From an uncultured Alphaproteobacteria bacterium (GTDB lineage: Bacteria > Pseudomonadota > Alphaproteobacteria > RF32 > CAG-239): a stretch of DNA of 64,000 nucleotides. The stretch lies in contig CALXTV010000007.1 of NCBI GenBank assembly GCA_944391505.1, forward strand, positions 2,839 through 66,838. Direction: 5' to 3'. Of the stretch, positions 1 to 64,000 are shown in pieces (position 1 is the first letter of the stretch; every line of letters begins with the position of its first letter). Position numbers and translations under genes: made by a program. The notes beneath the pieces were generated by a model. The model was given only the letters and a program-made list of their open reading frames with translations. It was not told where the DNA came from and did no database searches.

Positions 1-72
1 TTATTTCGCTCGGAAACTGTAAGCAAAGGTTGCGGATACGAACTTAATTCCATTCAGCCTTTGGTTTTTTTA

Positions 73-891
73 TCAGAAAACGTTTGCGTTTCGGATAATA
101 TCCAGAGCGATTTGTCTGGCATAGGCGCTGGCGGAATGACGATAATCTTTGATGCTGTTTTCTTTGTCATGCAGTCTTACGGCAAAGAAAATTTTATGAT
201 TGTTTCGTTCATAAAATCCGACGAACCAGGCTGTGTCAACAACATCGTCTTTTATGCCCAAACCTGTTTTGCCATATATTTTGACCGGCACATTCGTGAT
301 AAGCATCAAATCTTTCAGCGTTTCCGTCATTTGATTTTCTTCGGCAAAAAGCTGCGCCAAAAATCGGACTTGTTCCACGGGCGAAATTTGCAGAGATGAT
401 TCTATCCAAAAGCCCTTTAATTTCGCAATATTGGTATTGGTGTTTTGTTTTCCCTCCCAGTCGGAAATATCCTGATTTCCGTAATGGTATTTTTGCAGAT
501 AAGTCCGAATTTTTTCCGGAGGCACTTTGTCCGTTAATGTTCGAAAATACCACACACAAGATGTTTTGAAAGCCGTTTTAATTTCCATGTCTTGATTCCA
601 TTGCGGATTTCCGTAGTCTTTGCCGTCCCATTCAAGGGTTGAGTTTTGGGCGGTAACAATATGTTCGGCCAAAGCAAAATAGGAAGACATGATTTTAAAT
701 GTTGAACAGGGCGAAGAGCGCCGTCGGCTTAATGCCGTGTTATAAATTTTGTATTCTGAGGCTTCCGGGTCATAAAAAACGGCAGTTCCGTCAATACCTT
801 TAAAATATTTTGCGAGGTTAATTTCTTCGCTTGTTTCCCTGCTGCAGGAAAGCGTCAAAAAAACAAACAATAAAAGTTTAATCAGTTTCAT
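73..891 (-). CDS. Class D (OXA-type) beta-lactamase, lipoprotein
   Basis: The STFK active-site motif, YGN, KTG and WxxG motifs are present in class D order. The N-terminus has a lipobox (LTLSC). Confidence 0.85.
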   Translation of the reverse strand: MKLIKLLLFVFLTLSCSRETSEEINLAKYFKGIDGTAVFYDPEASEYKIYNTALSRRRSSPCSTFKIMSSYFALAEHIVTAQNSTLEWDGKDYGNPQWNQDMEIKTAFKTSCVWYFRTLTDKVPPEKIRTYLQKYHYGNQDISDWEGKQNTNTNIAKLKGFWIESSLQISPVEQVRFLAQLFAEENQMTETLKDLMLITNVPVKIYGKTGLGIKDDVVDTAWFVGFYERNNHKIFFAVRLHDKENSIKDYRHSASAYARQIALDIIRNANVF

Positions 892-1070
892 TTTTTTGTG
901 TATCCATGGAAATAAAAACCTGCTAACATACTTTTATAAGTAAAGCAATAGAAATCGTTCCTCCTGCGTCCGGGCGGAATTTGAAGAAAAATTTGATGAA
1001 TTGAAATAGGAACCGTTTCAATCGGCAGATATAAAAAAAGACGGTTGCACGAACCGTCTTTTTCATTGTT

Positions 1071-1415
1071 TCAGAAGATGGAATAAATGCCATAGGCCGC
1101 AAAGCAGGCGCATGGCACAAAAACGAGCCAGCTCTTAAACATCCGCCGGACGCCGAAATAGGGATAACCGTCTTCCCATTCGTCAATACAAATTTCATGG
1201 CTGCCGACATAATAGAAAAATTCGTTGCTGATAAGCCAGAAAAAGCCGATAACGGCATATTCCCGGATTTCCGAAAAACCGATGCCGATTGTCAGAAGTA
1301 AAATAACCGACTGAACCGCCGCACGAACATTCCGGAAGAATTTTTCGTCTCTAACCTGTTTTTCAAAAAAGCTTTTCATAAGGCTGTATATTAAGGGGTT
1401 AATAATATATTTCAT
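1071..1415 (-). CDS. Small integral membrane protein, hypothetical
   Basis: 114-aa ORF with 3 predicted hydrophobic helices. It sits in an operon-like arrangement with the flanking minus-strand genes. Confidence 0.45.
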   Translation of the reverse strand: MKYIINPLIYSLMKSFFEKQVRDEKFFRNVRAAVQSVILLLTIGIGFSEIREYAVIGFFWLISNEFFYYVGSHEICIDEWEDGYPYFGVRRMFKSWLVFVPCACFAAYGIYSIF

Positions 1416-1486
1416 AATTTGATTTCTGCTTTTTTATAACATAACCGGCAAAAAAAGTAAACCGGTCTCGGCCGGAAAGATTTGTC

Positions 1487-2281
1487 TTACAGACTCATTT
1501 CTTTTGCCGGCAGATTGGGGTGCTTGTTTTTGGAAATGATAAATGAGGGGAAGACGGTCATGCCGTCCCCGTAGCCGTAATAGCTGCTGGCCTTTGTCAA
1601 AATGTCTCTGGCTTCCAGAAAGGCACAGTTTCTTTTTCCGTCATTGGCGTGTATTTTGTTTTCAAATTGTCTTTTTTGTGCCGGCGTTGCCTCAATCGAC
1701 AATATTTTTGGAAGATGGGCGCCGGCGTTCGGCGTCGGATTGGCCGGATCATAAAAATAATCGCCGCCGGGGATTTTCATGCTGATAAAGCTGTGCGGTT
1801 CGCCGTCTTCATCGGAGGAATGGTGCAGCAGCTCGCCGCCGCAGTATTTTGAGTCAAACCCCTGCCTTTGCAGATAAGCCTGGGCAAGCAGGGCAATTTC
1901 GGCACAGGCGCAAATGCCGGCCGCAACGGCTTCGGAGAGGGTTTTGCTGCCTTTTTCGTCATAAAATTTTGCCCTTTGGTCTGTGTTGTCCGACAAGCCG
2001 GGATACATTTTTCGCAAAACATTGTCAAAGGCATACAGATGAGCGAAGGTTTTAAGGTCAAAACCGGGAGCGGCCTTGTCCAGCCACTGTTTCATTCCGC
2101 TGTCGGTTTCAATCCGCCGGGCGTTTTCTTCCGTTTTTTGAAAAAGCGCCTCAAAATTGTCAATATCGGCCGTAACGGCCAGATTAAAAGTACCGGGATA
2201 TGAACCGCCGATTAAAATTTTGTCGTTGTTTTGAATGTCGTCAATGCGGCAGCTTACGTCGTTTAACTTTTCAAAATTCAT
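1487..2281 (-). CDS. Transglutaminase-like cysteine protease domain protein
   Basis: Core motif GICACAEIALLAQAYLQRQGF (catalytic Cys) is followed by His and Asp positions (PHSF...DYFYDP), as in the TGase-like superfamily. Confidence 0.55.
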   Translation of the reverse strand: MNFEKLNDVSCRIDDIQNNDKILIGGSYPGTFNLAVTADIDNFEALFQKTEENARRIETDSGMKQWLDKAAPGFDLKTFAHLYAFDNVLRKMYPGLSDNTDQRAKFYDEKGSKTLSEAVAAGICACAEIALLAQAYLQRQGFDSKYCGGELLHHSSDEDGEPHSFISMKIPGGDYFYDPANPTPNAGAHLPKILSIEATPAQKRQFENKIHANDGKRNCAFLEARDILTKASSYYGYGDGMTVFPSFIISKNKHPNLPAKEMSL

Positions 2282-2387
2282 TTTCAGGCTCCAACTGCAA
2301 AAATTATATCATGTTTTTTATAAATTTTAAATTAACGAAATTCCCTTAAGCTGATTTTGAGTATTGGGGTAATATACGAAAAAGATA

Positions 2388-3008
2388 TTGATGATGAAAA
2401 ATCTGGTTGAAATTGCCGATCCGCATTTTATCGTCGATTTGATGTATGCGGGAACGACGCACAACATAACCGGCCGCCCGGTCTATGTGGAAATCGGCAT
2501 GGGAAATCATGCCTACGTCCATCAGGATCTATGGCAGGCGCTGCAAAAGCTTGTTCCTTATCTGGATAAGACGGGGCGCCGGCTCAAAATTTATGAAGCC
2601 TGCCGACCGGTCAAAGCGCATGAGCGTCTGTTTGCCGCCGTTCCGCGAGATGGTTTTTTTATCCCCGACGCCGGAAGTTCGCCGCATTGCCGCGCGGCAG
2701 CGGTTGACGTGGCGCTGGTTGGCGCCGACGGTGTCGAACTTCTCTATCCGACGCCGGTTGACGCCTATAATCCGTATTATGCCGCCGAAGTTCAGTCCGG
2801 CCGGCTGGACGGTTTTTTTGAATATCTGAAAAAGGCCGCGCTGAACTGCGAGGACAAAACCATACCGGAGACGGCCGTCCGCAATCGCGATGAACTCCGG
2901 GCGCTGATGGAAGGCGTCGGTCTGGTGCCGGTTCCGAGACTGCACGAATGGTGGCACTATGAGCTCCCCGACGGCCGGACGGATAAATATCCGCTGATTG
3001 ATTTCTGA
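2388..3008 (+). CDS. ddpX: D-alanyl-D-alanine dipeptidase (VanX/DdpX, peptidase M15D)
   Basis: LMYAGTTHN, SPHCRAAAVDVAL (the Zn-binding HxxxxxxD region) and EWWHYE are characteristic of VanX-family dipeptidases. Confidence 0.8.
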   Translation: MMMKNLVEIADPHFIVDLMYAGTTHNITGRPVYVEIGMGNHAYVHQDLWQALQKLVPYLDKTGRRLKIYEACRPVKAHERLFAAVPRDGFFIPDAGSSPHCRAAAVDVALVGADGVELLYPTPVDAYNPYYAAEVQSGRLDGFFEYLKKAALNCEDKTIPETAVRNRDELRALMEGVGLVPVPRLHEWWHYELPDGRTDKYPLIDF

Positions 3009-3468
3009 AAACGAAAAAGACGCTCTCCGGCAAAAAAAAGCTTTGATGTTTGCAAACGGCGTCGGCCGGGCTGTGTAACAGAAGTTATACCAACGGGTAA
3101 CCGCCCGCGGAAAAATATCCGCGGACTTGCACCGGCCGCACCGCAAAATGCCTATAGCAGATATTGTTTAAAATGCACTCATAACGAGTATATAAAATAA
3201 TTATACAGTATTAATATTTATATAAAATGTGAATAATGTTGATTGCTATGTAATAAATATTGATAAAATAACTTAAGTTAGTAAAAATCCGTAAAGATAA
3301 AAAGGAACCTACTAAATAAATAATGTTAATAATTATCATTCTTTGTTGAAGAAATTCCTAAGAAGACTTAATAATACACCAATAAAAACATGTTACGTGT
3401 TGCTTGATATTTGTAAATCATGAAATAATGTCGTTTTTTGTCTAATGAACTTAATTTTAAGGTAATGT

Positions 3469-4383
3469 ATGAATAGTCAAAATTTGATTTTAGATATTAG
3501 TGATATAATAGAGAAAAATACAAGTAATAATGCTTGTATTTTATTGGGAGATTCTCTAAAAATACTAAAATCGATTAGAGAAAAATCTATTAATTTGATT
3601 TTTGCAGATCCCCCCTATAATATAGGTAAGAATTTTGGTAATAATTTTGATAAGTGGAAAACAAAAGAAAGTTACATAAATTGGTGTAAAGAATGGATTA
3701 TTGAATGTATGCGTATCTTAAAAGATGATGGAACAATGTATTTTATGATGGCAACTCAATTTATGCCATATTTGGATGTTTTTGCATCAGAAAACTACAA
3801 CGTCTTATCAAGAATAATATGGAATTATGATAGTTCAGGAGTTCAAGCAAAAAAAATGTTTGGTTCTCTTTATGAACCTATCTTAATGATAAATAAATCT
3901 AAAAATAATCCATACACTTTTAATGCTAAGGATATACTAATTGAAGCTAAAACAGGGGCAAAACGAGGATTGATTGATTATAGAAAAAATCCACCGAAAC
4001 CATATAATACACAAAAAATTCCAGGTAATGTTTGGGATTTTTCAAGAGTCAGATTTAAAATGGATGAATATGAAAATCACCCAACCCAGAAACCAGAAAA
4101 GTTATTAGAACGTATTGTAAAAGTATCAAGTAATAGGGGAGATATTGTTTTAGATCCATTTGCTGGTAGTTTTACAACAATATCTGTTGCGAGTAAATTA
4201 GAAAGATATGGAATAGGTATAGAATTAAATCCTGAATATTATAAAATTGGTTTACGCAGACTCGGAATAACTCAAGAATTTAAGGAAAAAAAACTTTCTA
4301 AAGTAAAAAAGACCAGTAATGAATCGAAATCTCTAAGCTTTACGTATCATCAAGGAATTTTACCATTATGCGGGAATTTATAG
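3469..4383 (+). CDS. DNA methyltransferase, beta-class (motif IV DPPY precedes motif I FAGSFTT); N6-adenine or N4-cytosine
   Basis: IFADPPYN sits near the N-terminus and DPFAGSFTT near the C-terminus. GC is about 30% against about 52% for the flanks. Confidence 0.85.
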   Translation: MNSQNLILDISDIIEKNTSNNACILLGDSLKILKSIREKSINLIFADPPYNIGKNFGNNFDKWKTKESYINWCKEWIIECMRILKDDGTMYFMMATQFMPYLDVFASENYNVLSRIIWNYDSSGVQAKKMFGSLYEPILMINKSKNNPYTFNAKDILIEAKTGAKRGLIDYRKNPPKPYNTQKIPGNVWDFSRVRFKMDEYENHPTQKPEKLLERIVKVSSNRGDIVLDPFAGSFTTISVASKLERYGIGIELNPEYYKIGLRRLGITQEFKEKKLSKVKKTSNESKSLSFTYHQGILPLCGNL

Positions 4384-5429
4384 AAGAAATTCTAAAAGAA
4401 GAATATCAAAATAAATTTGAGTACATATTTAATAATAGTCCCTTATTACAATATTTGGATTGTAAAATGGGAGCTGTCTATGGAAATTCTAAAACAAGAA
4501 GAAGTTTAGCCAATATTTATGCAATCTATTCTATTTTAAATTTCTATGTTGAAGATTTTTATAACCAAAAAGAAAAATATAAATCATTTACAGGGTATCC
4601 GTATACAAAATTATTTTCGTTTTGTCGTCAGCTTTATGGGGGAGAAAAATTACAAAATCATGCTCTAAACAGTAGGGTTAATGGTGAATTTAAAAATAAA
4701 GAAAATACAAATGAGCTGATAATTATTGATAGTGGTAAATATGCTTTACATATAAATTTCTTGTATGTTGATGAAATTGATATTTCAAAAACAGCTATAA
4801 AGATTATCCAGAAATACATACAGCTTTTAATGGAGAAGGATAATGCTTTTGTTAAAGATTTAGAAGAGTTAAAGACATTAAAAACCATAAATGAAAAATT
4901 AGATAAATTAAACACTATGCTTACCGAAAAATCAGAAGCAAGAGTTTTTGAAATCATATCCTATGCAATTCTAAAGAACCACTATAAAGGAACAAAAATA
5001 TACTGGGGATATTCCCCTCAAAATTTGCAACAAGAGTTTCTTACTCTTTATAAAACGGGTAGAACTAATGCAAATGATGGCGGAATAGATTTTGTTATGA
5101 AACCATTAGGACGTTTTTTTCAAGTGACGGAAGTTATGGAAAATTATGATAAATATCTATTAGATATTGATAAGGTAATGCGATTCCCAATAACATTTGT
5201 AATAAAAACATTAAAAACAAAAGATATTGTAAAGAGTGAATTAGATAATTTTATTCAAATTAAGTCAGGAGGAATGGAGATTATTATTAATAGGTATAAA
5301 CAAGCGATAGAGGAAATTATTACTATTAATGAACTAAAAGAATGGATGTCTAATTTGTTTGATGTTGAGATTAATGCTGTAATTAATGATATTGAAATGT
5401 ATTATAAATTAGAAATGAATTTGTTATAA
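4368..5429 (+). CDS. Putative type II restriction endonuclease (partner of the methyltransferase)
   Basis: Its start overlaps the methyltransferase stop by 16 nt, indicating translational coupling. It shares the same AT-rich island and has a possible degenerate PD-(D/E)xK motif (IIDSG...FLYVDEIDISK). There is no recognisable homology beyond that. Confidence 0.4.
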   Translation: MREFIEEILKEEYQNKFEYIFNNSPLLQYLDCKMGAVYGNSKTRRSLANIYAIYSILNFYVEDFYNQKEKYKSFTGYPYTKLFSFCRQLYGGEKLQNHALNSRVNGEFKNKENTNELIIIDSGKYALHINFLYVDEIDISKTAIKIIQKYIQLLMEKDNAFVKDLEELKTLKTINEKLDKLNTMLTEKSEARVFEIISYAILKNHYKGTKIYWGYSPQNLQQEFLTLYKTGRTNANDGGIDFVMKPLGRFFQVTEVMENYDKYLLDIDKVMRFPITFVIKTLKTKDIVKSELDNFIQIKSGGMEIIINRYKQAIEEIITINELKEWMSNLFDVEINAVINDIEMYYKLEMNLL

Positions 5430-5519
5430 TTAAATAAAATAATAAGCTATATTAATATAATTTTTATGCAAATAGTCATAGTTAAAATTTGTTTAAAATG
5501 CAATTAATAAAATAAGTTT

Positions 5520-7200
5520 TTAGAACAAACCCGAAATTATGCCGTTTTCGTCGACGTCAATCCGTTCTGCGGCCGGATGTTTGGGCAATCCGGGCATGGT
5601 CAGAATATTCCCGGCCAGGGCAACGACAAATCCGGCGCCGGCCGAAAGCCTGACGTCGCCGACCGTAAAGCTGTAACCTTCCGGCGCGCCCTTGCGTTTC
5701 GGGTCGTCGGAAATCGAGTTCTGCGTCTTGGCAATGCAGACCGGCAGGCGGCCATAACCCTTGTTTTCAAATTCCGCCAGTTTTTGGGCGGCTTTGTCCG
5801 AGAAGACGATTTCCCCCGCCCGGTAAATTTCTCTGGCAATCAGACTGATTTTTTCTTTCAGCGGCAGTGCCGTGTCATAAAGCGGCGCAAAGCTGCCGGG
5901 CTGTTCCGCGGCTTTGATAACGTTTTGCGCCAGTTCCAGAACACCTTTGCCCCCGTTTTCCCAGCCGGTTGCCGTCACCGCTGCAACGCCGGCCGCCGCA
6001 CAAAGTTCCCGCAGCAGGGCGATTTCCGCGTTGCTGTCCGAAACAAAGCGGTTGATTGCCGCCACTGTCGGCACGCCGAATTTGGCCAGATTTTCGAGAT
6101 GTACTTTCAAATTGGCAAAACCTTTGCGCAGCGCTTCCGGGTTTTCTTCGCCGAGCCGGTCTTTTTCGACCCCGCCGTGCATTTTCAGAGCCCTTACCGT
6201 GGCCACGATAACCGCGGCGGAAGGTTTCAAACCGCCGATACGGCACTTGATGTCAAAAAACTTTTCCGCACCCAGATCGGCGCCGAACCCGGCCTCGGTT
6301 ACCACATAATCGGCCAGTCGCAAAGCGGTTTTGGTTGCAATCAGACTGTTGCAGCCGTGGGCAATGTTGGCAAACGGGCCGCCGTGTACCAATGCCGGCG
6401 TTTTTTCCAGCGTCTGCACCAGATTGGGACGGATGGCGTCTTTGAGCAGCGCGGCCATGGCGCCGACGGCTTTGATTTCGCCGGCCGTAACATACCTGCC
6501 GTCAAAGGATTGTCCGATAACAATATTGCCCAGCCGTTTTTTCAGGTCGTTTATGTCTTCGGTCAGACACAAAATCGCCATAATCTCGCTGGCAACGCTG
6601 ATGTCAAAGCCGTCGCGGCGGGGCAGGCCGTCAGCATTGCCGCCGAGCGCGATTTCAATATTGCGGAGCGCCCGGTCATTCAAATCCAGACACCGGCGCC
6701 AGCAGATTTTTTCCGGATCGATGCCGAGTTCGTTGCCCTGTTTGATATGATTGTCCGTCATGGCCGCCAGCAGGTTGTTGGCCGCGGTAATGGCATGAAT
6801 GTCGCCGGTAAAATGCAGATTAATGTCTTCCATCGGCACAATCTGCGAATAACCGCCGCCGGTTGCACCGCCCTTCAGGCCGAAACATGGGCCGAGCGAC
6901 GGTTCGCGCAATGCCGCCGCGGCGTTTTTGCCGCAAAGCCGGAGCGCGTCGGCCAGCCCAATGGAAACGGTCGATTTTCCTTCGCCGGCCGGGGTCGGTG
7001 TAATCGCCGTCACCAGAATAAGTTTGCCTTTCAGCGGTTTTCCGGCCAGTTCGCGCAGTTTGGCAAAACTGATTTTTGCCTTGTACCGGCCGTAAAGTTC
7101 AAGGTCGTCTTCGCCAAGCCCGATTTTTTCGGCAATGCGGACAATGGGCTCCGGCCGGTTTTGTTGCGAAATTTCGATATCTGATAACATTCGGGTCTCC
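5520..7200 (-). CDS. fhs: Formate--tetrahydrofolate ligase
   Basis: MLSDIEI start follows an AGGAGA RBS, and the family P-loop [11 protein letters not shown] is present. The 535-aa plus-strand ORF over the same span is a shadow ORF. Confidence 0.95.
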
Positions 7201-7338
7201 TGCGCTGGTTGCAACTGACCCTGATATTATTTCCGATTTCCGGCAAAATGCAACGCCTGCCGGAAAATATCCCCCGGGGTTTTTTCTTGATGTTTGCAAA
7301 AATGGTGCTAACTTGGGCAGAAGACGAAAGAAAACAAA

Positions 7339-8211
7339 ATGCACGATATTTGGAACCCCTGGCACGGCTGCGTCAAAAAAAGCGAAGGCTGCCGCAACTG
7401 TTATATGTTTTTCCTTGACCGGCAGCGCGGCGGCGACGGCAGCCGGATTTATAAGGTTAAAAACAATTTCGACTATCCGCTGCAAAAAGACCGGGACGGG
7501 CGTTATAAGGTAAAAAGCGGCGAACAGCTCCGCGTCTGCATGACTTCGGACTTTTTCCTGGCCGAAGCCGACGATTGGCGCCCGGAGGCCTGGCGGATAA
7601 TCCGGCAGCGGCCGGACGTTGTCTTCTTTTTGCTGACCAAACGTCCCGAGCGGGTGAAAGACTGCCTGCCGCCGGACTGGGGCGACGGCTGGGAGAACGT
7701 TTTTTTCAACGTCACTTGCGAAAATCAGAAAATGGCCGACGAGCGCATTCCGCTGCTGCTGGAGCTTCCGTTTAAGCACAGGGGCATTATGGCCGCGCCT
7801 TTCATCGGCGAAGTAAGCCTTGCCGGATATCTGGCTTCCGGTCAGATTGAACAGGTCATCGCCGGCGGCGAAAATTATGACGGTTCGCGCCCCTGTGATT
7901 TCAATTGGGTTAAAAAGCTGTATGCCGAATGTGTTGCCGCCGACGTGACTTTTTGTTTTATCGAAACCGGAACATACTTTGTCAAAGACGGCAAAACATA
8001 TCATCTGCCGGACAAACGCCTGCAAAGTGAAATGGCCTTCAAATCCGGCCTGCAGTATCGGGGCAGGGAGCCGGATTTCCGGCTTTCATGGCCACAGCCT
8101 TCACTTTTTGAACACCCGGAACCCTATCAAAAATTTTTCCGCGAACGCTGCCAAACCTGCGGCAGCCGGCTGATTTGCAACGGCTGTTCAAACTGCGGCC
8201 GCTGCGGATAA
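7339..8211 (+). CDS. DUF5131 (phage Gp37/Gp68 family) protein
   Basis: The N-terminus WNPWHGCVKKSEGCRNCY matches the family signature (WNPVTGC...GCxNCY). The C-terminus is Cys-rich. Confidence 0.65.
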   Translation: MHDIWNPWHGCVKKSEGCRNCYMFFLDRQRGGDGSRIYKVKNNFDYPLQKDRDGRYKVKSGEQLRVCMTSDFFLAEADDWRPEAWRIIRQRPDVVFFLLTKRPERVKDCLPPDWGDGWENVFFNVTCENQKMADERIPLLLELPFKHRGIMAAPFIGEVSLAGYLASGQIEQVIAGGENYDGSRPCDFNWVKKLYAECVAADVTFCFIETGTYFVKDGKTYHLPDKRLQSEMAFKSGLQYRGREPDFRLSWPQPSLFEHPEPYQKFFRERCQTCGSRLICNGCSNCGRCG

Positions 8212-8263
8212 GAAAAACCCCTTTGCCTTGGTTATGCAAAGGGGTTTTTCGGAGTAAAGAGCC

Positions 8264-9310
8264 TTATTTCAGCTCCAGAGCCTCTCTCGGCGTGGCAAAA
8301 TTGCCTTTTTCCAGCTTTTTGCGAATGTCTTCGTTCCAGATAAAGCCGCCGTTTTCGTCATACATTTCCTGTACCGGCACGGCCTTATACGAAAACATCG
8401 GCAGATCCAGAAGCTCGTCAATGGCAATTTCATGATGCCAGAGAGCACGCAGTATATAAAAATACTGCTTTGGTTCGTCCTGGGTCTTTCTGATTTCGCC
8501 GTCGGCCTTTTGCAGAAGCAGCCAGTCCGCAGCCTCGGCAAATTCGCCTTCGTTGACTTTTTTCAAAAAAGTCGAGCGGGCAAAACCGTATTTTCCCATG
8601 CGCATGGCGGCCAGGGTAATAACGGCCATTTCCTGCTCGCTGAACTCAAGTTCCGGATTCAGGTTTTTCAGAACCAGAGGCTTCCAGTCTTCGGCCACGA
8701 TTTTAACCGATTCGTCATACGTCAGACCTTTGAAGTCATATTCGCTGACCGGTTTGTCATTGATAAATTTGAAACCGACCAAAGCGCGCGGACAGTCAGA
8801 GTTGATTTTGGTCTGAACGCCGTCCAGATAGGCTCGGGCAATAATGACTTTGTCAAACGACTGATAATACACAGCCTCAACCTTTTGAACCGGAGCGGTT
8901 TTTTCTTTGCTACCGCTGCTTTTCCAACAGAGGAAAATGCCGAATGCCAGAGCCAGAAGCAACAGCCACGGCCACCAGTTTTTGAAATTTTCGTGAGGTT
9001 CGCGGTTTCCCTTTGGCCGATGCCGGAACGGATTGTGAAACAATCCCTGCAGCCGGAGCCAGGCGACAACGGCAATACCCGTCAGCGTAAGCAGCAGCCG
9101 CCACCAGTTGTCGCCGACCCAGGTTAATGCCGGCGCCAGTTGTGAAAAGCACCAGGCAAGCCCCAGGAGAATCACATAAAGGATTGCAAGGGTCAGGGCG
9201 GCAAGTGCGGCCAGAATAAGAAACCGGAGAACGTTCAGGAGATCATAGCGAATAATCAGCTGTCCCTGATACCATTTGCCGTTAAGGCGTTTCAACTCGA
9301 AAGTTTTCAT
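8264..9310 (-). CDS. Membrane-anchored protein with a T4-lysozyme-like (GH24-like) C-terminal domain
   Basis: It has four N-terminal TM helices. The C-terminal region LTYDESVKIVAEDW...AVITLAAMRMGKYGFARSTFLKKVNEGEFAEAADWL parallels the T4L segment ITKDEAEKLFNQDV...[36 protein letters not shown]. The catalytic residues are not confidently placed. Confidence 0.5.
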   Translation of the reverse strand: MKTFELKRLNGKWYQGQLIIRYDLLNVLRFLILAALAALTLAILYVILLGLAWCFSQLAPALTWVGDNWWRLLLTLTGIAVVAWLRLQGLFHNPFRHRPKGNREPHENFKNWWPWLLLLALAFGIFLCWKSSGSKEKTAPVQKVEAVYYQSFDKVIIARAYLDGVQTKINSDCPRALVGFKFINDKPVSEYDFKGLTYDESVKIVAEDWKPLVLKNLNPELEFSEQEMAVITLAAMRMGKYGFARSTFLKKVNEGEFAEAADWLLLQKADGEIRKTQDEPKQYFYILRALWHHEIAIDELLDLPMFSYKAVPVQEMYDENGGFIWNEDIRKKLEKGNFATPREALELK

Positions 9311-9415
9311 ACAATAAAGAGTTTAATAATTTAACATAATTTTTTTAGCATTAACCCGAATATATCATGTATGGACAAAAAAGACAATAATTAATTTTTG
9401 TTTTTGTCGAAAAAG

Positions 9416-9724
9416 TTACTTGACGATTTCCTGACACATCGGATAATTCCGCCCTTTAATGGTCAGATAAGTTCCGTTGCCGCTCTGCATAAAGGTCATG
9501 CCGGTTGCGGTGTTTTCGTATCGTCTTCCGTCGGCCGCGGCCACTCTGTCAAGAACATAATTAACGCCGTTGATGCGGGCAATCAGTGAGTCATCGTCCA
9601 GAAAATCGGCCGATATAATCTGTTCGCCGCATTTATATTCGATTTTTTTCTCAATTTCCACTTCCGGGGTTCCGGCACAGGCCGCCAGCAGCAGAGGCAG
9701 CAGAAAAATCAGGAGTTTTTTCAT
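9416..9724 (-). CDS. mliC: MliC-family lysozyme inhibitor lipoprotein
   Basis: MKKLLIFLLPLLLAAC lipobox, plus EYKCGEQ and the AAADGRRYEN block that parallels MliC SASGARY. The start is taken at the internal Met after a GAGAGGAAAAG RBS, and the start coordinate may be off by 1 nt. Confidence 0.6.
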   Translation of the reverse strand: MKKLLIFLLPLLLAACAGTPEVEIEKKIEYKCGEQIISADFLDDDSLIARINGVNYVLDRVAAADGRRYENTATGMTFMQSGNGTYLTIKGRNYPMCQEIVK

Positions 9725-9893
9725 TTCTTTTCCTCTCATAAAATTGTTTGGTTTTGATGATGTAATCACCGCAGAGGCAAAATCAATCCGGTATAGCGCA
9801 AGGTTCGGAAAAAATTTTTTTTCAAACTCTTGATTTGGAATTTTTTGCATCCTACCTAGAACTTAGAAAGTGATAAATTTTAAGGAGGAAAAA

Positions 9894-10373
9894 ATGTCTG
9901 ATTCACTGATTACACGCAAAGAACACAGCCATAATACGCCTCTGCATTATGGTTATCGCAAAGATTTGAACGATCTGGTCAACAGCTTTTTCAACGGCTG
10001 GCTGGAACTGCCGTCTGAAACGCAGGCGTTCAAAAATCTGGAACCGAAAATTGAAGTTTCCGAAAATGAAAATGACGTTACCGTCTGCGCCGAAATGCCC
10101 GGCATTTCCGAAAAAGACATGGAGCTGGAAATTTCTTCCGACGGCTATCTGACCTTGTCCGGCGAAAAGAAACAGGAGAAAAAAGAACATGGCAAAGGCA
10201 GTTATTTTTCCGAGATTTCTTACGGTTCGTTCAAGAGAACCGTTCCGCTGCCGTGGGATTTGAAGTTTGACGAAGCCAAAGCCGATTTTGAAAACGGCGT
10301 TTTGAAAGTCTTTATCCCGAAATCTCAGGATGAAAAAGGCCGCAAGAAAAAAATTGCCATCAATCGCAAATAA
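9894..10373 (+). CDS. Hsp20/alpha-crystallin family small heat-shock protein
   Basis: An AAGGAGG RBS lies 6 nt upstream. The C-terminal ENGVLKVFIPK is the alpha-crystallin domain signature. Confidence 0.9.
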   Translation: MSDSLITRKEHSHNTPLHYGYRKDLNDLVNSFFNGWLELPSETQAFKNLEPKIEVSENENDVTVCAEMPGISEKDMELEISSDGYLTLSGEKKQEKKEHGKGSYFSEISYGSFKRTVPLPWDLKFDEAKADFENGVLKVFIPKSQDEKGRKKKIAINRK

Positions 10374-10389
10374 TCAAACGATTCAAAAA

Positions 10390-10422
10390 AAACAGCGCTC
10401 TTTGACGAGCGCTGTTTTTTTG
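10390..10422. terminator. Bidirectional rho-independent terminator between hsp20 and the convergent amidotransferase gene
   Basis: aacagcgctc-tttgac-gagcgctgtt hairpin is flanked by an A-run and a T-run. Confidence 0.7.
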
Positions 10423-10433
10423 TGTGTTTCCCC

Positions 10434-11159
10434 TTATTTTCCGGCATGATGAGCCGCGGCTTCAACAAAGCGCCGGAATATTTTCTTGCATCTGGCGTTT
10501 CCGTTGTTGGCCAGATTCTCCGGATGAAACTGCACGCCGAGAATAAACTCGCACCATGGCTCTTTCATCTCAATCGCTTCAACCACACCGTCTTCCGACA
10601 TGGCGGTAATTGTCAGTCCGTCACCCAGAATATTCGGGTTTACCGCTTCGTTGTGACGCGAATTGACAACCATTTCTTTCGGGCCGACAATGTCTGCCAG
10701 CAGCGATCCCGGCTGAATACGAATGGTATGAGCCTCGTCAAGGCCGCTGCTGTGTCCGTTGATATTTTTAGTCAGCAGAGAACAGAAGCTGACAGCCAAC
10801 AGCTGAATTCCGGCACAAATGCCGAGCAAAGGCAGTCGGAAATCATGCGCGTAACGAATCATTTCCTGATACGCCTTTGTTCTGATGTTGACACTGTCGT
10901 CGCCGCCAAAACGTCCATACCAGCAGTCAGGTGTTTTAAAGGCACCGCCGGGAAGCAGAATGGCGTCCGGTTTCAAAACAGACAGTTTTTCATAAACCTT
11001 GTCAAAACCGAACAACACGGGCAGACCGCCGGCTTCTTCAATGGCCCGGCAATAACTGTCGTTGGTTTCGTACATTCCGCTTTCATTGCCGAGCAATAAG
11101 GCAACCACGGGTTTTTCACTTTTCTCTGTCAGGGGATTCTCCCAAAAAATTAAAGCCAT
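10434..11159 (-). CDS. Class I glutamine amidotransferase / gamma-glutamyl hydrolase (peptidase C26, PuuD-like)
   Basis: GICAGIQLL catalytic Cys motif and HPE histidine motif. Confidence 0.8.
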   Translation of the reverse strand: MALIFWENPLTEKSEKPVVALLLGNESGMYETNDSYCRAIEEAGGLPVLFGFDKVYEKLSVLKPDAILLPGGAFKTPDCWYGRFGGDDSVNIRTKAYQEMIRYAHDFRLPLLGICAGIQLLAVSFCSLLTKNINGHSSGLDEAHTIRIQPGSLLADIVGPKEMVVNSRHNEAVNPNILGDGLTITAMSEDGVVEAIEMKEPWCEFILGVQFHPENLANNGNARCKKIFRRFVEAAAHHAGK

Positions 11160-11339
11160 AAACGTAAGATTTTAATTAATAATAAATTATTTATCCCCGT
11201 GAATATACATGATTATTTGTTTGATAACAAGATTTATTTTGTGGATTAGTCAAAATTTTTGTCCAAAAGCTGAAAAATAAACGTTTGACAAATAGACAAA
11301 ACAAATGTAATTTAAAACAAATTTAATTATTAAGAAATT

Positions 11340-12023
11340 ATGAAAACAAATTTAATTCCGGGAATTTTTATTCCTTATTTTGCGGCTGATTTCATTTCGG
11401 AAGCAGAAAGCGAGACAAAGAATCTTTTGGGCAAAACCAAAAACGTTTTGCAGAGTTATTTATCGGACGGCGATTTGTTTTATGCCTGCCAACTGGGATC
11501 GGAAGGAAAAATGATTTTAGGATTGTTTTTCAAACCGTATCACCCGCATCAAATGGGATATAAATCGGCGCTTGATGAAATCTGCCGTCTGACCGGCAAT
11601 CTGTCATTGTGCGATACGGTCTATACCGTGCCTTTGCACAATGTTTCTTCCGCCGGTACGGGAACGGTAAGCAAATCGGTTTGGGCATCGGGAAATTTTT
11701 CGGTCGTCCAAGTGGCAGAAATTCTGAAACGCTTTCGGGCGCAGTGCGGATTAGCGGCTTCGTTGACCCTGGTATGGTCGGACAACGGCTGCGAACTCCA
11801 CGGAACATCACCGCTGGGTGTTGTCAGCAATCATTCGTTGGCATGGCAAAATCATATGAGCAAAGCGTTTAAAGCCGTTTTGCCGCATATAACGGCCATT
11901 TTTTACCAAACCTGGTCGACCAATGCCGAACTTACTCGGAGCCTGACCGGAAAAGGACGAGAAATTTCCGCCGAACGCGAAGCCGAATATGAACGCTATT
12001 CGCGCAAAAGCAAAAAAGCCTGA
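11340..12023 (+). CDS. Hypothetical protein
   Basis: 227-aa ORF followed by a strong terminator at 12036-12078. No recognisable motif. Confidence 0.5.
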   Translation: MKTNLIPGIFIPYFAADFISEAESETKNLLGKTKNVLQSYLSDGDLFYACQLGSEGKMILGLFFKPYHPHQMGYKSALDEICRLTGNLSLCDTVYTVPLHNVSSAGTGTVSKSVWASGNFSVVQVAEILKRFRAQCGLAASLTLVWSDNGCELHGTSPLGVVSNHSLAWQNHMSKAFKAVLPHITAIFYQTWSTNAELTRSLTGKGREISAEREAEYERYSRKSKKA

Positions 12024-12035
12024 TCGCAAAATTCA

Positions 12036-12078
12036 AAACGCCCCGCGCTTGAAAGCGCCGGGCGTTTGCTTTTTTTTA
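12036..12078 (+). terminator. Rho-independent terminator
   Basis: aaacgccccgcgcttgaaagcgccgggcgttt hairpin plus a T9 run. Confidence 0.8.
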
Positions 12079-12127
12079 TAATCAGAACTATATTAAAAAA
12101 GATAAGACTGGAACAAAGGGGTAGATA

Positions 12128-12649
12128 ATGAAGCTTAAACTGAAGTTTATGGTTGAAAAAAACTTTGAACCGAAACTGCGCGCCTTGGGTTACCAGGCAA
12201 CACGCCGCCGACGACTGACGGAAACCTGGTATATTGTTGATGAAACAATCGGCGGTTTTCGCACCTGGCTGCATCTCCGGGAGGACAAACCCGGACGAAC
12301 CGCGTCAATAAACCTTCGACGGCAGATTTCCGAAAATGAAACGGACGAGAACATTGTTGCCGTTGCATTCAAAGACGTTGCCAAAATGAAGCTGATAATG
12401 GCGGCTTGCGGCAAAAAGGAAAAATGCGTCGTCAACCGGGACTATAAAACTTTTACCCGTGGCAATGTTTCCGTAACGCTGGATAATGTTGAAAATCTCG
12501 GCCGCTTTGTTAAAGTCGAAACCAATGGTGAGGAAAACGAAGCAGACATCGCCCGGCTCAATGCCGTCGTCGACGAAATAGGGCTGGAACAGTCCCTGCG
12601 CATCGGCAGCGATTATCCCGAAATGCTGAAAAAACGCAAAAAAAGATAA
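12128..12649 (+). CDS. CYTH-like domain protein (class IV adenylate cyclase / triphosphatase fold), tentative
   Basis: An AAAGGGG RBS precedes it. ENLGRFVKVE resembles the CYTH lGxFvEiE strand. N-terminal charged beta-strand pattern. Confidence 0.45.
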   Translation: MKLKLKFMVEKNFEPKLRALGYQATRRRRLTETWYIVDETIGGFRTWLHLREDKPGRTASINLRRQISENETDENIVAVAFKDVAKMKLIMAACGKKEKCVVNRDYKTFTRGNVSVTLDNVENLGRFVKVETNGEENEADIARLNAVVDEIGLEQSLRIGSDYPEMLKKRKKR

Positions 12650-12716
12650 AGAAACTTGCCTTTGTTTTTTTATTGCAATATGATTTTTGAGAAAGCAATT
12701 CTATCCGGAGAAAAAA

Positions 12717-12881
12717 ATGAAAGCGATTTTTTATATCATTATCTTGGCGGCTCTCGCTTACGGCGGCATGTATGTTTACGAAAACTATCTTGCCGAGTCC
12801 GTAAATCATACGATAACCAATACGGCCAATTTTGCCACGGACGCCAATGTTAAGAACTTTGACGCCAACAAAATGCAGTAA
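12717..12881 (+). CDS. Small single-TM membrane protein
   Basis: GGAGAAAAAAATG RBS, then MKAIFYIIILAALAYGGMYVY hydrophobic helix. Followed by a terminator. Confidence 0.4.
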   Translation: MKAIFYIIILAALAYGGMYVYENYLAESVNHTITNTANFATDANVKNFDANKMQ

Positions 12882-12903
12882 AAAAAACAAGCCTAAAACC
12901 CAA

Positions 12904-12931
12904 AGTCCCTCAAACGAGGGGCTTTGTTTTT
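12904..12931 (+). terminator. Rho-independent terminator
   Basis: ccctcaaacgaggg hairpin plus a T-run. Confidence 0.75.
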
Positions 12932-12942
12932 ATTACATGCTC

Positions 12943-13064
12943 TACAGAAAATCCGAGTTTACTCGGGGCTGAATGCAAAAGTGTCGTTAGACGACTGTTC
13001 CGCACCAACGGATGTAGTCAATCCGTAGGGTTGGGAGTTGATTAATTTTTCTCCAGTTTGTTGG
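12943..13064 (+). repeat. Structured GC-rich repeat element, copy A (homologous to 56383-56507)
   Basis: Shared block tacagaaaa-tccgagtttactcggggctgaatgc (hairpin ccgagt/actcgg). A second hairpin gtcgttagacgac sits at the aligned position of copy B gtgttggaacaacac. A conserved ccaacg...gtcaatccgtagggtt block follows, then a degraded terminal hairpin ctccagtttgttgg. Confidence 0.6.
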
Positions 13065-13138
13065 AAAATGTCTATTGGACAAAATATTGACTTAATAAAA
13101 CAATTTTGCTAAAATAAAAAAATAATAAGGATAACTTT

Positions 13139-14680
13139 ATGAATTTGCAGCAGAAATCTAAAAAAATAAAAGAAATCAAGCAAGGTATGCGCAAAGCCGC
13201 ATTAGTCGGTTTGGCTTCGTTGGTTACGACAACTGCTCTTGGCAAAGAGAGCAAAAATGATTTTGGCGGAGATGCTAAAAAAAATCAAACTGAAATCCCG
13301 GCAGTTTCTCCGGCAGAAAAGTCTTCCGAGTGTGCCTACTATGTCAATAATCTGACGCTTGATGCCCAGTCTCCGATTTGTCAGATATATAAGGTCAGCC
13401 GCCATAAGGCGTTCTATTCACATTATCTCAACGGCGGTGCCGGCGGCATTGTCTTTACCCGGTTCCATATCAGTGATGCCGATGCTTTTGGCAATGCCAA
13501 TCAGACCGGTCCCGAAAAATTTTCCAAAGCATTGCAGGATTTTGCGTCACGAGCTAAAAATTTTGGTTATAAAGACGAAATTAAAAATCTGGACGATGTC
13601 GCACGTTGTCTGGCTTCTTATGCCGACAGCAATCGGAAAAAAGACCGTTACATCGGCGAAGCTCTGTCGCAGAACTATGCGGACAGCGGGCTGCAGGCAG
13701 CCCGGACATTGAAAGAAACCGTTGCCGATCTGAACGAAGCTAATCTTAAAATGGCAAAACACGAGCAGACGCATGCTTCCAACGGTCAGTATATGAAAGC
13801 GGTTAAGACCGGCGATATTTTGCTGTCTCCGGGCGGCATTTATTTGGCTCGCATGGCCGATGAGCTGCGGGCGCAGATAAAAGGCGGCAATATTCAGGCA
13901 ACAGCTGCCGGAGTAGAAAACTTTTTTGCTGATTTCGGAGCCGGATATTACGAACAGTATACGTCGGATATTCTCCAAGACGTTTCTTATAATCGGATGT
14001 TTGCCTATGCCTTGAACGAAGAACAGGCAGAACGCCGTATTCCGGCCGAGATTAACAATTCGCTGCTTGGTTTTGAAATGGAAGGCGTTGACAGCCGGGG
14101 AAGAACGCACACAATCAACGGCGTGGAAACTTCCCGGGGATTTGTTTATTTCGGCGGCGAAGATGTTTCGTCGGTTAAAATGAAAAACGGCCGTGTCCTG
14201 CCGCTGAACTGTCTGGCTGATGCCGAAGGCCGTGCGCTGAAAGACGGTAACGGCCAGAAAATACCGGCGCGGGTCATTTATAACGACGGCGATTTTACTG
14301 TTGCCCTGGCGGGAAGCGTTTTGACAACGAAGGACATGGATAGGAATCTGGATGAAGCGCTGCGGCACATATTGCGCGATTTGACGCCTTCAGAGCAAAA
14401 AACGGTTCTGGACGCATTGAATGCCCATTGTCGTGACGATGCTGACAAACTGACTAATGCCCTGTTGCAGGATTCGGACTCGTTAATGAAAATGCGCGCC
14501 GAATCCGATAATGTTGCCGCGGATTTGCAGTATATCCGCGAGAAAAGGGCCTCTTTTCTGCAAAAGGCCGGGGAAGAAAAATATGCAGGCATGAATTTGG
14601 TACGGATTGATTCGTTACAGGATAATTCTTTGCACTTGACCCCGGCAATGTTTCGGCAGCCGTCTGCGGAACGGAAATAA
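13139..14680 (+). CDS. Secreted hypothetical protein (signal peptide)
   Basis: AAGGATA RBS. The N-terminal MRKAALVGLASLVTTTALG is signal-peptide-like. 513 aa with no recognisable catalytic motif. Confidence 0.7.
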   Translation: MNLQQKSKKIKEIKQGMRKAALVGLASLVTTTALGKESKNDFGGDAKKNQTEIPAVSPAEKSSECAYYVNNLTLDAQSPICQIYKVSRHKAFYSHYLNGGAGGIVFTRFHISDADAFGNANQTGPEKFSKALQDFASRAKNFGYKDEIKNLDDVARCLASYADSNRKKDRYIGEALSQNYADSGLQAARTLKETVADLNEANLKMAKHEQTHASNGQYMKAVKTGDILLSPGGIYLARMADELRAQIKGGNIQATAAGVENFFADFGAGYYEQYTSDILQDVSYNRMFAYALNEEQAERRIPAEINNSLLGFEMEGVDSRGRTHTINGVETSRGFVYFGGEDVSSVKMKNGRVLPLNCLADAEGRALKDGNGQKIPARVIYNDGDFTVALAGSVLTTKDMDRNLDEALRHILRDLTPSEQKTVLDALNAHCRDDADKLTNALLQDSDSLMKMRAESDNVAADLQYIREKRASFLQKAGEEKYAGMNLVRIDSLQDNSLHLTPAMFRQPSAERK

Positions 14681-14814
14681 AAAATTTTTAAGCATGTTCG
14701 ACTTCGATAGACAACCGGGTCAAGTTACTACTGAGCGATTTTTTTTGGGAAAAAGCCATTTTCTTTGTCTTTGCTTCAGAAAACCAGCCTCTGCTTTTGC
14801 AAAAATCAATAACT

Positions 14815-15099
14815 TCAGCTTTCAAAACGGTCAAAAAGCTCTTTTAATTCGTTAAGTTTTTGCTCTTTGTCTTCTTCCGAATTGAAAGACTGGGCAACGC
14901 AATGCTGCAAATGCGTCTTCAGAATACTGCTTTCTACGGCGCGAATGGCCGAGCGGGCAGCGCGAAGCTGAATCAAAATATCAGGACAATAGCGCTGCTC
15001 CTCAATCATTTTCTTCACGCCCTCCAACTGCCCGATAACTCTGTTCAGGCGCGGAAGCTCCCGCTTGTGGCAGGGATGTTGATGTGTTTGGGGTTCCAT
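14815..15099 (-). CDS. csoR: CsoR/RcnR/FrmR-family metal-sensing transcriptional repressor
   Basis: 94 aa carrying the family signature RxxGQLxGVxKM...YCxDIL...H...C, including the CPDIL motif. Confidence 0.85.
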   Translation of the reverse strand: MEPQTHQHPCHKRELPRLNRVIGQLEGVKKMIEEQRYCPDILIQLRAARSAIRAVESSILKTHLQHCVAQSFNSEEDKEQKLNELKELFDRFES

Positions 15100-15119
15100 C
15101 TCGGCCTCGCAAATTTAAG

Positions 15120-15275
15120 CTATTTGTCGCAGTCGCACTTGTGACAGCCGCATTCTTTTTCATTGTTTTTGCAGCCGCAGTCTTTGCCTTCGCCGCACTG
15201 ATGAGTTTCATCGCAGGTGCAGTTGTCGCCGCAGGTGCAGTCCGGGTTTTTGCATTTCGGGTTATTACAAGCCAT
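15120..15275 (-). CDS. Metallothionein-like Cys-rich peptide (51 aa, 15 Cys)
   Basis: AAGGAG RBS 7 nt upstream of the ATG. MACNNPKCKNPDCTCGDNCTCDETHQCGEGKDCGCKNNEKECGCHKCDCDK has CxC/CxxC clusters. It lies 20 nt upstream of csoR on the same strand. Confidence 0.7.
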   Translation of the reverse strand: MACNNPKCKNPDCTCGDNCTCDETHQCGEGKDCGCKNNEKECGCHKCDCDK

Positions 15276-15299
15276 TTCAAATCTCCTTGTTAAATTCTC

Positions 15300-15350
15300 A
15301 TACCCTCTTGGGGTATATAAAATGTATACCGTCCGGGGGTATAATGTCAA
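15300..15350 (-). promoter_or_regulatory. sigma70 promoter with two CsoR-type operators
   Basis: On the minus strand: TTGACA (15345-15350), a 16-nt spacer, then TATACAT. Operator ATACCGTCCGGGGGTAT (15326-15342) lies in the spacer and operator ATACCCTCTTGGGGTAT (15300-15316) lies just downstream of the -10. Both fit TACCC-N5-GGGTA. Confidence 0.7.
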
Positions 15351-15420
15351 CAGATAATTTTATCTAAACAAAAAGATTGCATAAAATCTCCAATCGGCTA
15401 TTTTAACCAAAGGAGGTGCC

Positions 15421-16707
15421 ATGCGGACTGACCGGAGTATTATCTATCATATTTACCCGCTGGGTTTCTGCGCGGTTGAACCGCGCAACAGCTTTACAAC
15501 CAACCCCGTAAATCGAATATCCAAAATCGAAAACTGGCTGCCGCACATCAAAAGCATGGGCTGCGATACGCTTTTGTTGGGGCCGGTGTGGGAAGCTTCC
15601 GCACATGGGTATGATACGGCTGATTTTTTTCATCTGGATCGCCGCCTCGGCTCAAATGAAGACTTCAAAGCGGTTGCAAAAGCAGTTCATGCTACCGGAA
15701 TGAATCTGGTTCTTGACGGTGTTTTCAACCATGTCGGCCGCGATTTCTGGGCATTTCGCGACGTCATCGAAAAACGCGAAAACTCGCCGTATAAAGACTG
15801 GTTTACCATTAATTTCAGCTTAAACAACGGCTTCAACGACGGTCTGTGTTACGATGCCTGGGAAGGCTGCGAAGATTTGGTTGCTTTGAACCTGTCCAAC
15901 GCCGCCGTCCGGCGTCATCTTCTGGATGCGGTCCGCTTCTGGATAGAAACGTTTGATATCGACGGCCTGCGTCTGGATGTCGCCTATTGTCTGAATATGG
16001 ATTTTATGCGCGAACTTCGCGATTTTACCGCCACTCTCAAACCCGGCTTCTGGTTGTTGGGCGAAGTTATCAAGGCCAATTATCGCCGTTGGCTGCGTCC
16101 CGGACTGGTTGATTCGGTAACCAATTACGAATGTTGGAAAGGCTTGTGGTCAAGCTGCAATACGCATAATATGTTCGAAATCGCTCACTCTCTGGATAGA
16201 CAGTTTGCCGAAGACGGTCCCGGCATTTATCGAAGCTGGCGGCTTTATAATTTTGCCGACAATCACGATGTCAGCAGGCTGGCGTCAAAACTCAAAGACA
16301 GCCGCCATCTGCCTCTGGTTTACACTTTGCTCTATACCATGCCGGGAATTCCGTCTTTGTATTACGGCAGCGAGTGGGGCGTTCCCGGCCGCAAAAACCG
16401 AGGAGACGGAGATTTGCGCCGTAGTTTGGAGCTTTTGCCGGATAATGCCCTGACGAATGTCCTGCGCCGACTTTCCGAACTCCGCAGCCGGTTCCCGTCG
16501 TTGGTTGATGCGCCATACCATCGTTCCGAACTTGGTAATGAGTTTTTAAGTTTTTTCCGGGATAATCTTTTTATTGCCGTCAATATCGGCGCCGAACCGG
16601 TCGAACTGACGGCGCCTTTCGGGCGTTTGACCGTTGTGCCGTTCTCGGCGGCAGTCTTTGAACCAAACGGCAATTGCCTTTTTTCTGTAGAAAATTTTTT
16701 GCTTTGA
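15421..16707 (+). CDS. GH13 alpha-amylase family glycoside hydrolase
   Basis: Conserved regions DGVFNH, GLRLDVAY, GEV and FADNHD. Confidence 0.9.
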   Translation: MRTDRSIIYHIYPLGFCAVEPRNSFTTNPVNRISKIENWLPHIKSMGCDTLLLGPVWEASAHGYDTADFFHLDRRLGSNEDFKAVAKAVHATGMNLVLDGVFNHVGRDFWAFRDVIEKRENSPYKDWFTINFSLNNGFNDGLCYDAWEGCEDLVALNLSNAAVRRHLLDAVRFWIETFDIDGLRLDVAYCLNMDFMRELRDFTATLKPGFWLLGEVIKANYRRWLRPGLVDSVTNYECWKGLWSSCNTHNMFEIAHSLDRQFAEDGPGIYRSWRLYNFADNHDVSRLASKLKDSRHLPLVYTLLYTMPGIPSLYYGSEWGVPGRKNRGDGDLRRSLELLPDNALTNVLRRLSELRSRFPSLVDAPYHRSELGNEFLSFFRDNLFIAVNIGAEPVELTAPFGRLTVVPFSAAVFEPNGNCLFSVENFLL

Positions 16708-16717
16708 GGATTTTGTC

Positions 16718-18097
16718 ATGACCCGCCGTATTCGCTTTATTCTGCTGTTGGCAATTTTTATCGGTGGTTATGCCTCGTTGTCGTTGGAACTTATTGTTTT
16801 GCGTCAGTTGAGCGGTTTTGTCGGCTCAACGGCCATCACAACCTCGATTGTCATCGGAATTTTTTTGGCTTTCATGTCTTTGGGGTATTGGCGAGGTGCC
16901 GAACTTCCGCTGAATCGAAACTCCGCCCGGAGCGTTGCGTCGCGCGATTTTGCCGTCGTGGCTCTGATGGTGGTCTTGGCCTCAAGTTATATCTTGCTCG
17001 ACATATATTTTGGACTGATGAGCGTTGCCGGTCTGAAGTCAAACGTGCTGAAAACCTTTATTTACTCATTTGCATTTTTGTCTTTTGGCCCCTATTTGTT
17101 TGGTAAAATCACCGCGCTTCTCAGCCGCTGCCTAAATCGTTACAATCGCAACTGCACCGGCAAAATTATGGCGGTCGATACGCTGGGGTCGGTACTGGGG
17201 TCGATTTTGACAACGCTGGTCATCATGCCTTTTATAGGTGTTAATCACACGATTATTGTGGCCGTTGTTGCTACGGTTGCCGCATCGGCGCTGTTGGCCA
17301 AAAAAGTCGCCTGGTATTGGCTCGGACTGATAATTGTTTCTGCTGTTTTGTTCAATCGCAACCATCTGCTGCGCGATGTCTATAATATTGTTGAAAACAA
17401 TGCCTTATCGACAATCTCTGTTTTTGATACGGATGACGGACGGGCGCGGGCCATGGTCATTAACGGCAGCAGTTCCTCCAAAATCTCTGAAGACCGGGAG
17501 CTTTGGTTTGGCTACGTCCGCTATGTGCAGGAGAATTTTATTGAAACGCTGCCCAAAGACCGGAAGAGAGACATACTGATTCTCGGTGCCGGCGGTTTTA
17601 CCATGGGCGAGGGAGATGTTTTCCATAATTATACGTTTCTTGACATTGACCGTTCGCTCCAAAAAATTTCCGAAGAAAAATTTCTCGGTCATAAACTGAC
17701 TCCGAACAAGCGTTTTGTTGTTGAAGATGCCAACCAGTTTCTGAAAGACAGTACGCAAAAGTATGATCTGATTGTGTTGGATACTTATTCCAGCATGGGC
17801 ATAATCCCGATGGATCTGATTACCCACGAATATTTTGCCAGAGTGAAAAACAACCTCAAACCCGGCGGCATTGTTGTAATGAATATTCTTACCAGTCCAA
17901 ATTTTAGCGATGCTTTTGCCGTCAACATTGACAATACCATACGCTCGGTTTTTCGTCATGCCTTGTCACGTCAGGTCATCGGCAGCTTCAACGCCTGGGA
18001 ACACCAGCGGGCGAACGTCATATATGTCTATTATGATGTTGAAGACAAGGGCGGCGTTTATACCGCAGACAAAAACGCCGTCTTCTACGATATGTAA
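16718..18097 (+). CDS. Membrane-bound spermidine-synthase-like aminopropyl/methyltransferase
   Basis: About 7 N-terminal TM helices. The C-terminal domain ILILGAGGFTMGE...VVEDANQFL...YDLIVLDTYSS has the spermidine synthase fold signature. Confidence 0.75.
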   Translation: MTRRIRFILLLAIFIGGYASLSLELIVLRQLSGFVGSTAITTSIVIGIFLAFMSLGYWRGAELPLNRNSARSVASRDFAVVALMVVLASSYILLDIYFGLMSVAGLKSNVLKTFIYSFAFLSFGPYLFGKITALLSRCLNRYNRNCTGKIMAVDTLGSVLGSILTTLVIMPFIGVNHTIIVAVVATVAASALLAKKVAWYWLGLIIVSAVLFNRNHLLRDVYNIVENNALSTISVFDTDDGRARAMVINGSSSSKISEDRELWFGYVRYVQENFIETLPKDRKRDILILGAGGFTMGEGDVFHNYTFLDIDRSLQKISEEKFLGHKLTPNKRFVVEDANQFLKDSTQKYDLIVLDTYSSMGIIPMDLITHEYFARVKNNLKPGGIVVMNILTSPNFSDAFAVNIDNTIRSVFRHALSRQVIGSFNAWEHQRANVIYVYYDVEDKGGVYTADKNAVFYDM

Positions 18098-18125
18098 AAA
18101 CGGCCGTTTCGAAAATAAGCAAATA

Positions 18126-18713
18126 TCAGGCATGCCCGGCCTTGGAAACCAAACGGGTAAGGTCAATACCAAGCGATTCGATGGCTTTTTGCCATTTCTC
18201 TTCGTCTTTGGTTCTGAAAACCAGTTCCGGAGTCGGATTGGCAACCAGCCAGGCATTGTTGGCAATCTCTTTTTCCAACTGCATTGGTGCCCAGCTTGCA
18301 TAACCCAGAGCAATCAGATTTTCTTTCGGCCCCATGCCGAAAGCAATATCGGTAATAATGTCTATTGAAGACGAAATGGCAATTTTATCATCAATGACAA
18401 CCGTATCGGGCTTGATGTAGTCTGTCGAATGCAGAACAAAACCGCGTACCTTTTCAAGCGGGCCGCCCTGATGAAGGTCAATGGGTTCGACGGGATATAT
18501 TGTATTGATCGGAAGTTGGTTAGCCAAATCAGCAAAGGAGAATTCTTTTATTTTTTTGTTCACCACGAACCCCATTGCCCCTTCTCTGGAGTGTGAGCAA
18601 ATATAAATCAGCGTATCGGCAAACCGTTCGTCTGCCATATCAGGCATGGAAACGAGACATTTTCCGGTAAGATATAAGTCGCATTTGTCCGTCATTGATT
18701 TTAATACCTGCAT
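18126..18713 (-). CDS. YqgE/AlgH family protein (UPF0301)
   Basis: N-terminal LTGKCLVSMPDMADERFADTLIYICSHSREGAMGFVVNK is typical of the family. Confidence 0.85.
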   Translation of the reverse strand: MQVLKSMTDKCDLYLTGKCLVSMPDMADERFADTLIYICSHSREGAMGFVVNKKIKEFSFADLANQLPINTIYPVEPIDLHQGGPLEKVRGFVLHSTDYIKPDTVVIDDKIAISSSIDIITDIAFGMGPKENLIALGYASWAPMQLEKEIANNAWLVANPTPELVFRTKDEEKWQKAIESLGIDLTRLVSKAGHA

Positions 18714-18800
18714 AATTACTTTTTATTTACCCAACATTGTTAGTATAACATAATAATTAAGTAATTTAAAAATGTTTTTTAAGGGGCAGGAGCGGAATTT

Positions 18801-21479
18801 ATGAAAAATTTTTGGATATCCTTATGGTTGGCGGCCGGTTTGCTGTATGCCGGTTCTGCTCTTGCCGTCGAAACGCCGCCGCCCGAACCGGAAACGGTTG
18901 AAGCCGGAGATGACGGCCTCACTTTTCCCGAAACGGTAAGCAATCTGATAACAATCGGGAAATATTTCCATGAAAAATATCCGGGCAGCGCGATTGAAGA
19001 AGATTTTTCGGAAGAAGTAGCCGAAAAGTTTCCTGAATTGACGACACAGGAAGTTTTTGACCGCGAAGAAACCATACGTTTTTGGGTAAAAATGTACCGC
19101 ATCGGTCGAAAAATATATGATACGGTCAAAGAAAAAATGCTGCTTCCTGAAGAACCGCCCCTGATTGTTCTGGAAGACCAGTATGATATGCCCAAAGAGC
19201 GCGAATATATTGAATCGGACGATATGGTCGTTGTGGAAGATTTCAAAAAAGTCCTCTCTTACGGAAGCAATCCCCGTGATTTTAAGGCTTATGCCGCCAA
19301 GATTGAAAGAGACCGCGAAAAGGAGCGGGACGGCACGGATTTTGCCAAACTGAACGGCATGTTGAAAAAGCTGGAATGGAAAAAAATTCCTTTTTACGGC
19401 ATTATTTATGAAAATCCGTTTACCGGCCGGCTCGGCAGCGGCGACTGGACAGAAACGCCCGGTGCCGAAATGCGGTTGATTGCAGAATACAGTACGGTCA
19501 ATGACAAAAAAAACATTCGTGCCGGTATCCATTTCAATCTGGAAGCGGGTTGGTTCATATTGGCACAAAATTATCAGGGATATAAAAAGCCGTCATTTTC
19601 TTTTGCAAAGTCCGAAAACCTGTCGGCGGCCGAATATTATGATCCGGTGCCGCTGCGCCTGACCGCGGAAAACGGCGAAAGCGCAGCCGTCTGGCAGGGG
19701 AATTTTATGCTGCCGCTGCAGGTAACCGTAAAAGATACGGACAAGCCTCTTATCCTTAAGACGGAAGGCGATTTTACGCTTTGCAACGGACGGTTGGAGT
19801 GCCGTCCCGTGCACTTGTCCGCCGGACTGGAACTCAAGGCCGGCGAGGGTTTTTACTCTTCGGTCAACAATTTTGTCGTCCAAAGTTTCAATTTCCTCCC
19901 GCGGGAGCAAACGTCGGTGTTCCGGTTGGAAAAAGCCGTCGTTGATGAAACCGAAAAAGGAGAGATTCTGCGTCTTGAATTTGACGCCGATGACGATCTG
20001 GATAATTTTGACGTCTATGTTGAAGGGGAAGATAACATTTTGTTTGGCCGTCCGCGGGTTGCCGTCGGCGATTTCGGAATAACGGCGCGGCTCGAACCGC
20101 AGGATACGAAACAAAAACTTGCCGGCAAAATTTTTGTCATTACGGCCCGGCTGAATAACACTGAATTCCTGCGTAAGACCGTAACCGTACATGAGGCGTC
20201 CATTTTTGACTATCGTGCGGAAGCCTTGTCGTTAATGCTTTTGCTGATGGCGGTTCTGGGCGGTTTTATTCTTAATTTCATGCCTTGCGTTTTTCCTGTT
20301 TTGTCGCTGAAATTACTGTCTCTGACCCGCTTTGGCGCCGCCCGCCCGGAAAATGTGCGGCGTAGCTTCTTTTGTACGGTTCTGGGCATTTTTGCCGCAT
20401 TCGAAATCATTGCGCTGTTTTTAAGCCTTCTGAAACTGGCCGGCCGCAGCATCGGCTGGGGAATGCAGTTCCAAAACCCGGGATTCCTTATTGTGATGAT
20501 TTTTGCCGTTACGATTTTTATGGCAGTCGTTTGGGGGCTGATTGGCGTGCGAAAACCGGAATGGCTGGAAAACAAATTTTCGACCTCTGCGGCTGACGAA
20601 AAACTGCGGCATTTTATGACCGGCGTTTTAGCCGTGTTTATGGCAACACCCTGCACGGCGCCGTATTTGGGAACGGCGGTCGGCTTTGCTCTGGGCGGAA
20701 CAATCGCCGACATCTGGATAATTCTTAATGCTGTTGCGCTGGGATTGTCGCTTCCATACCTGCTTGTTTTGACCTGGCCGGCGCTGGCCGACGTTTTTCC
20801 CAAACCGGGACAGTGGATGGAACGTCTGAACGCCTTTATGGGACTTATGCTGTTTTTGACACTAATCTGGCTGCTGAGTGTTTTATGGGCGCAAGCCGGG
20901 TTCTGGCCTGTCTTCAGACTTTCCTTGTATCTTTGCGCATTCCTTTTTGTTCTTTACTACCGGCGAAAAGCGCTTGACGCCGTTGACCAGACAGATTTTG
21001 AGCCGGAAATCAAAAACCGCGTGGCCGTTTTATATAGACGCAGTATCTTGTCCGTGCTGTTATTTATCTTTGCTTTGGCCGCAGTCGATACGGTAGTGAG
21101 TTTTGGCCGGACGCAGACCGAACGAACTGCAGAGAAGTCCGTTTATATCGATTATAATGCCATTTCGGCCAAAATCCGTGAGGGGCGAACCGTTGTTGTT
21201 GCCGTCGGCGCCGACTGGTGCCTGACCTGCAAATATAATGAAGCGCTGGTTTTCAATAATGTGATTATTGAAAATCTGCTCCGCAAAAGTAATACCGACT
21301 TGATAGAGGTCGATTGGACGTCGTATAATCCGGAGGTTCTGGAGTTTATGAAAAAATTCGGCCGACAGGGATTGCCTTTTTATGTGGTCTTTTCGCCGAT
21401 GGTGCCCGACGGCATGGTCTTGCCGGAAGTGTTAAGCGAACGGAGTTTGAGCAGGATAATCCGCAGCGTTTCCGACTAA
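18801..21479 (+). CDS. dsbD: Thiol:disulfide interchange protein DsbD family (long periplasmic N-domain, 8-TM core, C-terminal thioredoxin)
   Basis: Signal peptide, PCVFPVLSLK and ATPCTAPY in the TM core, and thioredoxin active site WCLTCK near the C-terminus. Confidence 0.85.
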   Translation: MKNFWISLWLAAGLLYAGSALAVETPPPEPETVEAGDDGLTFPETVSNLITIGKYFHEKYPGSAIEEDFSEEVAEKFPELTTQEVFDREETIRFWVKMYRIGRKIYDTVKEKMLLPEEPPLIVLEDQYDMPKEREYIESDDMVVVEDFKKVLSYGSNPRDFKAYAAKIERDREKERDGTDFAKLNGMLKKLEWKKIPFYGIIYENPFTGRLGSGDWTETPGAEMRLIAEYSTVNDKKNIRAGIHFNLEAGWFILAQNYQGYKKPSFSFAKSENLSAAEYYDPVPLRLTAENGESAAVWQGNFMLPLQVTVKDTDKPLILKTEGDFTLCNGRLECRPVHLSAGLELKAGEGFYSSVNNFVVQSFNFLPREQTSVFRLEKAVVDETEKGEILRLEFDADDDLDNFDVYVEGEDNILFGRPRVAVGDFGITARLEPQDTKQKLAGKIFVITARLNNTEFLRKTVTVHEASIFDYRAEALSLMLLLMAVLGGFILNFMPCVFPVLSLKLLSLTRFGAARPENVRRSFFCTVLGIFAAFEIIALFLSLLKLAGRSIGWGMQFQNPGFLIVMIFAVTIFMAVVWGLIGVRKPEWLENKFSTSAADEKLRHFMTGVLAVFMATPCTAPYLGTAVGFALGGTIADIWIILNAVALGLSLPYLLVLTWPALADVFPKPGQWMERLNAFMGLMLFLTLIWLLSVLWAQAGFWPVFRLSLYLCAFLFVLYYRRKALDAVDQTDFEPEIKNRVAVLYRRSILSVLLFIFALAAVDTVVSFGRTQTERTAEKSVYIDYNAISAKIREGRTVVVAVGADWCLTCKYNEALVFNNVIIENLLRKSNTDLIEVDWTSYNPEVLEFMKKFGRQGLPFYVVFSPMVPDGMVLPEVLSERSLSRIIRSVSD

Positions 21480-22120
21480 CCGAAACTGAAATAACGACCG
21501 AAAAGTTCTCCGATAAAGCTTTTGGGTTTCCGATCCAGAAAGGCCGACGGCCGGACATGGAACTTTCTCATCGTGGCGGCATTGAGTTTCAGACCTTTTT
21601 CGGCAATAATGTCTTCTTTTTTCAGACCGTATATCCTGCCGCTGACTTTCGGCAGTTGGCTGAGTTTGATTTTTCCGCCGCGCCACATGACGTTTCCGTC
21701 AACCTCGACACAGCTCAAGTCCATGTCTTTCATGGGAACAATTACAATATTCTTTTTGACGACGATTTTATTTTTTTCTTGATGAAAGTGACCGCAGGCG
21801 TTGTGCTGCAGAAATTGGAGAATATTTTCCGGAGCCGGCAGGTCGCCGCTGATGCCGTGTGTCGTAATCGGGAGTTGGTTGTAGGAGAAAATCAGAGGTG
21901 CGGAGGAGGGATCATTAAGGAAGCGGAATTGTCGGGCCAGAACCCGGCTCCAGTCCAAACCGGAAATAACGTTTTTGCCGTCAGCCGTTACCCGGCCGTT
22001 GATAAGTTCCGTATGACTTTTTTCGTCATAAATTTTTTGGCCTTCCAAAAGTTGTCCGCTTGCTGTCAAATAATCAAAGAATTCACGGACGCTCGTACAT
22101 TTCTTGCTGTTCAAGTCCAT
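21476..22120 (-). CDS. Hypothetical protein with an LpxH/calcineurin-like C-terminal GHxH motif
   Basis: ACGHFHQEK...VVKKNIVIV...VDGNVMW resembles the C-terminal region of metallophosphoesterases. The N-terminal metal-binding motifs were not found. Confidence 0.4.
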   Translation of the reverse strand: MDLNSKKCTSVREFFDYLTASGQLLEGQKIYDEKSHTELINGRVTADGKNVISGLDWSRVLARQFRFLNDPSSAPLIFSYNQLPITTHGISGDLPAPENILQFLQHNACGHFHQEKNKIVVKKNIVIVPMKDMDLSCVEVDGNVMWRGGKIKLSQLPKVSGRIYGLKKEDIIAEKGLKLNAATMRKFHVRPSAFLDRKPKSFIGELFGRYFSFG

Positions 22121-22211
22121 TGACCGTCACCGTAGCAGTTCTTGATAGACAAATAATAATAAAATTATGTCTAATTGTCAAATATTTTTAAAATTTTTGC
22201 TTAAAAGATTT

Positions 22212-22670
22212 TCAGTCGGCCGGGTTTTGGGTTCCTCTTAAGGCGGCTATGGCCTCGCGTGCCAGCTTGTCAACCCGTTCGTTTTCTGCATGTCCGTTAT
22301 GACCCTTTACCCAAATCCAGCGGATTTCGTGCCTTCCCGATAAAGTGTCAAGCTCTTGCCAAAGGTCAATGTTTTTGACCGGTGATTTTTTATTGCTGGT
22401 CCGCCAGTTGTTCTTTTTCCAGTTCGGAAGCCATTGGGTAATGCCGTCCATCACATAACGGCTGTCCGTATAGAGTGTAATGTTGCACTCTTTTTTCAGC
22501 GCTTTCAGCGCCTCGATGACGGCGGTAAGCTCCATGCGGTTGTTGGTCGTTTCGACCTCGGCGCCGCTCAGTTCTTTTTCCGTGTCTTTATACCGCAGCA
22601 AAGCGCCCCAGCCGCCGGCTCCCGGATTTCCGGAACAGGCACCGTCGGTAAAAATTTCAACTCTTATCAT
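22212..22670 (-). CDS. rnhA: Ribonuclease HI
   Basis: [30 protein letters not shown] and [11 protein letters not shown]. Confidence 0.95.
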
Positions 22671-22673
22671 TTT

Positions 22674-23738
22674 TCACTCGCTTCTGAAATATTCTGAAAA
22701 GAATTCCTGCTGCAGCAAGACGGTGTCTTCGCCTTCGCGCATGGCTTTGGCAACAAAAGAGCGCAGCTTGTTTTTGGGAATGTAAATGCGAAAATCTTTC
22801 GGTGCGGCATGGTCAGCGCCGATAACGCCGTCCATCAGAAAATCTTCTTCGCTGTAAGGCGAAAGGATAATGGTTACGTTGACAAAGCGGAAAATACCGC
22901 GCGGCGGCAGTCTCAAGTCCGGCCGTGTAATCAGATTCAACTGTCCCTCAATGCCCGGAATTGAATCCATCTGATTATAATTGGAAAAACGCACTTTGTT
23001 ATATTCGCCGCCTTTGCCGGTTGATGAACAGGACAAGTACAGTTCGCGGGCAATAACGTTGCTGTCGTTTTGTGCGCAGATAGAAAAGCCCAGCCGCAGA
23101 TATTTTGCGGGCGGATTGTTCATCGAAGAAGGGTAAACCATATCTTCCACAGCATTGTCAAGAACCTCCAGTCTTTTATCGGCGACAATCAGCTCAATGT
23201 TAGGCTGCGGACGTTTTCCGAACATTCCCGCAATAACCGAATACGGCGCCGGCACGTTATTGGAGCCGGAGCGAATATAAATATTGTTGCCCATGGTTGT
23301 CATCAGGGGCGCCAAATCCGATTTCGGAATATAAGTGGCGACAAAGCCGTCACCGTTTTTATCGACGCTGATGATATGATTGCGCACGCGGTTATGACTG
23401 GGAATTGTACAGCCGGAAATGGCATTTTCCAGCCAGCTCAAAAATCGGTGCACGTTTTTGACTTTGACTTTTGCCTTGGCAACGTCGCCGATGTCGCAGT
23501 CACGGCTGCATTCAACACCCCAGACAATAACGCCGCCTTCCGAATTTCCGAAACCGGAAATGCCTTTGGCCAGATTTTTGCGATCGTCCTTGTGCAGGGT
23601 TGTGCCGTTTTTGCCGGTTGAAACGGCCTGCTTAAAATCCAGAAACAGTTCTTCGGTTTGCAGATTGACGATAAAGTCGTCAATCGCATCTTCCCCGAAA
23701 TAAATCAGTTTTTGAAAAATATCCTCGGCGCGGGACAT
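22674..23738 (-). CDS. AlbA_2 (Schlafen-like putative DNA-binding) domain protein
   Basis: N-terminus EELFLDFKQ...SEGGVIVWGVE matches the AlbA_2 core (E.EFK ... GGvlviGV). The 200-aa C-terminal region is unrecognised. Confidence 0.5.
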   Translation of the reverse strand: MSRAEDIFQKLIYFGEDAIDDFIVNLQTEELFLDFKQAVSTGKNGTTLHKDDRKNLAKGISGFGNSEGGVIVWGVECSRDCDIGDVAKAKVKVKNVHRFLSWLENAISGCTIPSHNRVRNHIISVDKNGDGFVATYIPKSDLAPLMTTMGNNIYIRSGSNNVPAPYSVIAGMFGKRPQPNIELIVADKRLEVLDNAVEDMVYPSSMNNPPAKYLRLGFSICAQNDSNVIARELYLSCSSTGKGGEYNKVRFSNYNQMDSIPGIEGQLNLITRPDLRLPPRGIFRFVNVTIILSPYSEEDFLMDGVIGADHAAPKDFRIYIPKNKLRSFVAKAMREGEDTVLLQQEFFSEYFRSE

Positions 23739-23766
23739 TGGTTTTCTCCCAGAACTAAAAAAACGT

Positions 23767-24678
23767 TTATCCTTTTTTTACCGAGTTTACATGATGAATC
23801 TTAATTTTATCATAATGCTCTTTTAGTTCGGTCAACAGGTCTTCCACCAGTTTTTCCGGAGCCGAAGCGCCGGCGCTGATACCGATGCTGTCACCGATTT
23901 CGGCAAAGTCAAGTTCGGCGGCGTTATCTATCAGAAAAGCCTTTTCGGCGCCGCTTTTCAGCGCTGTTTCTTTTAACTGGCGCGAATTTGACGAATTGGC
24001 CGAACCGATAATGACGACGACAGGTGTCCGGGCAGCCAGAGCCTTAACGGCGCTTTGGCGGTTTGTTGTTGCAAAACAGATGTCGCTGCGGCTCATTGCC
24101 AGCAGGTTCTTAATTTTTTTCTGCAAAACGGCAATGATTTCGGCCGTATCGTCCACCGAAAGCGTTGTCTGGGTAACAAAACCGACGGGAACGTCCGGGG
24201 CAATGACAAGTTGTTCGGCCTCTTCCGGAGAATATATGACATGAACTTTTTCCGGATGCCGGAGTTGGCCGATTGTTCCGATAATTTCCGGATGATTCTT
24301 TTTGCCGATGACGATAATTTCGGCTCCGTCCTCTTCCAAACGGACAATTTGCCGGTGTACTTTTGCCACCAGCGGACAGGTCGCGTCAAGAACGGTCAGG
24401 CCTCGGCGTTCGGCTTCCGTGACAACATCTCGTCCCACCCCGTGTGCCGAAAAAACAACCGGCCTTCCGTCGGGAACATCTTTCAGTTCGTCGACGAAAA
24501 CCGCGCCTTTGCGCCGGAGATCTTCAATTACGGCTTTGTTATGCACAATCTCATGCCGCACAAAAACCGGTGCTCCGTATTGTTTCAGGGCGTCTTCAAC
24601 AATTCCGACCGCCCGCCGAACCCCAGTACAGAAACCGCGCGGTTCAGCCAGATATACGTCCAAAGTCCGTTCGTCCAT
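23767..24678 (-). CDS. ispH: 4-hydroxy-3-methylbut-2-enyl diphosphate reductase
   Basis: GFCTGVRRA with the first Cys ligand and the VRHEIVHN motif. The length is typical. Confidence 0.95.
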   Translation of the reverse strand: MDERTLDVYLAEPRGFCTGVRRAVGIVEDALKQYGAPVFVRHEIVHNKAVIEDLRRKGAVFVDELKDVPDGRPVVFSAHGVGRDVVTEAERRGLTVLDATCPLVAKVHRQIVRLEEDGAEIIVIGKKNHPEIIGTIGQLRHPEKVHVIYSPEEAEQLVIAPDVPVGFVTQTTLSVDDTAEIIAVLQKKIKNLLAMSRSDICFATTNRQSAVKALAARTPVVVIIGSANSSNSRQLKETALKSGAEKAFLIDNAAELDFAEIGDSIGISAGASAPEKLVEDLLTELKEHYDKIKIHHVNSVKKG

Positions 24679-24681
24679 GGC

Positions 24682-25962
24682 TTAAATCTTAAGCAGTTTC
24701 TGCAGTTGTTCGTAATCGGGATATTTTTTCAGGGAGCCGAGCAGAGCATAAGTTGGCTTGGTACTGAAAATTTTATTGGCCGTATCCCGAATGTCGTCCA
24801 GCGTAACGTTTTCGATTTTTTCAACGATTTCTTCGGTCGGCAGCACCCGTCCGAACAACAGCATCTGCCGTGCAATGACTTCCGAAGTGGACGACGAACT
24901 TTCCAAAGCCATCAGCATGCTGGCCTTAATCTGCGCCTTGGCGCGGTTAAGCTCTTTAATATCGACTTTGTCATAACAAACTTTTTTAATTTCCTGGGCC
25001 ACGACCGGGAGCAGTTTTTTCAGCTCGTTGGGCGTTGTTCCGGCATAAATCCCGGCCATACCGGTCTGAGTATGCGAATTGGCAAAACCGTAAACCGTAT
25101 AAACCAGTCCGAGTTTTTCGCGGATTTCCTGAAACAGGCGCGAAGACATTCCGCCGCCGAACAGCGTGGAAAAAATCATTGTGGGATAATAATAGTCGCT
25201 GTCGTATGCAAAACCTCTGAAGCCAAGCGCTACATGCACCTGTTCAATATCGCGGTCTTCGGCAAAAAAGCCGCCGACATACTTTTGCGGTTGAATTGTA
25301 AAGGAAACTTTTTGTTGCAGGCCGCTCAAACGCTGACGGCACATCTCGACGAATTTTTCATGACTGATGTTTCCGACGGCACAAACGACAATGTTCTCGG
25401 CAGCATAATTGGTTTTCATGTATTTCTGCAGAATGCCGGCGTCAAACGAGCGCACTTTTTCGATTGTACCAAGAATGCTTCTGCCCAGAGGCTGGTTGGA
25501 AAAGGCCTGTTCCTGAAAATGGTCGAAAATAATGTCGTCGGGGGAGTCGATTGTCTGCTTAATCTCCTGCACAACGACCTCGCGTTCTTTGACCAGTTCC
25601 TCTTCGGGAAAAGTCGGATTGAGAATAAGATCACTGATAACGTCCATGGCCAGTTCGGCGTCGTCTTTCAGCATTCTGGCATAAAAAGCCGTAAATTCGC
25701 GGGAAGTATAAGCGTTATTCTGCCCGCCGACATTTTCGATTTCTTCCGAAATCTGCAATGATGAGCGGTTTTTGGTACCCTTAAAAACCATATGTTCCAG
25801 AAAATGAGAAATACCGTTGATGCTTTTGTCTTCGTAGGCGGAACCCGTTTTAATCCAAATGCCGAGAGAAACCGTTTCGGTATTCGGGCGGGAGCAGGTA
25901 ACAATTCGTAGTCCGTTGTCAAGGGTAGTCTGTTGTGTCTGCATAAATAGTTCCTTAGTCAA
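24682..25962 (-). CDS. M16 family zinc peptidase (insulinase-like)
   Basis: HFLEHMVFKGT inverted zinc-binding motif HxxEH. Confidence 0.9.
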   Translation of the reverse strand: MTKELFMQTQQTTLDNGLRIVTCSRPNTETVSLGIWIKTGSAYEDKSINGISHFLEHMVFKGTKNRSSLQISEEIENVGGQNNAYTSREFTAFYARMLKDDAELAMDVISDLILNPTFPEEELVKEREVVVQEIKQTIDSPDDIIFDHFQEQAFSNQPLGRSILGTIEKVRSFDAGILQKYMKTNYAAENIVVCAVGNISHEKFVEMCRQRLSGLQQKVSFTIQPQKYVGGFFAEDRDIEQVHVALGFRGFAYDSDYYYPTMIFSTLFGGGMSSRLFQEIREKLGLVYTVYGFANSHTQTGMAGIYAGTTPNELKKLLPVVAQEIKKVCYDKVDIKELNRAKAQIKASMLMALESSSSTSEVIARQMLLFGRVLPTEEIVEKIENVTLDDIRDTANKIFSTKPTYALLGSLKKYPDYEQLQKLLKI

Positions 25963-26048
25963 TTTACTTTATATTTACCATAATTATATAGCTAGTATAT
26001 ATTGATAAATTTTTATTGCAATAGTTCAGAACAAAGGAGACACAAGTT

Positions 26049-26729
26049 ATGGAAGCACCTAAATTTGCGGTTGTTTTGTCGGGCTGCGGCGTCTTTGACG
26101 GCAGCGAAATTCACGAAGCCGTTTGCGCGTTGCTGGCAATAGACGAGGCCGGATGTTCATATCAGTGTTTTGCGCCCAATACCTGGCAGGCCAAAACCGT
26201 TGACCATTTCACGGGCGAAGCCACGGCCATAGCCGGCGATGCCGACAACCGCAACGTTCTGGCAGAATCCGCCCGCATTGCCCGCGGCAATATTTTGGAT
26301 TTGTCCGAATTCAATCCCAAAGATTTTTCCGCCGTCATTTTTCCCGGCGGATTCGGTGCGGCGCTGAATTGGAGCAATTTTGCCGTTAAAGGGCCGGCCT
26401 GCGAGGTTAACGAAGAAATTGAACGTGCTGTCAGCGAGAGTTATAAGGCAGGCATCGTCATCGGTGCCATGTGCATTGCGCCGACGGTCATTGCCCGCGT
26501 GCTCGGCAGGCATAAGATAAAGGTAACAATCGGCAACGACAAAGACATTGCCGCAGGAATAGCCAAAATGGGCGCTGTTCACCAAAATTGCGACGCGACG
26601 GAGGTTTGCGTCGATGAAGAAAACAAGATTGTAACCGTTCCCGCCTATATGCTGAGTAAGAACATTTCGCAGATTGCCGTCGGTGCGCACAATCTGGTCA
26701 GCGCCGCGCTGGAACTGGCAGAAGCGTAA
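26049..26729 (+). CDS. elbB: ElbB/DJ-1/PfpI-family isoprenoid biosynthesis (glyoxalase III-like) protein
   Basis: KFAVVLSGCGVFDGSEIHEAV N-terminus, and a conserved Cys in AMCIAP. Confidence 0.8.
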   Translation: MEAPKFAVVLSGCGVFDGSEIHEAVCALLAIDEAGCSYQCFAPNTWQAKTVDHFTGEATAIAGDADNRNVLAESARIARGNILDLSEFNPKDFSAVIFPGGFGAALNWSNFAVKGPACEVNEEIERAVSESYKAGIVIGAMCIAPTVIARVLGRHKIKVTIGNDKDIAAGIAKMGAVHQNCDATEVCVDEENKIVTVPAYMLSKNISQIAVGAHNLVSAALELAEA

Positions 26730-26811
26730 ATCGCGCATAAAATCCTTGCAATCCGTGATTTTTGTTCTATGGTGTAATCAGTTTAACAATTCAGAACAGG
26801 TAGATTAGAAG

Positions 26812-28242
26812 ATGAAAGTAAGAACCAGATTTGCGCCCAGCCCGACCGGCTATATGCACATCGGCAACCTGAGAACCGCTTTGTACGAATATCTCATTGC
26901 CAAAACCAACGGCGGCGATTTCATTCTCCGTATTGAAGACACCGATCAGAAACGTTTTGTCGAAGGCGCCGAAGAAATTATTTACAACACATTGAAAAGA
27001 GTCGGCATGAACTGGGACGAAGGCCCCGATATCGGCGGCAATTATGGTCCTTACGTTCAGTCGCAGCGCAAACCGCTTTATGCCGAATATGCTCACAAAC
27101 TGGTAGAACTCGGCGGCGCGCATTACTGCTTCTGCTCCGCCAAAGATGCCGACGAGCAGAAAGACGACGAACAAAACATCAAGTTCAAAGATCCCTGCAA
27201 ACGCTTGAGCCTTGAAGAAGCGCGTGCGCGTATTGCCGCCGGGGAACCTTATGTTGTCCGTCAGACCATTCATAAGACCGGAACTTCCATTTTTCACGAC
27301 GTTGTTTACGGCGACATCGAAATTGACTATGACGAGCTTGACGAAGGCGTTCTTCTTAAGTCAGACGGTTTCCCGACTTATAACTTTGCCAATGTTGTCG
27401 ATGACCACCTGATGGAAATAACGCATGTCGTCCGCGGCAACGAATATATATCCTCAACGCCGAAATATAATCTCATTTATGAAGATTTCGGCTGGACGCC
27501 GCCGGTTTATGTCCATGTTCCGCAGGTTATGAAAGACGCGCAGCACAAACTCAGCAAGCGTAACGGCGATGCCTCGTTTCAGGATTTGGTTGCCAAGGGT
27601 TTCCTGCCCGAAGCGGTTTTAAACTACATCTGCCTGCTTGGCTGGAACCCGGGAACCGATGAAGAAATCTTCTCACTCGAAGACCTGAAGAAAATCTTCA
27701 AAATGGAACGCATTAACAAATCGCCGGCAATTTTTGACTTGACCAAACTGACATGGATGAACGGGTGCTACATTCGTGCGCTCAGCCCGGAAGCTTTTCA
27801 TGAGATGGCAATGCCTTATTACAAACAGGCTGTCAGCCGCAACATTGACTTTAAGGTTTTGAGCGAGGTTTTGCAGCCGCGAACCGAGGTTTTGGGACAA
27901 ATCCCTGAAGAAATCGCTTTCCTGGAAAAGGTTGCCGATTATTCAACTGAGCTTTATAACAACAAAAAAATGAAGACCGATCCCGAAGTCGCCAGAAAAA
28001 CGCTGACCTTGGCCGCCGAGACCCTGAAGGCTCAGACAAACTGGGATAACGATACGTTGTTTGCCGCATTAAAAGCCCTGGCAGAAAAAGAGGGCCTGAA
28101 AAACGGTCAGATTCTGTATCCGGTGCGCATCGCTTTGTCTGGTCGGGAAACGACGCCGGGCGGAGCAACCGAATTGGCTGTCATTTTGGGAAAAGACGAA
28201 ACGCTTAAGCGTATTGCCGACGCCCTGCAAAAACTTGGTTAA
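26812..28242 (+). CDS. gltX: Glutamate--tRNA ligase
   Basis: RFAPSPTGYMHIGNLRTAL (HIGH region) and KLSKR (KMSKS-type motif). Confidence 0.95.
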   Translation: MKVRTRFAPSPTGYMHIGNLRTALYEYLIAKTNGGDFILRIEDTDQKRFVEGAEEIIYNTLKRVGMNWDEGPDIGGNYGPYVQSQRKPLYAEYAHKLVELGGAHYCFCSAKDADEQKDDEQNIKFKDPCKRLSLEEARARIAAGEPYVVRQTIHKTGTSIFHDVVYGDIEIDYDELDEGVLLKSDGFPTYNFANVVDDHLMEITHVVRGNEYISSTPKYNLIYEDFGWTPPVYVHVPQVMKDAQHKLSKRNGDASFQDLVAKGFLPEAVLNYICLLGWNPGTDEEIFSLEDLKKIFKMERINKSPAIFDLTKLTWMNGCYIRALSPEAFHEMAMPYYKQAVSRNIDFKVLSEVLQPRTEVLGQIPEEIAFLEKVADYSTELYNNKKMKTDPEVARKTLTLAAETLKAQTNWDNDTLFAALKALAEKEGLKNGQILYPVRIALSGRETTPGGATELAVILGKDETLKRIADALQKLG

Positions 28243-28254
28243 AATATTAAAGTC

Positions 28255-28281
28255 AAAACCCCGGGTTTATCCCGGGGTTTT
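28255..28281. terminator. Bidirectional rho-independent terminator
   Basis: aaaaccccgggtttatcccggggtttt lies between convergent genes. Confidence 0.8.
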
Positions 28282-28324
28282 GACAGAAAAGAAAAATCCC
28301 GGTAACACGTTTTGGCAAAGCGCC

Positions 28325-29125
28325 TTAAAACTCCAGCACCGGGCGAACGTAGTTCTTGCTATCGTAATTCTTAGAGTAGCCGTAGGTCAAACCGTAATGG
28401 ATGCCAAGGGAAGCGTACCATGCGTATTGGCTGGAGTGCTCCGTCGAAGACCAGTTACAGCACCACGGATACTCAACACCTCCTACTTTCGAAATTGCTG
28501 TTTGTATGGCAACGTTATTGTTATAGATATTATTCATGATACCGGCCGCCGGCAGGCACCATTGGCCCGCTGTTTCAGTGGTCGGCGCATATTTTCGTGT
28601 CGCCCAGGCGGCCGGATAAGTGCTGGCATTTCCCTGCGCAACAATCTTGTTCGTATTGCCACAACTATCATAGTCTTGCAAAGCTGCTGTCGCAATCGTA
28701 TAATTCGGCAGGCTTGATATATCCGTACCATAACCGCCCCAAATCATAGTCGTTGAGTTGCTGCTGGTCTTATTCCCGTCCTTGTCGATCGGCCACGGCG
28801 CCATAATCTGGCCGCCGATACCGTCGGCATTGACATAAACCACAATACCCAACACAGTCTTGCTGCTGTCATGGTTCGCTGAGGCAACACAGGTGTTATC
28901 CGTATAGAAAATGTCGCCGATATTACATTTAGGACGCGGCGTCGGACAGTAATAACCGTCTCCGGTCGGGCATTTCAAACCGCCCCGTGGACATTCTTCT
29001 TGCGAATATTTATAACCGAGCGAAGCGCATTCCGGCGTCGCTGTGCAGGTGGCCGCCAAAACCTCGGAAGCATAAAGGACAGAAGCAAAAGCGGAAAGTA
29101 AAAGAAAAGGATATCGTGTTTGCAT
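28325..29125 (-). CDS. Secreted Cys-rich hypothetical protein
   Basis: The start is taken at MQTRYPF after a GGAG RBS. It has a signal peptide, and the N-terminal segment has 9 Cys. Confidence 0.55.
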   Translation of the reverse strand: MQTRYPFLLLSAFASVLYASEVLAATCTATPECASLGYKYSQEECPRGGLKCPTGDGYYCPTPRPKCNIGDIFYTDNTCVASANHDSSKTVLGIVVYVNADGIGGQIMAPWPIDKDGNKTSSNSTTMIWGGYGTDISSLPNYTIATAALQDYDSCGNTNKIVAQGNASTYPAAWATRKYAPTTETAGQWCLPAAGIMNNIYNNNVAIQTAISKVGGVEYPWCCNWSSTEHSSQYAWYASLGIHYGLTYGYSKNYDSKNYVRPVLEF

Positions 29126-29264
29126 GGTCTTACTCCAAGTCAGAATGGTTTCGGACGGATTAACCCCGTCCGTCAGACCACAAACACCTATTATTGACAG
29201 GATACCCCAATTCCCGGAAAAAGTCAATTAATAATGAACGTCCGTTTCTTTCCGGCTAAAGTAT

Positions 29265-30563
29265 TTAATGCTTTTTTTCGACAAACAGACCTTTGGCCTT
29301 GTCCAGCAGCGTGTCATGCGTTGCCAAATCCGTAAACGCGTGAGTAGGGGCAGTCGGCATCGGCGCTGTCGGCGTAACATTGACATAATTGATATCCGGT
29401 TTTTTCCAGATGCGGTTGAGAGCAAAAATAATAAACAGCAGCGGAAAGGCAAAAAAGGCCACCATAAAGAAATCGGCTCCGAACAGACTCATGCCTGCCG
29501 AAACGACAATAGGTCCGGAAATCAAACCGATGCTTTGCGCCATAATCAGCATACCGCTGATATGCACGCGTTGTTCGTCGGTTACCAGGTCGTTGATATG
29601 CGAAACCGAAATCGGGTATAATGTAAAAGTGCAGGCGCCGAGCATCATTGTCAGTACAATCAGATACCAGCCGCCCTTAATAATCAGCACGTCTGCCGCC
29701 GGCACAATGAAACCCATGGCGCAGCAGATATAAAACAGAACATGGCGGCGGTCGGTCAGGTCAGACAACCGCCCGAGCGGAATTTGCGCCAGCAGACCGC
29801 CGAATACGCCGAAAAACATGAACATTGAAACGTCTTTAATACTCATGCCGATACTTGAGGCATAAATCGTGCCCAACAGATAGAAGCTGCCGACCAGAAC
29901 ACCGCTGACAATGCAGCAGGCAAAACCCACCGGCGAAATTTTGAAAGCTTCGCGAATGGTCGTCGAGCGGAAAATCTGAATATTTGGTGCAGGCAGAGCC
30001 GTCAGCGAAACCGGTATCAAAGCCACCGAAAAAATAACCGAAATCAGAATATAAACCAATGAACCGTCGGCATCGGGAATATTCAGCGACAACTGGCCGA
30101 TGCTTGAACCCAGATAAGTCGTAACCATATACAAAGACATGACCAGGCCGCGGTTTTTGTTTGTGGCACGCGTGTTGAGCCAGCTTTCCAAACACAGGTT
30201 GATGGTACCGATGCAATAGCCTTCCCCAAAACGCAAAAACGGCCATAACAGCAGATTGGCGGAAAAAACGTGCATCAGAACCAGTGCCGAGAGCAGGGAG
30301 GTAAAGGCCGAAAAGGCTCTGATGTTGCCGACTTTGTTGATAAACTTATAAGCGCTGAGCGATGCGGTAATACTGCCCAGATAATAGCAGGCCAGAATAA
30401 GTCCGGAAACAAACATCGGCGTATTGGCCAGATTCAGGCGCAGGCCGAAAGTCGAGTTAAGCGACGCATAACCGCAGCAAACCAGTGTCGTACCGGTCAA
30501 AAAGGCCGTCAGCGGAGAAACCGCCGCTTTCAGTGCTGTCCAGAAAGACTTGATGATTTCCAT
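29265..30563 (-). CDS. MFS transporter
   Basis: 12 predicted TM segments, and the GRLSDLTDRR loop motif. Confidence 0.85.
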   Translation of the reverse strand: MEIIKSFWTALKAAVSPLTAFLTGTTLVCCGYASLNSTFGLRLNLANTPMFVSGLILACYYLGSITASLSAYKFINKVGNIRAFSAFTSLLSALVLMHVFSANLLLWPFLRFGEGYCIGTINLCLESWLNTRATNKNRGLVMSLYMVTTYLGSSIGQLSLNIPDADGSLVYILISVIFSVALIPVSLTALPAPNIQIFRSTTIREAFKISPVGFACCIVSGVLVGSFYLLGTIYASSIGMSIKDVSMFMFFGVFGGLLAQIPLGRLSDLTDRRHVLFYICCAMGFIVPAADVLIIKGGWYLIVLTMMLGACTFTLYPISVSHINDLVTDEQRVHISGMLIMAQSIGLISGPIVVSAGMSLFGADFFMVAFFAFPLLFIIFALNRIWKKPDINYVNVTPTAPMPTAPTHAFTDLATHDTLLDKAKGLFVEKKH

Positions 30564-30728
30564 AGACGCTCCTGCCGAAAATTATGGAACAAACATTCTT
30601 GTTTGCTCCATAATAACGGCTGATTGGTAAAAAAATCACCAAGATTTGCAAAACAGAGTTGTTTTTTTGTTGTCAGATACGCGGCACCGGGTATATAGAT
30701 AAACAAAACAAACTTATAGGAAAAACAA

Positions 30729-31130
30729 ATGCGGAGTGTCAAACAAGTCAGTACCGGAATCATCAGGCATAACGGCAAAATTCTGATTGGTCAGCGCAAA
30801 CGCGGTAAACCGCAGGAATTTTTATGGGAGTTTCCTGGCGGCAAACAGGAACCCGGTGAAACCATGCCGGAATGTCTTTATCGCGAACTGAAAGAGGAAT
30901 TCGGGCTTGAAACCGAAATCGGCGACTTTATCATGACCTCGCCCTATGATTATGAAACCGGCTCTATTGTTTTGCACGCTTATTTTGTCTCGGCGCCGGA
31001 TGCCGAAATCAAAAAGCTTGACGCTCATGAACAGTACAAATGGGTAACGCCTTCCGAACTGCAGAATTATGAGTTCGCGCCGGCCGACCGTCCGATTGTT
31101 GCCAAACTGCTCAATTCCGGCCTTCTTTAA
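30729..31130 (+). CDS. NUDIX hydrolase (MutT-like)
   Basis: NUDIX box GGKQEPGETMPECLYRELKEEFGLE. Confidence 0.85.
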   Translation: MRSVKQVSTGIIRHNGKILIGQRKRGKPQEFLWEFPGGKQEPGETMPECLYRELKEEFGLETEIGDFIMTSPYDYETGSIVLHAYFVSAPDAEIKKLDAHEQYKWVTPSELQNYEFAPADRPIVAKLLNSGLL

Positions 31131-33148
31131 GCGAGAAGCAAAGCCACAGCCGCTTTTTTCAGCAGGTCGGCATTATACAAAAGAGACAGTTCTTCGTCTT
31201 TGCTCAAATCCAGCTCCAAACGGTGGTGCAGCCAGTTTTCCAGCTTGATTCGCGCTTTTTCGCTAATCTCGCGCGAAAACTCAGGTGCCGGCCCGTTTAC
31301 GGGAAGCATAAAGATATGCAGGTTGACCATTTTATTGTCGCTCAGCAGCAGTTCGACACCCTGTGCCGAAACTTCGGTCTTTCCGAGAGCCTGATTATAA
31401 AAAGCGGCCTTTTGCATAATCTGCGGAACTTCCGTTTCTTCCGGAATGACAAAATAATTATGTTTTTTCGCCCATAAACCGGTGCTGACCCGCGACGTAA
31501 ACATGGAAATCGGAATGGAAAACATCAGTCCGACGGTAATCGGCAGCATCCACCAAAACAGTTGCTGCGCATACAATCCGACGACAATGGTCGTGACAAT
31601 GCCGAGAATGGTATGCCAGATATGGCGTTGAAAAGCCTCTTTGAATGACGTTCCCCTGTCGCCGCGGTTTTGCGTACTCCAGCCAACGGCATGACCGGTA
31701 AAAATTTCCAGCACAAATTTGCTCTGAAACATCATCATTATCGGCGCTGTCAGGGCGCTCATGACAATTTCGGCCAACGTACTCTTAAAAGCGCCTTTGG
31801 TTTTCTTTTCGTTGATGTAGTAAATGATTAATCCCAAAAACTTTGGGAAGATAAGCATGAACATCGACAGGACGAACAGCGCAATGGTGCCGATTTTATC
31901 AAATATCGGCCAGGTCGGAAACAGGGTATGCACTTCCGGAAAATAAACCGGCGGAAAAATAACCCGCCCAAGTGCAATGGCCAGTCCGACCAACAGAAAA
32001 CACAACCAAATCGGCGATGACAGATAAGACATGATGCCGATAATGAAATGTATGCGGCTGACCGGATGCAAATGTCTGGAAATCAGGACTTTTATATGCT
32101 GCATATTTCCCTGACACCAGCGGCGGTCTCGGCCCGCAAAATCAATCATGGTCGGCGGCGGCCCTTCATAGCTTCCCTTCAGTTCCGGCAGCAGCCAGGC
32201 CGACCAGCCGCCGCGGCGGATAAGTGCGGCCTCGACAAAGTCATGGCTTAAAATATGTCCGCCGAACGGCGCCTTGCCTTCCAAAACCGGAAGCCCGCAA
32301 CAAGCCGTAAAGGCCTTGACCCGGATAATCGCATTATGTCCCCAGTAATTGCTGTCGCCGACCTGCCAGTAGGCCAGCCCCGCGGAAACGATGGGGCCGT
32401 AAACTTTTCCGGCAAACTGCTGCATGCGGGCAAAAAGCGTGTGTCCACCGACCGTCATCGGCGGGGCTTGAATGATTCCGGTATGCGGATTAACTTCCAT
32501 CAACTGCGCCATTTTGAGCATGGTTTTGCCGTTCATCAGGCTGTCGGCGTCCAAGACAATCATAAAATCATATTCACTGCCCCATTTAACGCAGAAGTCT
32601 TCAATATTGCCGCTTTTGCGCGCCGTATTTTTCGTCCGCCGCCGATAATACAGATTGATTGACGCGGGCATCAGTTTTTTCGCCTCCAGCCAGCAGCGTT
32701 CTTCTTCTACCCAGAGCTTGGGGTTGGTCGTATCGCTCAAAACAAATATATCAAAAGCTTTGCCCTGACCGGTCTTGTCCAGGTCGTCGGCCATGGCCAG
32801 CAGATTGGCGAAAACATCGCGCGAACATTCGTTGTAAACCGGCATCAATACGGCCGTGCGGGTCGTCAGCTTGGTTTCTTCCGGAGCCCAGACAATACCG
32901 GGCACGCCGCGCCGGAACAAAAGTTCGAAAAAGCCGAAAATGCTCGACCAGAAAAACAAGGCAATCCAGGCAAAAGTCAGAACAAACAGAGCAACCATCA
33001 AAATTTTGGTCAGCAAAGTTGAATCTGTCGGAATAACATAGGTCCATTTGATGGTTGCCAGCAGTGTGGAAACCAGCATCAGCCCGAAAACTTTAAGACG
33101 ACGATTGCGAATACGCTTGGGATTGATAACGGTTAACTTTTCGGTCAT
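31127..33148 (-). CDS. opgH: Glucans biosynthesis glucosyltransferase H
   Basis: GT2 core flanked by TM blocks, and the QGNMQH motif. It lies in an operon with opgG. Confidence 0.9.
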   Translation of the reverse strand: MTEKLTVINPKRIRNRRLKVFGLMLVSTLLATIKWTYVIPTDSTLLTKILMVALFVLTFAWIALFFWSSIFGFFELLFRRGVPGIVWAPEETKLTTRTAVLMPVYNECSRDVFANLLAMADDLDKTGQGKAFDIFVLSDTTNPKLWVEEERCWLEAKKLMPASINLYYRRRTKNTARKSGNIEDFCVKWGSEYDFMIVLDADSLMNGKTMLKMAQLMEVNPHTGIIQAPPMTVGGHTLFARMQQFAGKVYGPIVSAGLAYWQVGDSNYWGHNAIIRVKAFTACCGLPVLEGKAPFGGHILSHDFVEAALIRRGGWSAWLLPELKGSYEGPPPTMIDFAGRDRRWCQGNMQHIKVLISRHLHPVSRIHFIIGIMSYLSSPIWLCFLLVGLAIALGRVIFPPVYFPEVHTLFPTWPIFDKIGTIALFVLSMFMLIFPKFLGLIIYYINEKKTKGAFKSTLAEIVMSALTAPIMMMFQSKFVLEIFTGHAVGWSTQNRGDRGTSFKEAFQRHIWHTILGIVTTIVVGLYAQQLFWWMLPITVGLMFSIPISMFTSRVSTGLWAKKHNYFVIPEETEVPQIMQKAAFYNQALGKTEVSAQGVELLLSDNKMVNLHIFMLPVNGPAPEFSREISEKARIKLENWLHHRLELDLSKDEELSLLYNADLLKKAAVALLLA

Positions 33149-33150
33149 GT

Positions 33151-33606
33151 TTAAGATGCCTTTTTAAATGTCAGGTGCAGCAGCCGGCGGAACCAGCTTT
33201 TGGAAATAACCGGCTTGATTTTTTGCGTCCTCATCGGGGCGTAAGAATATCCGGGTGCCTGCTGCAAATTATGATTCGCCATTTCCTGCCGCATGTCTTC
33301 GGGAATTTCTTTGTCAAAAAAGACCATGCTTCCCCAGCGTGCGGCGCCGTTTCCGGCCAGATACAAAAGTTTAAACAAAGCAACAAGCTGTTCGGAAGAA
33401 TAATCGCACAGCGGCCATATTTTCCGAGCCGTCTGCAACAGCAGCGCATCAAGCGCGGCAATGATTTCATCACCGTTGTTCAAACCGGCGTCGATACGTT
33501 CGGACAACTTTTCGCTGACCGTTGCCGCGGCATCTTGCTCAAAACCGAGACTTTGCAGATAGGCCGCAATAATGTCGGCGCGGCTTTGAATTTTTATGGT
33601 AACCAT
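33151..33606 (-). CDS. Hypothetical protein intercalated between opgG and opgH
   Basis: Its start overlaps the opgG stop by 13 nt and its stop is 3 nt from the opgH start. Confidence 0.5.
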   Translation of the reverse strand: MVTIKIQSRADIIAAYLQSLGFEQDAAATVSEKLSERIDAGLNNGDEIIAALDALLLQTARKIWPLCDYSSEQLVALFKLLYLAGNGAARWGSMVFFDKEIPEDMRQEMANHNLQQAPGYSYAPMRTQKIKPVISKSWFRRLLHLTFKKAS

Positions 33607-35165
33607 TGATAGCTCCAGACTTCCGAAATATTTTTGCCGTCTTTTTTCAAAACGATTCTAAGCTCCGAGGTTTTGTAGTTCGGCTCAAAATCCATATAAA
33701 CGGTTGCCCCTTTGATAAGCGGATTATACATCAGGTGCTTGCCGAGTATTTTTCCTTCCGAAGCCGAAACTTCGGCTGTAATTTTGCCGGCGGCAATGTC
33801 TTTTTTCATTTTCGGACCTTTGAAATCGACGACAAACTTACGTTTGTGATTTTCAAGCATTCCCGAAACGCCGCCGATTCCCGTATATGTTGCCGTAACT
33901 TTGGCAATCTCCGCATCTTCGGGAGCCTCATTGCACCAGTGCAAACGATATTTGAAGCGGTATTCCTTTTTAATTTCTACCGGTTTTTCCGGAATCCAGA
34001 ATGCGACAATGTTATCGTGAATTTCCTGAATACTCGGAATTTCCACCAGTTGCACAATGCCTTTTCCCCAGTTGTCCAGCGGTTCGACCCAAATGCTCGG
34101 CCGTTGCTCATAATTGGCCTCAAAGTCGAGATAATGTTCCGGATTCCGATCGCGCTGCATAAGGCCGAAACCTTTGGGGTTGTTGTCTTCAAAAGAACTG
34201 ATGCGCAGGTATTGCGAATTGTCCAGCGGCCGCCACAAAAGCTCGCCGTTTCCGTTGGCAATCAGCAGACCGTCGCTGTCATGAACTTCCGGCCGATGAT
34301 CGTCAAAACGGTTTTTGGTGTTTTCTCCGAACAGGAACATTGAGGTCAGCGGCGCAATGCCGATTTTATTTATATGTTTGCGCGGATACAATACGGCCTC
34401 AACCTCCATAGTCGTTGTTTTGCCCGGCGTAATAATAAAGGTATAGGCGCCGGCAATGCTCGGACTGTCAAGCAGGGCATAAACCTTAACATTTTTTTGG
34501 CCGCGTTTGGGCTTTTCTATCCAAAATTCTTTGAAAATCGGAAATTCTTCACCGGTTGCAACCGCTGTGTCAATAGCCAGTCCGCGGGCAGAAATGCCGT
34601 ATTTCTGTCCTTTGGCCAAAGCGCGGAAATAGCTGGCACCCAAAAACGAGACCAGCTCGTCATAATAAGCGGGGCTGTTAAGCCGCGTATGCAGGCGAAA
34701 ACCGGCGTAACCCAAATTGGCATAGGCCGTTTCGGTCAGCTTGTTGCGTCCATAGTCAAAAAACTGCGGAGAATACTTAATGCGGGTCGCTTTGCCGTCA
34801 ACAACCTCATTAATCGGAACCGAAATCTGAAAGAGTGAACCGAGGTGGAAAAACTGCAGTTCAAAAGGAAGCTTTTTGCCGTACCAGGGGCCGTTTTCGC
34901 GCACAAAGCGAATATCACGGTGCTTGTCATAATCCAGGTCTTTCAGCTCCTGCGGCAGAATGTCAACCGGCTTTTCATAATCTTTACCGGCAAGTTTCTG
35001 TGCTTTGGCAATCAGAACGTTCTGATCAAAATTTTCGCTGACCGGCGCCTGCATTTCGGCGACCTGAGCCTCGGCCTTCTTTTGCTTCCAAAATTTATAA
35101 CCGGCCGCTCCGGTACAGACGAGTGCAACGGCGGCAAAGAAATATACAACTGATTTTTTCATCAA
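33594..35165 (-). CDS. opgG: Periplasmic glucans biosynthesis protein G
   Basis: Signal peptide. Length and conserved blocks match the MdoG family. Confidence 0.9.
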   Translation of the reverse strand: MMKKSVVYFFAAVALVCTGAAGYKFWKQKKAEAQVAEMQAPVSENFDQNVLIAKAQKLAGKDYEKPVDILPQELKDLDYDKHRDIRFVRENGPWYGKKLPFELQFFHLGSLFQISVPINEVVDGKATRIKYSPQFFDYGRNKLTETAYANLGYAGFRLHTRLNSPAYYDELVSFLGASYFRALAKGQKYGISARGLAIDTAVATGEEFPIFKEFWIEKPKRGQKNVKVYALLDSPSIAGAYTFIITPGKTTTMEVEAVLYPRKHINKIGIAPLTSMFLFGENTKNRFDDHRPEVHDSDGLLIANGNGELLWRPLDNSQYLRISSFEDNNPKGFGLMQRDRNPEHYLDFEANYEQRPSIWVEPLDNWGKGIVQLVEIPSIQEIHDNIVAFWIPEKPVEIKKEYRFKYRLHWCNEAPEDAEIAKVTATYTGIGGVSGMLENHKRKFVVDFKGPKMKKDIAAGKITAEVSASEGKILGKHLMYNPLIKGATVYMDFEPNYKTSELRIVLKKDGKNISEVWSYQWLP

Positions 35166-35392
35166 ATAGCCCTGTTTTGCCTGTTCAATTACCAGAGTAT
35201 ATCAGAGCAGATTAGGGTAAAAGTCAAGACAAATCGGATACGTTTGTCACATTGGCTCGGACTTTGGGAAATTTAAGAATGTAAAAGACAAAAAAGAATT
35301 TTTTCTGTCCGTTTGGATTATTTTTATACGCCGAAGGTTTTAATTTGCCGCCGGATGAATATATACGAAAAGAACAGATTTGGGGAGGAAAA

Positions 35393-36244
35393 ATGGTTAG
35401 GCGGCTGGTTGTATTTTTGCTGACGATGTTTTGTCTGATACCCGTCTCGGCGGCCAAAGAGGAGGCGGCCCCGCTGCGTGCAAATTTTAAGCGGGTTGCG
35501 CTGGACTTCTCGTCGACGTCTGTTAAAAACGCCCGTGATTATCAAAATTCTCCGAACGCGCAGCTCAGCGCTGACGGCGAAACGGTTGTCAAAGGCGTGT
35601 TTGATTTTGTGCTGGAATACGAACGGCCGGATTATCAGTGGAACAACAGTCTTTTTATGGAATATGGCAAAACCAAGGTTCGTCCGTCGGTTGGTCAAAG
35701 CACGACCAGCGAAAACGCCGACAGGATTCTGCTGACTTCGGATTATGCCAAAAAGAGTTTCCGCTGGCATGACGCCGATGTCGGTCTTTTTGTCAGCCTC
35801 GGTTATCAGACCGAGTTTGAAAAAAACGAAGACGCGCCGCTGACCAAAACTTTCCGCGGCAAAGCCGGCTATAAGCTTTTCAACGGACGTCATTTCAAAG
35901 AACTGTATGCCGCACTGGTCGAAGAATATGACATGACATACAGCCCGTCTAATACCAAAACGGCTTGGGAAATCGGCATAACATATGAGTATCCGCTGCG
36001 TGACGGCATAAAGTTTCATCTGGAGAGCTATTTCCGCGATTATTTTTATTATAGTCGGTATCGAGGCACCGATTTTAAATATGAATTGAGTTTCATCGGC
36101 CGCATGGATGTCAAAATTAACAACACGTTCAGTCTGGCTCCTTTTGTGCAGTATTTTATGGCGCAGGATAGGCAGAGCAGCGTTTATGGCAGCAATCTTA
36201 TGATTGGTGTCTCCGTCTCTTATGCCGGTCTGTTCAATTTATAA
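35393..36244 (+). CDS. Outer-membrane beta-barrel protein (DUF3078-like)
   Basis: GGGGAGGAAAAATG RBS, a signal peptide, alternating amphipathic strands, and a C-terminal aromatic residue in ...YAGLFNL. Confidence 0.6.
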   Translation: MVRRLVVFLLTMFCLIPVSAAKEEAAPLRANFKRVALDFSSTSVKNARDYQNSPNAQLSADGETVVKGVFDFVLEYERPDYQWNNSLFMEYGKTKVRPSVGQSTTSENADRILLTSDYAKKSFRWHDADVGLFVSLGYQTEFEKNEDAPLTKTFRGKAGYKLFNGRHFKELYAALVEEYDMTYSPSNTKTAWEIGITYEYPLRDGIKFHLESYFRDYFYYSRYRGTDFKYELSFIGRMDVKINNTFSLAPFVQYFMAQDRQSSVYGSNLMIGVSVSYAGLFNL

Positions 36245-36332
36245 TATACATACCTCAAAGGAGGTAATTGTACTTGACAATTACCACGGGCATAATATTT
36301 ATTACAGAAAAAACTGATGTTAGGCAGGAAAA

Positions 36333-37445
36333 ATGAAGCTCGATTTTAATGTCGAACAAAAAAAACTGAAGCTTGCGCTGGCTGGCGATTATCGTGATTT
36401 TGACGATGAAGAGGCTAAAAGCCGGCTGCTTGGCGCCGTTCGCGGCGGCAGCGTGCGGGAGGCGGTCATTAATGCCGGAAACATCGGCAGTTGGGATTCG
36501 ACGCTGGTCGTCGTGCTTTACGAGTTAATTCGGGAGTGCCGCCGCGCAGATGTCCCGGTCAGTTATGAAGACTTTCCGCCCAACCTCCGTCGCCTGGTCG
36601 AACTGGCTTTTATGGTCGATCGCAAGCCGTCTCTGCCGCAAAAAGTTTTTTTACCTCCTCTTGAAACACTCGGCACATTCGGAATTTCCCTCTGGCGGAG
36701 CATAAAAAAAGGCCTGGGTTTTATCGGCCAAAGCCTGACTTCGTCCAGACGCTGGCTGACAGGGACAGCGGTCATGCGCAAAGTCGACTTCCTGTTTGCG
36801 CTGCAGGATTGCAGTTATAAGGCGGTTGGTATTGTTTCATTGGTCAGCTTTATGGTCGGACTGATTCTAGCTTTTGTCGGCGCCGTTCAGCTCAAGACTT
36901 TCGGCGCACAGATTTATGTTTCCAGTTTGGTTGCTATCGGCATGACCCGCATCATGGGGGCAATAATGGTCGGCATTATCATGGCCGGCCGAACCGGCGC
37001 TTCTTATGCCGCGGCCATCGGCACCATGCAGGTCAATGAAGAAATTGACGCCCTGAAGACGATGGGAATTCCGGTTGCCGATTTTCTGGTTTTGCCGCGG
37101 ATTATGGCGCTGACTTTATCCGTTCCGTTTTTAGTCATTCTGGCCGATTTTATGGGCATTGTCGGCGGTGGTTTTGTCGGTGTGCTGATGCTGGATATTC
37201 CCTATGCCGAATATTATAAATATACGCTGGACGCGCTGGATATGACCAATTTTCTTGTCGGCCTGTTTCACGGACTGGTGTTTGGGGTTGTCATTTCGCT
37301 TTGCGGCTGTTATTTCGGCATCAACTGCGGACGCAACGCCGACAGTGTCGGTAAGGCGACAACGCAGGCGGTCGTCACAGCCATTGTCTGGATGATTGTC
37401 ATGACCGGAATTATAACCTTTATTTTTGAGGTCCTGGGCATATGA
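36333..37445 (+). CDS. mlaE: MlaE-family ABC permease with N-terminal STAS (MlaB-like) domain
   Basis: The C-terminal 260 aa has the MlaE topology. The N-terminal ~100 aa is STAS-like. Confidence 0.85.
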   Translation: MKLDFNVEQKKLKLALAGDYRDFDDEEAKSRLLGAVRGGSVREAVINAGNIGSWDSTLVVVLYELIRECRRADVPVSYEDFPPNLRRLVELAFMVDRKPSLPQKVFLPPLETLGTFGISLWRSIKKGLGFIGQSLTSSRRWLTGTAVMRKVDFLFALQDCSYKAVGIVSLVSFMVGLILAFVGAVQLKTFGAQIYVSSLVAIGMTRIMGAIMVGIIMAGRTGASYAAAIGTMQVNEEIDALKTMGIPVADFLVLPRIMALTLSVPFLVILADFMGIVGGGFVGVLMLDIPYAEYYKYTLDALDMTNFLVGLFHGLVFGVVISLCGCYFGINCGRNADSVGKATTQAVVTAIVWMIVMTGIITFIFEVLGI

Positions 37446-38212
37446 GCAATACAAAAACGCAAATATCGGTTCGGAACTTGACAGTGGCCTACGGTGATTT
37501 TGTTTTGCTTAAAAACGCCGATTTTGATATCAATAAGGGCGATGTTTTCATCATTATGGGCGCCAGCGGCGGCGGCAAAAGCTCCTTGCTGCGTGTGCTG
37601 ACCGGATTGGTTCCGGCAGCTTCCGGACAAATTGTCATCGACGGGGTTGACTTCACGGCCGCCACCGAGAGCGAACGGTCAAAAATCATGCAGAAATGCG
37701 GCATTTTGTACCAGAGCGGAGCGTTGTTCAGCTCCATGACTCTGGCCGAAAACATAGCCTTGCCGCTGCGTCAGTATACGGACTATTCCGACAAGCTGAT
37801 TTCCGAACTGGTGTCGTTGAAACTGGCGCTGGTCGGCCTGACCGGCTTTGAAGAATTTTATCCTTCCGAAATCAGCGGCGGCATGAAAAAACGTGCCGGT
37901 CTGGCGCGGGCTTTGGCGCTTGATCCGGGCATCGTTTATTTTGATGAGCCTTCCGCCGGTCTTGACCCGATAAGTTCCAAAATGCTCGATGATTTGATTA
38001 TCGACATCAACCGGAGCCTCGGTACGACGATTGTGGTCGTAACGCATGAGCTTGATTCTATTTTTGCCATCGGCACCAACTCGGTTTTTCTTGATGCCGA
38101 AACCAAAAGCATCATCGCCCGCGGCAACCCGCGCGAATTGCTGAAAAATCCGCCCAACGAAGAAGTATATAAATTTTTAACCCGGGGAGCAGAGAAAAAA
38201 TATGCGAAATGA
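37442..38212 (+). CDS. mlaF: ABC transporter ATP-binding protein (MlaF-like)
   Basis: Walker A GASGGGKSS, the signature motif, and Walker B IVYFDEP. Its start overlaps mlaE by 4 nt. Confidence 0.9.
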   Translation: MSNTKTQISVRNLTVAYGDFVLLKNADFDINKGDVFIIMGASGGGKSSLLRVLTGLVPAASGQIVIDGVDFTAATESERSKIMQKCGILYQSGALFSSMTLAENIALPLRQYTDYSDKLISELVSLKLALVGLTGFEEFYPSEISGGMKKRAGLARALALDPGIVYFDEPSAGLDPISSKMLDDLIIDINRSLGTTIVVVTHELDSIFAIGTNSVFLDAETKSIIARGNPRELLKNPPNEEVYKFLTRGAEKKYAK

Positions 38213-38981
38213 ACCCAATAAAAAAATGATCGGCTTGTTCATGGCCGTTGGCCTGGCCGTATTAATCATCATTTTCGGCTTGTTTGTCAAATCGAAGTTC
38301 TTTGCCGGCGATGGCAAAATTCTTGTCATGTATTTTGAAGAGTCGATTAATGGCTTAAATGTCGGTTCGCCGGTTGTCTTTAAGGGGGTGCAGATAGGCA
38401 AGGTCGCCAGCATTGAACTGATAGCCAATGCCGAAGATCTGAGTTTTCGCATTCCGGTTTATGTCAAAATGGACGCCGAACAAAGTATCAACCATTCTGA
38501 AGCTTACGGCGAAAAAGAAATGATACTGAATGCGCTGATTGCCAAAGGGCTGCGTGCGCGGCTTACGACGCAGAGTTATCTGACCGGCCAGTTGATGATT
38601 GAACTGGAAATGTTGCCCGAAACGCCGATTGTTCTGCGCCGTCCGCAAAACGAAAAAGATTTGTTAGAAGTGCCGACCGTATTGTCGCCGTTGGGCGAAA
38701 TCTCCAAAGGCATTCAGAATTTGCCTCTGCGGGATGCTGTTGACCAGTTCAGAAATTTCTTCATCTCGCTGAATAAGGAAATGCCGCAGATAAGAGATAT
38801 GGTCGGTTCCGTAAACAAGGTTGTCAACAGCAATGCCCGTGCGGCGGCCGAAACGCTGGACAACTTCAACGACGCGGCTGTCAATATCAGTCAGGCGGCG
38901 AAAGCATTGCGCAATTTTGCCGATTATATCGAGCGTCACCCTGAAGCATTGTTGAAAGGAAAGAGAGGCGGATATGAATAA
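38202..38981 (+). CDS. mlaD: MCE/MlaD-family protein
   Basis: N-terminal TM helix, then an MCE domain GVQIGKV. Confidence 0.85.
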   Translation: MRNEPNKKMIGLFMAVGLAVLIIIFGLFVKSKFFAGDGKILVMYFEESINGLNVGSPVVFKGVQIGKVASIELIANAEDLSFRIPVYVKMDAEQSINHSEAYGEKEMILNALIAKGLRARLTTQSYLTGQLMIELEMLPETPIVLRRPQNEKDLLEVPTVLSPLGEISKGIQNLPLRDAVDQFRNFFISLNKEMPQIRDMVGSVNKVVNSNARAAAETLDNFNDAAVNISQAAKALRNFADYIERHPEALLKGKRGGYE

Positions 38982-39555
38982 GAAAAGACTATGGATTTTG
39001 TTGCCGGTTTTGCTTTTGAGCGCTTGTATTACGGGCAACAGCCTGCCGTCAAAATTTTATAATCTCCGGGCAGAAAATGCCGGTCTTTATGTTAATGACC
39101 GCGTCCGTGCCGACATCGGAATTCTTGAAGTAAAGATTCCCGATTATCTGGACAAACCCCAGATAGCCACGTTGAAGTCGGGCGGCGTTGAATTGAGCAT
39201 TTCGGAACACAATCGTTGGAGCGAACCTCTTTCGGGCATGATACAGCGTGTGATTGCCGCCGATTTGGGATATAACCTTCCCAAAGCCGTTGTCAAGCCG
39301 AGACTGTCCGCCCGCGAAGATTTCAAATATCTGGTTCAGATTGAAATCGGCCGCTTTGACGGCAGTTGGAATAAAACGGCCGATTTGGACGCCTGGTGGA
39401 CAATTACCGGCAACAACGGCAATGTCTTGCTTCAGCAGAAAAGCAGCCTGTCCGCACCGCTGGGCGAGGGGTATGACGCCCTGGTTCAGGCGCAGAGCCG
39501 TTTGCTGGCCGAACTGGCCGCTCAAATTGCGCCGGCAATAGCTCGGTTGAGATAA
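38974..39555 (+). CDS. ABC-transport auxiliary lipoprotein (PqiC/DUF330-like)
   Basis: Lipobox LLLSAC. It directly follows the MCE gene with an 8-nt overlap. Confidence 0.75.
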   Translation: MNKKRLWILLPVLLLSACITGNSLPSKFYNLRAENAGLYVNDRVRADIGILEVKIPDYLDKPQIATLKSGGVELSISEHNRWSEPLSGMIQRVIAADLGYNLPKAVVKPRLSAREDFKYLVQIEIGRFDGSWNKTADLDAWWTITGNNGNVLLQQKSSLSAPLGEGYDALVQAQSRLLAELAAQIAPAIARLR

Positions 39556-39584
39556 CGTGTCCGACATCTTTTTCAGTCCCGGAA

Positions 39585-39610
39585 ATGTGCCGTTCCGGGA
39601 TTTTTTTTGA
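39585..39610 (+). terminator. Rho-independent terminator of the mla operon
   Basis: cccggaaatgtgccgttccggg plus a T8 run. Confidence 0.8.
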
Positions 39611-39618
39611 AAACCTGA

Positions 39619-39647
39619 TTGCAAAATAGATTTTAACCTTTATAATC
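39619..39647 (+). promoter_or_regulatory. Near-consensus sigma70 promoter (TTGCAA-N16-TATAAT)
   Basis: Read directly: ttgcaa at 39619-39624 and tataat at 39641-39646. Confidence 0.55.
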
Positions 39648-39652
39648 ATCTC

Positions 39653-39836
39653 TGCCGACGGAAACGGTTAGACCGGCGGCGGAGCCTTCAAGCTCCTCAA
39701 ACAGAACCGAATATATGACCTCCTGCAAGGGAGGATGGTACGATATAAGCCGCTTTTGCGGACGAATTAGTACGCTGTCTGTTTGCAGTTTGAAGCTCCT
39801 CCCGCCTTTTCCAAATGAAAGGGCGGTTTTGTTTTT
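39653..39836 (+). ncRNA. Candidate small RNA or terminated 5' leader upstream of the XRE regulator gene
   Basis: A strong promoter upstream, and an intrinsic terminator cccgccttt...aaagggcgg plus T-run at 39801-39836. It contains a CCUCC/GGAGG hairpin and a direct repeat ttcaagctcctc / ttgaagctcctcc. Confidence 0.3.
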
Positions 39837-39862
39837 AACAAAACATAAAGGAGTTGAACATC

Positions 39863-40090
39863 ATGGCAACCAAAAACAACGAAATTATCAAAATCAGAAA
39901 CGGTATTTCCCGCCAACTGCATGAGACCCGTATCAGCGCCCATTTATCGTTGGTGCAGGTCGAAAAGCTGACCGGCATTCCCGCCGATGTTATCGACCGG
40001 CTGGAAGTCGGCATCAAACCGGTTGACATCGGCCACCTGCACCAGTTGGCCAAGGCTTACGGCAAAACCGTCAAAATCAGCCTGGTCTGA
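39863..40090 (+). CDS. XRE-family helix-turn-helix transcriptional regulator
   Basis: AAGGAG RBS. SLVQVEKLTGIPADVIDRLE matches the HTH_XRE pattern. Confidence 0.7.
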   Translation: MATKNNEIIKIRNGISRQLHETRISAHLSLVQVEKLTGIPADVIDRLEVGIKPVDIGHLHQLAKAYGKTVKISLV

Positions 40091-40123
40091 AAAATTAAAG
40101 CCCCTCTTCCGAGGGGCTTTTGC

Positions 40124-41113
40124 TTATTTGCTTATTTTGTCAGCCGGTTTGGTTTTAGCTGATTTTGCCGCTGGTTTTTTAGCGGCGGGTTTCTTTTTGG
40201 CAGCAGGCTTCTTTGCCTCAGCCTTAACTTCGGCCTTTGCCGGTACTGCCGGTTTTTCGTCAGCGCTTTTTACGGCGTGTTTTTTCTTGCCCGGAGCTTT
40301 TTTCGCAGGCGCTTTTTTTACCGGAGCCGCCTTCATGGCCTCCGGAAGAGGGGCAGAGCGGATTTCCTCTTTGGCTGTCACCGGTTCCGGAAGATGACCC
40401 TTGGCCGGAGCATATTTAATGACAAATCCGATTAAAGCGCAAAGGACGACCGCCAGAAACAGCAGCGTGCTGTTAAGACCGATCCAGCCCAGCGGAATAA
40501 ACAGAATATAGGCGGCGGTCAGAACGACGGCGCTCAAACGCATTCTGGAATCAAAAGCCATGTTCCGGCGGGCCAAAGCCGCAATAATCTGGGTGCAGAG
40601 AGCATAAAACATCGCCAGAATAAAATACAGGACAAACAAGACGACAATGCCGCCGATGCCGCAGACAATGGCAGACCAGTTCAGCCAGCTTTTGAAAACG
40701 TCGGTATAGTCGCCGCGGGGAATATAGTTGTTGCCCTCGATTTTGATAACCTTAATCTGATTTTTGTTCACGGTATAAATATTTGTACGGGTAACGTAAA
40801 CGCCCTGCGGCAGCAGGTTGGCGTCCAGATTGCTGACGCGTGTGTCCAAAACCAGCGGCAGCGCCAGCGGCGTATCTCTTCCCTCAATGCGTATCTGCGC
40901 CATTCTGAAAGTGTTGAGCGGCTCGACGATTTGTCCGTCAACAACCTTAATCGGCAGCATCTGATCGGCAATTTCCTGCGCATAAGGAATATAAGCGGTT
41001 CCCTGAACTCTGATGACAATAGCAAAAATCAATGCCATCAAAACCGACAGCCCGGCCAGAAATTTTATGCCCAAACCCTGACCGTTAAGAATATAACTGG
41101 TGATTTTTTTCAT
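40124..41113 (-). CDS. Membrane protein with Lys/Ala/Pro-rich C-terminal tail
   Basis: About 5 TM helices. The C-terminal 90 aa consist of KKPAAKK-type repeats. Confidence 0.6.
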   Translation of the reverse strand: MKKITSYILNGQGLGIKFLAGLSVLMALIFAIVIRVQGTAYIPYAQEIADQMLPIKVVDGQIVEPLNTFRMAQIRIEGRDTPLALPLVLDTRVSNLDANLLPQGVYVTRTNIYTVNKNQIKVIKIEGNNYIPRGDYTDVFKSWLNWSAIVCGIGGIVVLFVLYFILAMFYALCTQIIAALARRNMAFDSRMRLSAVVLTAAYILFIPLGWIGLNSTLLFLAVVLCALIGFVIKYAPAKGHLPEPVTAKEEIRSAPLPEAMKAAPVKKAPAKKAPGKKKHAVKSADEKPAVPAKAEVKAEAKKPAAKKKPAAKKPAAKSAKTKPADKISK

Positions 41114-41266
41114 TTTAAACCCCGTTTCAAATTGTTCCTGATGTCTTTTTATAACCTTTTGGCGTAAATGTAAATTGTTTTTCTTCTGTTTTTGCCGGTC
41201 TGGAAATTTTTCGCCGCATGATTAAATAGTAGATGATTGTTATAACCTTTAGCAAAGGAGAAAACG

Positions 41267-41812
41267 ATGGTTGCTTCTCAAACAAGTCGGAACATAGGCA
41301 TTTGGCACCTGATTGCCGGTATTGTTGTTGCCGTTCTGGGTGTTTATGTCTGGTTTAATCCGGAAGTCACGCTGCTGGGGCTGGCGCTTTACCTGGGTAT
41401 TGCGTTTATTGTTGTCGGTGCCGGCTATTTTATGCTTTCTTTTGCCGGTCATTCCGGCTGGTATCTGGCCGTGGGCATTTTGGATATGCTTGTCGGCGTG
41501 GTCTTTGTGTCAAATCTCGGTCTGACGGCAGCGTCTCTGCCGGTTATTATGGCATTGTGGTTTATGGCCGTCGGCGTCATGCAGATTGTCGCTTCCTTCG
41601 GCCTGCGTCGCGAAGGATTATCCTGGAGCTGGTCTTTGCTGGCCGGAATTTTGGGCGTGCTGTTCGCATTTTTGATTCTGGCATATCCCGTTATCGGCGC
41701 GGTTACCGTTACGGCATTGGTCGGCGCATATTTTTTCATGTACGGCATGATAGAAATCGGCGAATATATTGCCAACCGCAGGCTGGTTCCGGCCGAAACC
41801 GGTGTCTTTTAA
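41267..41812 (+). CDS. hdeD: HdeD-family (DUF308) acid-resistance membrane protein
   Basis: 6 TM helices with the repeated GxxxxxxG pattern typical of DUF308. Confidence 0.75.
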   Translation: MVASQTSRNIGIWHLIAGIVVAVLGVYVWFNPEVTLLGLALYLGIAFIVVGAGYFMLSFAGHSGWYLAVGILDMLVGVVFVSNLGLTAASLPVIMALWFMAVGVMQIVASFGLRREGLSWSWSLLAGILGVLFAFLILAYPVIGAVTVTALVGAYFFMYGMIEIGEYIANRRLVPAETGVF

Positions 41813-41841
41813 CAAAAAAATCCCGCTTCGGCGGGATTTTT
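41813..41841. terminator. Bidirectional rho-independent terminator
   Basis: aaaaaaatcccgcttcggcgggattttttt. Confidence 0.8.
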
Positions 41842-41842
41842 T

Positions 41843-41968
41843 TTAGCGGCGCTGACCGCCGTCATCAAAATGTCCGGTATGGAAATAATGACTGTCATGC
41901 GTATTGTCGTGAGACAAATGGCAGGCGGCAATAACGGCAAGAACGGCAACAATTAAAACTTTTTTCAT
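41843..41968 (-). CDS. Unannotated 41-aa secreted His-rich peptide
   Basis: Not in the ORF track because it is under 60 aa. AAGGAGAAAAATATG RBS, then MKKVLIVAVLAVIAACHLSHDNTHDSHYFHTGHFDDGGQRR. It has a signal/lipobox-like N-terminus and 6 His in 20 residues. Confidence 0.45.
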   Translation of the reverse strand: MKKVLIVAVLAVIAACHLSHDNTHDSHYFHTGHFDDGGQRR

Positions 41969-42046
41969 ATTTTTCTCCTTAATTAAAAATCAGTATAATA
42001 TGTTTTTTGGGTAATACAATCAAAAGCTTGATTATTACACAGAATA

Positions 42047-44422
42047 TCAGAAAGGCCTGATTGTTTCCTGCCCGGCAAAGCGGACAACCCTTTGCGGATA
42101 AGGAATGTTGATGTTGTTTTCGCGAAAACGTTCAACGATTTTTTCCCTGATGCGAAACGCTATTCCGGCGCTGCTGTAAACATTGGCCGTGTAGCAGTTC
42201 AGTTGAAAATTAAGAGCATTGTCGCCCAAATCGGTAAATTGCAGCGACGGCGGCGGCGAGGTCAGAACTTCCGGATCTGTTCCGGCAATGTCAAGCAAAA
42301 TGTCCTTAACCAAATTGATGTCGCTTTCATAATCGACGCCGACCTTGATTTCGACCCGCCCCATCTGGTCGCTGTAGGTTTTGTTTATCAGGCTGCTGGA
42401 AAGAATGGCCGCGTTCGGAATAATGACGTTGGACTTATTCCAGGTTTCAAGCTCGGTCGAACGCATATTGATTTTTTTGACAATGCCCTCCTGACCGTCG
42501 ACAATAACCCAGTCGCCGACTTTTATCTGCCGTTCAAACAAAATGGTCAGACCGGCCACCAGACTGCTGACCATGCTTTGCAGGCCGAGCCCCGCGCCGA
42601 AAGACAGGGCACCGGCAATAATGGTAATGCTGCCGATGCTTCCGCCCATAACCGCAAAACCGACAATCAGCGATATGATAACCCCGAAAAAGCCGATACC
42701 CGAAACAACCGAGTTCTTAACGCCGGGATCCCAGTCAATCTGACTAAGACTGCCGTTTTGAAAACTGCGTTTGAGCATTTTGAACAAAAAGGAAGAAACC
42801 AGAAAGCTGATTATTCCGAGCAGAATGGAAGTAATGGAGATATGCAGGCTGCCGATATTGAATCCGATTAAGAAGTTGCGAACCTTATTTAACATAATGT
42901 CAACCGAAACGCCCCAGACGGCCAACAGGGTCAATAAGGCCATAATGCCCAAAACCGGCTTGAGGACAAGGGCAAACCAGAAATTGGCCTTAACCAGTTT
43001 TCTGGGATTTATGCGCAGGGTTCTGCTCCAGAACTTCAACCGCATCAACTGGCGGAAGATAACCCGCAGCAACTTGTCAAGAATATAAAAGACGGCAATG
43101 ACCGTTCCCGAAATGATAAAGCGGTTGATGGCAAATTCCGAAAGCCGGATATAGCCGAACAAGGACGCACCGAAAGAAATCAGCATAAAAAAGGTAACTG
43201 CCAGACTGATTTTGGCCGGGATTGACAATTCCTTAAATTCTTCGTCACTCTTGCTGCCGGGAATGGAAGGTGTCTCATCGGTTTCTTGTGACGTTCCGTC
43301 AAACAAAAAACGGTTGGCAACCAAAATAACACAGAAGGCTTTGACCGCATTGGCAAAAATCTTAAGCGAATAAAGAACTTCCGGATCTACGTTTATTTCC
43401 GCGGCCAAAGACTGAAAAAAACTGACAACGCAGATGGCCGCCGCGGAAAAAATCAGCGCCTTGCTGCTTGCCTGTGCCCGTTCGTTGCTGACTTCAATAA
43501 TCCGCCATTTCCCGTTTGCCGGCGTAAACATGATTTTGACCAGAGCCTGAGTCAGAAAAAAATACAAAAGATACTGCGCTGCCGTATAGAGCAGTGTCCC
43601 GAAATTGCTTTTGTTGATAAGGGCGCCGTTTTTAATCCAAAACATGAAAGTTCCGATGATTGCCGCCGGAATTAACCCCCTGGCCAGAAACATCCACAGG
43701 GCGGCCCGCACTTTTTGACTGTAGTCCGGGTTAACGATGGATTCTCTGTAACCGAGCCGGGTTTTGATAAAATGGCGCAGAAAAACCGCCGCAAAGGTTG
43801 CGGCAATAATATAAAACAACGCGTAGATGATATTGTCGTCCGCCTTGGCCATGTCAGCCGCGGGAAGCTGCCTGTACCAGTCAAGCGGAGACTTGGCCAG
43901 CGCAAAGGTAAATTTGGCAAAACTGACCAGCGAAGTCCAAAATTCCTGCGGGTGAAAAATGGAGCTCTGTTTTGCAAAAATACGGGTAAATAAGTCCTGA
44001 TTGCGAACTTTCAAAATCAACCCGTTTAAATCGTCAATTTTAGTTTTTGCCAGCTTTGCCTGTGCAATGATCGCCCGGTACCCGTCGGCCTGTTTGTTCA
44101 GTTCGCGGCGCTGCTTGGCAATTTCGGGCGGCTCGCTGCCGTTTTCGGGAATTTCGCCGAGCGCCTCGATTTTTTTCTGAATGCTGCCGAGATCATTGTT
44201 TAACTGCGGCAGATACTGGTTCAGATTATCCTGTACGCCGTTGATTTTATCAAGCATGGCGTTTGTTTCCCCGGGGCTTATTTTTCCGGTGTTCAGCTCC
44301 GATGTCATCTTGTCAAGCTGCTTGTTGACGGCGCCGTAATCAAAATTATTTTCGGAAGATTGCGCCGCGGCTTGTGCCGCCGTCAGAAAAAATAAAAAAA
44401 AGACTGTTAAAAGTTTTTTCAT
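42047..44422 (-). CDS. MscS-family mechanosensitive channel (MscK/KefA-like, long periplasmic coiled-coil N-domain)
   Basis: Signal peptide, then a Gln/Leu-rich coiled coil, about 11 TM helices, and a C-terminal MscS beta domain (VGDWVIVDGQEGIV). Confidence 0.85.
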   Translation of the reverse strand: MKKLLTVFFLFFLTAAQAAAQSSENNFDYGAVNKQLDKMTSELNTGKISPGETNAMLDKINGVQDNLNQYLPQLNNDLGSIQKKIEALGEIPENGSEPPEIAKQRRELNKQADGYRAIIAQAKLAKTKIDDLNGLILKVRNQDLFTRIFAKQSSIFHPQEFWTSLVSFAKFTFALAKSPLDWYRQLPAADMAKADDNIIYALFYIIAATFAAVFLRHFIKTRLGYRESIVNPDYSQKVRAALWMFLARGLIPAAIIGTFMFWIKNGALINKSNFGTLLYTAAQYLLYFFLTQALVKIMFTPANGKWRIIEVSNERAQASSKALIFSAAAICVVSFFQSLAAEINVDPEVLYSLKIFANAVKAFCVILVANRFLFDGTSQETDETPSIPGSKSDEEFKELSIPAKISLAVTFFMLISFGASLFGYIRLSEFAINRFIISGTVIAVFYILDKLLRVIFRQLMRLKFWSRTLRINPRKLVKANFWFALVLKPVLGIMALLTLLAVWGVSVDIMLNKVRNFLIGFNIGSLHISITSILLGIISFLVSSFLFKMLKRSFQNGSLSQIDWDPGVKNSVVSGIGFFGVIISLIVGFAVMGGSIGSITIIAGALSFGAGLGLQSMVSSLVAGLTILFERQIKVGDWVIVDGQEGIVKKINMRSTELETWNKSNVIIPNAAILSSSLINKTYSDQMGRVEIKVGVDYESDINLVKDILLDIAGTDPEVLTSPPPSLQFTDLGDNALNFQLNCYTANVYSSAGIAFRIREKIVERFRENNINIPYPQRVVRFAGQETIRPF

Positions 44423-44527
44423 TGTTAATCCTTTACTTTTGAGCTTATATAATGTGCTGGGCAGAACGTTAAAGGTCTGCCGGAAAATTTTATTGTGTGA
44501 CACTTGCCCAAACGGAAAGGAGAACGG

Positions 44528-45157
44528 ATGAAAGTTTTAATGATAAACGGCAGCCCGCGTCCGAAAGGCTGCACTTTTACGGCGCTTTCGCTGGTTGCCG
44601 AGGCGTTGAACGAAGAGGGAATAGAAACGGAAATCATTCAGAGCGGCACTGGTGCGCTGCGCGACTGCATCGGCTGCCGGAAGTGTCATGAAAACGGCAA
44701 CAGCCGCTGTATTTTTAACGACGACATCGTTAACGGGATTATTGCCAAGGCGGAGCAGGCGGACGGTTTTGTATTCGGCTCGCCGGTTTATTACGCGCAT
44801 CCGAGCGGCCGGGTTTTGTCTTTGCTCGACCGGATTTTCTATGCCGGTTCCGGAGCTTTCATGAACAAGCCGGGCGCGGCGGTCGTTTCTGCGCGGCGTG
44901 CCGGAACGACGGCTTCGCTGGATGTTCTGAACAAATATTTTACCATCAGCAGAATGCCGGTGGTTTCTTCCCGTTACTGGAATATGGTGCACGGACAGAA
45001 GCCGGAAGACGTTATGCAGGATGCCGAAGGCGTGCAGGTTATGCGGCTTTTGGGAAAAAATATGGCCTGGCTGCTGAAGTGCATCGCGGCCGGAAAAGAG
45101 GCCGGTATTCTGCCGCCGCGGTTGGATAATCCCGTGATGACCAATTTTATCCGTTGA
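44528..45157 (+). CDS. NADPH-dependent FMN reductase / iron-sulfur flavoprotein family
   Basis: GGAAAGGAGAACGG RBS, MKVLMINGSPRPKGCT flavodoxin-like N-terminus, and a CxxC pair. Confidence 0.85.
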   Translation: MKVLMINGSPRPKGCTFTALSLVAEALNEEGIETEIIQSGTGALRDCIGCRKCHENGNSRCIFNDDIVNGIIAKAEQADGFVFGSPVYYAHPSGRVLSLLDRIFYAGSGAFMNKPGAAVVSARRAGTTASLDVLNKYFTISRMPVVSSRYWNMVHGQKPEDVMQDAEGVQVMRLLGKNMAWLLKCIAAGKEAGILPPRLDNPVMTNFIR

Positions 45158-45166
45158 TGAACCGAC

Positions 45167-45198
45167 AGCCTCCCTTTTGTTTAAGAGAGGCTGTTTTT
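45167..45198 (+). terminator. Rho-independent terminator
   Basis: cagcctccc...gagaggctg hairpin plus a T-run. Confidence 0.75.
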
Positions 45199-45306
45199 CT
45201 CTCAATCAACACATTGTACCAATGGATGTTTTTTATGCCCGAAGGTTTTATTTCGCGGATTAAAAATTATATAAGACGCAGCGGTATCATCTGAAAAGGA
45301 AAGGAT

Positions 45307-47565
45307 ATGAAAAAAATAGCGTTTGTTTTTTGCGGGATGATGCTGGCGTCGAAGGCCGGAGCGGTCACTCAGATAATTGAAGCCGGCGACGATGTCAGCG
45401 GCGGAGATGTCAATACGGTTGTAACCCAGGAAGTTTACGGAACAACCAGAAACTTTACTGTTTCCGGGGTTCAGCAGGTTATGTCGGGAGGCAAAACTTA
45501 TAACAGCAATATATATTCGTACGGACGCCAGGATGTTGAAACGGGCGGTATATCGTATAATACGAATGTCCAGTATTACGCCACACAAAACGTAAGCGGC
45601 GAAGCATATTCTTCCGTCGTTGCCACCCGTGGCAATATAAATGTTAGCAATGGCGGCTATGTGCAGGATACGGTGGTTAACGGCGGAACATTAACTGTTT
45701 CGGCAGGCGCTTCGGCCAAAGGCACAATCTTAAACAGCGGCCGCGAAAACGTTTCAGGGACGGATGAAAATGCACGGATTTCTGACGGGGTGCAGGAAAT
45801 AAGAAACGGAGGCGTTTCCCGCCAGGCCACGATAAGTGGAGGAGTGCAGCAGGTTGATGCCGGTGGTTCGAGTATTGGTGCCGTTATCTCCGGAAGCGGC
45901 CGACAGCAGGTGCGCGGAACAGTAAGCGGAACAGTTGTGCAAAGCGGCGGAGTTTCCAATATCATGACCGGTGGAACAGCGGACGGCACAACGCTTAACG
46001 GCGGCGATATGTATGTCGACGGAACTGCAAGCAACACGACCATAAATGCGGGAACTCAGATTGTTTTCGGAACCGATACAAATACGATTATTAATGGTGG
46101 AGTACAACAGATAGAAAGCGGCGGTCTGGTCTCCGGCGCCTTGGTTCAAAACGGTGGCGTGCAAAGTGTTTTTTCTGGAGGGGAAGCAGAGAATACGACA
46201 GTCAGTCGTCGCGGTGGTCTTTTCCTTTTTGCAGGCGGCACGTTATCCGGACAAACTAAGGTGTCGAACGGTCTTGTCACGGTTGTTGGCAGCAACCGGA
46301 TTCCGGACATGGAACTGGATAATGCCGTTGTCAATATTCCATACAGCAGGGGCTTTTCATCGTTGGAGTTTGACAAGTTGTCGGGGCGGGGTGTCTTTGG
46401 CATTAGCAGCAGTCTTTCGGAAGGACTTTCCGATAAAATTGTAATCCATTCGGGAACAGGCAGTTTCGGTCTGATAATTCATGACTACAGCCCGGAAGGA
46501 AATATCCCGGAACAATTTGGCATAATTAATGAAGGAAGCGGAGGCACGGAAGATTTTTACTTAGTCGGAGGAGCCGTCGATGTCGGTGCTTTTCAATATA
46601 ATCTCAAACAAAACGGGAACGAATGGTTTTTGTCTCGTACGCAGAATGTGACGGATAGCGCCGTCATCGCCAAAAACACCTATTCATCGTTGGCATCGCT
46701 GTTTTATACGCATCTGACCCCGGTCTATAATCATATTCGCAGCCGGCGGAACGCGTCGGGACATGACAATGGCTTGTGGATTAAAGGACTGGGGCAAAGA
46801 GTCAAATTTAAATATAAAGATAAGAGCAACAGCAGAGCAGACATTTACGGTACGGAAATCGGGTATGATCGCGAAGTTTGGCGTCATGAAGGACACTATT
46901 TGAGTATGGGCGCTTATGGCGGCTATACGGATACACGGCAAAAATTTGACCGCCAGGGACAAGGCGACGCATATACGCACTCTTTAGGTCTTTATGCCCT
47001 TTTAAATACGAATGACAACTGGTTTCTGGATATGGTCGGCACTTATTTCTGGCATCGTCAGAAGCTGAAAAGCTATACACCGGCGGGAAGTGCCGTCAGA
47101 GGCAAATACGACACAAACAGCTGGCAGTTATCGGCATCTTTGGGCAAACGTATAAGTTTAAACGGTCAATGGTTTATAGAACCGTCTGTCGGTTTGAATT
47201 ATATGCACATTGATGCCGTTCATTACCGAACCAGCTTCAACACGCTGATTGAAACTTCGGACGCGGGATATCTGAGCAGTCGGTTCGATTTGTCGGCAGG
47301 CCGGTCTTTTGCCTGGGGCAATGGCAACTTCTTGGATGCCTACGGACGCTTTGCCCTGATTCATGACCTTGACGGCAAAAGCCGTGTTCGCGTTGCCGAT
47401 TATGAGTTTACGGAGGATTTATCGTCATTGAGGTATGAACTGGGAGCCGGTGTAAGCACCTCGTGGAGTGAAAACGGTACCGCTTATCTTGAAGCCTCCA
47501 CACAATTAGGCAGCCGTGTTCGGCTGCCTTGGGAAGTCAACTTTGGAATTCAATATCGGTTTTAA
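45307..47565 (+). CDS. Autotransporter (passenger with GG-rich beta-helical repeats, C-terminal beta-barrel)
   Basis: Signal peptide. About 15 copies of the GGxxxxTxIxxGG pattern. The C-terminal barrel ends ...NFGIQYRF. Confidence 0.85.
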   Translation: MKKIAFVFCGMMLASKAGAVTQIIEAGDDVSGGDVNTVVTQEVYGTTRNFTVSGVQQVMSGGKTYNSNIYSYGRQDVETGGISYNTNVQYYATQNVSGEAYSSVVATRGNINVSNGGYVQDTVVNGGTLTVSAGASAKGTILNSGRENVSGTDENARISDGVQEIRNGGVSRQATISGGVQQVDAGGSSIGAVISGSGRQQVRGTVSGTVVQSGGVSNIMTGGTADGTTLNGGDMYVDGTASNTTINAGTQIVFGTDTNTIINGGVQQIESGGLVSGALVQNGGVQSVFSGGEAENTTVSRRGGLFLFAGGTLSGQTKVSNGLVTVVGSNRIPDMELDNAVVNIPYSRGFSSLEFDKLSGRGVFGISSSLSEGLSDKIVIHSGTGSFGLIIHDYSPEGNIPEQFGIINEGSGGTEDFYLVGGAVDVGAFQYNLKQNGNEWFLSRTQNVTDSAVIAKNTYSSLASLFYTHLTPVYNHIRSRRNASGHDNGLWIKGLGQRVKFKYKDKSNSRADIYGTEIGYDREVWRHEGHYLSMGAYGGYTDTRQKFDRQGQGDAYTHSLGLYALLNTNDNWFLDMVGTYFWHRQKLKSYTPAGSAVRGKYDTNSWQLSASLGKRISLNGQWFIEPSVGLNYMHIDAVHYRTSFNTLIETSDAGYLSSRFDLSAGRSFAWGNGNFLDAYGRFALIHDLDGKSRVRVADYEFTEDLSSLRYELGAGVSTSWSENGTAYLEASTQLGSRVRLPWEVNFGIQYRF

Positions 47566-47583
47566 GAAAAATGCAAAGCGGTT

Positions 47584-47898
47584 TTATGAAACAGCTTTCA
47601 GGCCGGCGACGCCGATAATAATCAGCCCAACGCTTATAATCCGACGCCGGCTGCGGCTTTCGCCGAAAAAAATCATATTGACGATAACCGCGCCCGCCGT
47701 TCCAAGCCCCATCCATACGGCATAGGCAATGCTCATATCCAGAAAGTCCAACGCCATATACAGCAACAAATAGGAAAAGGCAAAACCGCCCGTAAACAAA
47801 AGCAGATTTATAAGCGTTTTCTGCCTGCTGAACATTTTCAGTCCGACGACGCCGGCAATTTCCATTATTGCGGCCGCTACAACATATATCCAACCCAT
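47584..47898 (-). CDS. SMR-family small multidrug resistance protein (EmrE/SugE-like)
   Basis: 104 aa, 4 TM helices, and a conserved Glu in the first helix (MEIAG). Confidence 0.85.
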   Translation of the reverse strand: MGWIYVVAAAIMEIAGVVGLKMFSRQKTLINLLLFTGGFAFSYLLLYMALDFLDMSIAYAVWMGLGTAGAVIVNMIFFGESRSRRRIISVGLIIIGVAGLKAVS

Positions 47899-47902
47899 TT
47901 GT

Positions 47903-48268
47903 CTACTCCTTTTCTTTCTGAGTTTCGTTTTCGGCCAGTTTCAGACTGATAACGCCGACAATCAGCAAGGCAATGAAAAAGCCCTTTGCAAAAGAAAATT
48001 CTATATTGAAAATCAGCGTGTCCATCAGCGCCGTGCAAATAGTTCCGATTGCCGAAAAAATCGCATAAACTGTACCTGTCTGAATACTTTCGCAGGCTTT
48101 TTCCAAAAAATAGAAATCAGCGATGATGATTAAGGCAATTAAAATAAAATGAAACAGGCTCTCCGCCGCATTAAAACCATAAATCCAAAGAAGTTCAAAA
48201 ATACATGTCAGAACGACATAAGTCCATCCTTTACTAATTTTTTTTCTCCTTACAATTAATAATAACAA
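47903..48268 (-). CDS. SMR-family protein, paired subunit
   Basis: Adjacent to the first SMR gene with a 4-nt gap, and has a conserved TM1 Glu (IFELLWIYG). The exact start is uncertain because the AAGGAG lies inside the ORF. Confidence 0.7.
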   Translation of the reverse strand: MLLLIVRRKKISKGWTYVVLTCIFELLWIYGFNAAESLFHFILIALIIIADFYFLEKACESIQTGTVYAIFSAIGTICTALMDTLIFNIEFSFAKGFFIALLIVGVISLKLAENETQKEKE

Positions 48269-48484
48269 TTATATCATAAAACAACGAATAAAAGCAACCG
48301 AAAAAATCTACTTTAAAAAAACGGATTTGTGTAAAAATCGGAATGTTTTTTACCCGGTGCTTGAACATATGGTTGACCTGTGTTAACTTTTTCAGCGCAA
48401 AAAGTTAATATATGAACGGCTGTATGGAAAATTTCATCGGAAATTTACTGCAGAACATACAGATTATGTGAGGCAGAAACATAA

Positions 48485-51400
48485 ATGACGATTCGGACTG
48501 AAAAAGGACTGTATTTGGGTATAGACGTCGGTTCCACAACCGTTAAGGCAGTGGTTATTGATGCAAAGGAAAATATTTTATTTTCCACATATCAGAGACA
48601 TTTGTCTGAGGTTCGCGGAAAAATCGCGTCAATTATTGCCGAAGTGGCAGAAAAATTTCCCGATGCCGTATTTAACCTGAGCATGACCGGTTCCGGCGCA
48701 TTGTCTCTTTGCGGCAAGCTTAACGTTTCTTTCGTTCAGGAAGTCATTGCCTCAAGCCTGAGTATAAAAAAATTGATTCCCGATGCCGATGTCATCATTG
48801 AGCTTGGCGGCGAAGATGCCAAACTGACGTTTCTGACCAGCGGCACGGATTTGCGAATGAACGAAACCTGCGCCGGCGGTACGGGGGCTTTTATCGACCA
48901 AATGGCCTCGTTTCTCAATCTCGAGGTTGGGGAAATGGATGAGCTGGCGCTGAAATATAAAAATATTTATCCGATTGCTTCCCGCTGTGGCGTATTTGCC
49001 AAAACCGACATTGTTCCGCTGATTAACGAAGGCTGCGCCAAAAGCGATATTGCCATGTCGATTATGCAGGCCGTTGTCAACCAGTTTATCGGCGGTTTGG
49101 CCAGAGGTCGGGAAATAACCGGAAAAGTTGTGTTTCTCGGCGGGCCGCTGGCTTTTCTGAAGTCGCTCCGCCGCTGTTTTGCAGAAACGCTCAAACTTGA
49201 CGAAGCCAACGCCGTTCTGCCAGAAAGAGCCGAACTCTTCGTGGCGCTTGGTGCCGCGCTGCATGCCAAAAGCTGTCCGGGAGAGGCTGTCCGGTTGAAC
49301 GAACTGAAAGCCGCATTGGAAAAACTTGACGAAGAAAAAGATATTCAGAAACTGCCGCCTCTTTTTAAAAATAAGCGGGAAAAAGAAGAATTTGACGCCA
49401 GACATCGCCAAACCAACGTCCAAACTTTTCCTCTGGAAAATTATGAAGGATATGCGTGGTTCGGAATAGACAGCGGTTCGACAACCGTAAAGGCAGTGCT
49501 GATTGATGACAAAAACCATCTGCTCTATTCGTATTACGGACCCAACAACGGTGACCCTTTTCATATTGCCCTCAAAATTCTGGAAGATATTTATTCCCGC
49601 GCCAAACCGGGACTTCAAATCAGAGCTGCCGCGGCAACCGGTTATGGCAGCGCATTGCTGAAAGCCGGACTGAAACTCGATATTGATGAAGTGGAAACGG
49701 TAGCGCATTGCGAGGCGTCGGTGTTTTTTGCCCCCAAAGCAAGTTTTGTCTTGGATATAGGCGGACAGGACATCAAATGTATGAAGCTGAAAAACGGCGT
49801 CATTGAAAAAATCGGCCTTAACGAGGCCTGTTCGTCCGGCTGCGGTTCTTTTATAGAAAATTTTGCCAAATCCTTAAACATGAGCATGCCTGCCTTTGTC
49901 GAAGCGGCAATCAATGCCCGGCATCCCGTCGATCTTGGAACCCGTTGCACGGTTTTTATGAACTCCAAGGTCAAACAGGCGCAGAAAGAAGGCGCTTCCG
50001 TCGGCGACATTGCGGCAGGCCTGTCTTATTCGGTCATTAAAAATGCCTGTTATAAGGTTATAAAAATAAATGATGTTTCGGAACTGGGAGACTGTATTGT
50101 TGCGCAGGGCGGCTCGTTCTTAAACGACGCACTGCTGCGTGCGCTGGAAATACAGGTCGGCAAAACGGTCGTGCGTCCCGGACTTTCCGGTTTGATGGGC
50201 GCATTCGGCGCCGCATTGCTGGCCAAAAAGCGCGGTCCGGAAAACGGTGTCAAAACCGGGCTCATTTCCGAAGAAGAGATAAAAAATCTGCAGATTAAGA
50301 CGACCAACACCCGTTGCAAGGGCTGTGCCAATCATTGTATGTTGACGATTACGGATTTCGGCGGCAAAAAGAAATTTATCTCCGGCAACAAATGCGAAAA
50401 GGGCGCCGGCCTGACAAAAAATACAAAAATCAACCTCTGCGCCTACAAATACAAACGGTTGTTTGACTATTATCAGCCGCTGCCCAAGGAACGCGCCGTC
50501 CGCGGTACGGTGGGCATTCCCCGCGCATTGAATATGTATGAGAACTATCCGCTGTGGTTTACACTGCTGACACGTCTGGGCTTTCGGGTCGAATTGTCCG
50601 CACCGTCGTCAAAGAAAATGTTTTTCAGCGGCTATGCCTCCATTCCGTCGCAAACGGTCTGTTATCCGGCCAAAATGGCGCACGGTCATATTATGGATTT
50701 GTTGAACAAAAACGTAGATTACATCTTTTTTCCGTGTATTCCCCGGGAACAGAAAGAATTTCCGTCTCAGGCCGATTGCTATAATTGTCCCGTGGTTACC
50801 GGATATCCTGAATTGCTGGCCAAAAATATTTCCGAGCTTTCCGAAAGCGGAATACCGTTCTTTGCGCCGTTTCTGCCGTTAGATGAAAAAATTCTGGCCA
50901 AACGGCTGAAGTCGGTACCGTTGTTTGCCGGTTTTTCGTCTCTGCAGCTCCGTATGGCAGTCAAAAGAGCCTTTGTCGAATTGAGACGATTTAAAAAAGA
51001 TATCCGGAACGCAGGCGTCGAAGCCGTTGAAAAATTAAAACAAAGCGGCGAATACGGCATTGTCCTGGCCGGCCACCCGTATCACATTGATCCGGCGATT
51101 AATCACGGCATTCCGGAACTTATCAATTCCTGCGGTTTGTCGGTTCTGACCGAGGATTCGGTGGCTCATTTGCGTCCGAACCCGGAGGCTTTGCGCGTTC
51201 GGGATCAATGGACCTATCACGCGCGCTTGTACCGAGCCGGAACATTCACGGCCGAAAGCCGGAATCTGGCCATTTTGCAGTTGGTTTCCTTTGGTTGCGG
51301 CGTTGATGCGATTACGGCCGATCAGGTTGAAGAAATTGTTACCTCAAAAGAAAGGCTGTATGCGCAGATTAAAATTGATGAAGGCGACAATCTGGGCCCG

Positions 51401-52735
51401 GCCAAAATCAGAATCCGTTCGCTTCTGGCGGCACTGAAAGATATGCAGAGCAGAGAGCAGGGGGCAATGTCACAGGCATTCCGGCAGCCGCCCGTCTTTA
51501 CGGAAGAGATGAAAAAAACGCACACTATTCTCATTCCGCAGCTTTCGCCGATGCATTTTCAGTTTTTGGAGACCGTTTTTGCCAGCGAAGGATATAAGGT
51601 TGCGCAGTTGCCGAAAGTCAGCAAAAGCGCCATAGAGCTCGGTCTGAAACATGTCAACAACGATGCCTGTTTTCCGGCAATCGTCGTTATCGGACAGCTT
51701 TTGCAGGCCATTCGGGACGGCAACTATGATACAAACCGGATTGCGCTTCTTATCTCGCAGACCAGCGGCGGCTGCCGGGCATCAAATTATGCCGGACTTC
51801 TGCGCCGGGCGCTGGCTCAGTGTAACATGGCGCATATCCCGGTAATTACCATGAATGTCAGCGGCAATGTGGATAGCCCGGGCTTTATTCCGGGGCGGAA
51901 AATTCTGCTGCGTTCGATTATGGCCGGTTGTTACGGTGATGCGCTGATGCGGATGTTTAACCGTGTTTCGCCTTACGAAAAAATTCCGGGCAGCGCGCGA
52001 AAACTGCTGGACAAATGGGTCGCTGTTATCAAGGAAAATCTGAAAAGCGGCAATATCGTCAAATTCAACCTGAATATGTTTAAGATGATTCGCGAGTTTG
52101 ACAAACTGCCGCTCCGCAATATAAAAAGAAAACCTCGCGTCGGCCTGGTTGGTGAAATTTTGCTGAAATACCACCCCGATGCCAATAATCGCGCGGCTCG
52201 CATTATTGAGCAGGAAGGCGGCGAAGCGGTTATCCCCGATTTAATGGATTTTATGCTCTACGGATTTTATGATCATATCTTTAACTACAAATATTTACAA
52301 GGGTCTTGGAAAGCCTATGCCGTAAGCATATCCAGCATTGCTCTGCTGGAATTCTGCCGTTGGTCCATGCGTCTGGGTTTGGCGCTTTCCAAACGGTTTG
52401 AACCGCCCGTCTTTTTTAAGAATTTGCGTAAGAAAATTCGCGGCCTGGTCTCTCTGGGACATCAAACCGGCGAGGGTTGGCTGCTGACGGCCGAAATTGT
52501 CGAACTTTTGGAAGCCGGCGTCAATAACATATTATGTATGCAGCCTTTCGGCTGTCTCCCGAACCATATTACAGGAAAAGGCTTTGTCAAGGAAATCAAA
52601 AAGCGTTTTCCGAAAGCAAATATTATTGCCGTAGACTATGATCCGGGCGCCAGCGAAAGCAATCAGGTTAATCGGATTAAGCTGATGATGTCTATTTCCA
52701 AACAAGAACAGGAGGAAAACGGCAAAGCGGCCTGA
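48485..52735 (+). CDS. Giant fusion: two BadF/BadG/BcrA/BcrD-type (CoA-substrate-specific enzyme activase) ATPase modules plus a 2-hydroxyglutaryl-CoA-dehydratase (HgdB)-like domain
   Basis: Two copies of the GIDVGSTTVKAV / GIDSGSTTVKAV acetate/sugar-kinase-fold phosphate loops. Cys clusters (CKGCANHC). The C-terminal part is dehydratase-D-like. Confidence 0.85.
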   Translation: MTIRTEKGLYLGIDVGSTTVKAVVIDAKENILFSTYQRHLSEVRGKIASIIAEVAEKFPDAVFNLSMTGSGALSLCGKLNVSFVQEVIASSLSIKKLIPDADVIIELGGEDAKLTFLTSGTDLRMNETCAGGTGAFIDQMASFLNLEVGEMDELALKYKNIYPIASRCGVFAKTDIVPLINEGCAKSDIAMSIMQAVVNQFIGGLARGREITGKVVFLGGPLAFLKSLRRCFAETLKLDEANAVLPERAELFVALGAALHAKSCPGEAVRLNELKAALEKLDEEKDIQKLPPLFKNKREKEEFDARHRQTNVQTFPLENYEGYAWFGIDSGSTTVKAVLIDDKNHLLYSYYGPNNGDPFHIALKILEDIYSRAKPGLQIRAAAATGYGSALLKAGLKLDIDEVETVAHCEASVFFAPKASFVLDIGGQDIKCMKLKNGVIEKIGLNEACSSGCGSFIENFAKSLNMSMPAFVEAAINARHPVDLGTRCTVFMNSKVKQAQKEGASVGDIAAGLSYSVIKNACYKVIKINDVSELGDCIVAQGGSFLNDALLRALEIQVGKTVVRPGLSGLMGAFGAALLAKKRGPENGVKTGLISEEEIKNLQIKTTNTRCKGCANHCMLTITDFGGKKKFISGNKCEKGAGLTKNTKINLCAYKYKRLFDYYQPLPKERAVRGTVGIPRALNMYENYPLWFTLLTRLGFRVELSAPSSKKMFFSGYASIPSQTVCYPAKMAHGHIMDLLNKNVDYIFFPCIPREQKEFPSQADCYNCPVVTGYPELLAKNISELSESGIPFFAPFLPLDEKILAKRLKSVPLFAGFSSLQLRMAVKRAFVELRRFKKDIRNAGVEAVEKLKQSGEYGIVLAGHPYHIDPAINHGIPELINSCGLSVLTEDSVAHLRPNPEALRVRDQWTYHARLYRAGTFTAESRNLAILQLVSFGCGVDAITADQVEEIVTSKERLYAQIKIDEGDNLGPAKIRIRSLLAALKDMQSREQGAMSQAFRQPPVFTEEMKKTHTILIPQLSPMHFQFLETVFASEGYKVAQLPKVSKSAIELGLKHVNNDACFPAIVVIGQLLQAIRDGNYDTNRIALLISQTSGGCRASNYAGLLRRALAQCNMAHIPVITMNVSGNVDSPGFIPGRKILLRSIMAGCYGDALMRMFNRVSPYEKIPGSARKLLDKWVAVIKENLKSGNIVKFNLNMFKMIREFDKLPLRNIKRKPRVGLVGEILLKYHPDANNRAARIIEQEGGEAVIPDLMDFMLYGFYDHIFNYKYLQGSWKAYAVSISSIALLEFCRWSMRLGLALSKRFEPPVFFKNLRKKIRGLVSLGHQTGEGWLLTAEIVELLEAGVNNILCMQPFGCLPNHITGKGFVKEIKKRFPKANIIAVDYDPGASESNQVNRIKLMMSISKQEQEENGKAA

Positions 52736-53192
52736 AACGTCCGGAAAACAAAAAGATATTGACTTTTCTAAATCCATATTGTAAACAAAAGGCCGATAAA
52801 AGATTAGTAAGATATTATTCTATAAATTGCCTGAAGCATTTTACGAACGCAATTTGCCAAAGTCAGATTAAAAGGTTCAGCAGTCCGTCGAGATGAAAGA
52901 TTCTTGAAAAAGCTATGATTGACGAGGATGTTTTGCGTTTCCGCAAGTAATGACGAATGAAAACGGATAAAATGAAATTTCGGCAGTTTCCGTAAAAAAG
53001 AAAACAAATTGTTTCCATATAAATATTTGCTTATAAGTTTTCTTTCCCTTGAAATGTCCGTTTCAGGGGTTTTCTTTTATAAAATTTTTTTTGACATAGT
53101 GCCCATAACGACAATAGGTTAATTTGTTTGATATACTTAATAGGAAAAATATCCTTTCATTAGAGTTTGAAAATGAAAAGAATTACCTGTTG

Positions 53193-54428
53193 TTAATATG
53201 TCTTTTGAGACAGTAATGCTTGATTTATTGGTACATTAGATCTTGTGTTGCTGTTATTTTGTTTAACATGGGTTAGTAACGGATTAGTACCATGCCTTAA
53301 TGAAACAAGAAAATAATATTGTTGACTTTTACTCATACCTTGAAATTGTGTATGAGAAGTAGTTAAACCCTGATTTGGCAAAGGAGGCGGCATAGGATTT
53401 ACATATTCTTGAGCAACTTGTTGCCCCGTTTTGCTCAATTGTTTTGCACGTCCATAAATGCTTTCCTGTATTTTATTTAAATCAATTTTTTCAGCGGGAG
53501 TATAATTTTCATTATTTTGTAATTCTGAAATAGTTCTGTACATCCCATCAGCACCATTTTCATCATATTGTTTAATCATATTATTTCTGCGAGCTGTCAT
53601 ATTTTCACTTAGACAAGTATCAATAGGTTTATGCAGATTAGCAAAGTCTCGCCATTTTTTATCTATAATTTCTCCGTTTTCATCAAGTTCTAAAGGGATG
53701 ACTTTTTGTTGTTGCTTTTCTTGGTCGTATGCTGATATCCAAACTTTTTTAAGTTTATTCTGATGTGGAAATATTGCTGTTTCATTTTTATCATATGCTT
53801 TTTCTATATCAAACTCATCTGTAAAGTAATCATGATTAATATCGCCAAAACCTTGTCATTTTCCTTTACTTTCATACTCAAAAACGAAACCGTATATGAC
53901 CTTCCCGTCATGACAAGACAAAAACCTTGAATTATGTCCAGATCCCCGGGGTGTAACATAGTCACAGGCACCTTGCATAATTTGCTTATTTTGACCTGAT
54001 ATAGAAACATTTTCTTGTCTAGCCCCAAAAGCAGCACCATATGTATGTCCATAAACTTCATATTTAACCAATACAGCATAAGGATCACCACTAAAGCCTC
54101 CATGAAAAACAGAAGCTAACTCACCTTTGTTTTGTAATGACTCTATATTTTCTTTGTTCATTACAACAGGATCGACGCCATTTTCCATAACATTTTTTAT
54201 CATTTCATCAGCATAATCATCTAAGGATAAGTGATCTTTAAGAATTTCTTGATAGTTACTGCCATTAGCTCTGGCTATTATATTGATGTCTAAATTTCTA
54301 CCTATATCAGTAGCAGCCGGTGCAATTTCTTTACGAGTCATAGGATGGGATAAATATACTTTACCTCCTTGTTTAGATATAGCCTCAATTATTTTTATAT
54401 TTGCTTTTAATGCTTCATCCGGAGCCAT
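53193..54428 (-). pseudogene. Toxin-like 411-codon reading frame interrupted by one in-frame TGA (at 53856-53858)
   Basis: Track ORFs 53856..54428 and 53193..53600 are in the same frame. The sequence between them is open except for a single TGA (...ESKGK*QGFGD...). AT-rich island. Confidence 0.5.
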
Positions 54429-54532
54429 AAAGGGTGAATGAACACCTGTTTGGGTTACAATAAAAACATTTGGATTAGTGGCTCTTGGATCATCCTCAGT
54501 TAACCTCTCCTTTAAAGGCTTAAAACAAAGAC

Positions 54533-54931
54533 TTACCTTTTATTGCAAATTGTTGGATATTCCCAATTTCCTGATAATTTAGAACAATCTTGGGATATAA
54601 AGTCAAATTTACAATCATTATTATCAATATTCCAAGCTTTTTGATTATTTAGGCAAATTTCTTTAAATGTTTGATTGTTTGGGCAATTTGATAAATTTTT
54701 GCATTGTTTCAAAAGTTTTGTCTGTTCCGGTGTAAGTTTGATACAGCCAAATTCTTTTTTCCAAATTAAGCAATCATCTCGGCAAATATTATTTTGATAA
54801 TCCCATACTTGTCCGTTATCCACACAAGTATCAATACTCAACCAATAAGGATTGCGAATAAAGGAAATGCTTAAACCCAGTAAACATACGCCAAAAAAGC
54901 TTATCATTAATATTTTTATAATTTTTGTCAT
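54533..54931 (-). CDS. Cys-rich (12 Cys) membrane-anchored small protein
   Basis: N-terminal TM/signal anchor. Its start is 3 nt after the stop of the upstream SAA-like gene. Confidence 0.6.
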   Translation of the reverse strand: MTKIIKILMISFFGVCLLGLSISFIRNPYWLSIDTCVDNGQVWDYQNNICRDDCLIWKKEFGCIKLTPEQTKLLKQCKNLSNCPNNQTFKEICLNNQKAWNIDNNDCKFDFISQDCSKLSGNWEYPTICNKR

Positions 54932-54934
54932 TGC

Positions 54935-55393
54935 CTAATATTTTTTATTTGTTGATTTTTTTCTTTTAAATTCGCAACCATCTTTAGCATTTGTATATAG
55001 CCCACTTTTTGCTTGATGGCGCCCAAGCGAATTAATATATTTATCGTGTTCATAATCAGCATAAGCATCTATAGCTGATGTTCCTTTTATAATCCTATTT
55101 TTGAAATAGTCAATTCGTTCTTTAGCATCACCAATAGCTTCTGCTGTTTTCTCGCCCCATTTTCCTCTTTGGGTTGCTTCATAATTTGCTTTGCAATGAA
55201 AATAGTCATCGTTTCCAATTACATTATCTTCTTTCATATCATTATAATTTTTATACATGTCAGAAGCAGCACCAAAAATTTGAGCAAAAGGTGTTTCTAG
55301 TAAATTAGTCATTTTATTATTTCTGTTTGTTTGCTTTTTCTTCATTTGTTTTTCAGGATCTTCCTGAATGATATAACGTATAAGGTTACTCAT
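54935..55393 (-). CDS. Serum amyloid A (SAA)-like protein
   Basis: AAAGGA RBS. FGAASDMYKNYNDMKEDNVIGNDDYFHCKANYEATQRGKWGEKTAEAIGDAKERIDYF aligns with vertebrate SAA [59 protein letters not shown]. Confidence 0.75.
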   Translation of the reverse strand: MSNLIRYIIQEDPEKQMKKKQTNRNNKMTNLLETPFAQIFGAASDMYKNYNDMKEDNVIGNDDYFHCKANYEATQRGKWGEKTAEAIGDAKERIDYFKNRIIKGTSAIDAYADYEHDKYINSLGRHQAKSGLYTNAKDGCEFKRKKSTNKKY

Positions 55394-55780
55394 AATTTTT
55401 TCCTTTCATGATAATGTTTAGAGATTTAAAATAAAAAAAATCCGAAGAACTTAATCTTCAGATTTTGGATACACTTGTATCAAGTGATAATTAGTCTATA
55501 ACAAATATATATACAATTTTCAAGATATAAGTAAAATATGTCAACAACTTTTAATCTTTTTCTGTTTTACAATCCTCAAAATGATAGATATAATATTTTT
55601 GAAAATATGATTGATGATAAAAAACGTATAAACAATTAGTTATAATGAAAATATAGACTTTTTTCGGGTTCCTCGGAAAGGGTGGGGTGGCAGGATGTGT
55701 CAATACCAACCCATAAAACCTTGTTTCGTGTAAAATCAATAATTTATCTAAATATCGTCTGGGGTGTAAACCTCAAAGTT

Positions 55781-55878
55781 ATTAGCAGTTTTCATTAGCA
55801 CTGCTAATAAAATATATTAGCACAATTTCGCTGTCAATTAGGAATATCAAGGATTAACGGCGAATTTATTCTGCTAAT
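55781..55878. promoter_or_regulatory. Array of ATTAGCA(G/C) half-sites including a perfect 15-bp palindrome ATTAGCACTGCTAAT (55794-55808)
   Basis: Copies at 55781-55788, 55794-55808, 55816-55823 and 55871-55878, within the 670-bp AT-rich gap between divergent island genes. Confidence 0.35.
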
Positions 55879-56063
55879 AACTTTTATTATTAGGGTGATA
55901 TGAGAGATTTTTCCTAAAAGTTGTTGATATGTTCACTTGTAACTTGAAAATTGTATTTAATTTTGCTATAAGAAAAAAGCCACTTGCTATTAGTGTATCT
56001 AAATATACAAAATATTAAGAAATCACATAGTAAGTTAATCTATTATTTTGCCGGAGAGGAAAT

Positions 56064-56321
56064 ATGAAAGAACAAATTGTAAAATTTCTGCGTTTTTTGT
56101 GTGGGTATATTATACTAAGCTCTTTGGCCTTACTTATATTTAATGGGATTTCAGGCCCTAAAAATTATGTTTTTGGCTGGCCTTCCTTTATTTATATGGT
56201 AACATATCTTATTTATCCCCTAATAAGAAAACTCGGGAACATCAATAAGAAATATAGTGTTATTTATTTTTCAGTGCTATATTTTATTTTATGTTTTTTA
56301 TATTTTATATTTATCTTCTAA
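56064..56321 (+). CDS. Small membrane protein, hypothetical
   Basis: GGAGAGGAAATATG RBS. 85 aa with 3 hydrophobic helices. Terminator at 56341-56371. Confidence 0.45.
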   Translation: MKEQIVKFLRFLCGYIILSSLALLIFNGISGPKNYVFGWPSFIYMVTYLIYPLIRKLGNINKKYSVIYFSVLYFILCFLYFIFIF

Positions 56322-56340
56322 GCATATATTTTACTAATTT

Positions 56341-56371
56341 CAGCTCTACACACAAGTGTAGAGTTTTTTTT
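56341..56371 (+). terminator. Rho-independent terminator
   Basis: ctctacacacaagtgtagag plus a T8 run. Confidence 0.8.
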
Positions 56372-56382
56372 ATTAGTTGCCT

Positions 56383-56507
56383 TACAGAAAACCCCGAGTT
56401 TACTCGGGGCTGAATGCCAAGGTGTTGGAACAACACCGCTCCATGCCAACGAGCGTGGTCAAACCGTAAGGTTTGTAGCTGTTATAGAACCCCCAGTTTA
56501 CTGGGGG
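56383..56507 (+). repeat. Structured GC-rich repeat element, copy B (homologous to 12943-13064)
   Basis: tacagaaaaccccgagtttactcggggctgaatgcc, the hairpin gtgttggaacaacac, a conserved ccaacg...gtcaaaccgtaaggtt block, and a terminal second copy of the first hairpin (cccccagtttactggggg, 56490-56507). It is GC-rich inside an AT-rich island. Confidence 0.6.
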
Positions 56508-56529
56508 ATATCTATTGAAAGGAAACCTC

Positions 56530-57264
56530 ATGGTAAATTTATCAAATATTTTATTAACAGCAGGAAAAAAAATTACTAAAGCAATTGTCAAAAAAGAAGC
56601 CAGAGAGCATAGTGATACCATTGATGAATTCTCTAACTCAACGGCATTAAATCCGTTTGACGTTAAACCATTGAATGAAGGAGAAGATGAACGTATTGAA
56701 CAGATATTAAAATCTAAGGAGACATATGAACCTTATTATAAAAAACAACTTGAAAAACTTAACCAAAAACAAAAATTAATCCAAGATATAAATCAAAACA
56801 ATAACGCAGAAGAAGATATTTTATATAAACACCCTTCACAAATTACAGAAGCTGAAATAAAAAATAGTATGATTTATTCAGGAGACAAAACGTCTGACCG
56901 AGAATTAAAAGAACAATTGCAAAAGAAACAAAAAGATTGGTTTGATTTTTATTATGGTACAGATGCAATTAAAACGGATGCAGCCGGAAAATATATATCA
57001 CCTTCAATAAAGCATTCATTACCGGATGCTCCCGTTGAGCTTACAACCAAAGAAAAACTTCCGTTGATGAACGGATTTGATAAAATAGCAGAATATACAT
57101 CTAAGAATGATGTGAAAACATTGCAAAATAGGCTTAACAATCTTTATCAGAATGATACTTCTTTGCCACAATTAAAAGAAGATGGAATTCTTGGTAAAAA
57201 AACTACATCTCGTATAAAAAAAGCCCTTGTTGAATTTGGTGTAAATAAAATTACTCAAAACTAA
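56530..57264 (+). CDS. Protein with C-terminal peptidoglycan-binding (PG_binding_1-like) domain
   Basis: AAAGGA RBS. LQNRLNNLYQNDTSLPQLKEDGILGKKTTSRIKKAL matches the PGBD pattern (LQ..L..LGY...DGifG..T..A). Charged, K/E-rich N-terminal region. Confidence 0.65.
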   Translation: MVNLSNILLTAGKKITKAIVKKEAREHSDTIDEFSNSTALNPFDVKPLNEGEDERIEQILKSKETYEPYYKKQLEKLNQKQKLIQDINQNNNAEEDILYKHPSQITEAEIKNSMIYSGDKTSDRELKEQLQKKQKDWFDFYYGTDAIKTDAAGKYISPSIKHSLPDAPVELTTKEKLPLMNGFDKIAEYTSKNDVKTLQNRLNNLYQNDTSLPQLKEDGILGKKTTSRIKKALVEFGVNKITQN

Positions 57265-57748
57265 ATTTTTTACCATCAAATAATTTTTATAGAATAGGCT
57301 GTGTTTTTTTCAGCCTATTCTATACTATAAATTTCTTACCCTTCGTTTTGAGTGTAGGAATTGATTTTTGGCGATAAACTTATCGTAAAACAACCATATT
57401 TGCATTGGCTGACAAGGAAAACACTTAAAATAAAATATTTTTCGCACAGCTCCATAATTTTAATTGCAAATTAAGACCTTGGTTTATAATATAAACTCAG
57501 TTATGGGGGAATACTCCATAATCAGAACCAGAGATGGTTCGGGGCTTTCATCGGCTCTTATCGTGTACGGTGTTAGGATATAACATCGTCATATTGTTAG
57601 CTTGTAATTGGAGCTGACAGTAAATATATCCCCGATTAAAATTGGTAAAACTCTTTTGGTCGGGGAGCTTTTGGCGTATGTTCAGAAGTTTTTTGACTTT
57701 AAAGGCTAAGAGAATCATTTTACACGATATGATTGATGGACTCTCCGA

Positions 57749-57778
57749 CCACCTTAAATAGGTGGTTTTCTTTTAATT
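57749..57778 (+). terminator. Intrinsic terminator/attenuator ~30 nt upstream of the autotransporter start codon
   Basis: ccaccttaaataggtgg plus ttttcttttaatt. Confidence 0.55.
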
Positions 57779-57806
57779 GCAATTAAAGAAAAGGAAGTTT
57801 AATCAT

Positions 57807-60800
57807 ATGAAAAAATCTTTATTAATGACAACAGCATTGGTTGCACTGGTGAGTGCATCTAATGCCCGCGCTGAAGATTGGACAGTCAGTGCGCCGGAAA
57901 GTATTGAAAACCAAATCCTAAATAAAGACAATGTAACCATTCAAGCCGGAGGCGAAGTTGCAATTTCCGGAGACACGGAAAGCGGCATAATCGCCAAAAG
58001 TTTTACGATGGAAGGCGGAAAGCTGACCGCAACATCGGTTAACGGCAGCGCCGACACCGGAATTTTCGTTAAATCGGACAGTTCAGACATAAACTTGAAT
58101 GGCGGCACCATCGAGTTAACAAATTCACGCATCTACAAAGGCAATGATACAGAGACAAGCGGAGATATTAATATTTCCGGTGGAGATATTACTTTGAATA
58201 AAGATGCCTATATTGAAATGCGGAAAGAAAACAGCGGTAATGTCAATATAACCGGTGGCAACTTACTCTTAAATGAAAATTCAGCCTTGCTCATCAATAG
58301 CAACAATGACCAAGAAGTTGAGGGCAACGCCTCCAAGGTGATAATCAATGGGGAAGGGGCGCAAATTACGGCAACCGGAAACAACCGCATCACGGGAAAT
58401 ATTGATTTTACGAACGGAACCCTAACAGTCAGCGACAATGCAAGTTTGACTTCCGGTGATATAACTATGTCCGGTGAAGATGCTCAGATAGATTTGTCCG
58501 GCCAGTTGAATACAAATATTTCCGGCAATGGAAATATCACATTCCAAAATTCGTCCTCAAATATTAAAGGGAATGTCTCAGGCTCTCATTTAACCTTTGA
58601 AGCAGACCATTCTTTAAGCCAAGCTATTTCGGGCGGTATTTCTAATTTAGCCTCTTTGAGTGTTAATAAAGGAACATTGACGTATGATAAACCTTCGGAA
58701 GGTCTTTTAGGTGATGTGAAGGTTGCTCAAGGAGCGGGATTAAATGTTAATAAATTTATGCAAACCAATGATTTAACGCTTAACGGAAAAGTCAGCATCA
58801 ATGATGATGTCGCCGCACAAGGAAACATCAAAATAGCCGATGCCTCGATTGATTTGAACGGCAAGTCATTAAATGCCATAAAAGAAGGTATTACAATGAC
58901 GAGCGGAACCATCAATATGAACAATGGCTCAGGCGACCAAGATTTAACCCTTTGGGCGGCTAAAGATATTAATATCTTGGGCGGTACAATTAATATGAAT
59001 GGTCGCGAAGCATACATTGACACATTTTATGACTTGCTTAACCCTGATGACCATACACCGCTCCCAAAACCGGACACTCCTGGAAATATTAATATTTCTA
59101 ATGCGACCATTAACGTTAACAGCAATTCGGCGGAAATATCTTCCGAAGGAAAGATTAATGTTTCCGATAATGCGGTCATCAATATCGCATCTGGTGCAAA
59201 ATTATCTTCTTATGAGAGCTTTAGCATTAAAAATGCAGATTTAGTATTAGGTGATAAGGCCACTATCAATCTTACCGGTACCGGCGCAATTAATATTGCC
59301 GGTAATTTGGCGGCAAATGTTGAAGGTGATGGTAATCTGAACATTAAGTCTTCTAATGCGGTAATTGATGGTGATATCAAAGGCTCGCAATTAACCTTTG
59401 AGGCAGACCATTCTTTGAGTAAAGCTCTGTTGGGTGAGAATATTGAATTAGCCTCTTTGAACGTTAACAAAGGTACGTTGACTTTTGATAAACAACCAAC
59501 TTCAATCACCAATTTGAATGTTGCCGGAGGTTTGGACATTGGTACCAATACCGTAAAAGCTACCAATGTTTCCTTCAAAGACAACTCCACGCTTAAATTC
59601 ACGGTTGCCGGTAAAGAAGACGGAAGTTATGGTAAAATTCAAGCTAGTACGATAGATATTAGCACAACCGGTACCAAACTTGATTTAACCTTAAACAGCA
59701 GTGTTTTGGGTAAAGATGAAGCAAAAGATTTTACTATTCTTGATGGTAGTGTCAGCGGAGATTTTGCGGAGTTAAGCAAAAACAGCCGTTATGAATTTGA
59801 AAAATTAGGAAACGGTCAATATAAAATTACCGGAAAAGCCTCAGCGGCTGATATTGCGACAGAAGCCGGCGGTAATGCCAACAATGTCGGCACTGCAACG
59901 GCTTGGGATGGTGTTTCTTTAGATAACCCAAGCGGTTCAACTTCCGGACAAGTTGCCAATGCCTTGGCTGAATTGGCTGGTAAACCGGATGCCGCCTCAC
60001 AAAAGGCTTATGTAGATGCTTTGACCGCGGTTGCTCCTGAGGTTGCGCCAATGGTTCAACATACACAAACCGAAACCGCAAACCAAGTCTTTGGCGCTGT
60101 CGGTACACGTTTAACCGGTGGTTCTGTTTCTACCGGTGGTGAAGGTATGTCTTCCGGTGATAATATCTTTGAGCGTGCCGCAATGTGGGTTCAAGGCTTG
60201 TTTAATAAATCTAAACTTGATGACACTTCAAAATCTTATGGCTTTGATGCAGATTCAAACGGTATCGCCATGGGTGCTGAAAAATATGTAACGGAAGACA
60301 CCAAAGTCGGTTTAGGTTATGCTTATACCAACACCGATATTGACGGCTTCAAAAGAGATACTGATGTCGATACACATACCGCCTTTGTTTATGGCGAATA
60401 TAAGCCGAGTAATTGGTATGTTAACGGTATCGCCTCATACGGCTGGTCAGATTATGACGAAAGCAAGAATGTTGCCGGAGTTAATGTTAAGTCTGACTAT
60501 GATGCCGAAACCTTTGGTTTGCAAGCTATGGCCGGTTATGACATGCAAATGAAACACTTCGGTTTAACTCCTGAAGTTGGTTTGCGCTATGTTCACATTA
60601 GCCAAGACAGCTATAAAGATTCTGCCGACCAAAGAGTATCTGCAAATGATAGCGATATCTTAACCGGTGTTATCGGTGCTAAAGTCAGCAAAACTTGGAC
60701 GCTTGAAAACGGTATGAACATTAAACCGGAAGCACGCATTGCCGCAACTTATGACCTGATGAACGATGACACAAACTCTGTCGTAACTTTGGCCAATGGT

Positions 60801-60971
60801 TCGGCTTATGCGGTCGATGGCGAAGCTCTTGACCGTTTCGGAATGGAATTCGGTGCCGGTGTAACTGCGGAAGTTAACGACAATGTTGAGCTTTCTCTCG
60901 GTTATGAGGGCAAATTCCGCGATAATTACGAAGACCATACAGGCTTGATTAACGCTAAATATAAGTTTTAG
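57807..60971 (+). CDS. Autotransporter with large repetitive passenger domain
   Basis: AAGGAAG RBS, signal peptide MKKSLLMTTALVALVSASNARA, and an internal duplication (LTFEADHSLSQAISGGISNLASLSVNKGTLTYDK / LTFEADHSLSKALLGENIELASLNVNKGTLTFDK). The C-terminal beta-barrel ends ...INAKYKF. Confidence 0.9.
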   Translation: MKKSLLMTTALVALVSASNARAEDWTVSAPESIENQILNKDNVTIQAGGEVAISGDTESGIIAKSFTMEGGKLTATSVNGSADTGIFVKSDSSDINLNGGTIELTNSRIYKGNDTETSGDINISGGDITLNKDAYIEMRKENSGNVNITGGNLLLNENSALLINSNNDQEVEGNASKVIINGEGAQITATGNNRITGNIDFTNGTLTVSDNASLTSGDITMSGEDAQIDLSGQLNTNISGNGNITFQNSSSNIKGNVSGSHLTFEADHSLSQAISGGISNLASLSVNKGTLTYDKPSEGLLGDVKVAQGAGLNVNKFMQTNDLTLNGKVSINDDVAAQGNIKIADASIDLNGKSLNAIKEGITMTSGTINMNNGSGDQDLTLWAAKDINILGGTINMNGREAYIDTFYDLLNPDDHTPLPKPDTPGNINISNATINVNSNSAEISSEGKINVSDNAVINIASGAKLSSYESFSIKNADLVLGDKATINLTGTGAINIAGNLAANVEGDGNLNIKSSNAVIDGDIKGSQLTFEADHSLSKALLGENIELASLNVNKGTLTFDKQPTSITNLNVAGGLDIGTNTVKATNVSFKDNSTLKFTVAGKEDGSYGKIQASTIDISTTGTKLDLTLNSSVLGKDEAKDFTILDGSVSGDFAELSKNSRYEFEKLGNGQYKITGKASAADIATEAGGNANNVGTATAWDGVSLDNPSGSTSGQVANALAELAGKPDAASQKAYVDALTAVAPEVAPMVQHTQTETANQVFGAVGTRLTGGSVSTGGEGMSSGDNIFERAAMWVQGLFNKSKLDDTSKSYGFDADSNGIAMGAEKYVTEDTKVGLGYAYTNTDIDGFKRDTDVDTHTAFVYGEYKPSNWYVNGIASYGWSDYDESKNVAGVNVKSDYDAETFGLQAMAGYDMQMKHFGLTPEVGLRYVHISQDSYKDSADQRVSANDSDILTGVIGAKVSKTWTLENGMNIKPEARIAATYDLMNDDTNSVVTLANGSAYAVDGEALDRFGMEFGAGVTAEVNDNVELSLGYEGKFRDNYEDHTGLINAKYKF

Positions 60972-61078
60972 GAGGACTTGTCAAAATTTATTTTGACGTA
61001 AAAATGTCATCTTCAGAGCGAACAGAGCGTAAGTGAATGTAAGACCCGGAGATCTGGCGTTAAATCACTAAAACGAAA

Positions 61079-61112
61079 CAGCCTCGGATAAAAATATTCG
61101 AGGCTGCTTTTA
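61079..61112 (+). terminator. Rho-independent terminator of the autotransporter gene
   Basis: cagcctcg...cgaggctg plus a T-run. Confidence 0.8.
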
Positions 61113-61357
61113 TATAAATTGTTAAATAAGTTCAAAATATGTAAAGAAAAAATCCAGTTATTCAAAAGCAATAAACCAATATCAATAAGTTTCAGATTTC
61201 AGAATATCTTAACAGTTCCTATTGCTCAGAATATCATTGGTTAGTTGAGTTGATTGAATATGATAATAATAGTTTTAGGCGTAGAGGAGAAATTTATGGT
61301 ATCAAATCGGCTGTGTTTTTATCACAATCTATTTTTGTTTTGTTATTTATTCTATCT

Positions 61358-61849
61358 CTAATGAGTCAAATCGGCTTTGTCATCACATTCAATTCTTGCT
61401 TGATGGAGATATTCTTTTACTGTATTTTGAATCCAATATGTCGCCTTCCCAATTGCTATGGTGTTATACATATTTCCTCCGCGCACAGATGCAAAATCGC
61501 TATATTGTATCATATCATGAGCACAGGCATAATAGGCTGTAACCAGTGTATCAAAATTCTTTTTGACCTCAGCATTGTATTTTTTATAATTTCTGTCAAA
61601 AAGTTTATGGGCAACAGCAATAGAACAATCACCAAAATCATAAGCCGCATTATTCATATCTGCAGTTGAGGGAGCATCGGCCATTTGAATTTTGCAATTC
61701 GCCAATTCTTCTTCCAAACTACGAAGAAATGCATCTTCTTCACCTGAACATTTTTCTTGTTTGTCAGTGTAGGTTGATACTTTTTCTTCTGCTGCGGAAG
61801 CTTGTATAGATAATGCCAATGCCATTATTAATAATAAAATAAATCTCAT
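61358..61849 (-). CDS. Secreted Cys-containing protein (possibly DUF1311/LprI-like)
   Basis: Signal peptide MRFILLLIMALALSIQASA and 6 Cys. It is the last gene of the minus-strand island operon. Confidence 0.55.
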   Translation of the reverse strand: MRFILLLIMALALSIQASAAEEKVSTYTDKQEKCSGEEDAFLRSLEEELANCKIQMADAPSTADMNNAAYDFGDCSIAVAHKLFDRNYKKYNAEVKKNFDTLVTAYYACAHDMIQYSDFASVRGGNMYNTIAIGKATYWIQNTVKEYLHQARIECDDKADLTH

Positions 61850-61853
61850 CCCG

Positions 61854-62366
61854 CTATTCCTTATGAGTTTGAAGAGGCTTTACTTCCATCTTCTTAAAGG
61901 CAACAATCATTAAAACACCATAAATAATTAATGGTAAGAAAAAGAATATTGCTCCAAGAATGGCATTCCCCAGACTGCCAAGTGTTAAGATAATATTTTT
62001 TTGTTTAAACAAAAAATACAAATAAACAAATATATATAATAACCATTCAGGAATTATTACTTGCCAAGATAAGGCTTTGTATAAATAATTTTTTCCATAA
62101 ATTTTCAGCCCTGTGTAGAGGGGAAAGGCTTGAAAATAAAAACAAATGATTGTAAATGTTTCATAACGACATGGGGCTTGTTCATCTTTTCTAAACCAAT
62201 GAAAATAGTTATTCCAACCAAATTCCAGATAATTTTGAATTTGAGCCCCAAAAGCAGGAGTAATACAGATTTCGCCACTTTGATGGTCATTCGTCATCAT
62301 TGTTCCCCATAATAGAGACAAAACAATAATCAGTAGCTCTAGTATAATGTATTTTACTATTTTCAT
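61854..62366 (-). CDS. Membrane protein, paralog 2 of tandem pair (immunity-protein-like)
   Basis: Shares GWNNYF(H/Q)WF, a PC(R) motif and TM topology with 62379..62885. About 4-5 TM helices. Confidence 0.6.
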   Translation of the reverse strand: MKIVKYIILELLIIVLSLLWGTMMTNDHQSGEICITPAFGAQIQNYLEFGWNNYFHWFRKDEQAPCRYETFTIICFYFQAFPLYTGLKIYGKNYLYKALSWQVIIPEWLLYIFVYLYFLFKQKNIILTLGSLGNAILGAIFFFLPLIIYGVLMIVAFKKMEVKPLQTHKE

Positions 62367-62378
62367 AGGTTTCTCTTT

Positions 62379-62885
62379 TTACTTGCTTTTTATTTTCATT
62401 ATATGCATGTTGCACCCAGATATTATAAATACAGAACACAGAATAAAAGGAACAAATAGTAGCAATATTCCGATTAAAGCATTTATGAAACTATAACTTG
62501 TTAACACTAGACCTGGCTGCAAAAATAACCATATCATAAATAGAGCAATGTAAAATATATATTCTGAAATAACAAATTTATATTTAAGCGTTATTGAAAG
62601 CTTAAACATTCCATACACCTTTAACAAAGCATATGCAGGAAAACAACTTAAAAAATATAAGCACCATGCTGCAAAAGTTATACGGCATGGCATTTGTTCT
62701 ATATTTGAAAACCATTGAAAATAGTTATTCCAGCCTAATGCCAGATAGTTACCAATATTTATTCCATAATTTGCTGTTAGGCATGTTTCTCCAGGTTTGA
62801 GCATTGAGATAAAAAATAAATCTCCCCAAAACCAAGCGGCGATAATAAATATTAGTTCCAGAATGACATAAAATAAAATTTTCAT
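62379..62885 (-). CDS. Membrane protein, paralog 1 of tandem pair (immunity-protein-like)
   Basis: Paralogous to 61854..62366. Its start overlaps the stop of the upstream SLT-like gene by 1 nt. Confidence 0.6.
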   Translation of the reverse strand: MKILFYVILELIFIIAAWFWGDLFFISMLKPGETCLTANYGINIGNYLALGWNNYFQWFSNIEQMPCRITFAAWCLYFLSCFPAYALLKVYGMFKLSITLKYKFVISEYIFYIALFMIWLFLQPGLVLTSYSFINALIGILLLFVPFILCSVFIISGCNMHIMKIKSK

Positions 62886-63817
62886 TATTTTCCTTTTTTT
62901 GATTTAAATTTTGGCATTTCCAATGGGTTATTCCAAGTTTTATTTTTATAATATTCTTTGGCCCGAGCACCATAATCATTTACTTCTTTTAATCCTGTAC
63001 CATTCCATAAAGTAGCAATTTTGGCAATATCTTTATCCGGAACAGCATCATATATGGATTTAAGAACCCTTACGCCGAGTTCTATGTTTTGCTCAGGATC
63101 ATTAACATCATATTGTTTTCCTTGAAAGTTACCCCACGTCTTTCCTTGAATATTCATAGGAAGGGTACTTTCAGAAATTTTTATAATATCAGCCAATTTG
63201 TTGTATCCATATTTATGATAATCAGAATTTTCTGAATATATTATAGCTTTTGTTATATTAGGGTCAAGCCCATATCGTTGAGAATATTTTTCTATTTGTT
63301 TGCTATATTTATCTACATAATCTCTTCCCCAGTTGTGTAAATGTTCAGGTAATAAGTCTGGTTTGGCATTAGGATTATCGGCAATATTAATATATATTTT
63401 TTTGCCTGATTTAAGAGCATCTATTCTGTCTTTAGCACTCATTCCATTTCCATTTATTGATATTTGTGGATTTTTTATTTCTTGTTTTATGTCAATTTTG
63501 GGAGAGCTTTTAGCCCATGGAGTTTGATTTTCTGTTTTGTCAGATATTTTTAAATCTTGAGATTTTATATTTGAAGAAGATTTTTCATCAGATTTAATAT
63601 TGTTAAAGATATTAGAAATTCCACTCATAAAAGAACCATCATCTTTACTTTGTGAAGATTTGTTTGCTGTTAATGAATTAAAGCTGTTTTCCAACAAATT
63701 TTTAGAGCTGAATTTATAGCCTTTGTATTTGTCTTCTTGAGATTGTTTTTGAATAGGATAATTAAAAAAATATATTTTTTGAAAAATAGACAAAATAATG
63801 CTTGCATAGCATGTCAA
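62885..63817 (-). CDS. Lytic transglycosylase (SLT-domain)-like protein with low-complexity S/K/N-rich N-terminal region
   Basis: IIYSENSDYH (ES catalytic-type motif), NDPEQNIELGVRVL (compare MltE NPERNISMGAAYL), and LWNGTG (compare SYANGAG). The start is uncertain. Confidence 0.55.
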   Translation of the reverse strand: MTCYASIILSIFQKIYFFNYPIQKQSQEDKYKGYKFSSKNLLENSFNSLTANKSSQSKDDGSFMSGISNIFNNIKSDEKSSSNIKSQDLKISDKTENQTPWAKSSPKIDIKQEIKNPQISINGNGMSAKDRIDALKSGKKIYINIADNPNAKPDLLPEHLHNWGRDYVDKYSKQIEKYSQRYGLDPNITKAIIYSENSDYHKYGYNKLADIIKISESTLPMNIQGKTWGNFQGKQYDVNDPEQNIELGVRVLKSIYDAVPDKDIAKIATLWNGTGLKEVNDYGARAKEYYKNKTWNNPLEMPKFKSKKGK

Positions 63818-63830
63818 AATGTGGTATATA
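63802..63830 (+). promoter_or_regulatory. sigma70-like promoter TTGCAT-N17-TATATA driving the partial plus-strand gene
   Basis: Read directly. It overlaps the 5' end of the divergent SLT-like gene. Confidence 0.4.
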
Positions 63831-63881
63831 CTATTTCAGAAAAAAATATTTTTATGTTAAATAAAAAAATTTTATCATTAT

Positions 63882-64000
63882 GGAAACAAAAACATTTTTT
63901 GAAAAAGTAAAAGAATTAGCTAGAGAAAATAGTTTCAAATGTAATGCCGCCGGTCGTCGGTTTGTGGCTGATAAAATTCAGGTAACAGAACCACGCTTGT
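63882..64000 (+). CDS. Partial CDS running off the window end
   Basis: ATG at 63882, and METKTFFEKVKELARENSFKCNAAGRRFVADKIQVTEPRL is open to the window end. Confidence 0.4.

Follow-up and report, generated by a model that had tools for sequence, protein, structure and literature searches.

A gene-less 142-nt repeat of uncultured gut Alphaproteobacteria, very probably derived from an IS200-type insertion sequence

The repeat at 56374–56515 of the window (the whole stretch of 64,000 nucleotides that was analysed), here called copy B, is very probably a gene-less palindrome-associated transposable element (PATE) derived from an IS200-type insertion sequence, of which it keeps the two subterminal hairpin ends together with 64 nt of structured filler. 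We hold with high confidence that this 142-nt sequence is a non-autonomous element of the IS200/IS605 family, mobile through the putative action of the transposase of an IS200-type insertion sequence. It belongs to a family of genomic parasites that is common, with many copies, in uncultured gut Alphaproteobacteria, and it is not a regulatory RNA of the neighboring gene. We place copy B as a PATE in the 'peel and paste' family IS200/IS605 because its hairpins are subterminal and in the same orientation on one strand, its tips lack inverted repeats, there is no variable target duplication, and a cognate insertion sequence with a Y1 (HUH) transposase has the same ends. At the level of sequence, every feature by which a non-autonomous IS200/IS605 element is defined appears to be present. 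The observations behind this identification are the anatomy of the element, its copy number, its sharp boundaries, its target motif, a precise presence/absence polymorphism, cognate tnpA elements with the same ends, guide/target covariation, and a strand bias.

Anatomy and boundaries of copy B

Copy B and the features described with it are on the + strand. The upstream ORF (56064–56321) is followed by its intrinsic terminator (56342–56371), which a terminator scan resolved into a hairpin at 56342–56365 and a T8 tract at 56364–56371; it is host DNA and the type of site in which the family preferentially lands. The left-flank logo gives the target motif, or transposon-adjacent motif, as TTTAT (56369–56373), with insertion 3′ of the motif, which is not duplicated. 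The element that follows is complete and near the family consensus. Its first 18 nt (56374–56391) consist, as read from the logo, of the left tip TAGTTGCCTTACAG and a putative DNA guide, AAAA (56388–56391), directly 5′ of the left subterminal hairpin. This hairpin, CCCCGAG-TTTA-CTCGGGG (56392–56409), is the presumed TnpA binding site and is paired in 97% of cells over 33 distinct copies. It is followed by CTGAATGC (56410–56417), a motif found to be near-invariant in the alignment and in the left ends of insertion sequences, where autonomous copies read (T/G)TGAATGC. The fold then delimits an internal module of three hairpins (56421–56475), namely P2 at 56421–56437, P3 at 56438–56458, and P4 at 56460–56475. 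A second putative DNA guide, TAGAA (56485–56489), stands 5′ of the right subterminal hairpin, CCCCCAG-TTTA-CTGGGGG (56490–56507), which is identical in autonomous copies of the insertion sequence. The right tip, ATATCTAT (56508–56515), includes the transposon-encoded motif TCTAT (56511–56515), and conservation stops abruptly after it in the right-flank logo. The downstream host gene (56530–57264; 244 aa, weak match to Pfam PG_binding_1) has its ribosome-binding site outside the element and is not part of it.

Both hairpins of copy B have the loop TTTA and lie on the + strand. On either strand, the fold of copy B is far stronger than that of shuffled sequence (z about −5), and the pattern CCCCNAGTTTACTNGGGG, with at most two mismatches, has five matches on both strands of the window against 0.02 expected from shuffles. 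A first-pass annotation of this DNA had located the hairpins correctly, CCCCGAGTTTACTCGGGG at 56392–56409 and CCCCCAGTTTACTGGGGG at 56490–56507, and had drawn the element as 56383–56507. The hairpins are real, but the element is wider and takes in 18 nt before the first and 8 nt after the second. A GC content of about 60% had been claimed, where we measure 52% for 56383–56507 and 49% for the whole element; the AT-rich island around it, put at about 30% GC, does measure 30%. The contrast in composition is therefore real yet smaller than claimed, 52% for that span against 30% for the island.

Related contigs for this locus were taken from public assemblies that hold the downstream 244-aa protein. 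Two of them (L115 and L116) are filled like the window, and four (L117–L119 and L121) start inside copy B, which is typical of repeat-induced assembly breaks. One contig, L120, is empty. It comes from the same species, its identity to the window being 99.5% on the left side and 98.0% on the right side, and it is missing window positions 56375–56512; the distance from the upstream ORF to the downstream gene is 66 nt in L120 and 208 nt in the window. As exactly 142 nt are lacking, the element is 56374–56515, with a register ambiguity of 3–4 nt. The empty junction reads ...GTGTAGAGTTTTTTTTAT followed directly by TGAAAGGAAACCTCATG, or in a shorter form ...TTTTTTTTAT followed by TGAAAGG. TAT closes the target as well as the right end, so that this junction can be drawn in four equivalent registers, and we adopted the one with insertion 3′ of TTTAT. 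Formally, the shared TAT makes a fixed 2–3 bp duplication compatible with a single empty site. A second pair of loci, L022 filled and L020 empty, agrees with the first. The idea that copy B is a small mobile repeat, already put forward in the first-pass annotation, is thus borne out by a contig without exactly the 142 nt. The search for empty sites in related strains that had been proposed along with that idea came out positive, and the result named there as speaking against it, a conserved 5′ UTR of the downstream gene with no mobility signature, was not found.

A profile search of the window with nhmmer returned only two copies, B with 191 bits and A with 81.5 bits. Copy A (12934–13075, + strand) is an older, decayed member of the family that follows a terminator at 12901–12926. 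It is 74% identical to copy B over 93 nt (12948–13040), and its right hairpin has degraded to TTCTCCAGTTTGTTGGAAAA. No empty site was found for copy A, as ten of ten related contigs (L122–L131) are filled at the same site. The decay of its right hairpin and its presence in all ten contigs indicate an old, fixed copy. The left tip of copy A (the first ~25 nt, 12934–12960) varies among these near-identical strains, where at about 3800–3830 of the contigs it reads TAGTTGCCTTACAGAAAACCCC, TTACATGCCTTACAGAAAACCCC, or TTACATGCTCTACAGAAAATCC; the rest of the decayed copy is identical among them. Left tips that match these variants are found in different subfamilies, suggesting that copies have undergone conversion or recombination with one another. 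The gene that follows copy A (13139–14680) is itself highly strain-variable and has no Pfam match; in the window and in L123 and L128–L131 it is called, at the same position, as 513, 515, 647, 436+71, or only 82 aa.

The window has AT-rich islands at 53000–58000 and 61000–64000, with 27–33% GC against 45–50% elsewhere, and a third at 3000–5500 with 27–29% GC. The first two hold small unannotated minus-strand ORFs, the protein with the weak PG_binding_1 match (56530–57264), a 1064-aa autotransporter (57777–60971) with internal repeats at 58563–58692 and 59364–59493, and an SLT-domain protein (62885–63817). A 152-aa protein encoded in an AT-rich island on the − strand at 54935–55393 matches Pfam serum amyloid A (PF00277, E 9.5e-20), a domain that is unusual in bacteria. 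Also in AT-rich DNA, a 72-nt inverted repeat (55464–55535 and 55932–56003) precedes copy B by a few hundred bases, with arms 74% complementary and 396 nt apart; it could be a low-complexity chance match or the ends of another small element. In the third island, an N6/N4 DNA methylase gene (3469–4383, E 9.4e-58) overlaps an ORF of 353 aa without a Pfam match, and the two may form a restriction-modification pair. The window further encodes a 1416-aa protein (48485–52735) in which BcrAD/BadFG ATPase domains are fused to DUF2229 (CoA enzyme activase), as is typical of anaerobes.

Dispersal, target sites and the parent insertion sequence

A scan of a genome collection with the 21-nt core pattern AGTTTACTNGGGGCTGAATGC, taken from an exact 24-mer common to copies A and B, located the core on at least 114 contigs. 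Among the matches listed, all contigs belong to metagenome-assembled genomes (MAGs) of uncultured gut Alphaproteobacteria, including records named 'Azospirillum sp. 51_20' and 'Acetobacter sp. 46_36'; several MAGs give many core-bearing contigs, and many matches sit at contig ends. The 115 core matches that were lined up, among those listed, have one invariant architecture. From 5′ to 3′, a host terminator hairpin and a T-run ending in ...TTTAT are followed by TAGTTGCCTTACAGAAAA, the left hairpin, CTGAATGC, three small hairpins, a short variable stretch, TAGAA, the right hairpin, and ATATCTAT, beyond which the sequence is unrelated. Position logos of 102 distinct left flanks and of the right flanks, among the matches listed, exhibit an abrupt loss of conservation after ATATCTAT and identify the T-run of the left flank as the tail of a terminator.

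Target choice is narrow. Among the matches listed, 76 of 102 distinct occupied sites have TTTAT and 84 of 102 end in TAT. A GC-containing hairpin ends at most 12 nt upstream of 84 of the 102 occupied sites, whereas in the same loci such a hairpin precedes 9% of the TTTTAT sites and 18% of the TTTTTTAT sites that are unoccupied. The family is therefore tied to terminators more closely than the motif itself would bring about. Terminator-like sequences are in excess upstream of IS200/IS605 elements (PMC13548323), and the copy B family fits this pattern. The terminator bias, as well as the strand bias described below, could partly reflect selection on tolerated insertions and gene orientation, not targeting. 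The CTAT of the right end mimics the target motif, and for this reason the ATATCTAT of one element often has another inserted immediately behind it. Full and partial copies form tandem or nested arrays in L057 (3285–3835), L047 (3504–3718), L006 (164–387), L095 (1600–1779), L012 (4270–4440), and L083 (about 5700–5830).

Some copies are rearranged. L072 has, on its reverse strand and ending at 1501, a 'one-hairpin' remnant of 44 nt, TAGTTGCCTTACAGAAAACCCCCAGTTTACTGGGGGATATCTAT, that still stands after a terminator and TTTAT, and it looks as if the left and right hairpins had recombined with loss of everything between them. Smaller internal changes, an 8-nt duplication inside P2 (GGTGTTGAGGTGTTGG) and a deletion of P4, are seen in L091 (about 2221, reverse strand) and L109 (about 5240).

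Cleavage motifs of IS200/IS605 elements are selected through pairing with 'guide' bases 5′ of each hairpin (PMC10055086). In the copy B family, a single base ahead of each hairpin changes in step with the base that lies 4 nt before the point of cleavage, A occurring with T, C with G, and G with C. The left guide AAAA goes with T at −4 (TTTAT) at 74 distinct sites of gene-less elements, among the matches listed, and at the sites of the insertion sequence that encodes the transposase P0003 (see below). Four independent sites (L025, the L132 group, L151, and L164) have the left guide ACTA, and in these G stands at −4. At the right end, the G of the guide matches the C of TCTAT, with which it would pair, and TAGAA and TCTAT occur together at 68 distinct sites among the matches listed. 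This covariation agrees with what an IS608-type DNA-guide model would predict. The full pairing scheme and its register are putative extrapolations from the single covarying position, the other positions being invariant.

The hairpins themselves are strongly conserved as structures. Standard pairs fill 94% of pair cells over 33 distinct copies, against 37–46% when the partners are slid by 1–3 columns. Across the family, four of the seven pairs of the right hairpin have changed on both sides, as in CCCCCAG/CTGGGGG to CCTCGGG/CCCGAGG, suggesting that the hairpins are maintained through compensatory changes. In 70 of 98 loci the hairpins lie on the G-rich strand (p 2.6e-5), a figure confounded with gene and terminator orientation. 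The cumulative GC skew of the window rises steadily, so that its + strand is the G-rich strand throughout. Insertion into the lagging-strand template is expected for IS200/IS605 elements (PMC7290912), and the bias to the G-rich strand is in that direction.

No tnpA was found within the 64-kb window; elsewhere, elements with the same ends do encode a transposase. In L025, a left and a right end lie ~520 nt apart and enclose an ORF of 142 aa, which matches Pfam Y1_Tnp ('Transposase IS200 like') over the full model (E 1.9e-31). The left end in L028 is identical to that of the gene-less element through CTGAATGC and continues into the same tnpA leader and N-terminus (94% over 51 aa), where the contig ends. 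A protein search with TnpA returned 1142 relatives at E up to 1e-30, all annotated as Y1_Tnp. One identical TnpA protein, P0003 (92% identical to that of L025), is present behind at least four different left flanks and so behaves as an insertion sequence, not as a fixed host gene. Each copy of the P0003 insertion sequence follows a terminator and TTTAT and ends in ...GAACCCCCAGTTTACTGGGGGATATCTAT, and its right end is 100% identical to that of copy B over 31 nt. The parent insertion sequence is about 560 bp long and consists of the left hairpin, TGAATGC, a long 5′ UTR stem, tnpA, a small hairpin, TATAGAA, the right hairpin, and ATATCTAT. The 5′ UTR stem (CACGACGACGATGC...GTATCGTCGTCGTG) encloses the ribosome-binding site and start codon.

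A scan of metagenomes for the junction of the left end with tnpA returned mostly one fixed locus, which there carries a tnpA-deleted derivative. This PATE of ~136 nt arose by clean deletion of tnpA and is present in L134 (reverse strand, about 9040–9210) and at the same locus in L132–L153; what remains is the left end with the first part of the 5′ UTR stem, fused to the last codons, which the small hairpin and the right end follow. Many human gut metagenomes carry it, fixed at a single GC-rich locus. The deletion shows directly how gene-less derivatives arise in this family.

By homology with IS608 and IS200, the life cycle of copy B would run as follows. TnpA, a Y1 HUH transposase, would be supplied by a full-length relative elsewhere in the genome and, by analogy, would bind both same-strand DNA hairpins while that strand is single-stranded during replication. 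Cleavage would fall 3′ of TTTAT at the left end and 3′ of TCTAT at the right end, at sites probably selected through pairing with the short 'guide' bases directly 5′ of each hairpin. A single-stranded circle would leave, and the donor would be resealed precisely. The circle would then re-insert 3′ of another TTTAT, which in these genomes would mostly be the T-tract after an intrinsic terminator. We infer catalysis by TnpA, a single-stranded intermediate, and present-day activity by analogy with these systems.

Other readings of the element and its internal module

The mechanism first proposed for copy B was that of a miniature inverted-repeat element, with direct and inverted terminal repeats as its hallmark. 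A classical MITE of this type would have terminal inverted repeats, would be moved by cut-and-paste by a DDE transposase, and would leave a short target-site duplication, here TAT or AT. Each end does contain a palindrome, and the TAT found on both sides of copy B could be read as a 3-bp duplication. However, the tips TAGTTGCC... and ...ATATCTAT are not reverse complements and form no terminal inverted repeats; the hairpins are set in from the ends by 18 and 8 nt and directly oriented, and the supposed hallmark merely follows from the likeness of two palindromes. The pentamers on the two sides, TTTAT and TCTAT, are fixed and different, with no variable duplicated target, and the only protein found between matching ends is the Y1 HUH transposase. 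We consider a classical MITE highly improbable. We give equally little credence to a REP/REPIN-type repeat kept by a domesticated, single-copy RAYT (REP-associated tyrosine transposase). RAYTs, too, give matches to Pfam Y1_Tnp, and REPs are GC-rich intergenic palindromes near terminators, but here the transposase gene itself lies within the same directly oriented left and right ends and an identical protein recurs behind at least four left flanks. The unit moreover has distinct left and right ends with target and end motifs and is not an inverted REP doublet.

The position of copy B, with 14 nt between it and the start codon of the + strand gene downstream, and its strong fold (z about −5) would also suit a structured cis-regulatory leader of that gene, be it a riboswitch, a thermometer, or an attenuator. 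Yet a near-identical strain has the same gene without the element, and the more than 100 copies among the matches listed are found beside unrelated genes, attached to the upstream terminator and not to the downstream gene. At copy A, a promoter-like site (TTGACT, 17 nt, TAAAAT) is located downstream of the element, and copy B has no Rfam match. A cis-regulatory leader is therefore the reading to which we give the least weight of all, next to none. The gene-less PATE derived from an IS200-type insertion sequence remains the preferred reading.

Several other candidates were tried and rejected. The three inner hairpins are no tRNA or tmRNA cloverleaf: ARAGORN returned nothing, and the closing helix is lost in variants (GTAGC to GTATC or GTAAC). 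Neisseria-type uptake sequences and Correia-like elements were dismissed, as no DUS or USS is present. A minus-strand Rfam match to STnc490 over the left hairpin (E 0.023) was taken as resemblance to the left hairpin of IS200 and not as membership. A minus-strand small RNA that would end in the left hairpin as its terminator (CCCCGAGTAAACTCGGGG followed by TTTTCTG) was dropped as the primary reading given the copy number, the boundaries, and the tnpA partners; it is possible as a side effect of the element.

The internal module is the part of copy B that the parent does not account for in the copies recovered. The 64 nt between CTGAATGC and the right guide fold as P2, P3 (in two alternative registers), and P4. 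The module is absent from 12 loci that bear the insertion sequence, in which the flanks of tnpA were read (78–100% TnpA identity), and a blastn-short search for it across 37 loci related to the insertion sequence returned nothing. It may be filler inherited from an unsampled relative, a folding aid for the single-stranded intermediate, or RNA cargo. Transposition of the TnpA type is not known to require such a module. That it is functional RNA cargo spread by the element, and not filler, either as a guide-RNA scaffold or as a portable RNA-stability or terminator module, strikes us as doubtful.

In this extended reading, copy B would be a PATE that also carries a working RNA. The transcribed module and right end would serve as an omega/reRNA-like guide scaffold for TnpB in trans, or as a small RNA or terminator module of benefit to host or element. 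Omega RNAs are frequent in published PATEs (PMC10055086). From one subfamily to another the module is conserved, and it shows some compensatory changes (G-C to A-T and T-A to C-G in P2, T-A to C-G in P3), and its absence from the loci examined with the insertion sequence means that it is no simple leftover of those copies. The covariation is modest, however, and mostly common by descent within subfamilies. Wobble pairs favor the hairpin strand in a weak excess, 45 G-T against 26 A-C mismatches, but the bias is gone once decayed copies are removed (19 against 10, p 0.14). No TnpB-like gene is present among the 10 ORFs of the window scanned against Pfam, nor, by eye, in the ~150 nt upstream of 24 right ends without a nearby left end. 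Rfam has no family for copies A and B, either at the gathering threshold on the whole window or at E up to 10 on both copies, and copy B has no internal promoter-like site. On balance, we think a working RNA unlikely. If it were true, the module could be a compact scaffold, with the 3′ flank as guide, used in trans by an unlinked TnpB-like nuclease that re-cuts emptied TTTAT sites; in the alternative, it could be an RNA-stability or terminator module tolerated or exploited by the host at the 3′ ends of genes.

Known relatives and significance of the family

The closest known systems are the PATEs of Geobacillus stearothermophilus and Halanaerobium (PMC10055086, PMC7290912). Like copy B, they are gene-less with two subterminal hairpin ends, lack inverted repeats at the tips and target duplications, insert 3′ of a fixed pentanucleotide, share their ends with cognate tnpA elements, and reach many copies per genome. 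Copy B differs from them in its host, an uncultured gut alphaproteobacterium, in its target, a TTTAT that is mostly the tail of an intrinsic terminator, and in its 64-nt three-hairpin filler, which is not in the recovered copies of the parent; no linked TnpB or omega RNA was seen. Our literature search, aimed at the general biology of IS200/IS605, found no paper on this element in the gut alphaproteobacterial lineage. PATEs are a kind of element already known, to which copy B adds a further member in this uncultured lineage.

IS200 of Salmonella and IS1541 of Yersinia form the IS200 group, which encodes tnpA only in about 700 bp. IS1541 reportedly sits after terminator-like palindromes. IS200 consists of a left-end hairpin, a long 5′ UTR stem around the ribosome-binding site and start codon, and tnpA (PMC4513863); the parent insertion sequence described here (about 560 bp, tnpA of 142 aa) has the same layout, and it is by layout that we liken the two. 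STnc490 is an RNA antisense to the left end of IS200 (PMC4513863), and the left hairpin of copy B resembles that of IS200 enough to give the weak Rfam match. Unlike IS200, copy B has neither tnpA nor the 5′ UTR stem. IS608 of Helicobacter pylori, the mechanistic model of the family, shares with copy B a hairpin at either end on one and the same strand, cleavage sites that lie at a distance beyond the hairpins (the tips of copy B being 18 and 8 nt), and evidence for bases 5′ of each hairpin pairing with the cleavage motif (PMC10055086). IS608 differs in that it carries tnpB and targets TTAC.

For the annotation of these genomes, the identification removes a false lead, in that copy B is no riboswitch or leader of the adjacent gene, and the element accounts for many contig breaks in MAGs of this gut lineage. 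The conserved internal module is the only part with the prospect of something new. The association with terminator T-tracts is unusually strict, and the data display guide-to-target pairing of the IS608 type in an uncultured lineage. With more than 100 insertions, empty sites within species, several variants of the parent insertion sequence, and a direct deletion derivative, the family offers a natural data set for transposon biology.

Follow-up and report, generated by a model that had tools for sequence, protein, structure and literature searches.

Enzymes of lysozyme or lytic-transglycosylase fold that attack the peptidoglycan of competitors, each encoded beside an immunity gene with a periplasm-facing product, are known from Tse3-Tsi3 of P. 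aeruginosa and VgrG3-TsiV3 of V. cholerae. The locus described here lies in a 64,000-nt stretch of DNA from an uncultured gut alphaproteobacterium (hereafter the window) and appears to share both properties; Tse3 is among the structural matches of its SLT (transglycosylase) domain, and the VgrG3 C-terminal domain family has a match in a sister toxin. It differs in having no linked T6SS genes or marker domains, in relying on a short, disordered N-terminal region as its presumed delivery module and in its candidate immunity protein, which is predicted to be a four-helix integral membrane protein, whereas Tsi3 and TsiV3 are soluble or lipoproteins. The immunity proteins known for peptidoglycan-hydrolase effectors are either lipoproteins or soluble in the periplasm, and we know of no precedent for four-helix membrane immunity against a transglycosylase.

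Pesticin-Pim of Yersinia pestis and colicin M-Cmi offer a second comparison, being stand-alone toxins without a signal peptide that possess a disordered N-terminus with a short conserved motif at its extreme end, a C-terminal enzyme acting on periplasmic peptidoglycan and an adjacent, periplasm-facing immunity protein (PMC3390615). The present family resembles them in these respects, with an N-terminus that is predicted to be disordered and a putative peptidoglycan-acting enzyme; however, it shows no recognisable receptor-binding domain and no canonical TonB box, its fold is of SLT type in place of the T4-lysozyme and colicin M folds, its predicted immunity proteins are multi-pass, and it is chromosomal and arranged in multi-cassette polymorphic arrays, whereas those systems are plasmid-borne. 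Polymorphic toxins sensu Zhang et al. 2012 (MuF-type included) combine a conserved N-terminal module with recombined C-terminal toxin domains and are accompanied by toxin-specific immunity, orphan immunity genes and gene remnants, all of which recur here, and one SLT homologue (P0045) has a MuF-like N-terminal fragment. In contrast, the two N-terminal classes described below match no described trafficking domain, and Rhs, CdiA and MuF toxins are typically far longer. The word 'transglycosylase' is absent from the accessible part of that survey's text.

We consider it likely that the locus is one cassette of a polymorphic island of cell-wall toxins and their immunity genes, in which two paralogous membrane proteins (TM-A and TM-B) would confer immunity to the SLT toxin, the toxin gene itself is 5'-truncated and a further gene, Cys163, is an orphan. 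Toxicity and protection are read here from genomic context. A sequence-only reading of the region had proposed an effector-plus-immunity architecture, and this is supported as a whole by the swapping of toxin domains, the linkage of TM genes to SLT domains and the retention of TM genes without a toxin.

The transglycosylase gene and its 5' end

Four tightly packed minus-strand ORFs occupy positions 62885..63817, 62379..62885, 61854..62366 and 61358..61849, within an AT-rich island (GC 0.30 across 61100-64000 vs 0.47 across 1-52500), both as the sequence-only reading had described. The first ORF (62885..63817, minus strand, 310 aa) is the SLT-type toxin gene; it starts with TTG, and a Shine-Dalgarno sequence is not evident upstream. 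Its product had been called lytic-transglycosylase-like, and it matches the Pfam SLT profile (PF01464) over residues 175-288 with 25.8 bits (E=8.3e-6), above the gathering score of 21.3 bits. The catalytic domain (residues ~120-304; 62906..63460, minus strand) was modelled by AF2 with pLDDT mostly >90 as a lysozyme-like alpha-helical fold. Foldseek comparison of this model with the PDB returned MltE, MltC, MltF, Slt, Tse3 and g-type lysozymes as top matches, with a probability of ~1 for the top ~20, yet with E values of about 5e-3 and a TM of ~0.45 to target.

The putative catalytic residue, Glu196 (codon at 63230..63232, minus strand; context AIIYSENSD), does not vary among 39 homologues and lines up with the IES-motif Glu (AIMQIESS) of a solved MltC-type lytic transglycosylase (PDB 9vi7), although this match is weak (E=0.25). 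The motif here reads SE-N-S and lies at the position of the E-S motif, where the first conserved helix ends. Fold and residue agree with the SLT or goose-type lysozyme structure and catalytic Glu that had been anticipated, and model and alignments together suggest that the protein carries a divergent lytic transglycosylase domain with a conserved catalytic Glu. Having reached the periplasm of a competitor, this domain would cut the glycan strands of peptidoglycan; beside the 1,6-anhydro-MurNAc-forming mode, a hydrolytic (lysozyme) mode of cleavage may also apply.

The long S/K/N-rich N-terminal region noted earlier is confirmed by composition, with S/K/N/Q/D/E making up 59% of the first 120 residues, and residues 1-116 are predicted to be disordered on account of their AF2 pLDDT (<50) and low-complexity composition. 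The SLT protein lacks a Sec signal peptide; therefore, the label 'secreted' that it had been given is unsupported.

Comparison with related loci shows that the window carries a truncated allele, from which the leader, the start codon and 32 codons at the 5' end are gone. Intact alleles of 322 aa, with the N-terminus MSNLIRYIIQEDPEKQMKKNDLDYTKYSTSWA, are found in L003 and L008, and the truncated form is present in the window, L001, L002 and L010. DNA alignment of the window with three intact effector genes places the recombination breakpoint at 63758/63759, homology beginning at TCCTATTCAAAAAC; the conserved ~330-nt leader of the intact genes and the conserved N-terminal motif are both missing. 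The 5' segment of the truncated ORF (63759..63817, minus strand) is non-homologous, and the adjoining segment (63470..63758, minus strand; residues ~21-116), identified by identity and the AF2 model, represents the remainder of a shared N-terminal delivery or linker region, predicted to be disordered.

Beyond the breakpoint, a plus-strand gene begins at 63880 and continues past the end of the window (63880..64000, start only). It is complete in the longer contig L001, where it encodes 382 aa, the first 40 of which map to 63880..63999 (tblastn); a Pfam search with its product returned nothing significant, and its function is unassigned. The gene seems to fill the place of a GH24-like cassette and to mark the insertion that cost the SLT gene its 5' end, an insertion or recombination that would have taken away the promoter-leader together with the start codon and the 32 codons at that end. 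The sequence-only reading had a divergent sigma70 promoter driving this gene; the gene itself stands, but since sigma-70-like matches in the region are at chance level (17 vs 18.5 +/- 3.7 expected), the promoter is unsupported. The strain is probably immune but disarmed as regards the SLT toxin.

Shared N-terminus and exchangeable toxin domains

Intact relatives of the SLT gene belong to a family (class 1) from uncultured gut Alphaproteobacteria, with an invariant 14-residue N-terminal motif, MSNLIxYIIQ[ED]DPE, and behind it a leader that is predicted to be disordered (~100 aa, with a span of about 35-140 residues across the family). The motif is beta-prone and sits at the extreme N-terminus. 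C-terminal domains are swapped within the family and comprise SLT, GH108 (assigned from precomputed Pfam PF05838), GH108 + PG_binding_3, VgrG3-like_C, GH24-like, SAA-like and other, unassigned types, while the N-terminal ~97 aa are 92-100% identical between proteins with GH108, GH108 plus PG_binding_3, VgrG3-like_C, SAA or unknown C-termini. A genome scan located the family at 19 loci in gut alphaproteobacterial MAGs, with at most three per genome, and in L008, three family cassettes stand in tandem. Members are small and stand-alone, all those listed being <400 aa and none fused to a carrier. The identifiable toxin domains are peptidoglycan-acting types, and none of the toxins in the family repertoire was recognised as having its target in the cytoplasm. 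Judged by these sequences, a conserved N-terminus joined to alternative C-terminal toxin domains, as expected of a polymorphic toxin-immunity system, is present; each member would consist of a short N-terminal motif, a disordered leader and an exchangeable envelope-acting toxin domain. A second N-terminal module (class 2, MxxYPxxxSPLGY) is Gly/Asn/Tyr-rich.

The window holds a second class 1 member, a toxin of 152 aa with a serum-amyloid-A-like (SAA-like) domain (54935..55393, minus strand; Pfam SAA E=9.5e-20), in which the N-terminal motif is intact (MSNLIRYIIQEDPEKQMKK) and only ~35 residues stand ahead of the toxin domain. The gene downstream of this short toxin, in the window (54533..54931, minus strand) as in L024, L025 and L028, encodes a Cys-rich protein of 132 aa that has a hydrophobic anchor at its N-terminus and is a putative immunity protein by virtue of its constant linkage. 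The VgrG3C-like toxin is partnered by a 162-aa protein. The partners of the non-SLT toxins differ from the TM proteins and all possess a signal peptide, lipobox or TM anchor; every candidate immunity partner examined is envelope-exposed.

The paralogous membrane proteins TM-A and TM-B

TM-A (62379..62885, minus strand, 168 aa) and TM-B (61854..62366, minus strand, 170 aa) had been described as tandem paralogues sharing two motifs, as is the case: they are 42% identical (E=3e-33), and both contain GWNNYF(Q/H)WF and PCR. The TM-A start overlaps the SLT stop by 1 nt (TAATG), as first reported, and TM-A is separated from TM-B by 12 nt and TM-B from Cys163 by 4 nt. Of the four to five helices claimed, the AF2 model of TM-A contains four (residues 2-27, 71-95, 98-121 and 130-167) and no fifth; the model is moderately confident (pLDDT 68; loop ~50-57). 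Both proteins would reside in the inner membrane, and the loop at residues 28-70 of TM-A, which contains two invariant cysteines (Cys35 and Cys67) together with the aromatic motif, would be exposed to the periplasm.

The family has 48 representatives among 1.84 billion, and neither Pfam nor fold comparison returned a match to it. A counterpart in architecture is the colicin A immunity protein (Cai), which has four TM helices with both ends cytoplasmic and whose gene adjoins the toxin gene. TM-A falls in the same size class (~170-180 aa), has four predicted helices with, on an AF2-based reading, both ends cytoplasmic, and is likewise encoded next to a toxin. However, Cai neutralises a pore-forming domain within the membrane, whereas the partner of TM-A has a soluble-type enzyme fold, and no sequence or profile similarity of the TM family to Cai-type immunity was found.

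A TM homologue follows every SLT-domain gene examined, apart from L039, where the most distant SLT homologue (35% identity) precedes a 4-TM protein without detectable TM-family similarity. The pairing occurs in nine contexts spanning three N-terminal types, namely class 1 (window, L008, L044 and L046), class 2 (L035, L038, L041 and L043) and MuF-like (L037), and SLT and TM divergence are correlated (Spearman 0.77 over 21 locus pairs, uncorrected for phylogeny). TM genes are also kept at loci with a decayed toxin or none; in L051, the gene is preceded by a toxin remnant of just 50 aa, and in L048-L050, it lies amid three or four lipoprotein immunity genes without a toxin. Linkage to the SLT domain under three different N-termini, together with this retention, therefore supports the TM family as the cognate immunity to the SLT toxin, the immunity gene apparently tracking the toxin domain rather than the N-terminus. 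We suggest that TM-A and TM-B most likely act at the membrane surface, binding the transglycosylase and blocking it.

The proposed duplication of the immunity gene is borne out by its recurrence in the independent loci L038 and L043. TM-B is 59% identical to the lone TM gene 3' of a subtype-b SLT domain in L037, and L044 and L046, with identical TM pairs, have SLT genes that diverge over a patch of ~60 aa surrounding the catalytic Glu. The active-site region of the toxin would circulate in two allelic forms, and the two paralogues may have been retained because of them, TM-A probably covering subtype a and TM-B subtype b.

Delivery, rival roles and neighbouring remnants

The sequence-only reading had seen no secretion-system genes, and the wider search agrees: vgrG, hcp, PAAR, adaptor, T4SS and T1SS genes were not found in the window, and no secretion genes were seen near about 25 related loci. 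Pfam and NCBIfam searches with the N-terminal region gave no match and no known trafficking or marker domain, and MIX/FIX-type domains were not found in family proteins. The motif and leader could serve pesticin-like import or be a secretion signal for another route.

One reading, which we hold at somewhat less than even confidence, is that a contact-dependent secretion system encoded elsewhere in the genome (T6SS, T4SS, flagellar/T3SS-like or undescribed) delivers the proteins as cargo effectors, with the motif as a loading or export signal. A common N-terminal module on polymorphic effectors is typical of secretion-system cargo, and the classic effectors of T6SS and X-T4SS include peptidoglycan hydrolases paired with periplasmic immunity; the match of one sister toxin domain to Pfam T6SS_VgrG3-like_C and the place of Tse3 among the structural matches point the same way. 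Yet none of the machinery genes listed above is found in the window or near related loci, the N-terminus is short, predicted to be disordered and unlike MIX- or FIX-type domains, with no known marker, and the absence of carrier fusions and of any recognised cytoplasmic-target toxin also tells against such cargo.

Only slightly less probably, the proteins may be diffusible bacteriocins of pesticin or colicin M type, released without dedicated secretion and imported through an outer-membrane receptor by a TonB/Tol-box-like sequence in the first 14 residues, the enzyme then acting in the periplasm. In some cassettes, toxin and immunity genes are transcribed towards each other, as they are for pesticin, colicin M and pore-forming colicins. 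The lack of secretion genes near ~25 loci is as such bacteriocins would have it, as are small, stand-alone proteins without a Sec signal, envelope-exposed immunity partners, toxin domains aimed at peptidoglycan and a class 2 N-terminus rich in Gly/Asn/Tyr, like colicin T domains. In pesticin, the TonB box (residues 3-7) stands ahead of a disordered T domain (PMC3390615), an arrangement resembled by the family's invariant beta-prone motif and the predicted disorder of residues 1-116 of the SLT protein. Against this, residues 1-14 are unlike the classical TonB-box consensus (DTMVV-type), a receptor-binding domain is not evident, the AF2 model runs from N-terminus to enzyme with no folded domain on the way, the SAA-type member has ~35 residues ahead of its toxin domain, and neither a lysis gene nor an SOS box was identified.

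It is less likely than not, taken as a whole, that the family is a new class of cell-wall-degrading protein antibiotics of uncultured gut Alphaproteobacteria that enter their targets without a known secretion system, by a pesticin/colicin-like import signal or an unrecognised route formed by motif and leader, with the first multi-pass membrane immunity to a lytic transglycosylase and paralogue pairs matched to toxin alleles. Interbacterial toxins shape gut communities, and uncultured gut Alphaproteobacteria are almost undocumented in this respect. The family would offer a compact modular set of peptidoglycan-degrading toxins whose shortest delivery module is about 35 residues; if that module alone mediates uptake or export, targeted lysins would gain a useful tag, and if the TM proteins are membrane-embedded inhibitors, they would represent a new form of transglycosylase neutralisation that could inform LT inhibition.

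The layout of a muramidase beside small multi-TM proteins is also that of a lysis cassette, and the related locus L041 adjoins prophage tail and lysozyme genes, so we weighed whether the TM proteins might be holin-like partners for release or export of the transglycosylase (phage lysis cassette or type-10-like secretion), a role that we regard as very unlikely. The TM family goes with no toxin domain other than SLT, sister toxins with the same N-terminus and leader having other partners, and TM genes are kept without a toxin in arrays of other immunity genes. Typical holins are smaller than these proteins, which have 168-300 aa and at least four helices; moreover, IMG/VR viral contigs gave no match to the TM family or to either N-terminal class, and no phage genes were found around the locus in the window. 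It is more improbable still that the SLT protein works as a housekeeping transglycosylase or as one associated with machinery (VirB1, FlgJ or pilus-assembly type) and is followed by unrelated membrane proteins, for although specialised SLT-domain proteins often accompany envelope-spanning machines and NCBIfam gave weak partial matches, far below cut-off, to flagellar LT and MltB, no machinery genes lie nearby, the gene is truncated in many strains and belongs to a variable island of 30% GC that shows presence/absence polymorphism, and the N-terminus of the protein is common to unrelated toxin domains.

Returning to the toxin-immunity island, the last gene of the operon, Cys163 (61358..61849, minus strand, 163 aa), has the signal peptide ascribed to it, with five Cys rather than six. 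It had been counted as part of the cassette; however, its homologues lie directly 3' of GH108-type effectors in L020 (85% identity), L035 (39%) and L018 (35%), and none follows the SLT gene in L035, L037 or L038. It therefore appears to stand outside the SLT/TM pair as an orphan immunity gene, retained as periplasmic immunity against the GH108 toxin type. Orphan immunity genes, remnants and recombination breakpoints of the kind expected in polymorphic systems are thus present, and the locus would be a clear case of toxin loss with immunity retention, of help in interpreting metagenomic genes for membrane and periplasmic proteins labelled 'hypothetical'.

A plus-strand segment at 61151..61306 is the 3' remnant (52/149 codons) of a lipoprotein immunity gene, lipo149, the partner of a GH24-like toxin; by tblastn, it is 92% identical to residues 98-149 of the L008 lipoprotein. 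Full copies are convergent to GH24-like effectors in L008, L011, L013, L014 and L019. The Cys163 orphan and the lipo149 remnant both lie within the window.

The four-gene cluster and its variable island

Four close-packed ORFs occupy the minus strand near the end of the window: an SLT gene (62885..63817, 310 aa, TTG start), the membrane-protein genes TM-A (62379..62885, 168 aa) and TM-B (61854..62366, 170 aa), and Cys163 (61358..61849), encoding a 163-aa protein. The sequence-only reading had described them as an SLT-like protein, tandem paralogous membrane proteins and a secreted Cys protein in an AT-rich island, and the ORF coordinates bear this out with minor corrections. The SLT gene and TM-A overlap by 1 nt as described, sharing one base of stop and start (TAATG); TM-A and TM-B are separated by 12 nt, and TM-B and Cys163 by 4 nt. 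The first protein exceeds the curated cut-off of the Pfam SLT model, and TM-A and TM-B are indeed paralogous (42 % identity, E=3e-33). Cys163 carries a typical signal peptide, but we counted five cysteines rather than six. A divergent gene does start at 63880 and run off the window, but for the sigma70 promoter proposed to drive it, shuffled sequence yields sigma-70-like matches at least as often, and we therefore claim no promoter. An exact-sequence look-up of TM-A retrieved this locus on many gut-metagenome contigs.

GC content is 0.30 in this region versus 0.47 over the first 52.5 kb of the window. The low-GC stretch extends from ~52.7 kb to the window end and constitutes a variable island; elsewhere, the window is made up of ordinary chromosomal genes plus two autotransporters. 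The island is interrupted by an autotransporter gene of 42 % GC (57777..60971, +, 1064 aa; flanks 30–32 % GC), which is missing from the otherwise syntenic related contig L002, a presence/absence polymorphism within the island. A terminator-like hairpin (61079..61106) follows this gene. Two further ORFs (53193..53600, −, 135 aa; 53856..54428, −, 190 aa) are the halves of one disrupted gene, the intact version of which (250–274 aa) is found in L002 and in L003, another related contig. An 85-aa protein with three hydrophobic segments (56064..56321, +) adjoins one of 249 aa that ends in a PG_binding_1 domain (56515..57264, +); this pair recurs beside effector cassettes of other genomes at two related loci (L017 and L019), with parts at three others (L014, L024 and L028), and could be a further toxin/immunity pair or a release module.

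The continuation past 64000, which the sequence-only reading had marked for inspection, was followed in the related contig L001. It comprises the divergent gene (382 aa; 63880..64000, +, in the window, continued at L001 7858..9006, −), a 162-aa signal-peptide gene and, after it, a protein of 358 aa whose C-terminal domain is VgrG3-like (lysozyme/chitosanase type), so that a VgrG3C-type family member lies just past the window. The 382-aa gene sits in place of a GH24-like cassette and has no family assignment, its one hint being a sub-threshold hit to SUKH_6 (E=0.09). As the SUKH superfamily is known for immunity proteins, this may be another immunity gene. Beyond the toxin island, L001 (1..5147) encodes KAP-NTPase, AAA_14/DUF4143 and DUF6119 genes, which are typical of defence islands; the toxin island therefore adjoins a defence-gene hotspot.

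Structure prediction of the SLT protein with AlphaFold2, using a 39-sequence alignment, returned a confident SLT/goose-lysozyme-like domain (residues ~120–304) with a candidate catalytic glutamate, Glu196, while residues 1–116 were disordered. The best PDB matches were MltE, MltC, MltF, Slt, Tse3 and goose-type lysozymes (top ~20 with probability near 1; E-values modest). Glu196 is invariant in all homologues (39/39), and its counterpart in a solved MltC-type transglycosylase is the IES-motif Glu, albeit in a marginal profile match (E=0.25) beyond which the SLT-family profile found nothing among solved-structure sequences. As the predicted fold matches and Glu196 is invariant, the domain is probably a divergent, active lytic transglycosylase or muramidase.

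The putative toxin family and the truncated SLT allele

The SLT protein belongs to a polymorphic family of putative toxins. The related locus L008 encodes three tandem cassettes, each opening with a protein that begins MSNLIRYIIQEDPEKQMKKNDLDY; these proteins differ in their C-terminal domains: VgrG3C-like, GH24/phage-lysozyme-like (weak Pfam match) and SLT. The intact SLT allele (322 aa), searched against 5.8 billion proteins, returned two groups of matches. In one, only the first ~97 residues are common (92–100 % identity), followed by GH108, GH108 plus PG_binding_3, VgrG3-like_C, serum-amyloid-A-like (SAA) or unannotated C-termini; in the other, only the SLT domain is shared (35–65 % identity), with different N-termini. 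Residues 1–14 (MSNLIxYIIQ[ED]DPE; class 1) and an NLLE motif are invariant across the family. A genome scan located 19 loci in MAGs of uncultured gut Alphaproteobacteria, with at most three per genome, and a distant relative occurs in Candidatus Scatocola. Names attached to the protein clusters were uninformative, save for one MAG labelled 'Alphaproteobacteria bacterium'.

Other gut Alphaproteobacteria encode a second, Gly/Asn/Tyr-rich N-terminus (class 2; MxxYPxxxSPLGYxxG...NFWGNPxNNYGFGNSNI), which bears the same toxin domains as class 1, namely SAA-like, SLT, GH108 and one of a Gly-rich type, and the matching partner accompanies each (L041 1..7624; L035 3648..7238; L043 29..2761). At L041, prophage tail and lysozyme genes immediately precede the array. 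One SLT homologue bears a MuF-like N-terminal fragment. Scans of IMG/VR viral contigs for N-terminal classes 1 and 2 and for the TM family were all negative, lending no support to a phage-borne origin.

The genome scan also yielded further C-terminal types, one of them a ~190-aa class with an Ala/Gly-rich tail. Downstream of each of the short members (~165–200 aa) comes a membrane protein of ~177 aa that bears an FSFKG(T/R)xxRxxFW motif (L017 8410..9577; L022 577..1756; L024 10049..11172; L026 375..1548; L029 8832..11107). The short members with sequenced C-termini (L017, L022 and L026) end in an Ala/Gly-rich tail. Pfam returned no match; the motif of the membrane partner is DUF805-like, and the class probably represents a membrane-targeting toxin with a membrane immunity protein. 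The window itself contains an intact SAA-type member (54935..55393, −; Pfam SAA E=9.5e-20) and its partner, a 132-aa Cys-rich protein (54533..54931, −) that always comes directly after members of this kind. Longer SAA-type members (281 aa) occupy integrase/RM islands; a ~70-aa TM-anchor gene comes next, and ankyrin-repeat genes lie nearby.

Each intact effector gene is preceded by a conserved ~330-nt leader (L008 3300..3725 and 1370..1782; L001 5290..5577) that is absent from the window. It holds a promoter-like TTGAAA-17-TATAGA and, ~45 nt 5′ of the ATG, a strong terminator-like hairpin, CCGAAGATTTAGTTCTTCGG, with a T run, which could act as an attenuator of toxin expression; an Rfam search of L001 and L008 assigned the leader to no family, and the fold z-score is −2.1. 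In alignment with three intact family genes, homology of the window SLT gene ends between 63758 and 63759. Intact alleles carry the leader and the first 32 codons, including the invariant motif, at the point where the window has unrelated sequence leading into the 382-aa gene, and the remaining ORF opens with its TTG without an evident ribosome-binding site. Both truncated and intact alleles are common in metagenomes. Judging from these sequences, the window strain has probably lost delivery of the SLT toxin and kept immunity to it.

The fourth gene appears to belong to another toxin type. Homologues of Cys163 directly follow GH108-type toxins at three loci (L020, 85 % identity; L035, 39 %; L018, 35 %), and none follows the SLT genes of L035, L037 and L038, indicating that Cys163 is an orphan immunity gene whose putative toxin type is absent nearby. 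Just downstream, the opposite strand retains the final third of a lipoprotein immunity gene from a GH24-like cassette (61151..61306, +). Orphan and remnant are footprints of cassette shuffling.

Membrane proteins as candidate SLT immunity

A TM-A/TM-B homologue lies directly 3′, on the same strand, of every SLT-domain gene inspected, whatever the N-terminus: class 1 (the window, L001, L008, L044 and L046), class 2 (L035, L038, L041 and L043) or MuF-like (L037). Toxins that share N-terminus and upstream leader with the SLT protein but end in another domain are paired with other proteins, namely the 162-aa signal-peptide protein (VgrG3C-like), a 149-aa lipoprotein, often duplicated (GH24-like), and Cys163 homologues (GH108). 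SLT domains and their TM partners show correlated divergence (Spearman 0.77, 21 locus pairs, uncorrected for shared ancestry). TM genes also outlast the toxin: at L051 a 50-residue 3′ toxin remnant alone is left before the TM gene, and three arrays (L048 2980..5700; L049 1988..4843; L050 140..2995) combine a long-form TM gene with three to four paralogous lipoprotein genes of the family partnering GH24-like toxins, lack a toxin gene and look like orphan immunity islands. Retention where the toxin is lost, together with SLT-specific linkage, is what a cognate immunity gene should show, unlike a holin or a general export factor. A role as holins was rejected, as the proteins are tied to one toxin domain and persist as orphans.

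The proposal of a hydrolase effector with duplicated membrane immunity is thus supported by the family context, the TM–SLT linkage and the orphan TM genes. We consider a toxin–immunity function of the region likely. The original interpretation needs refining in that the toxin is truncated, the fourth gene is an orphan and the paralogs may be subtype-matched, and the family context adds to it.

The TM family is small (45 clusters among 5.8 billion proteins; 48 representatives among 1.84 billion). Neither Pfam nor NCBIfam returned anything significant for TM-A, TM-B or Cys163, and Foldseek comparison of the TM-A model with the PDB gave noise only (best E=3.2, probability 0.1) and no structural relative. 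The AlphaFold2 model has four transmembrane helices at moderate confidence (pLDDT 68), and loop 28–70, containing two invariant cysteines and an aromatic GWNNYFxWF...PC motif, would face the periplasm according to the positive-inside rule. It is in this compartment that a transglycosylase would need to be blocked.

Independent tandem duplications of the TM gene occur at L038 and L043. L044 and L046 are two versions of one locus: the TM pairs are identical, and the SLT genes diverge over ~60 residues surrounding the catalytic Glu, with SENSDYHKYGYNK in subtype a (L046) and SEASDYHRFGMDH in subtype b (L044). At L037, a subtype-b domain is followed by a single TM gene nearest to TM-B (59–62 % identity versus 41 % to TM-A), while the window toxin is of subtype a and its overlapping neighbour is TM-A. 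On account of these pairings and the L044/L046 difference, we hypothesize that each paralog covers one toxin subtype, although the partner of the subtype-a toxin at L038 could not be placed in the TM-A or the TM-B clade. Strains keeping both paralogs would then be protected against kin carrying the other toxin allele.

The SLT ORF contains a near-consensus promoter-like site, TTGACC-16-TATAAT (11/12; 63267..63240, −), which precedes TM-A by ~355 nt and could permit toxin-independent expression of the immunity genes, though a single match in AT-rich DNA may arise by chance.

Delivery and relation to known systems

As the sequence-only reading remarked, the window contains no secretion-system genes, and the neighbourhoods of ~25 related loci likewise lack them; Pfam analysis of large neighbouring ORFs at related loci identified radical-SAM enzymes, an autotransporter, a nucleotidyltransferase and others, and no secretion apparatus. 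Neither the class 1 nor the class 2 N-terminus resembles a known trafficking domain. Of the family members listed in the search with the 322-aa allele, none exceeds 400 aa or is fused to a carrier, and every candidate immunity partner examined is envelope-exposed.

Two routes appear about equally plausible. The toxins may be imported in the manner of pesticin or colicin M: they lack a signal peptide, and a leader predicted to be disordered follows the conserved motif at their very N-terminus, which recalls pesticin. That protein is a muramidase that stands alone; it has its TonB box at residues 3–7 and a disordered translocation region, and its immunity protein is periplasmic (PMC3390615). However, the present toxins lack other pesticin features: they have neither a receptor-binding domain nor a canonical TonB box. 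Alternatively, they may be exported by a secretion system encoded elsewhere in the genome, which the effector-like toxin domains fit but nothing in the data supports directly; we found no literature on secretion systems in RF32-type gut Alphaproteobacteria.

In genetic organization, the family is the same as polymorphic toxin systems. It has no T6SS linkage and no marker domain, unlike T6SS cargo, and shares only some features of colicin-like bacteriocins. Its functional mode would be like that of Tse3–Tsi3, VgrG3–TsiV3 and pesticin–Pim. The accessible portion of the comprehensive 2012 polymorphic-toxin survey makes no mention of transglycosylase toxin domains. New here are both N-terminal modules, the occurrence of an SLT-type domain in a family of this sort and the putative SLT-specific immunity family of multi-pass membrane proteins.
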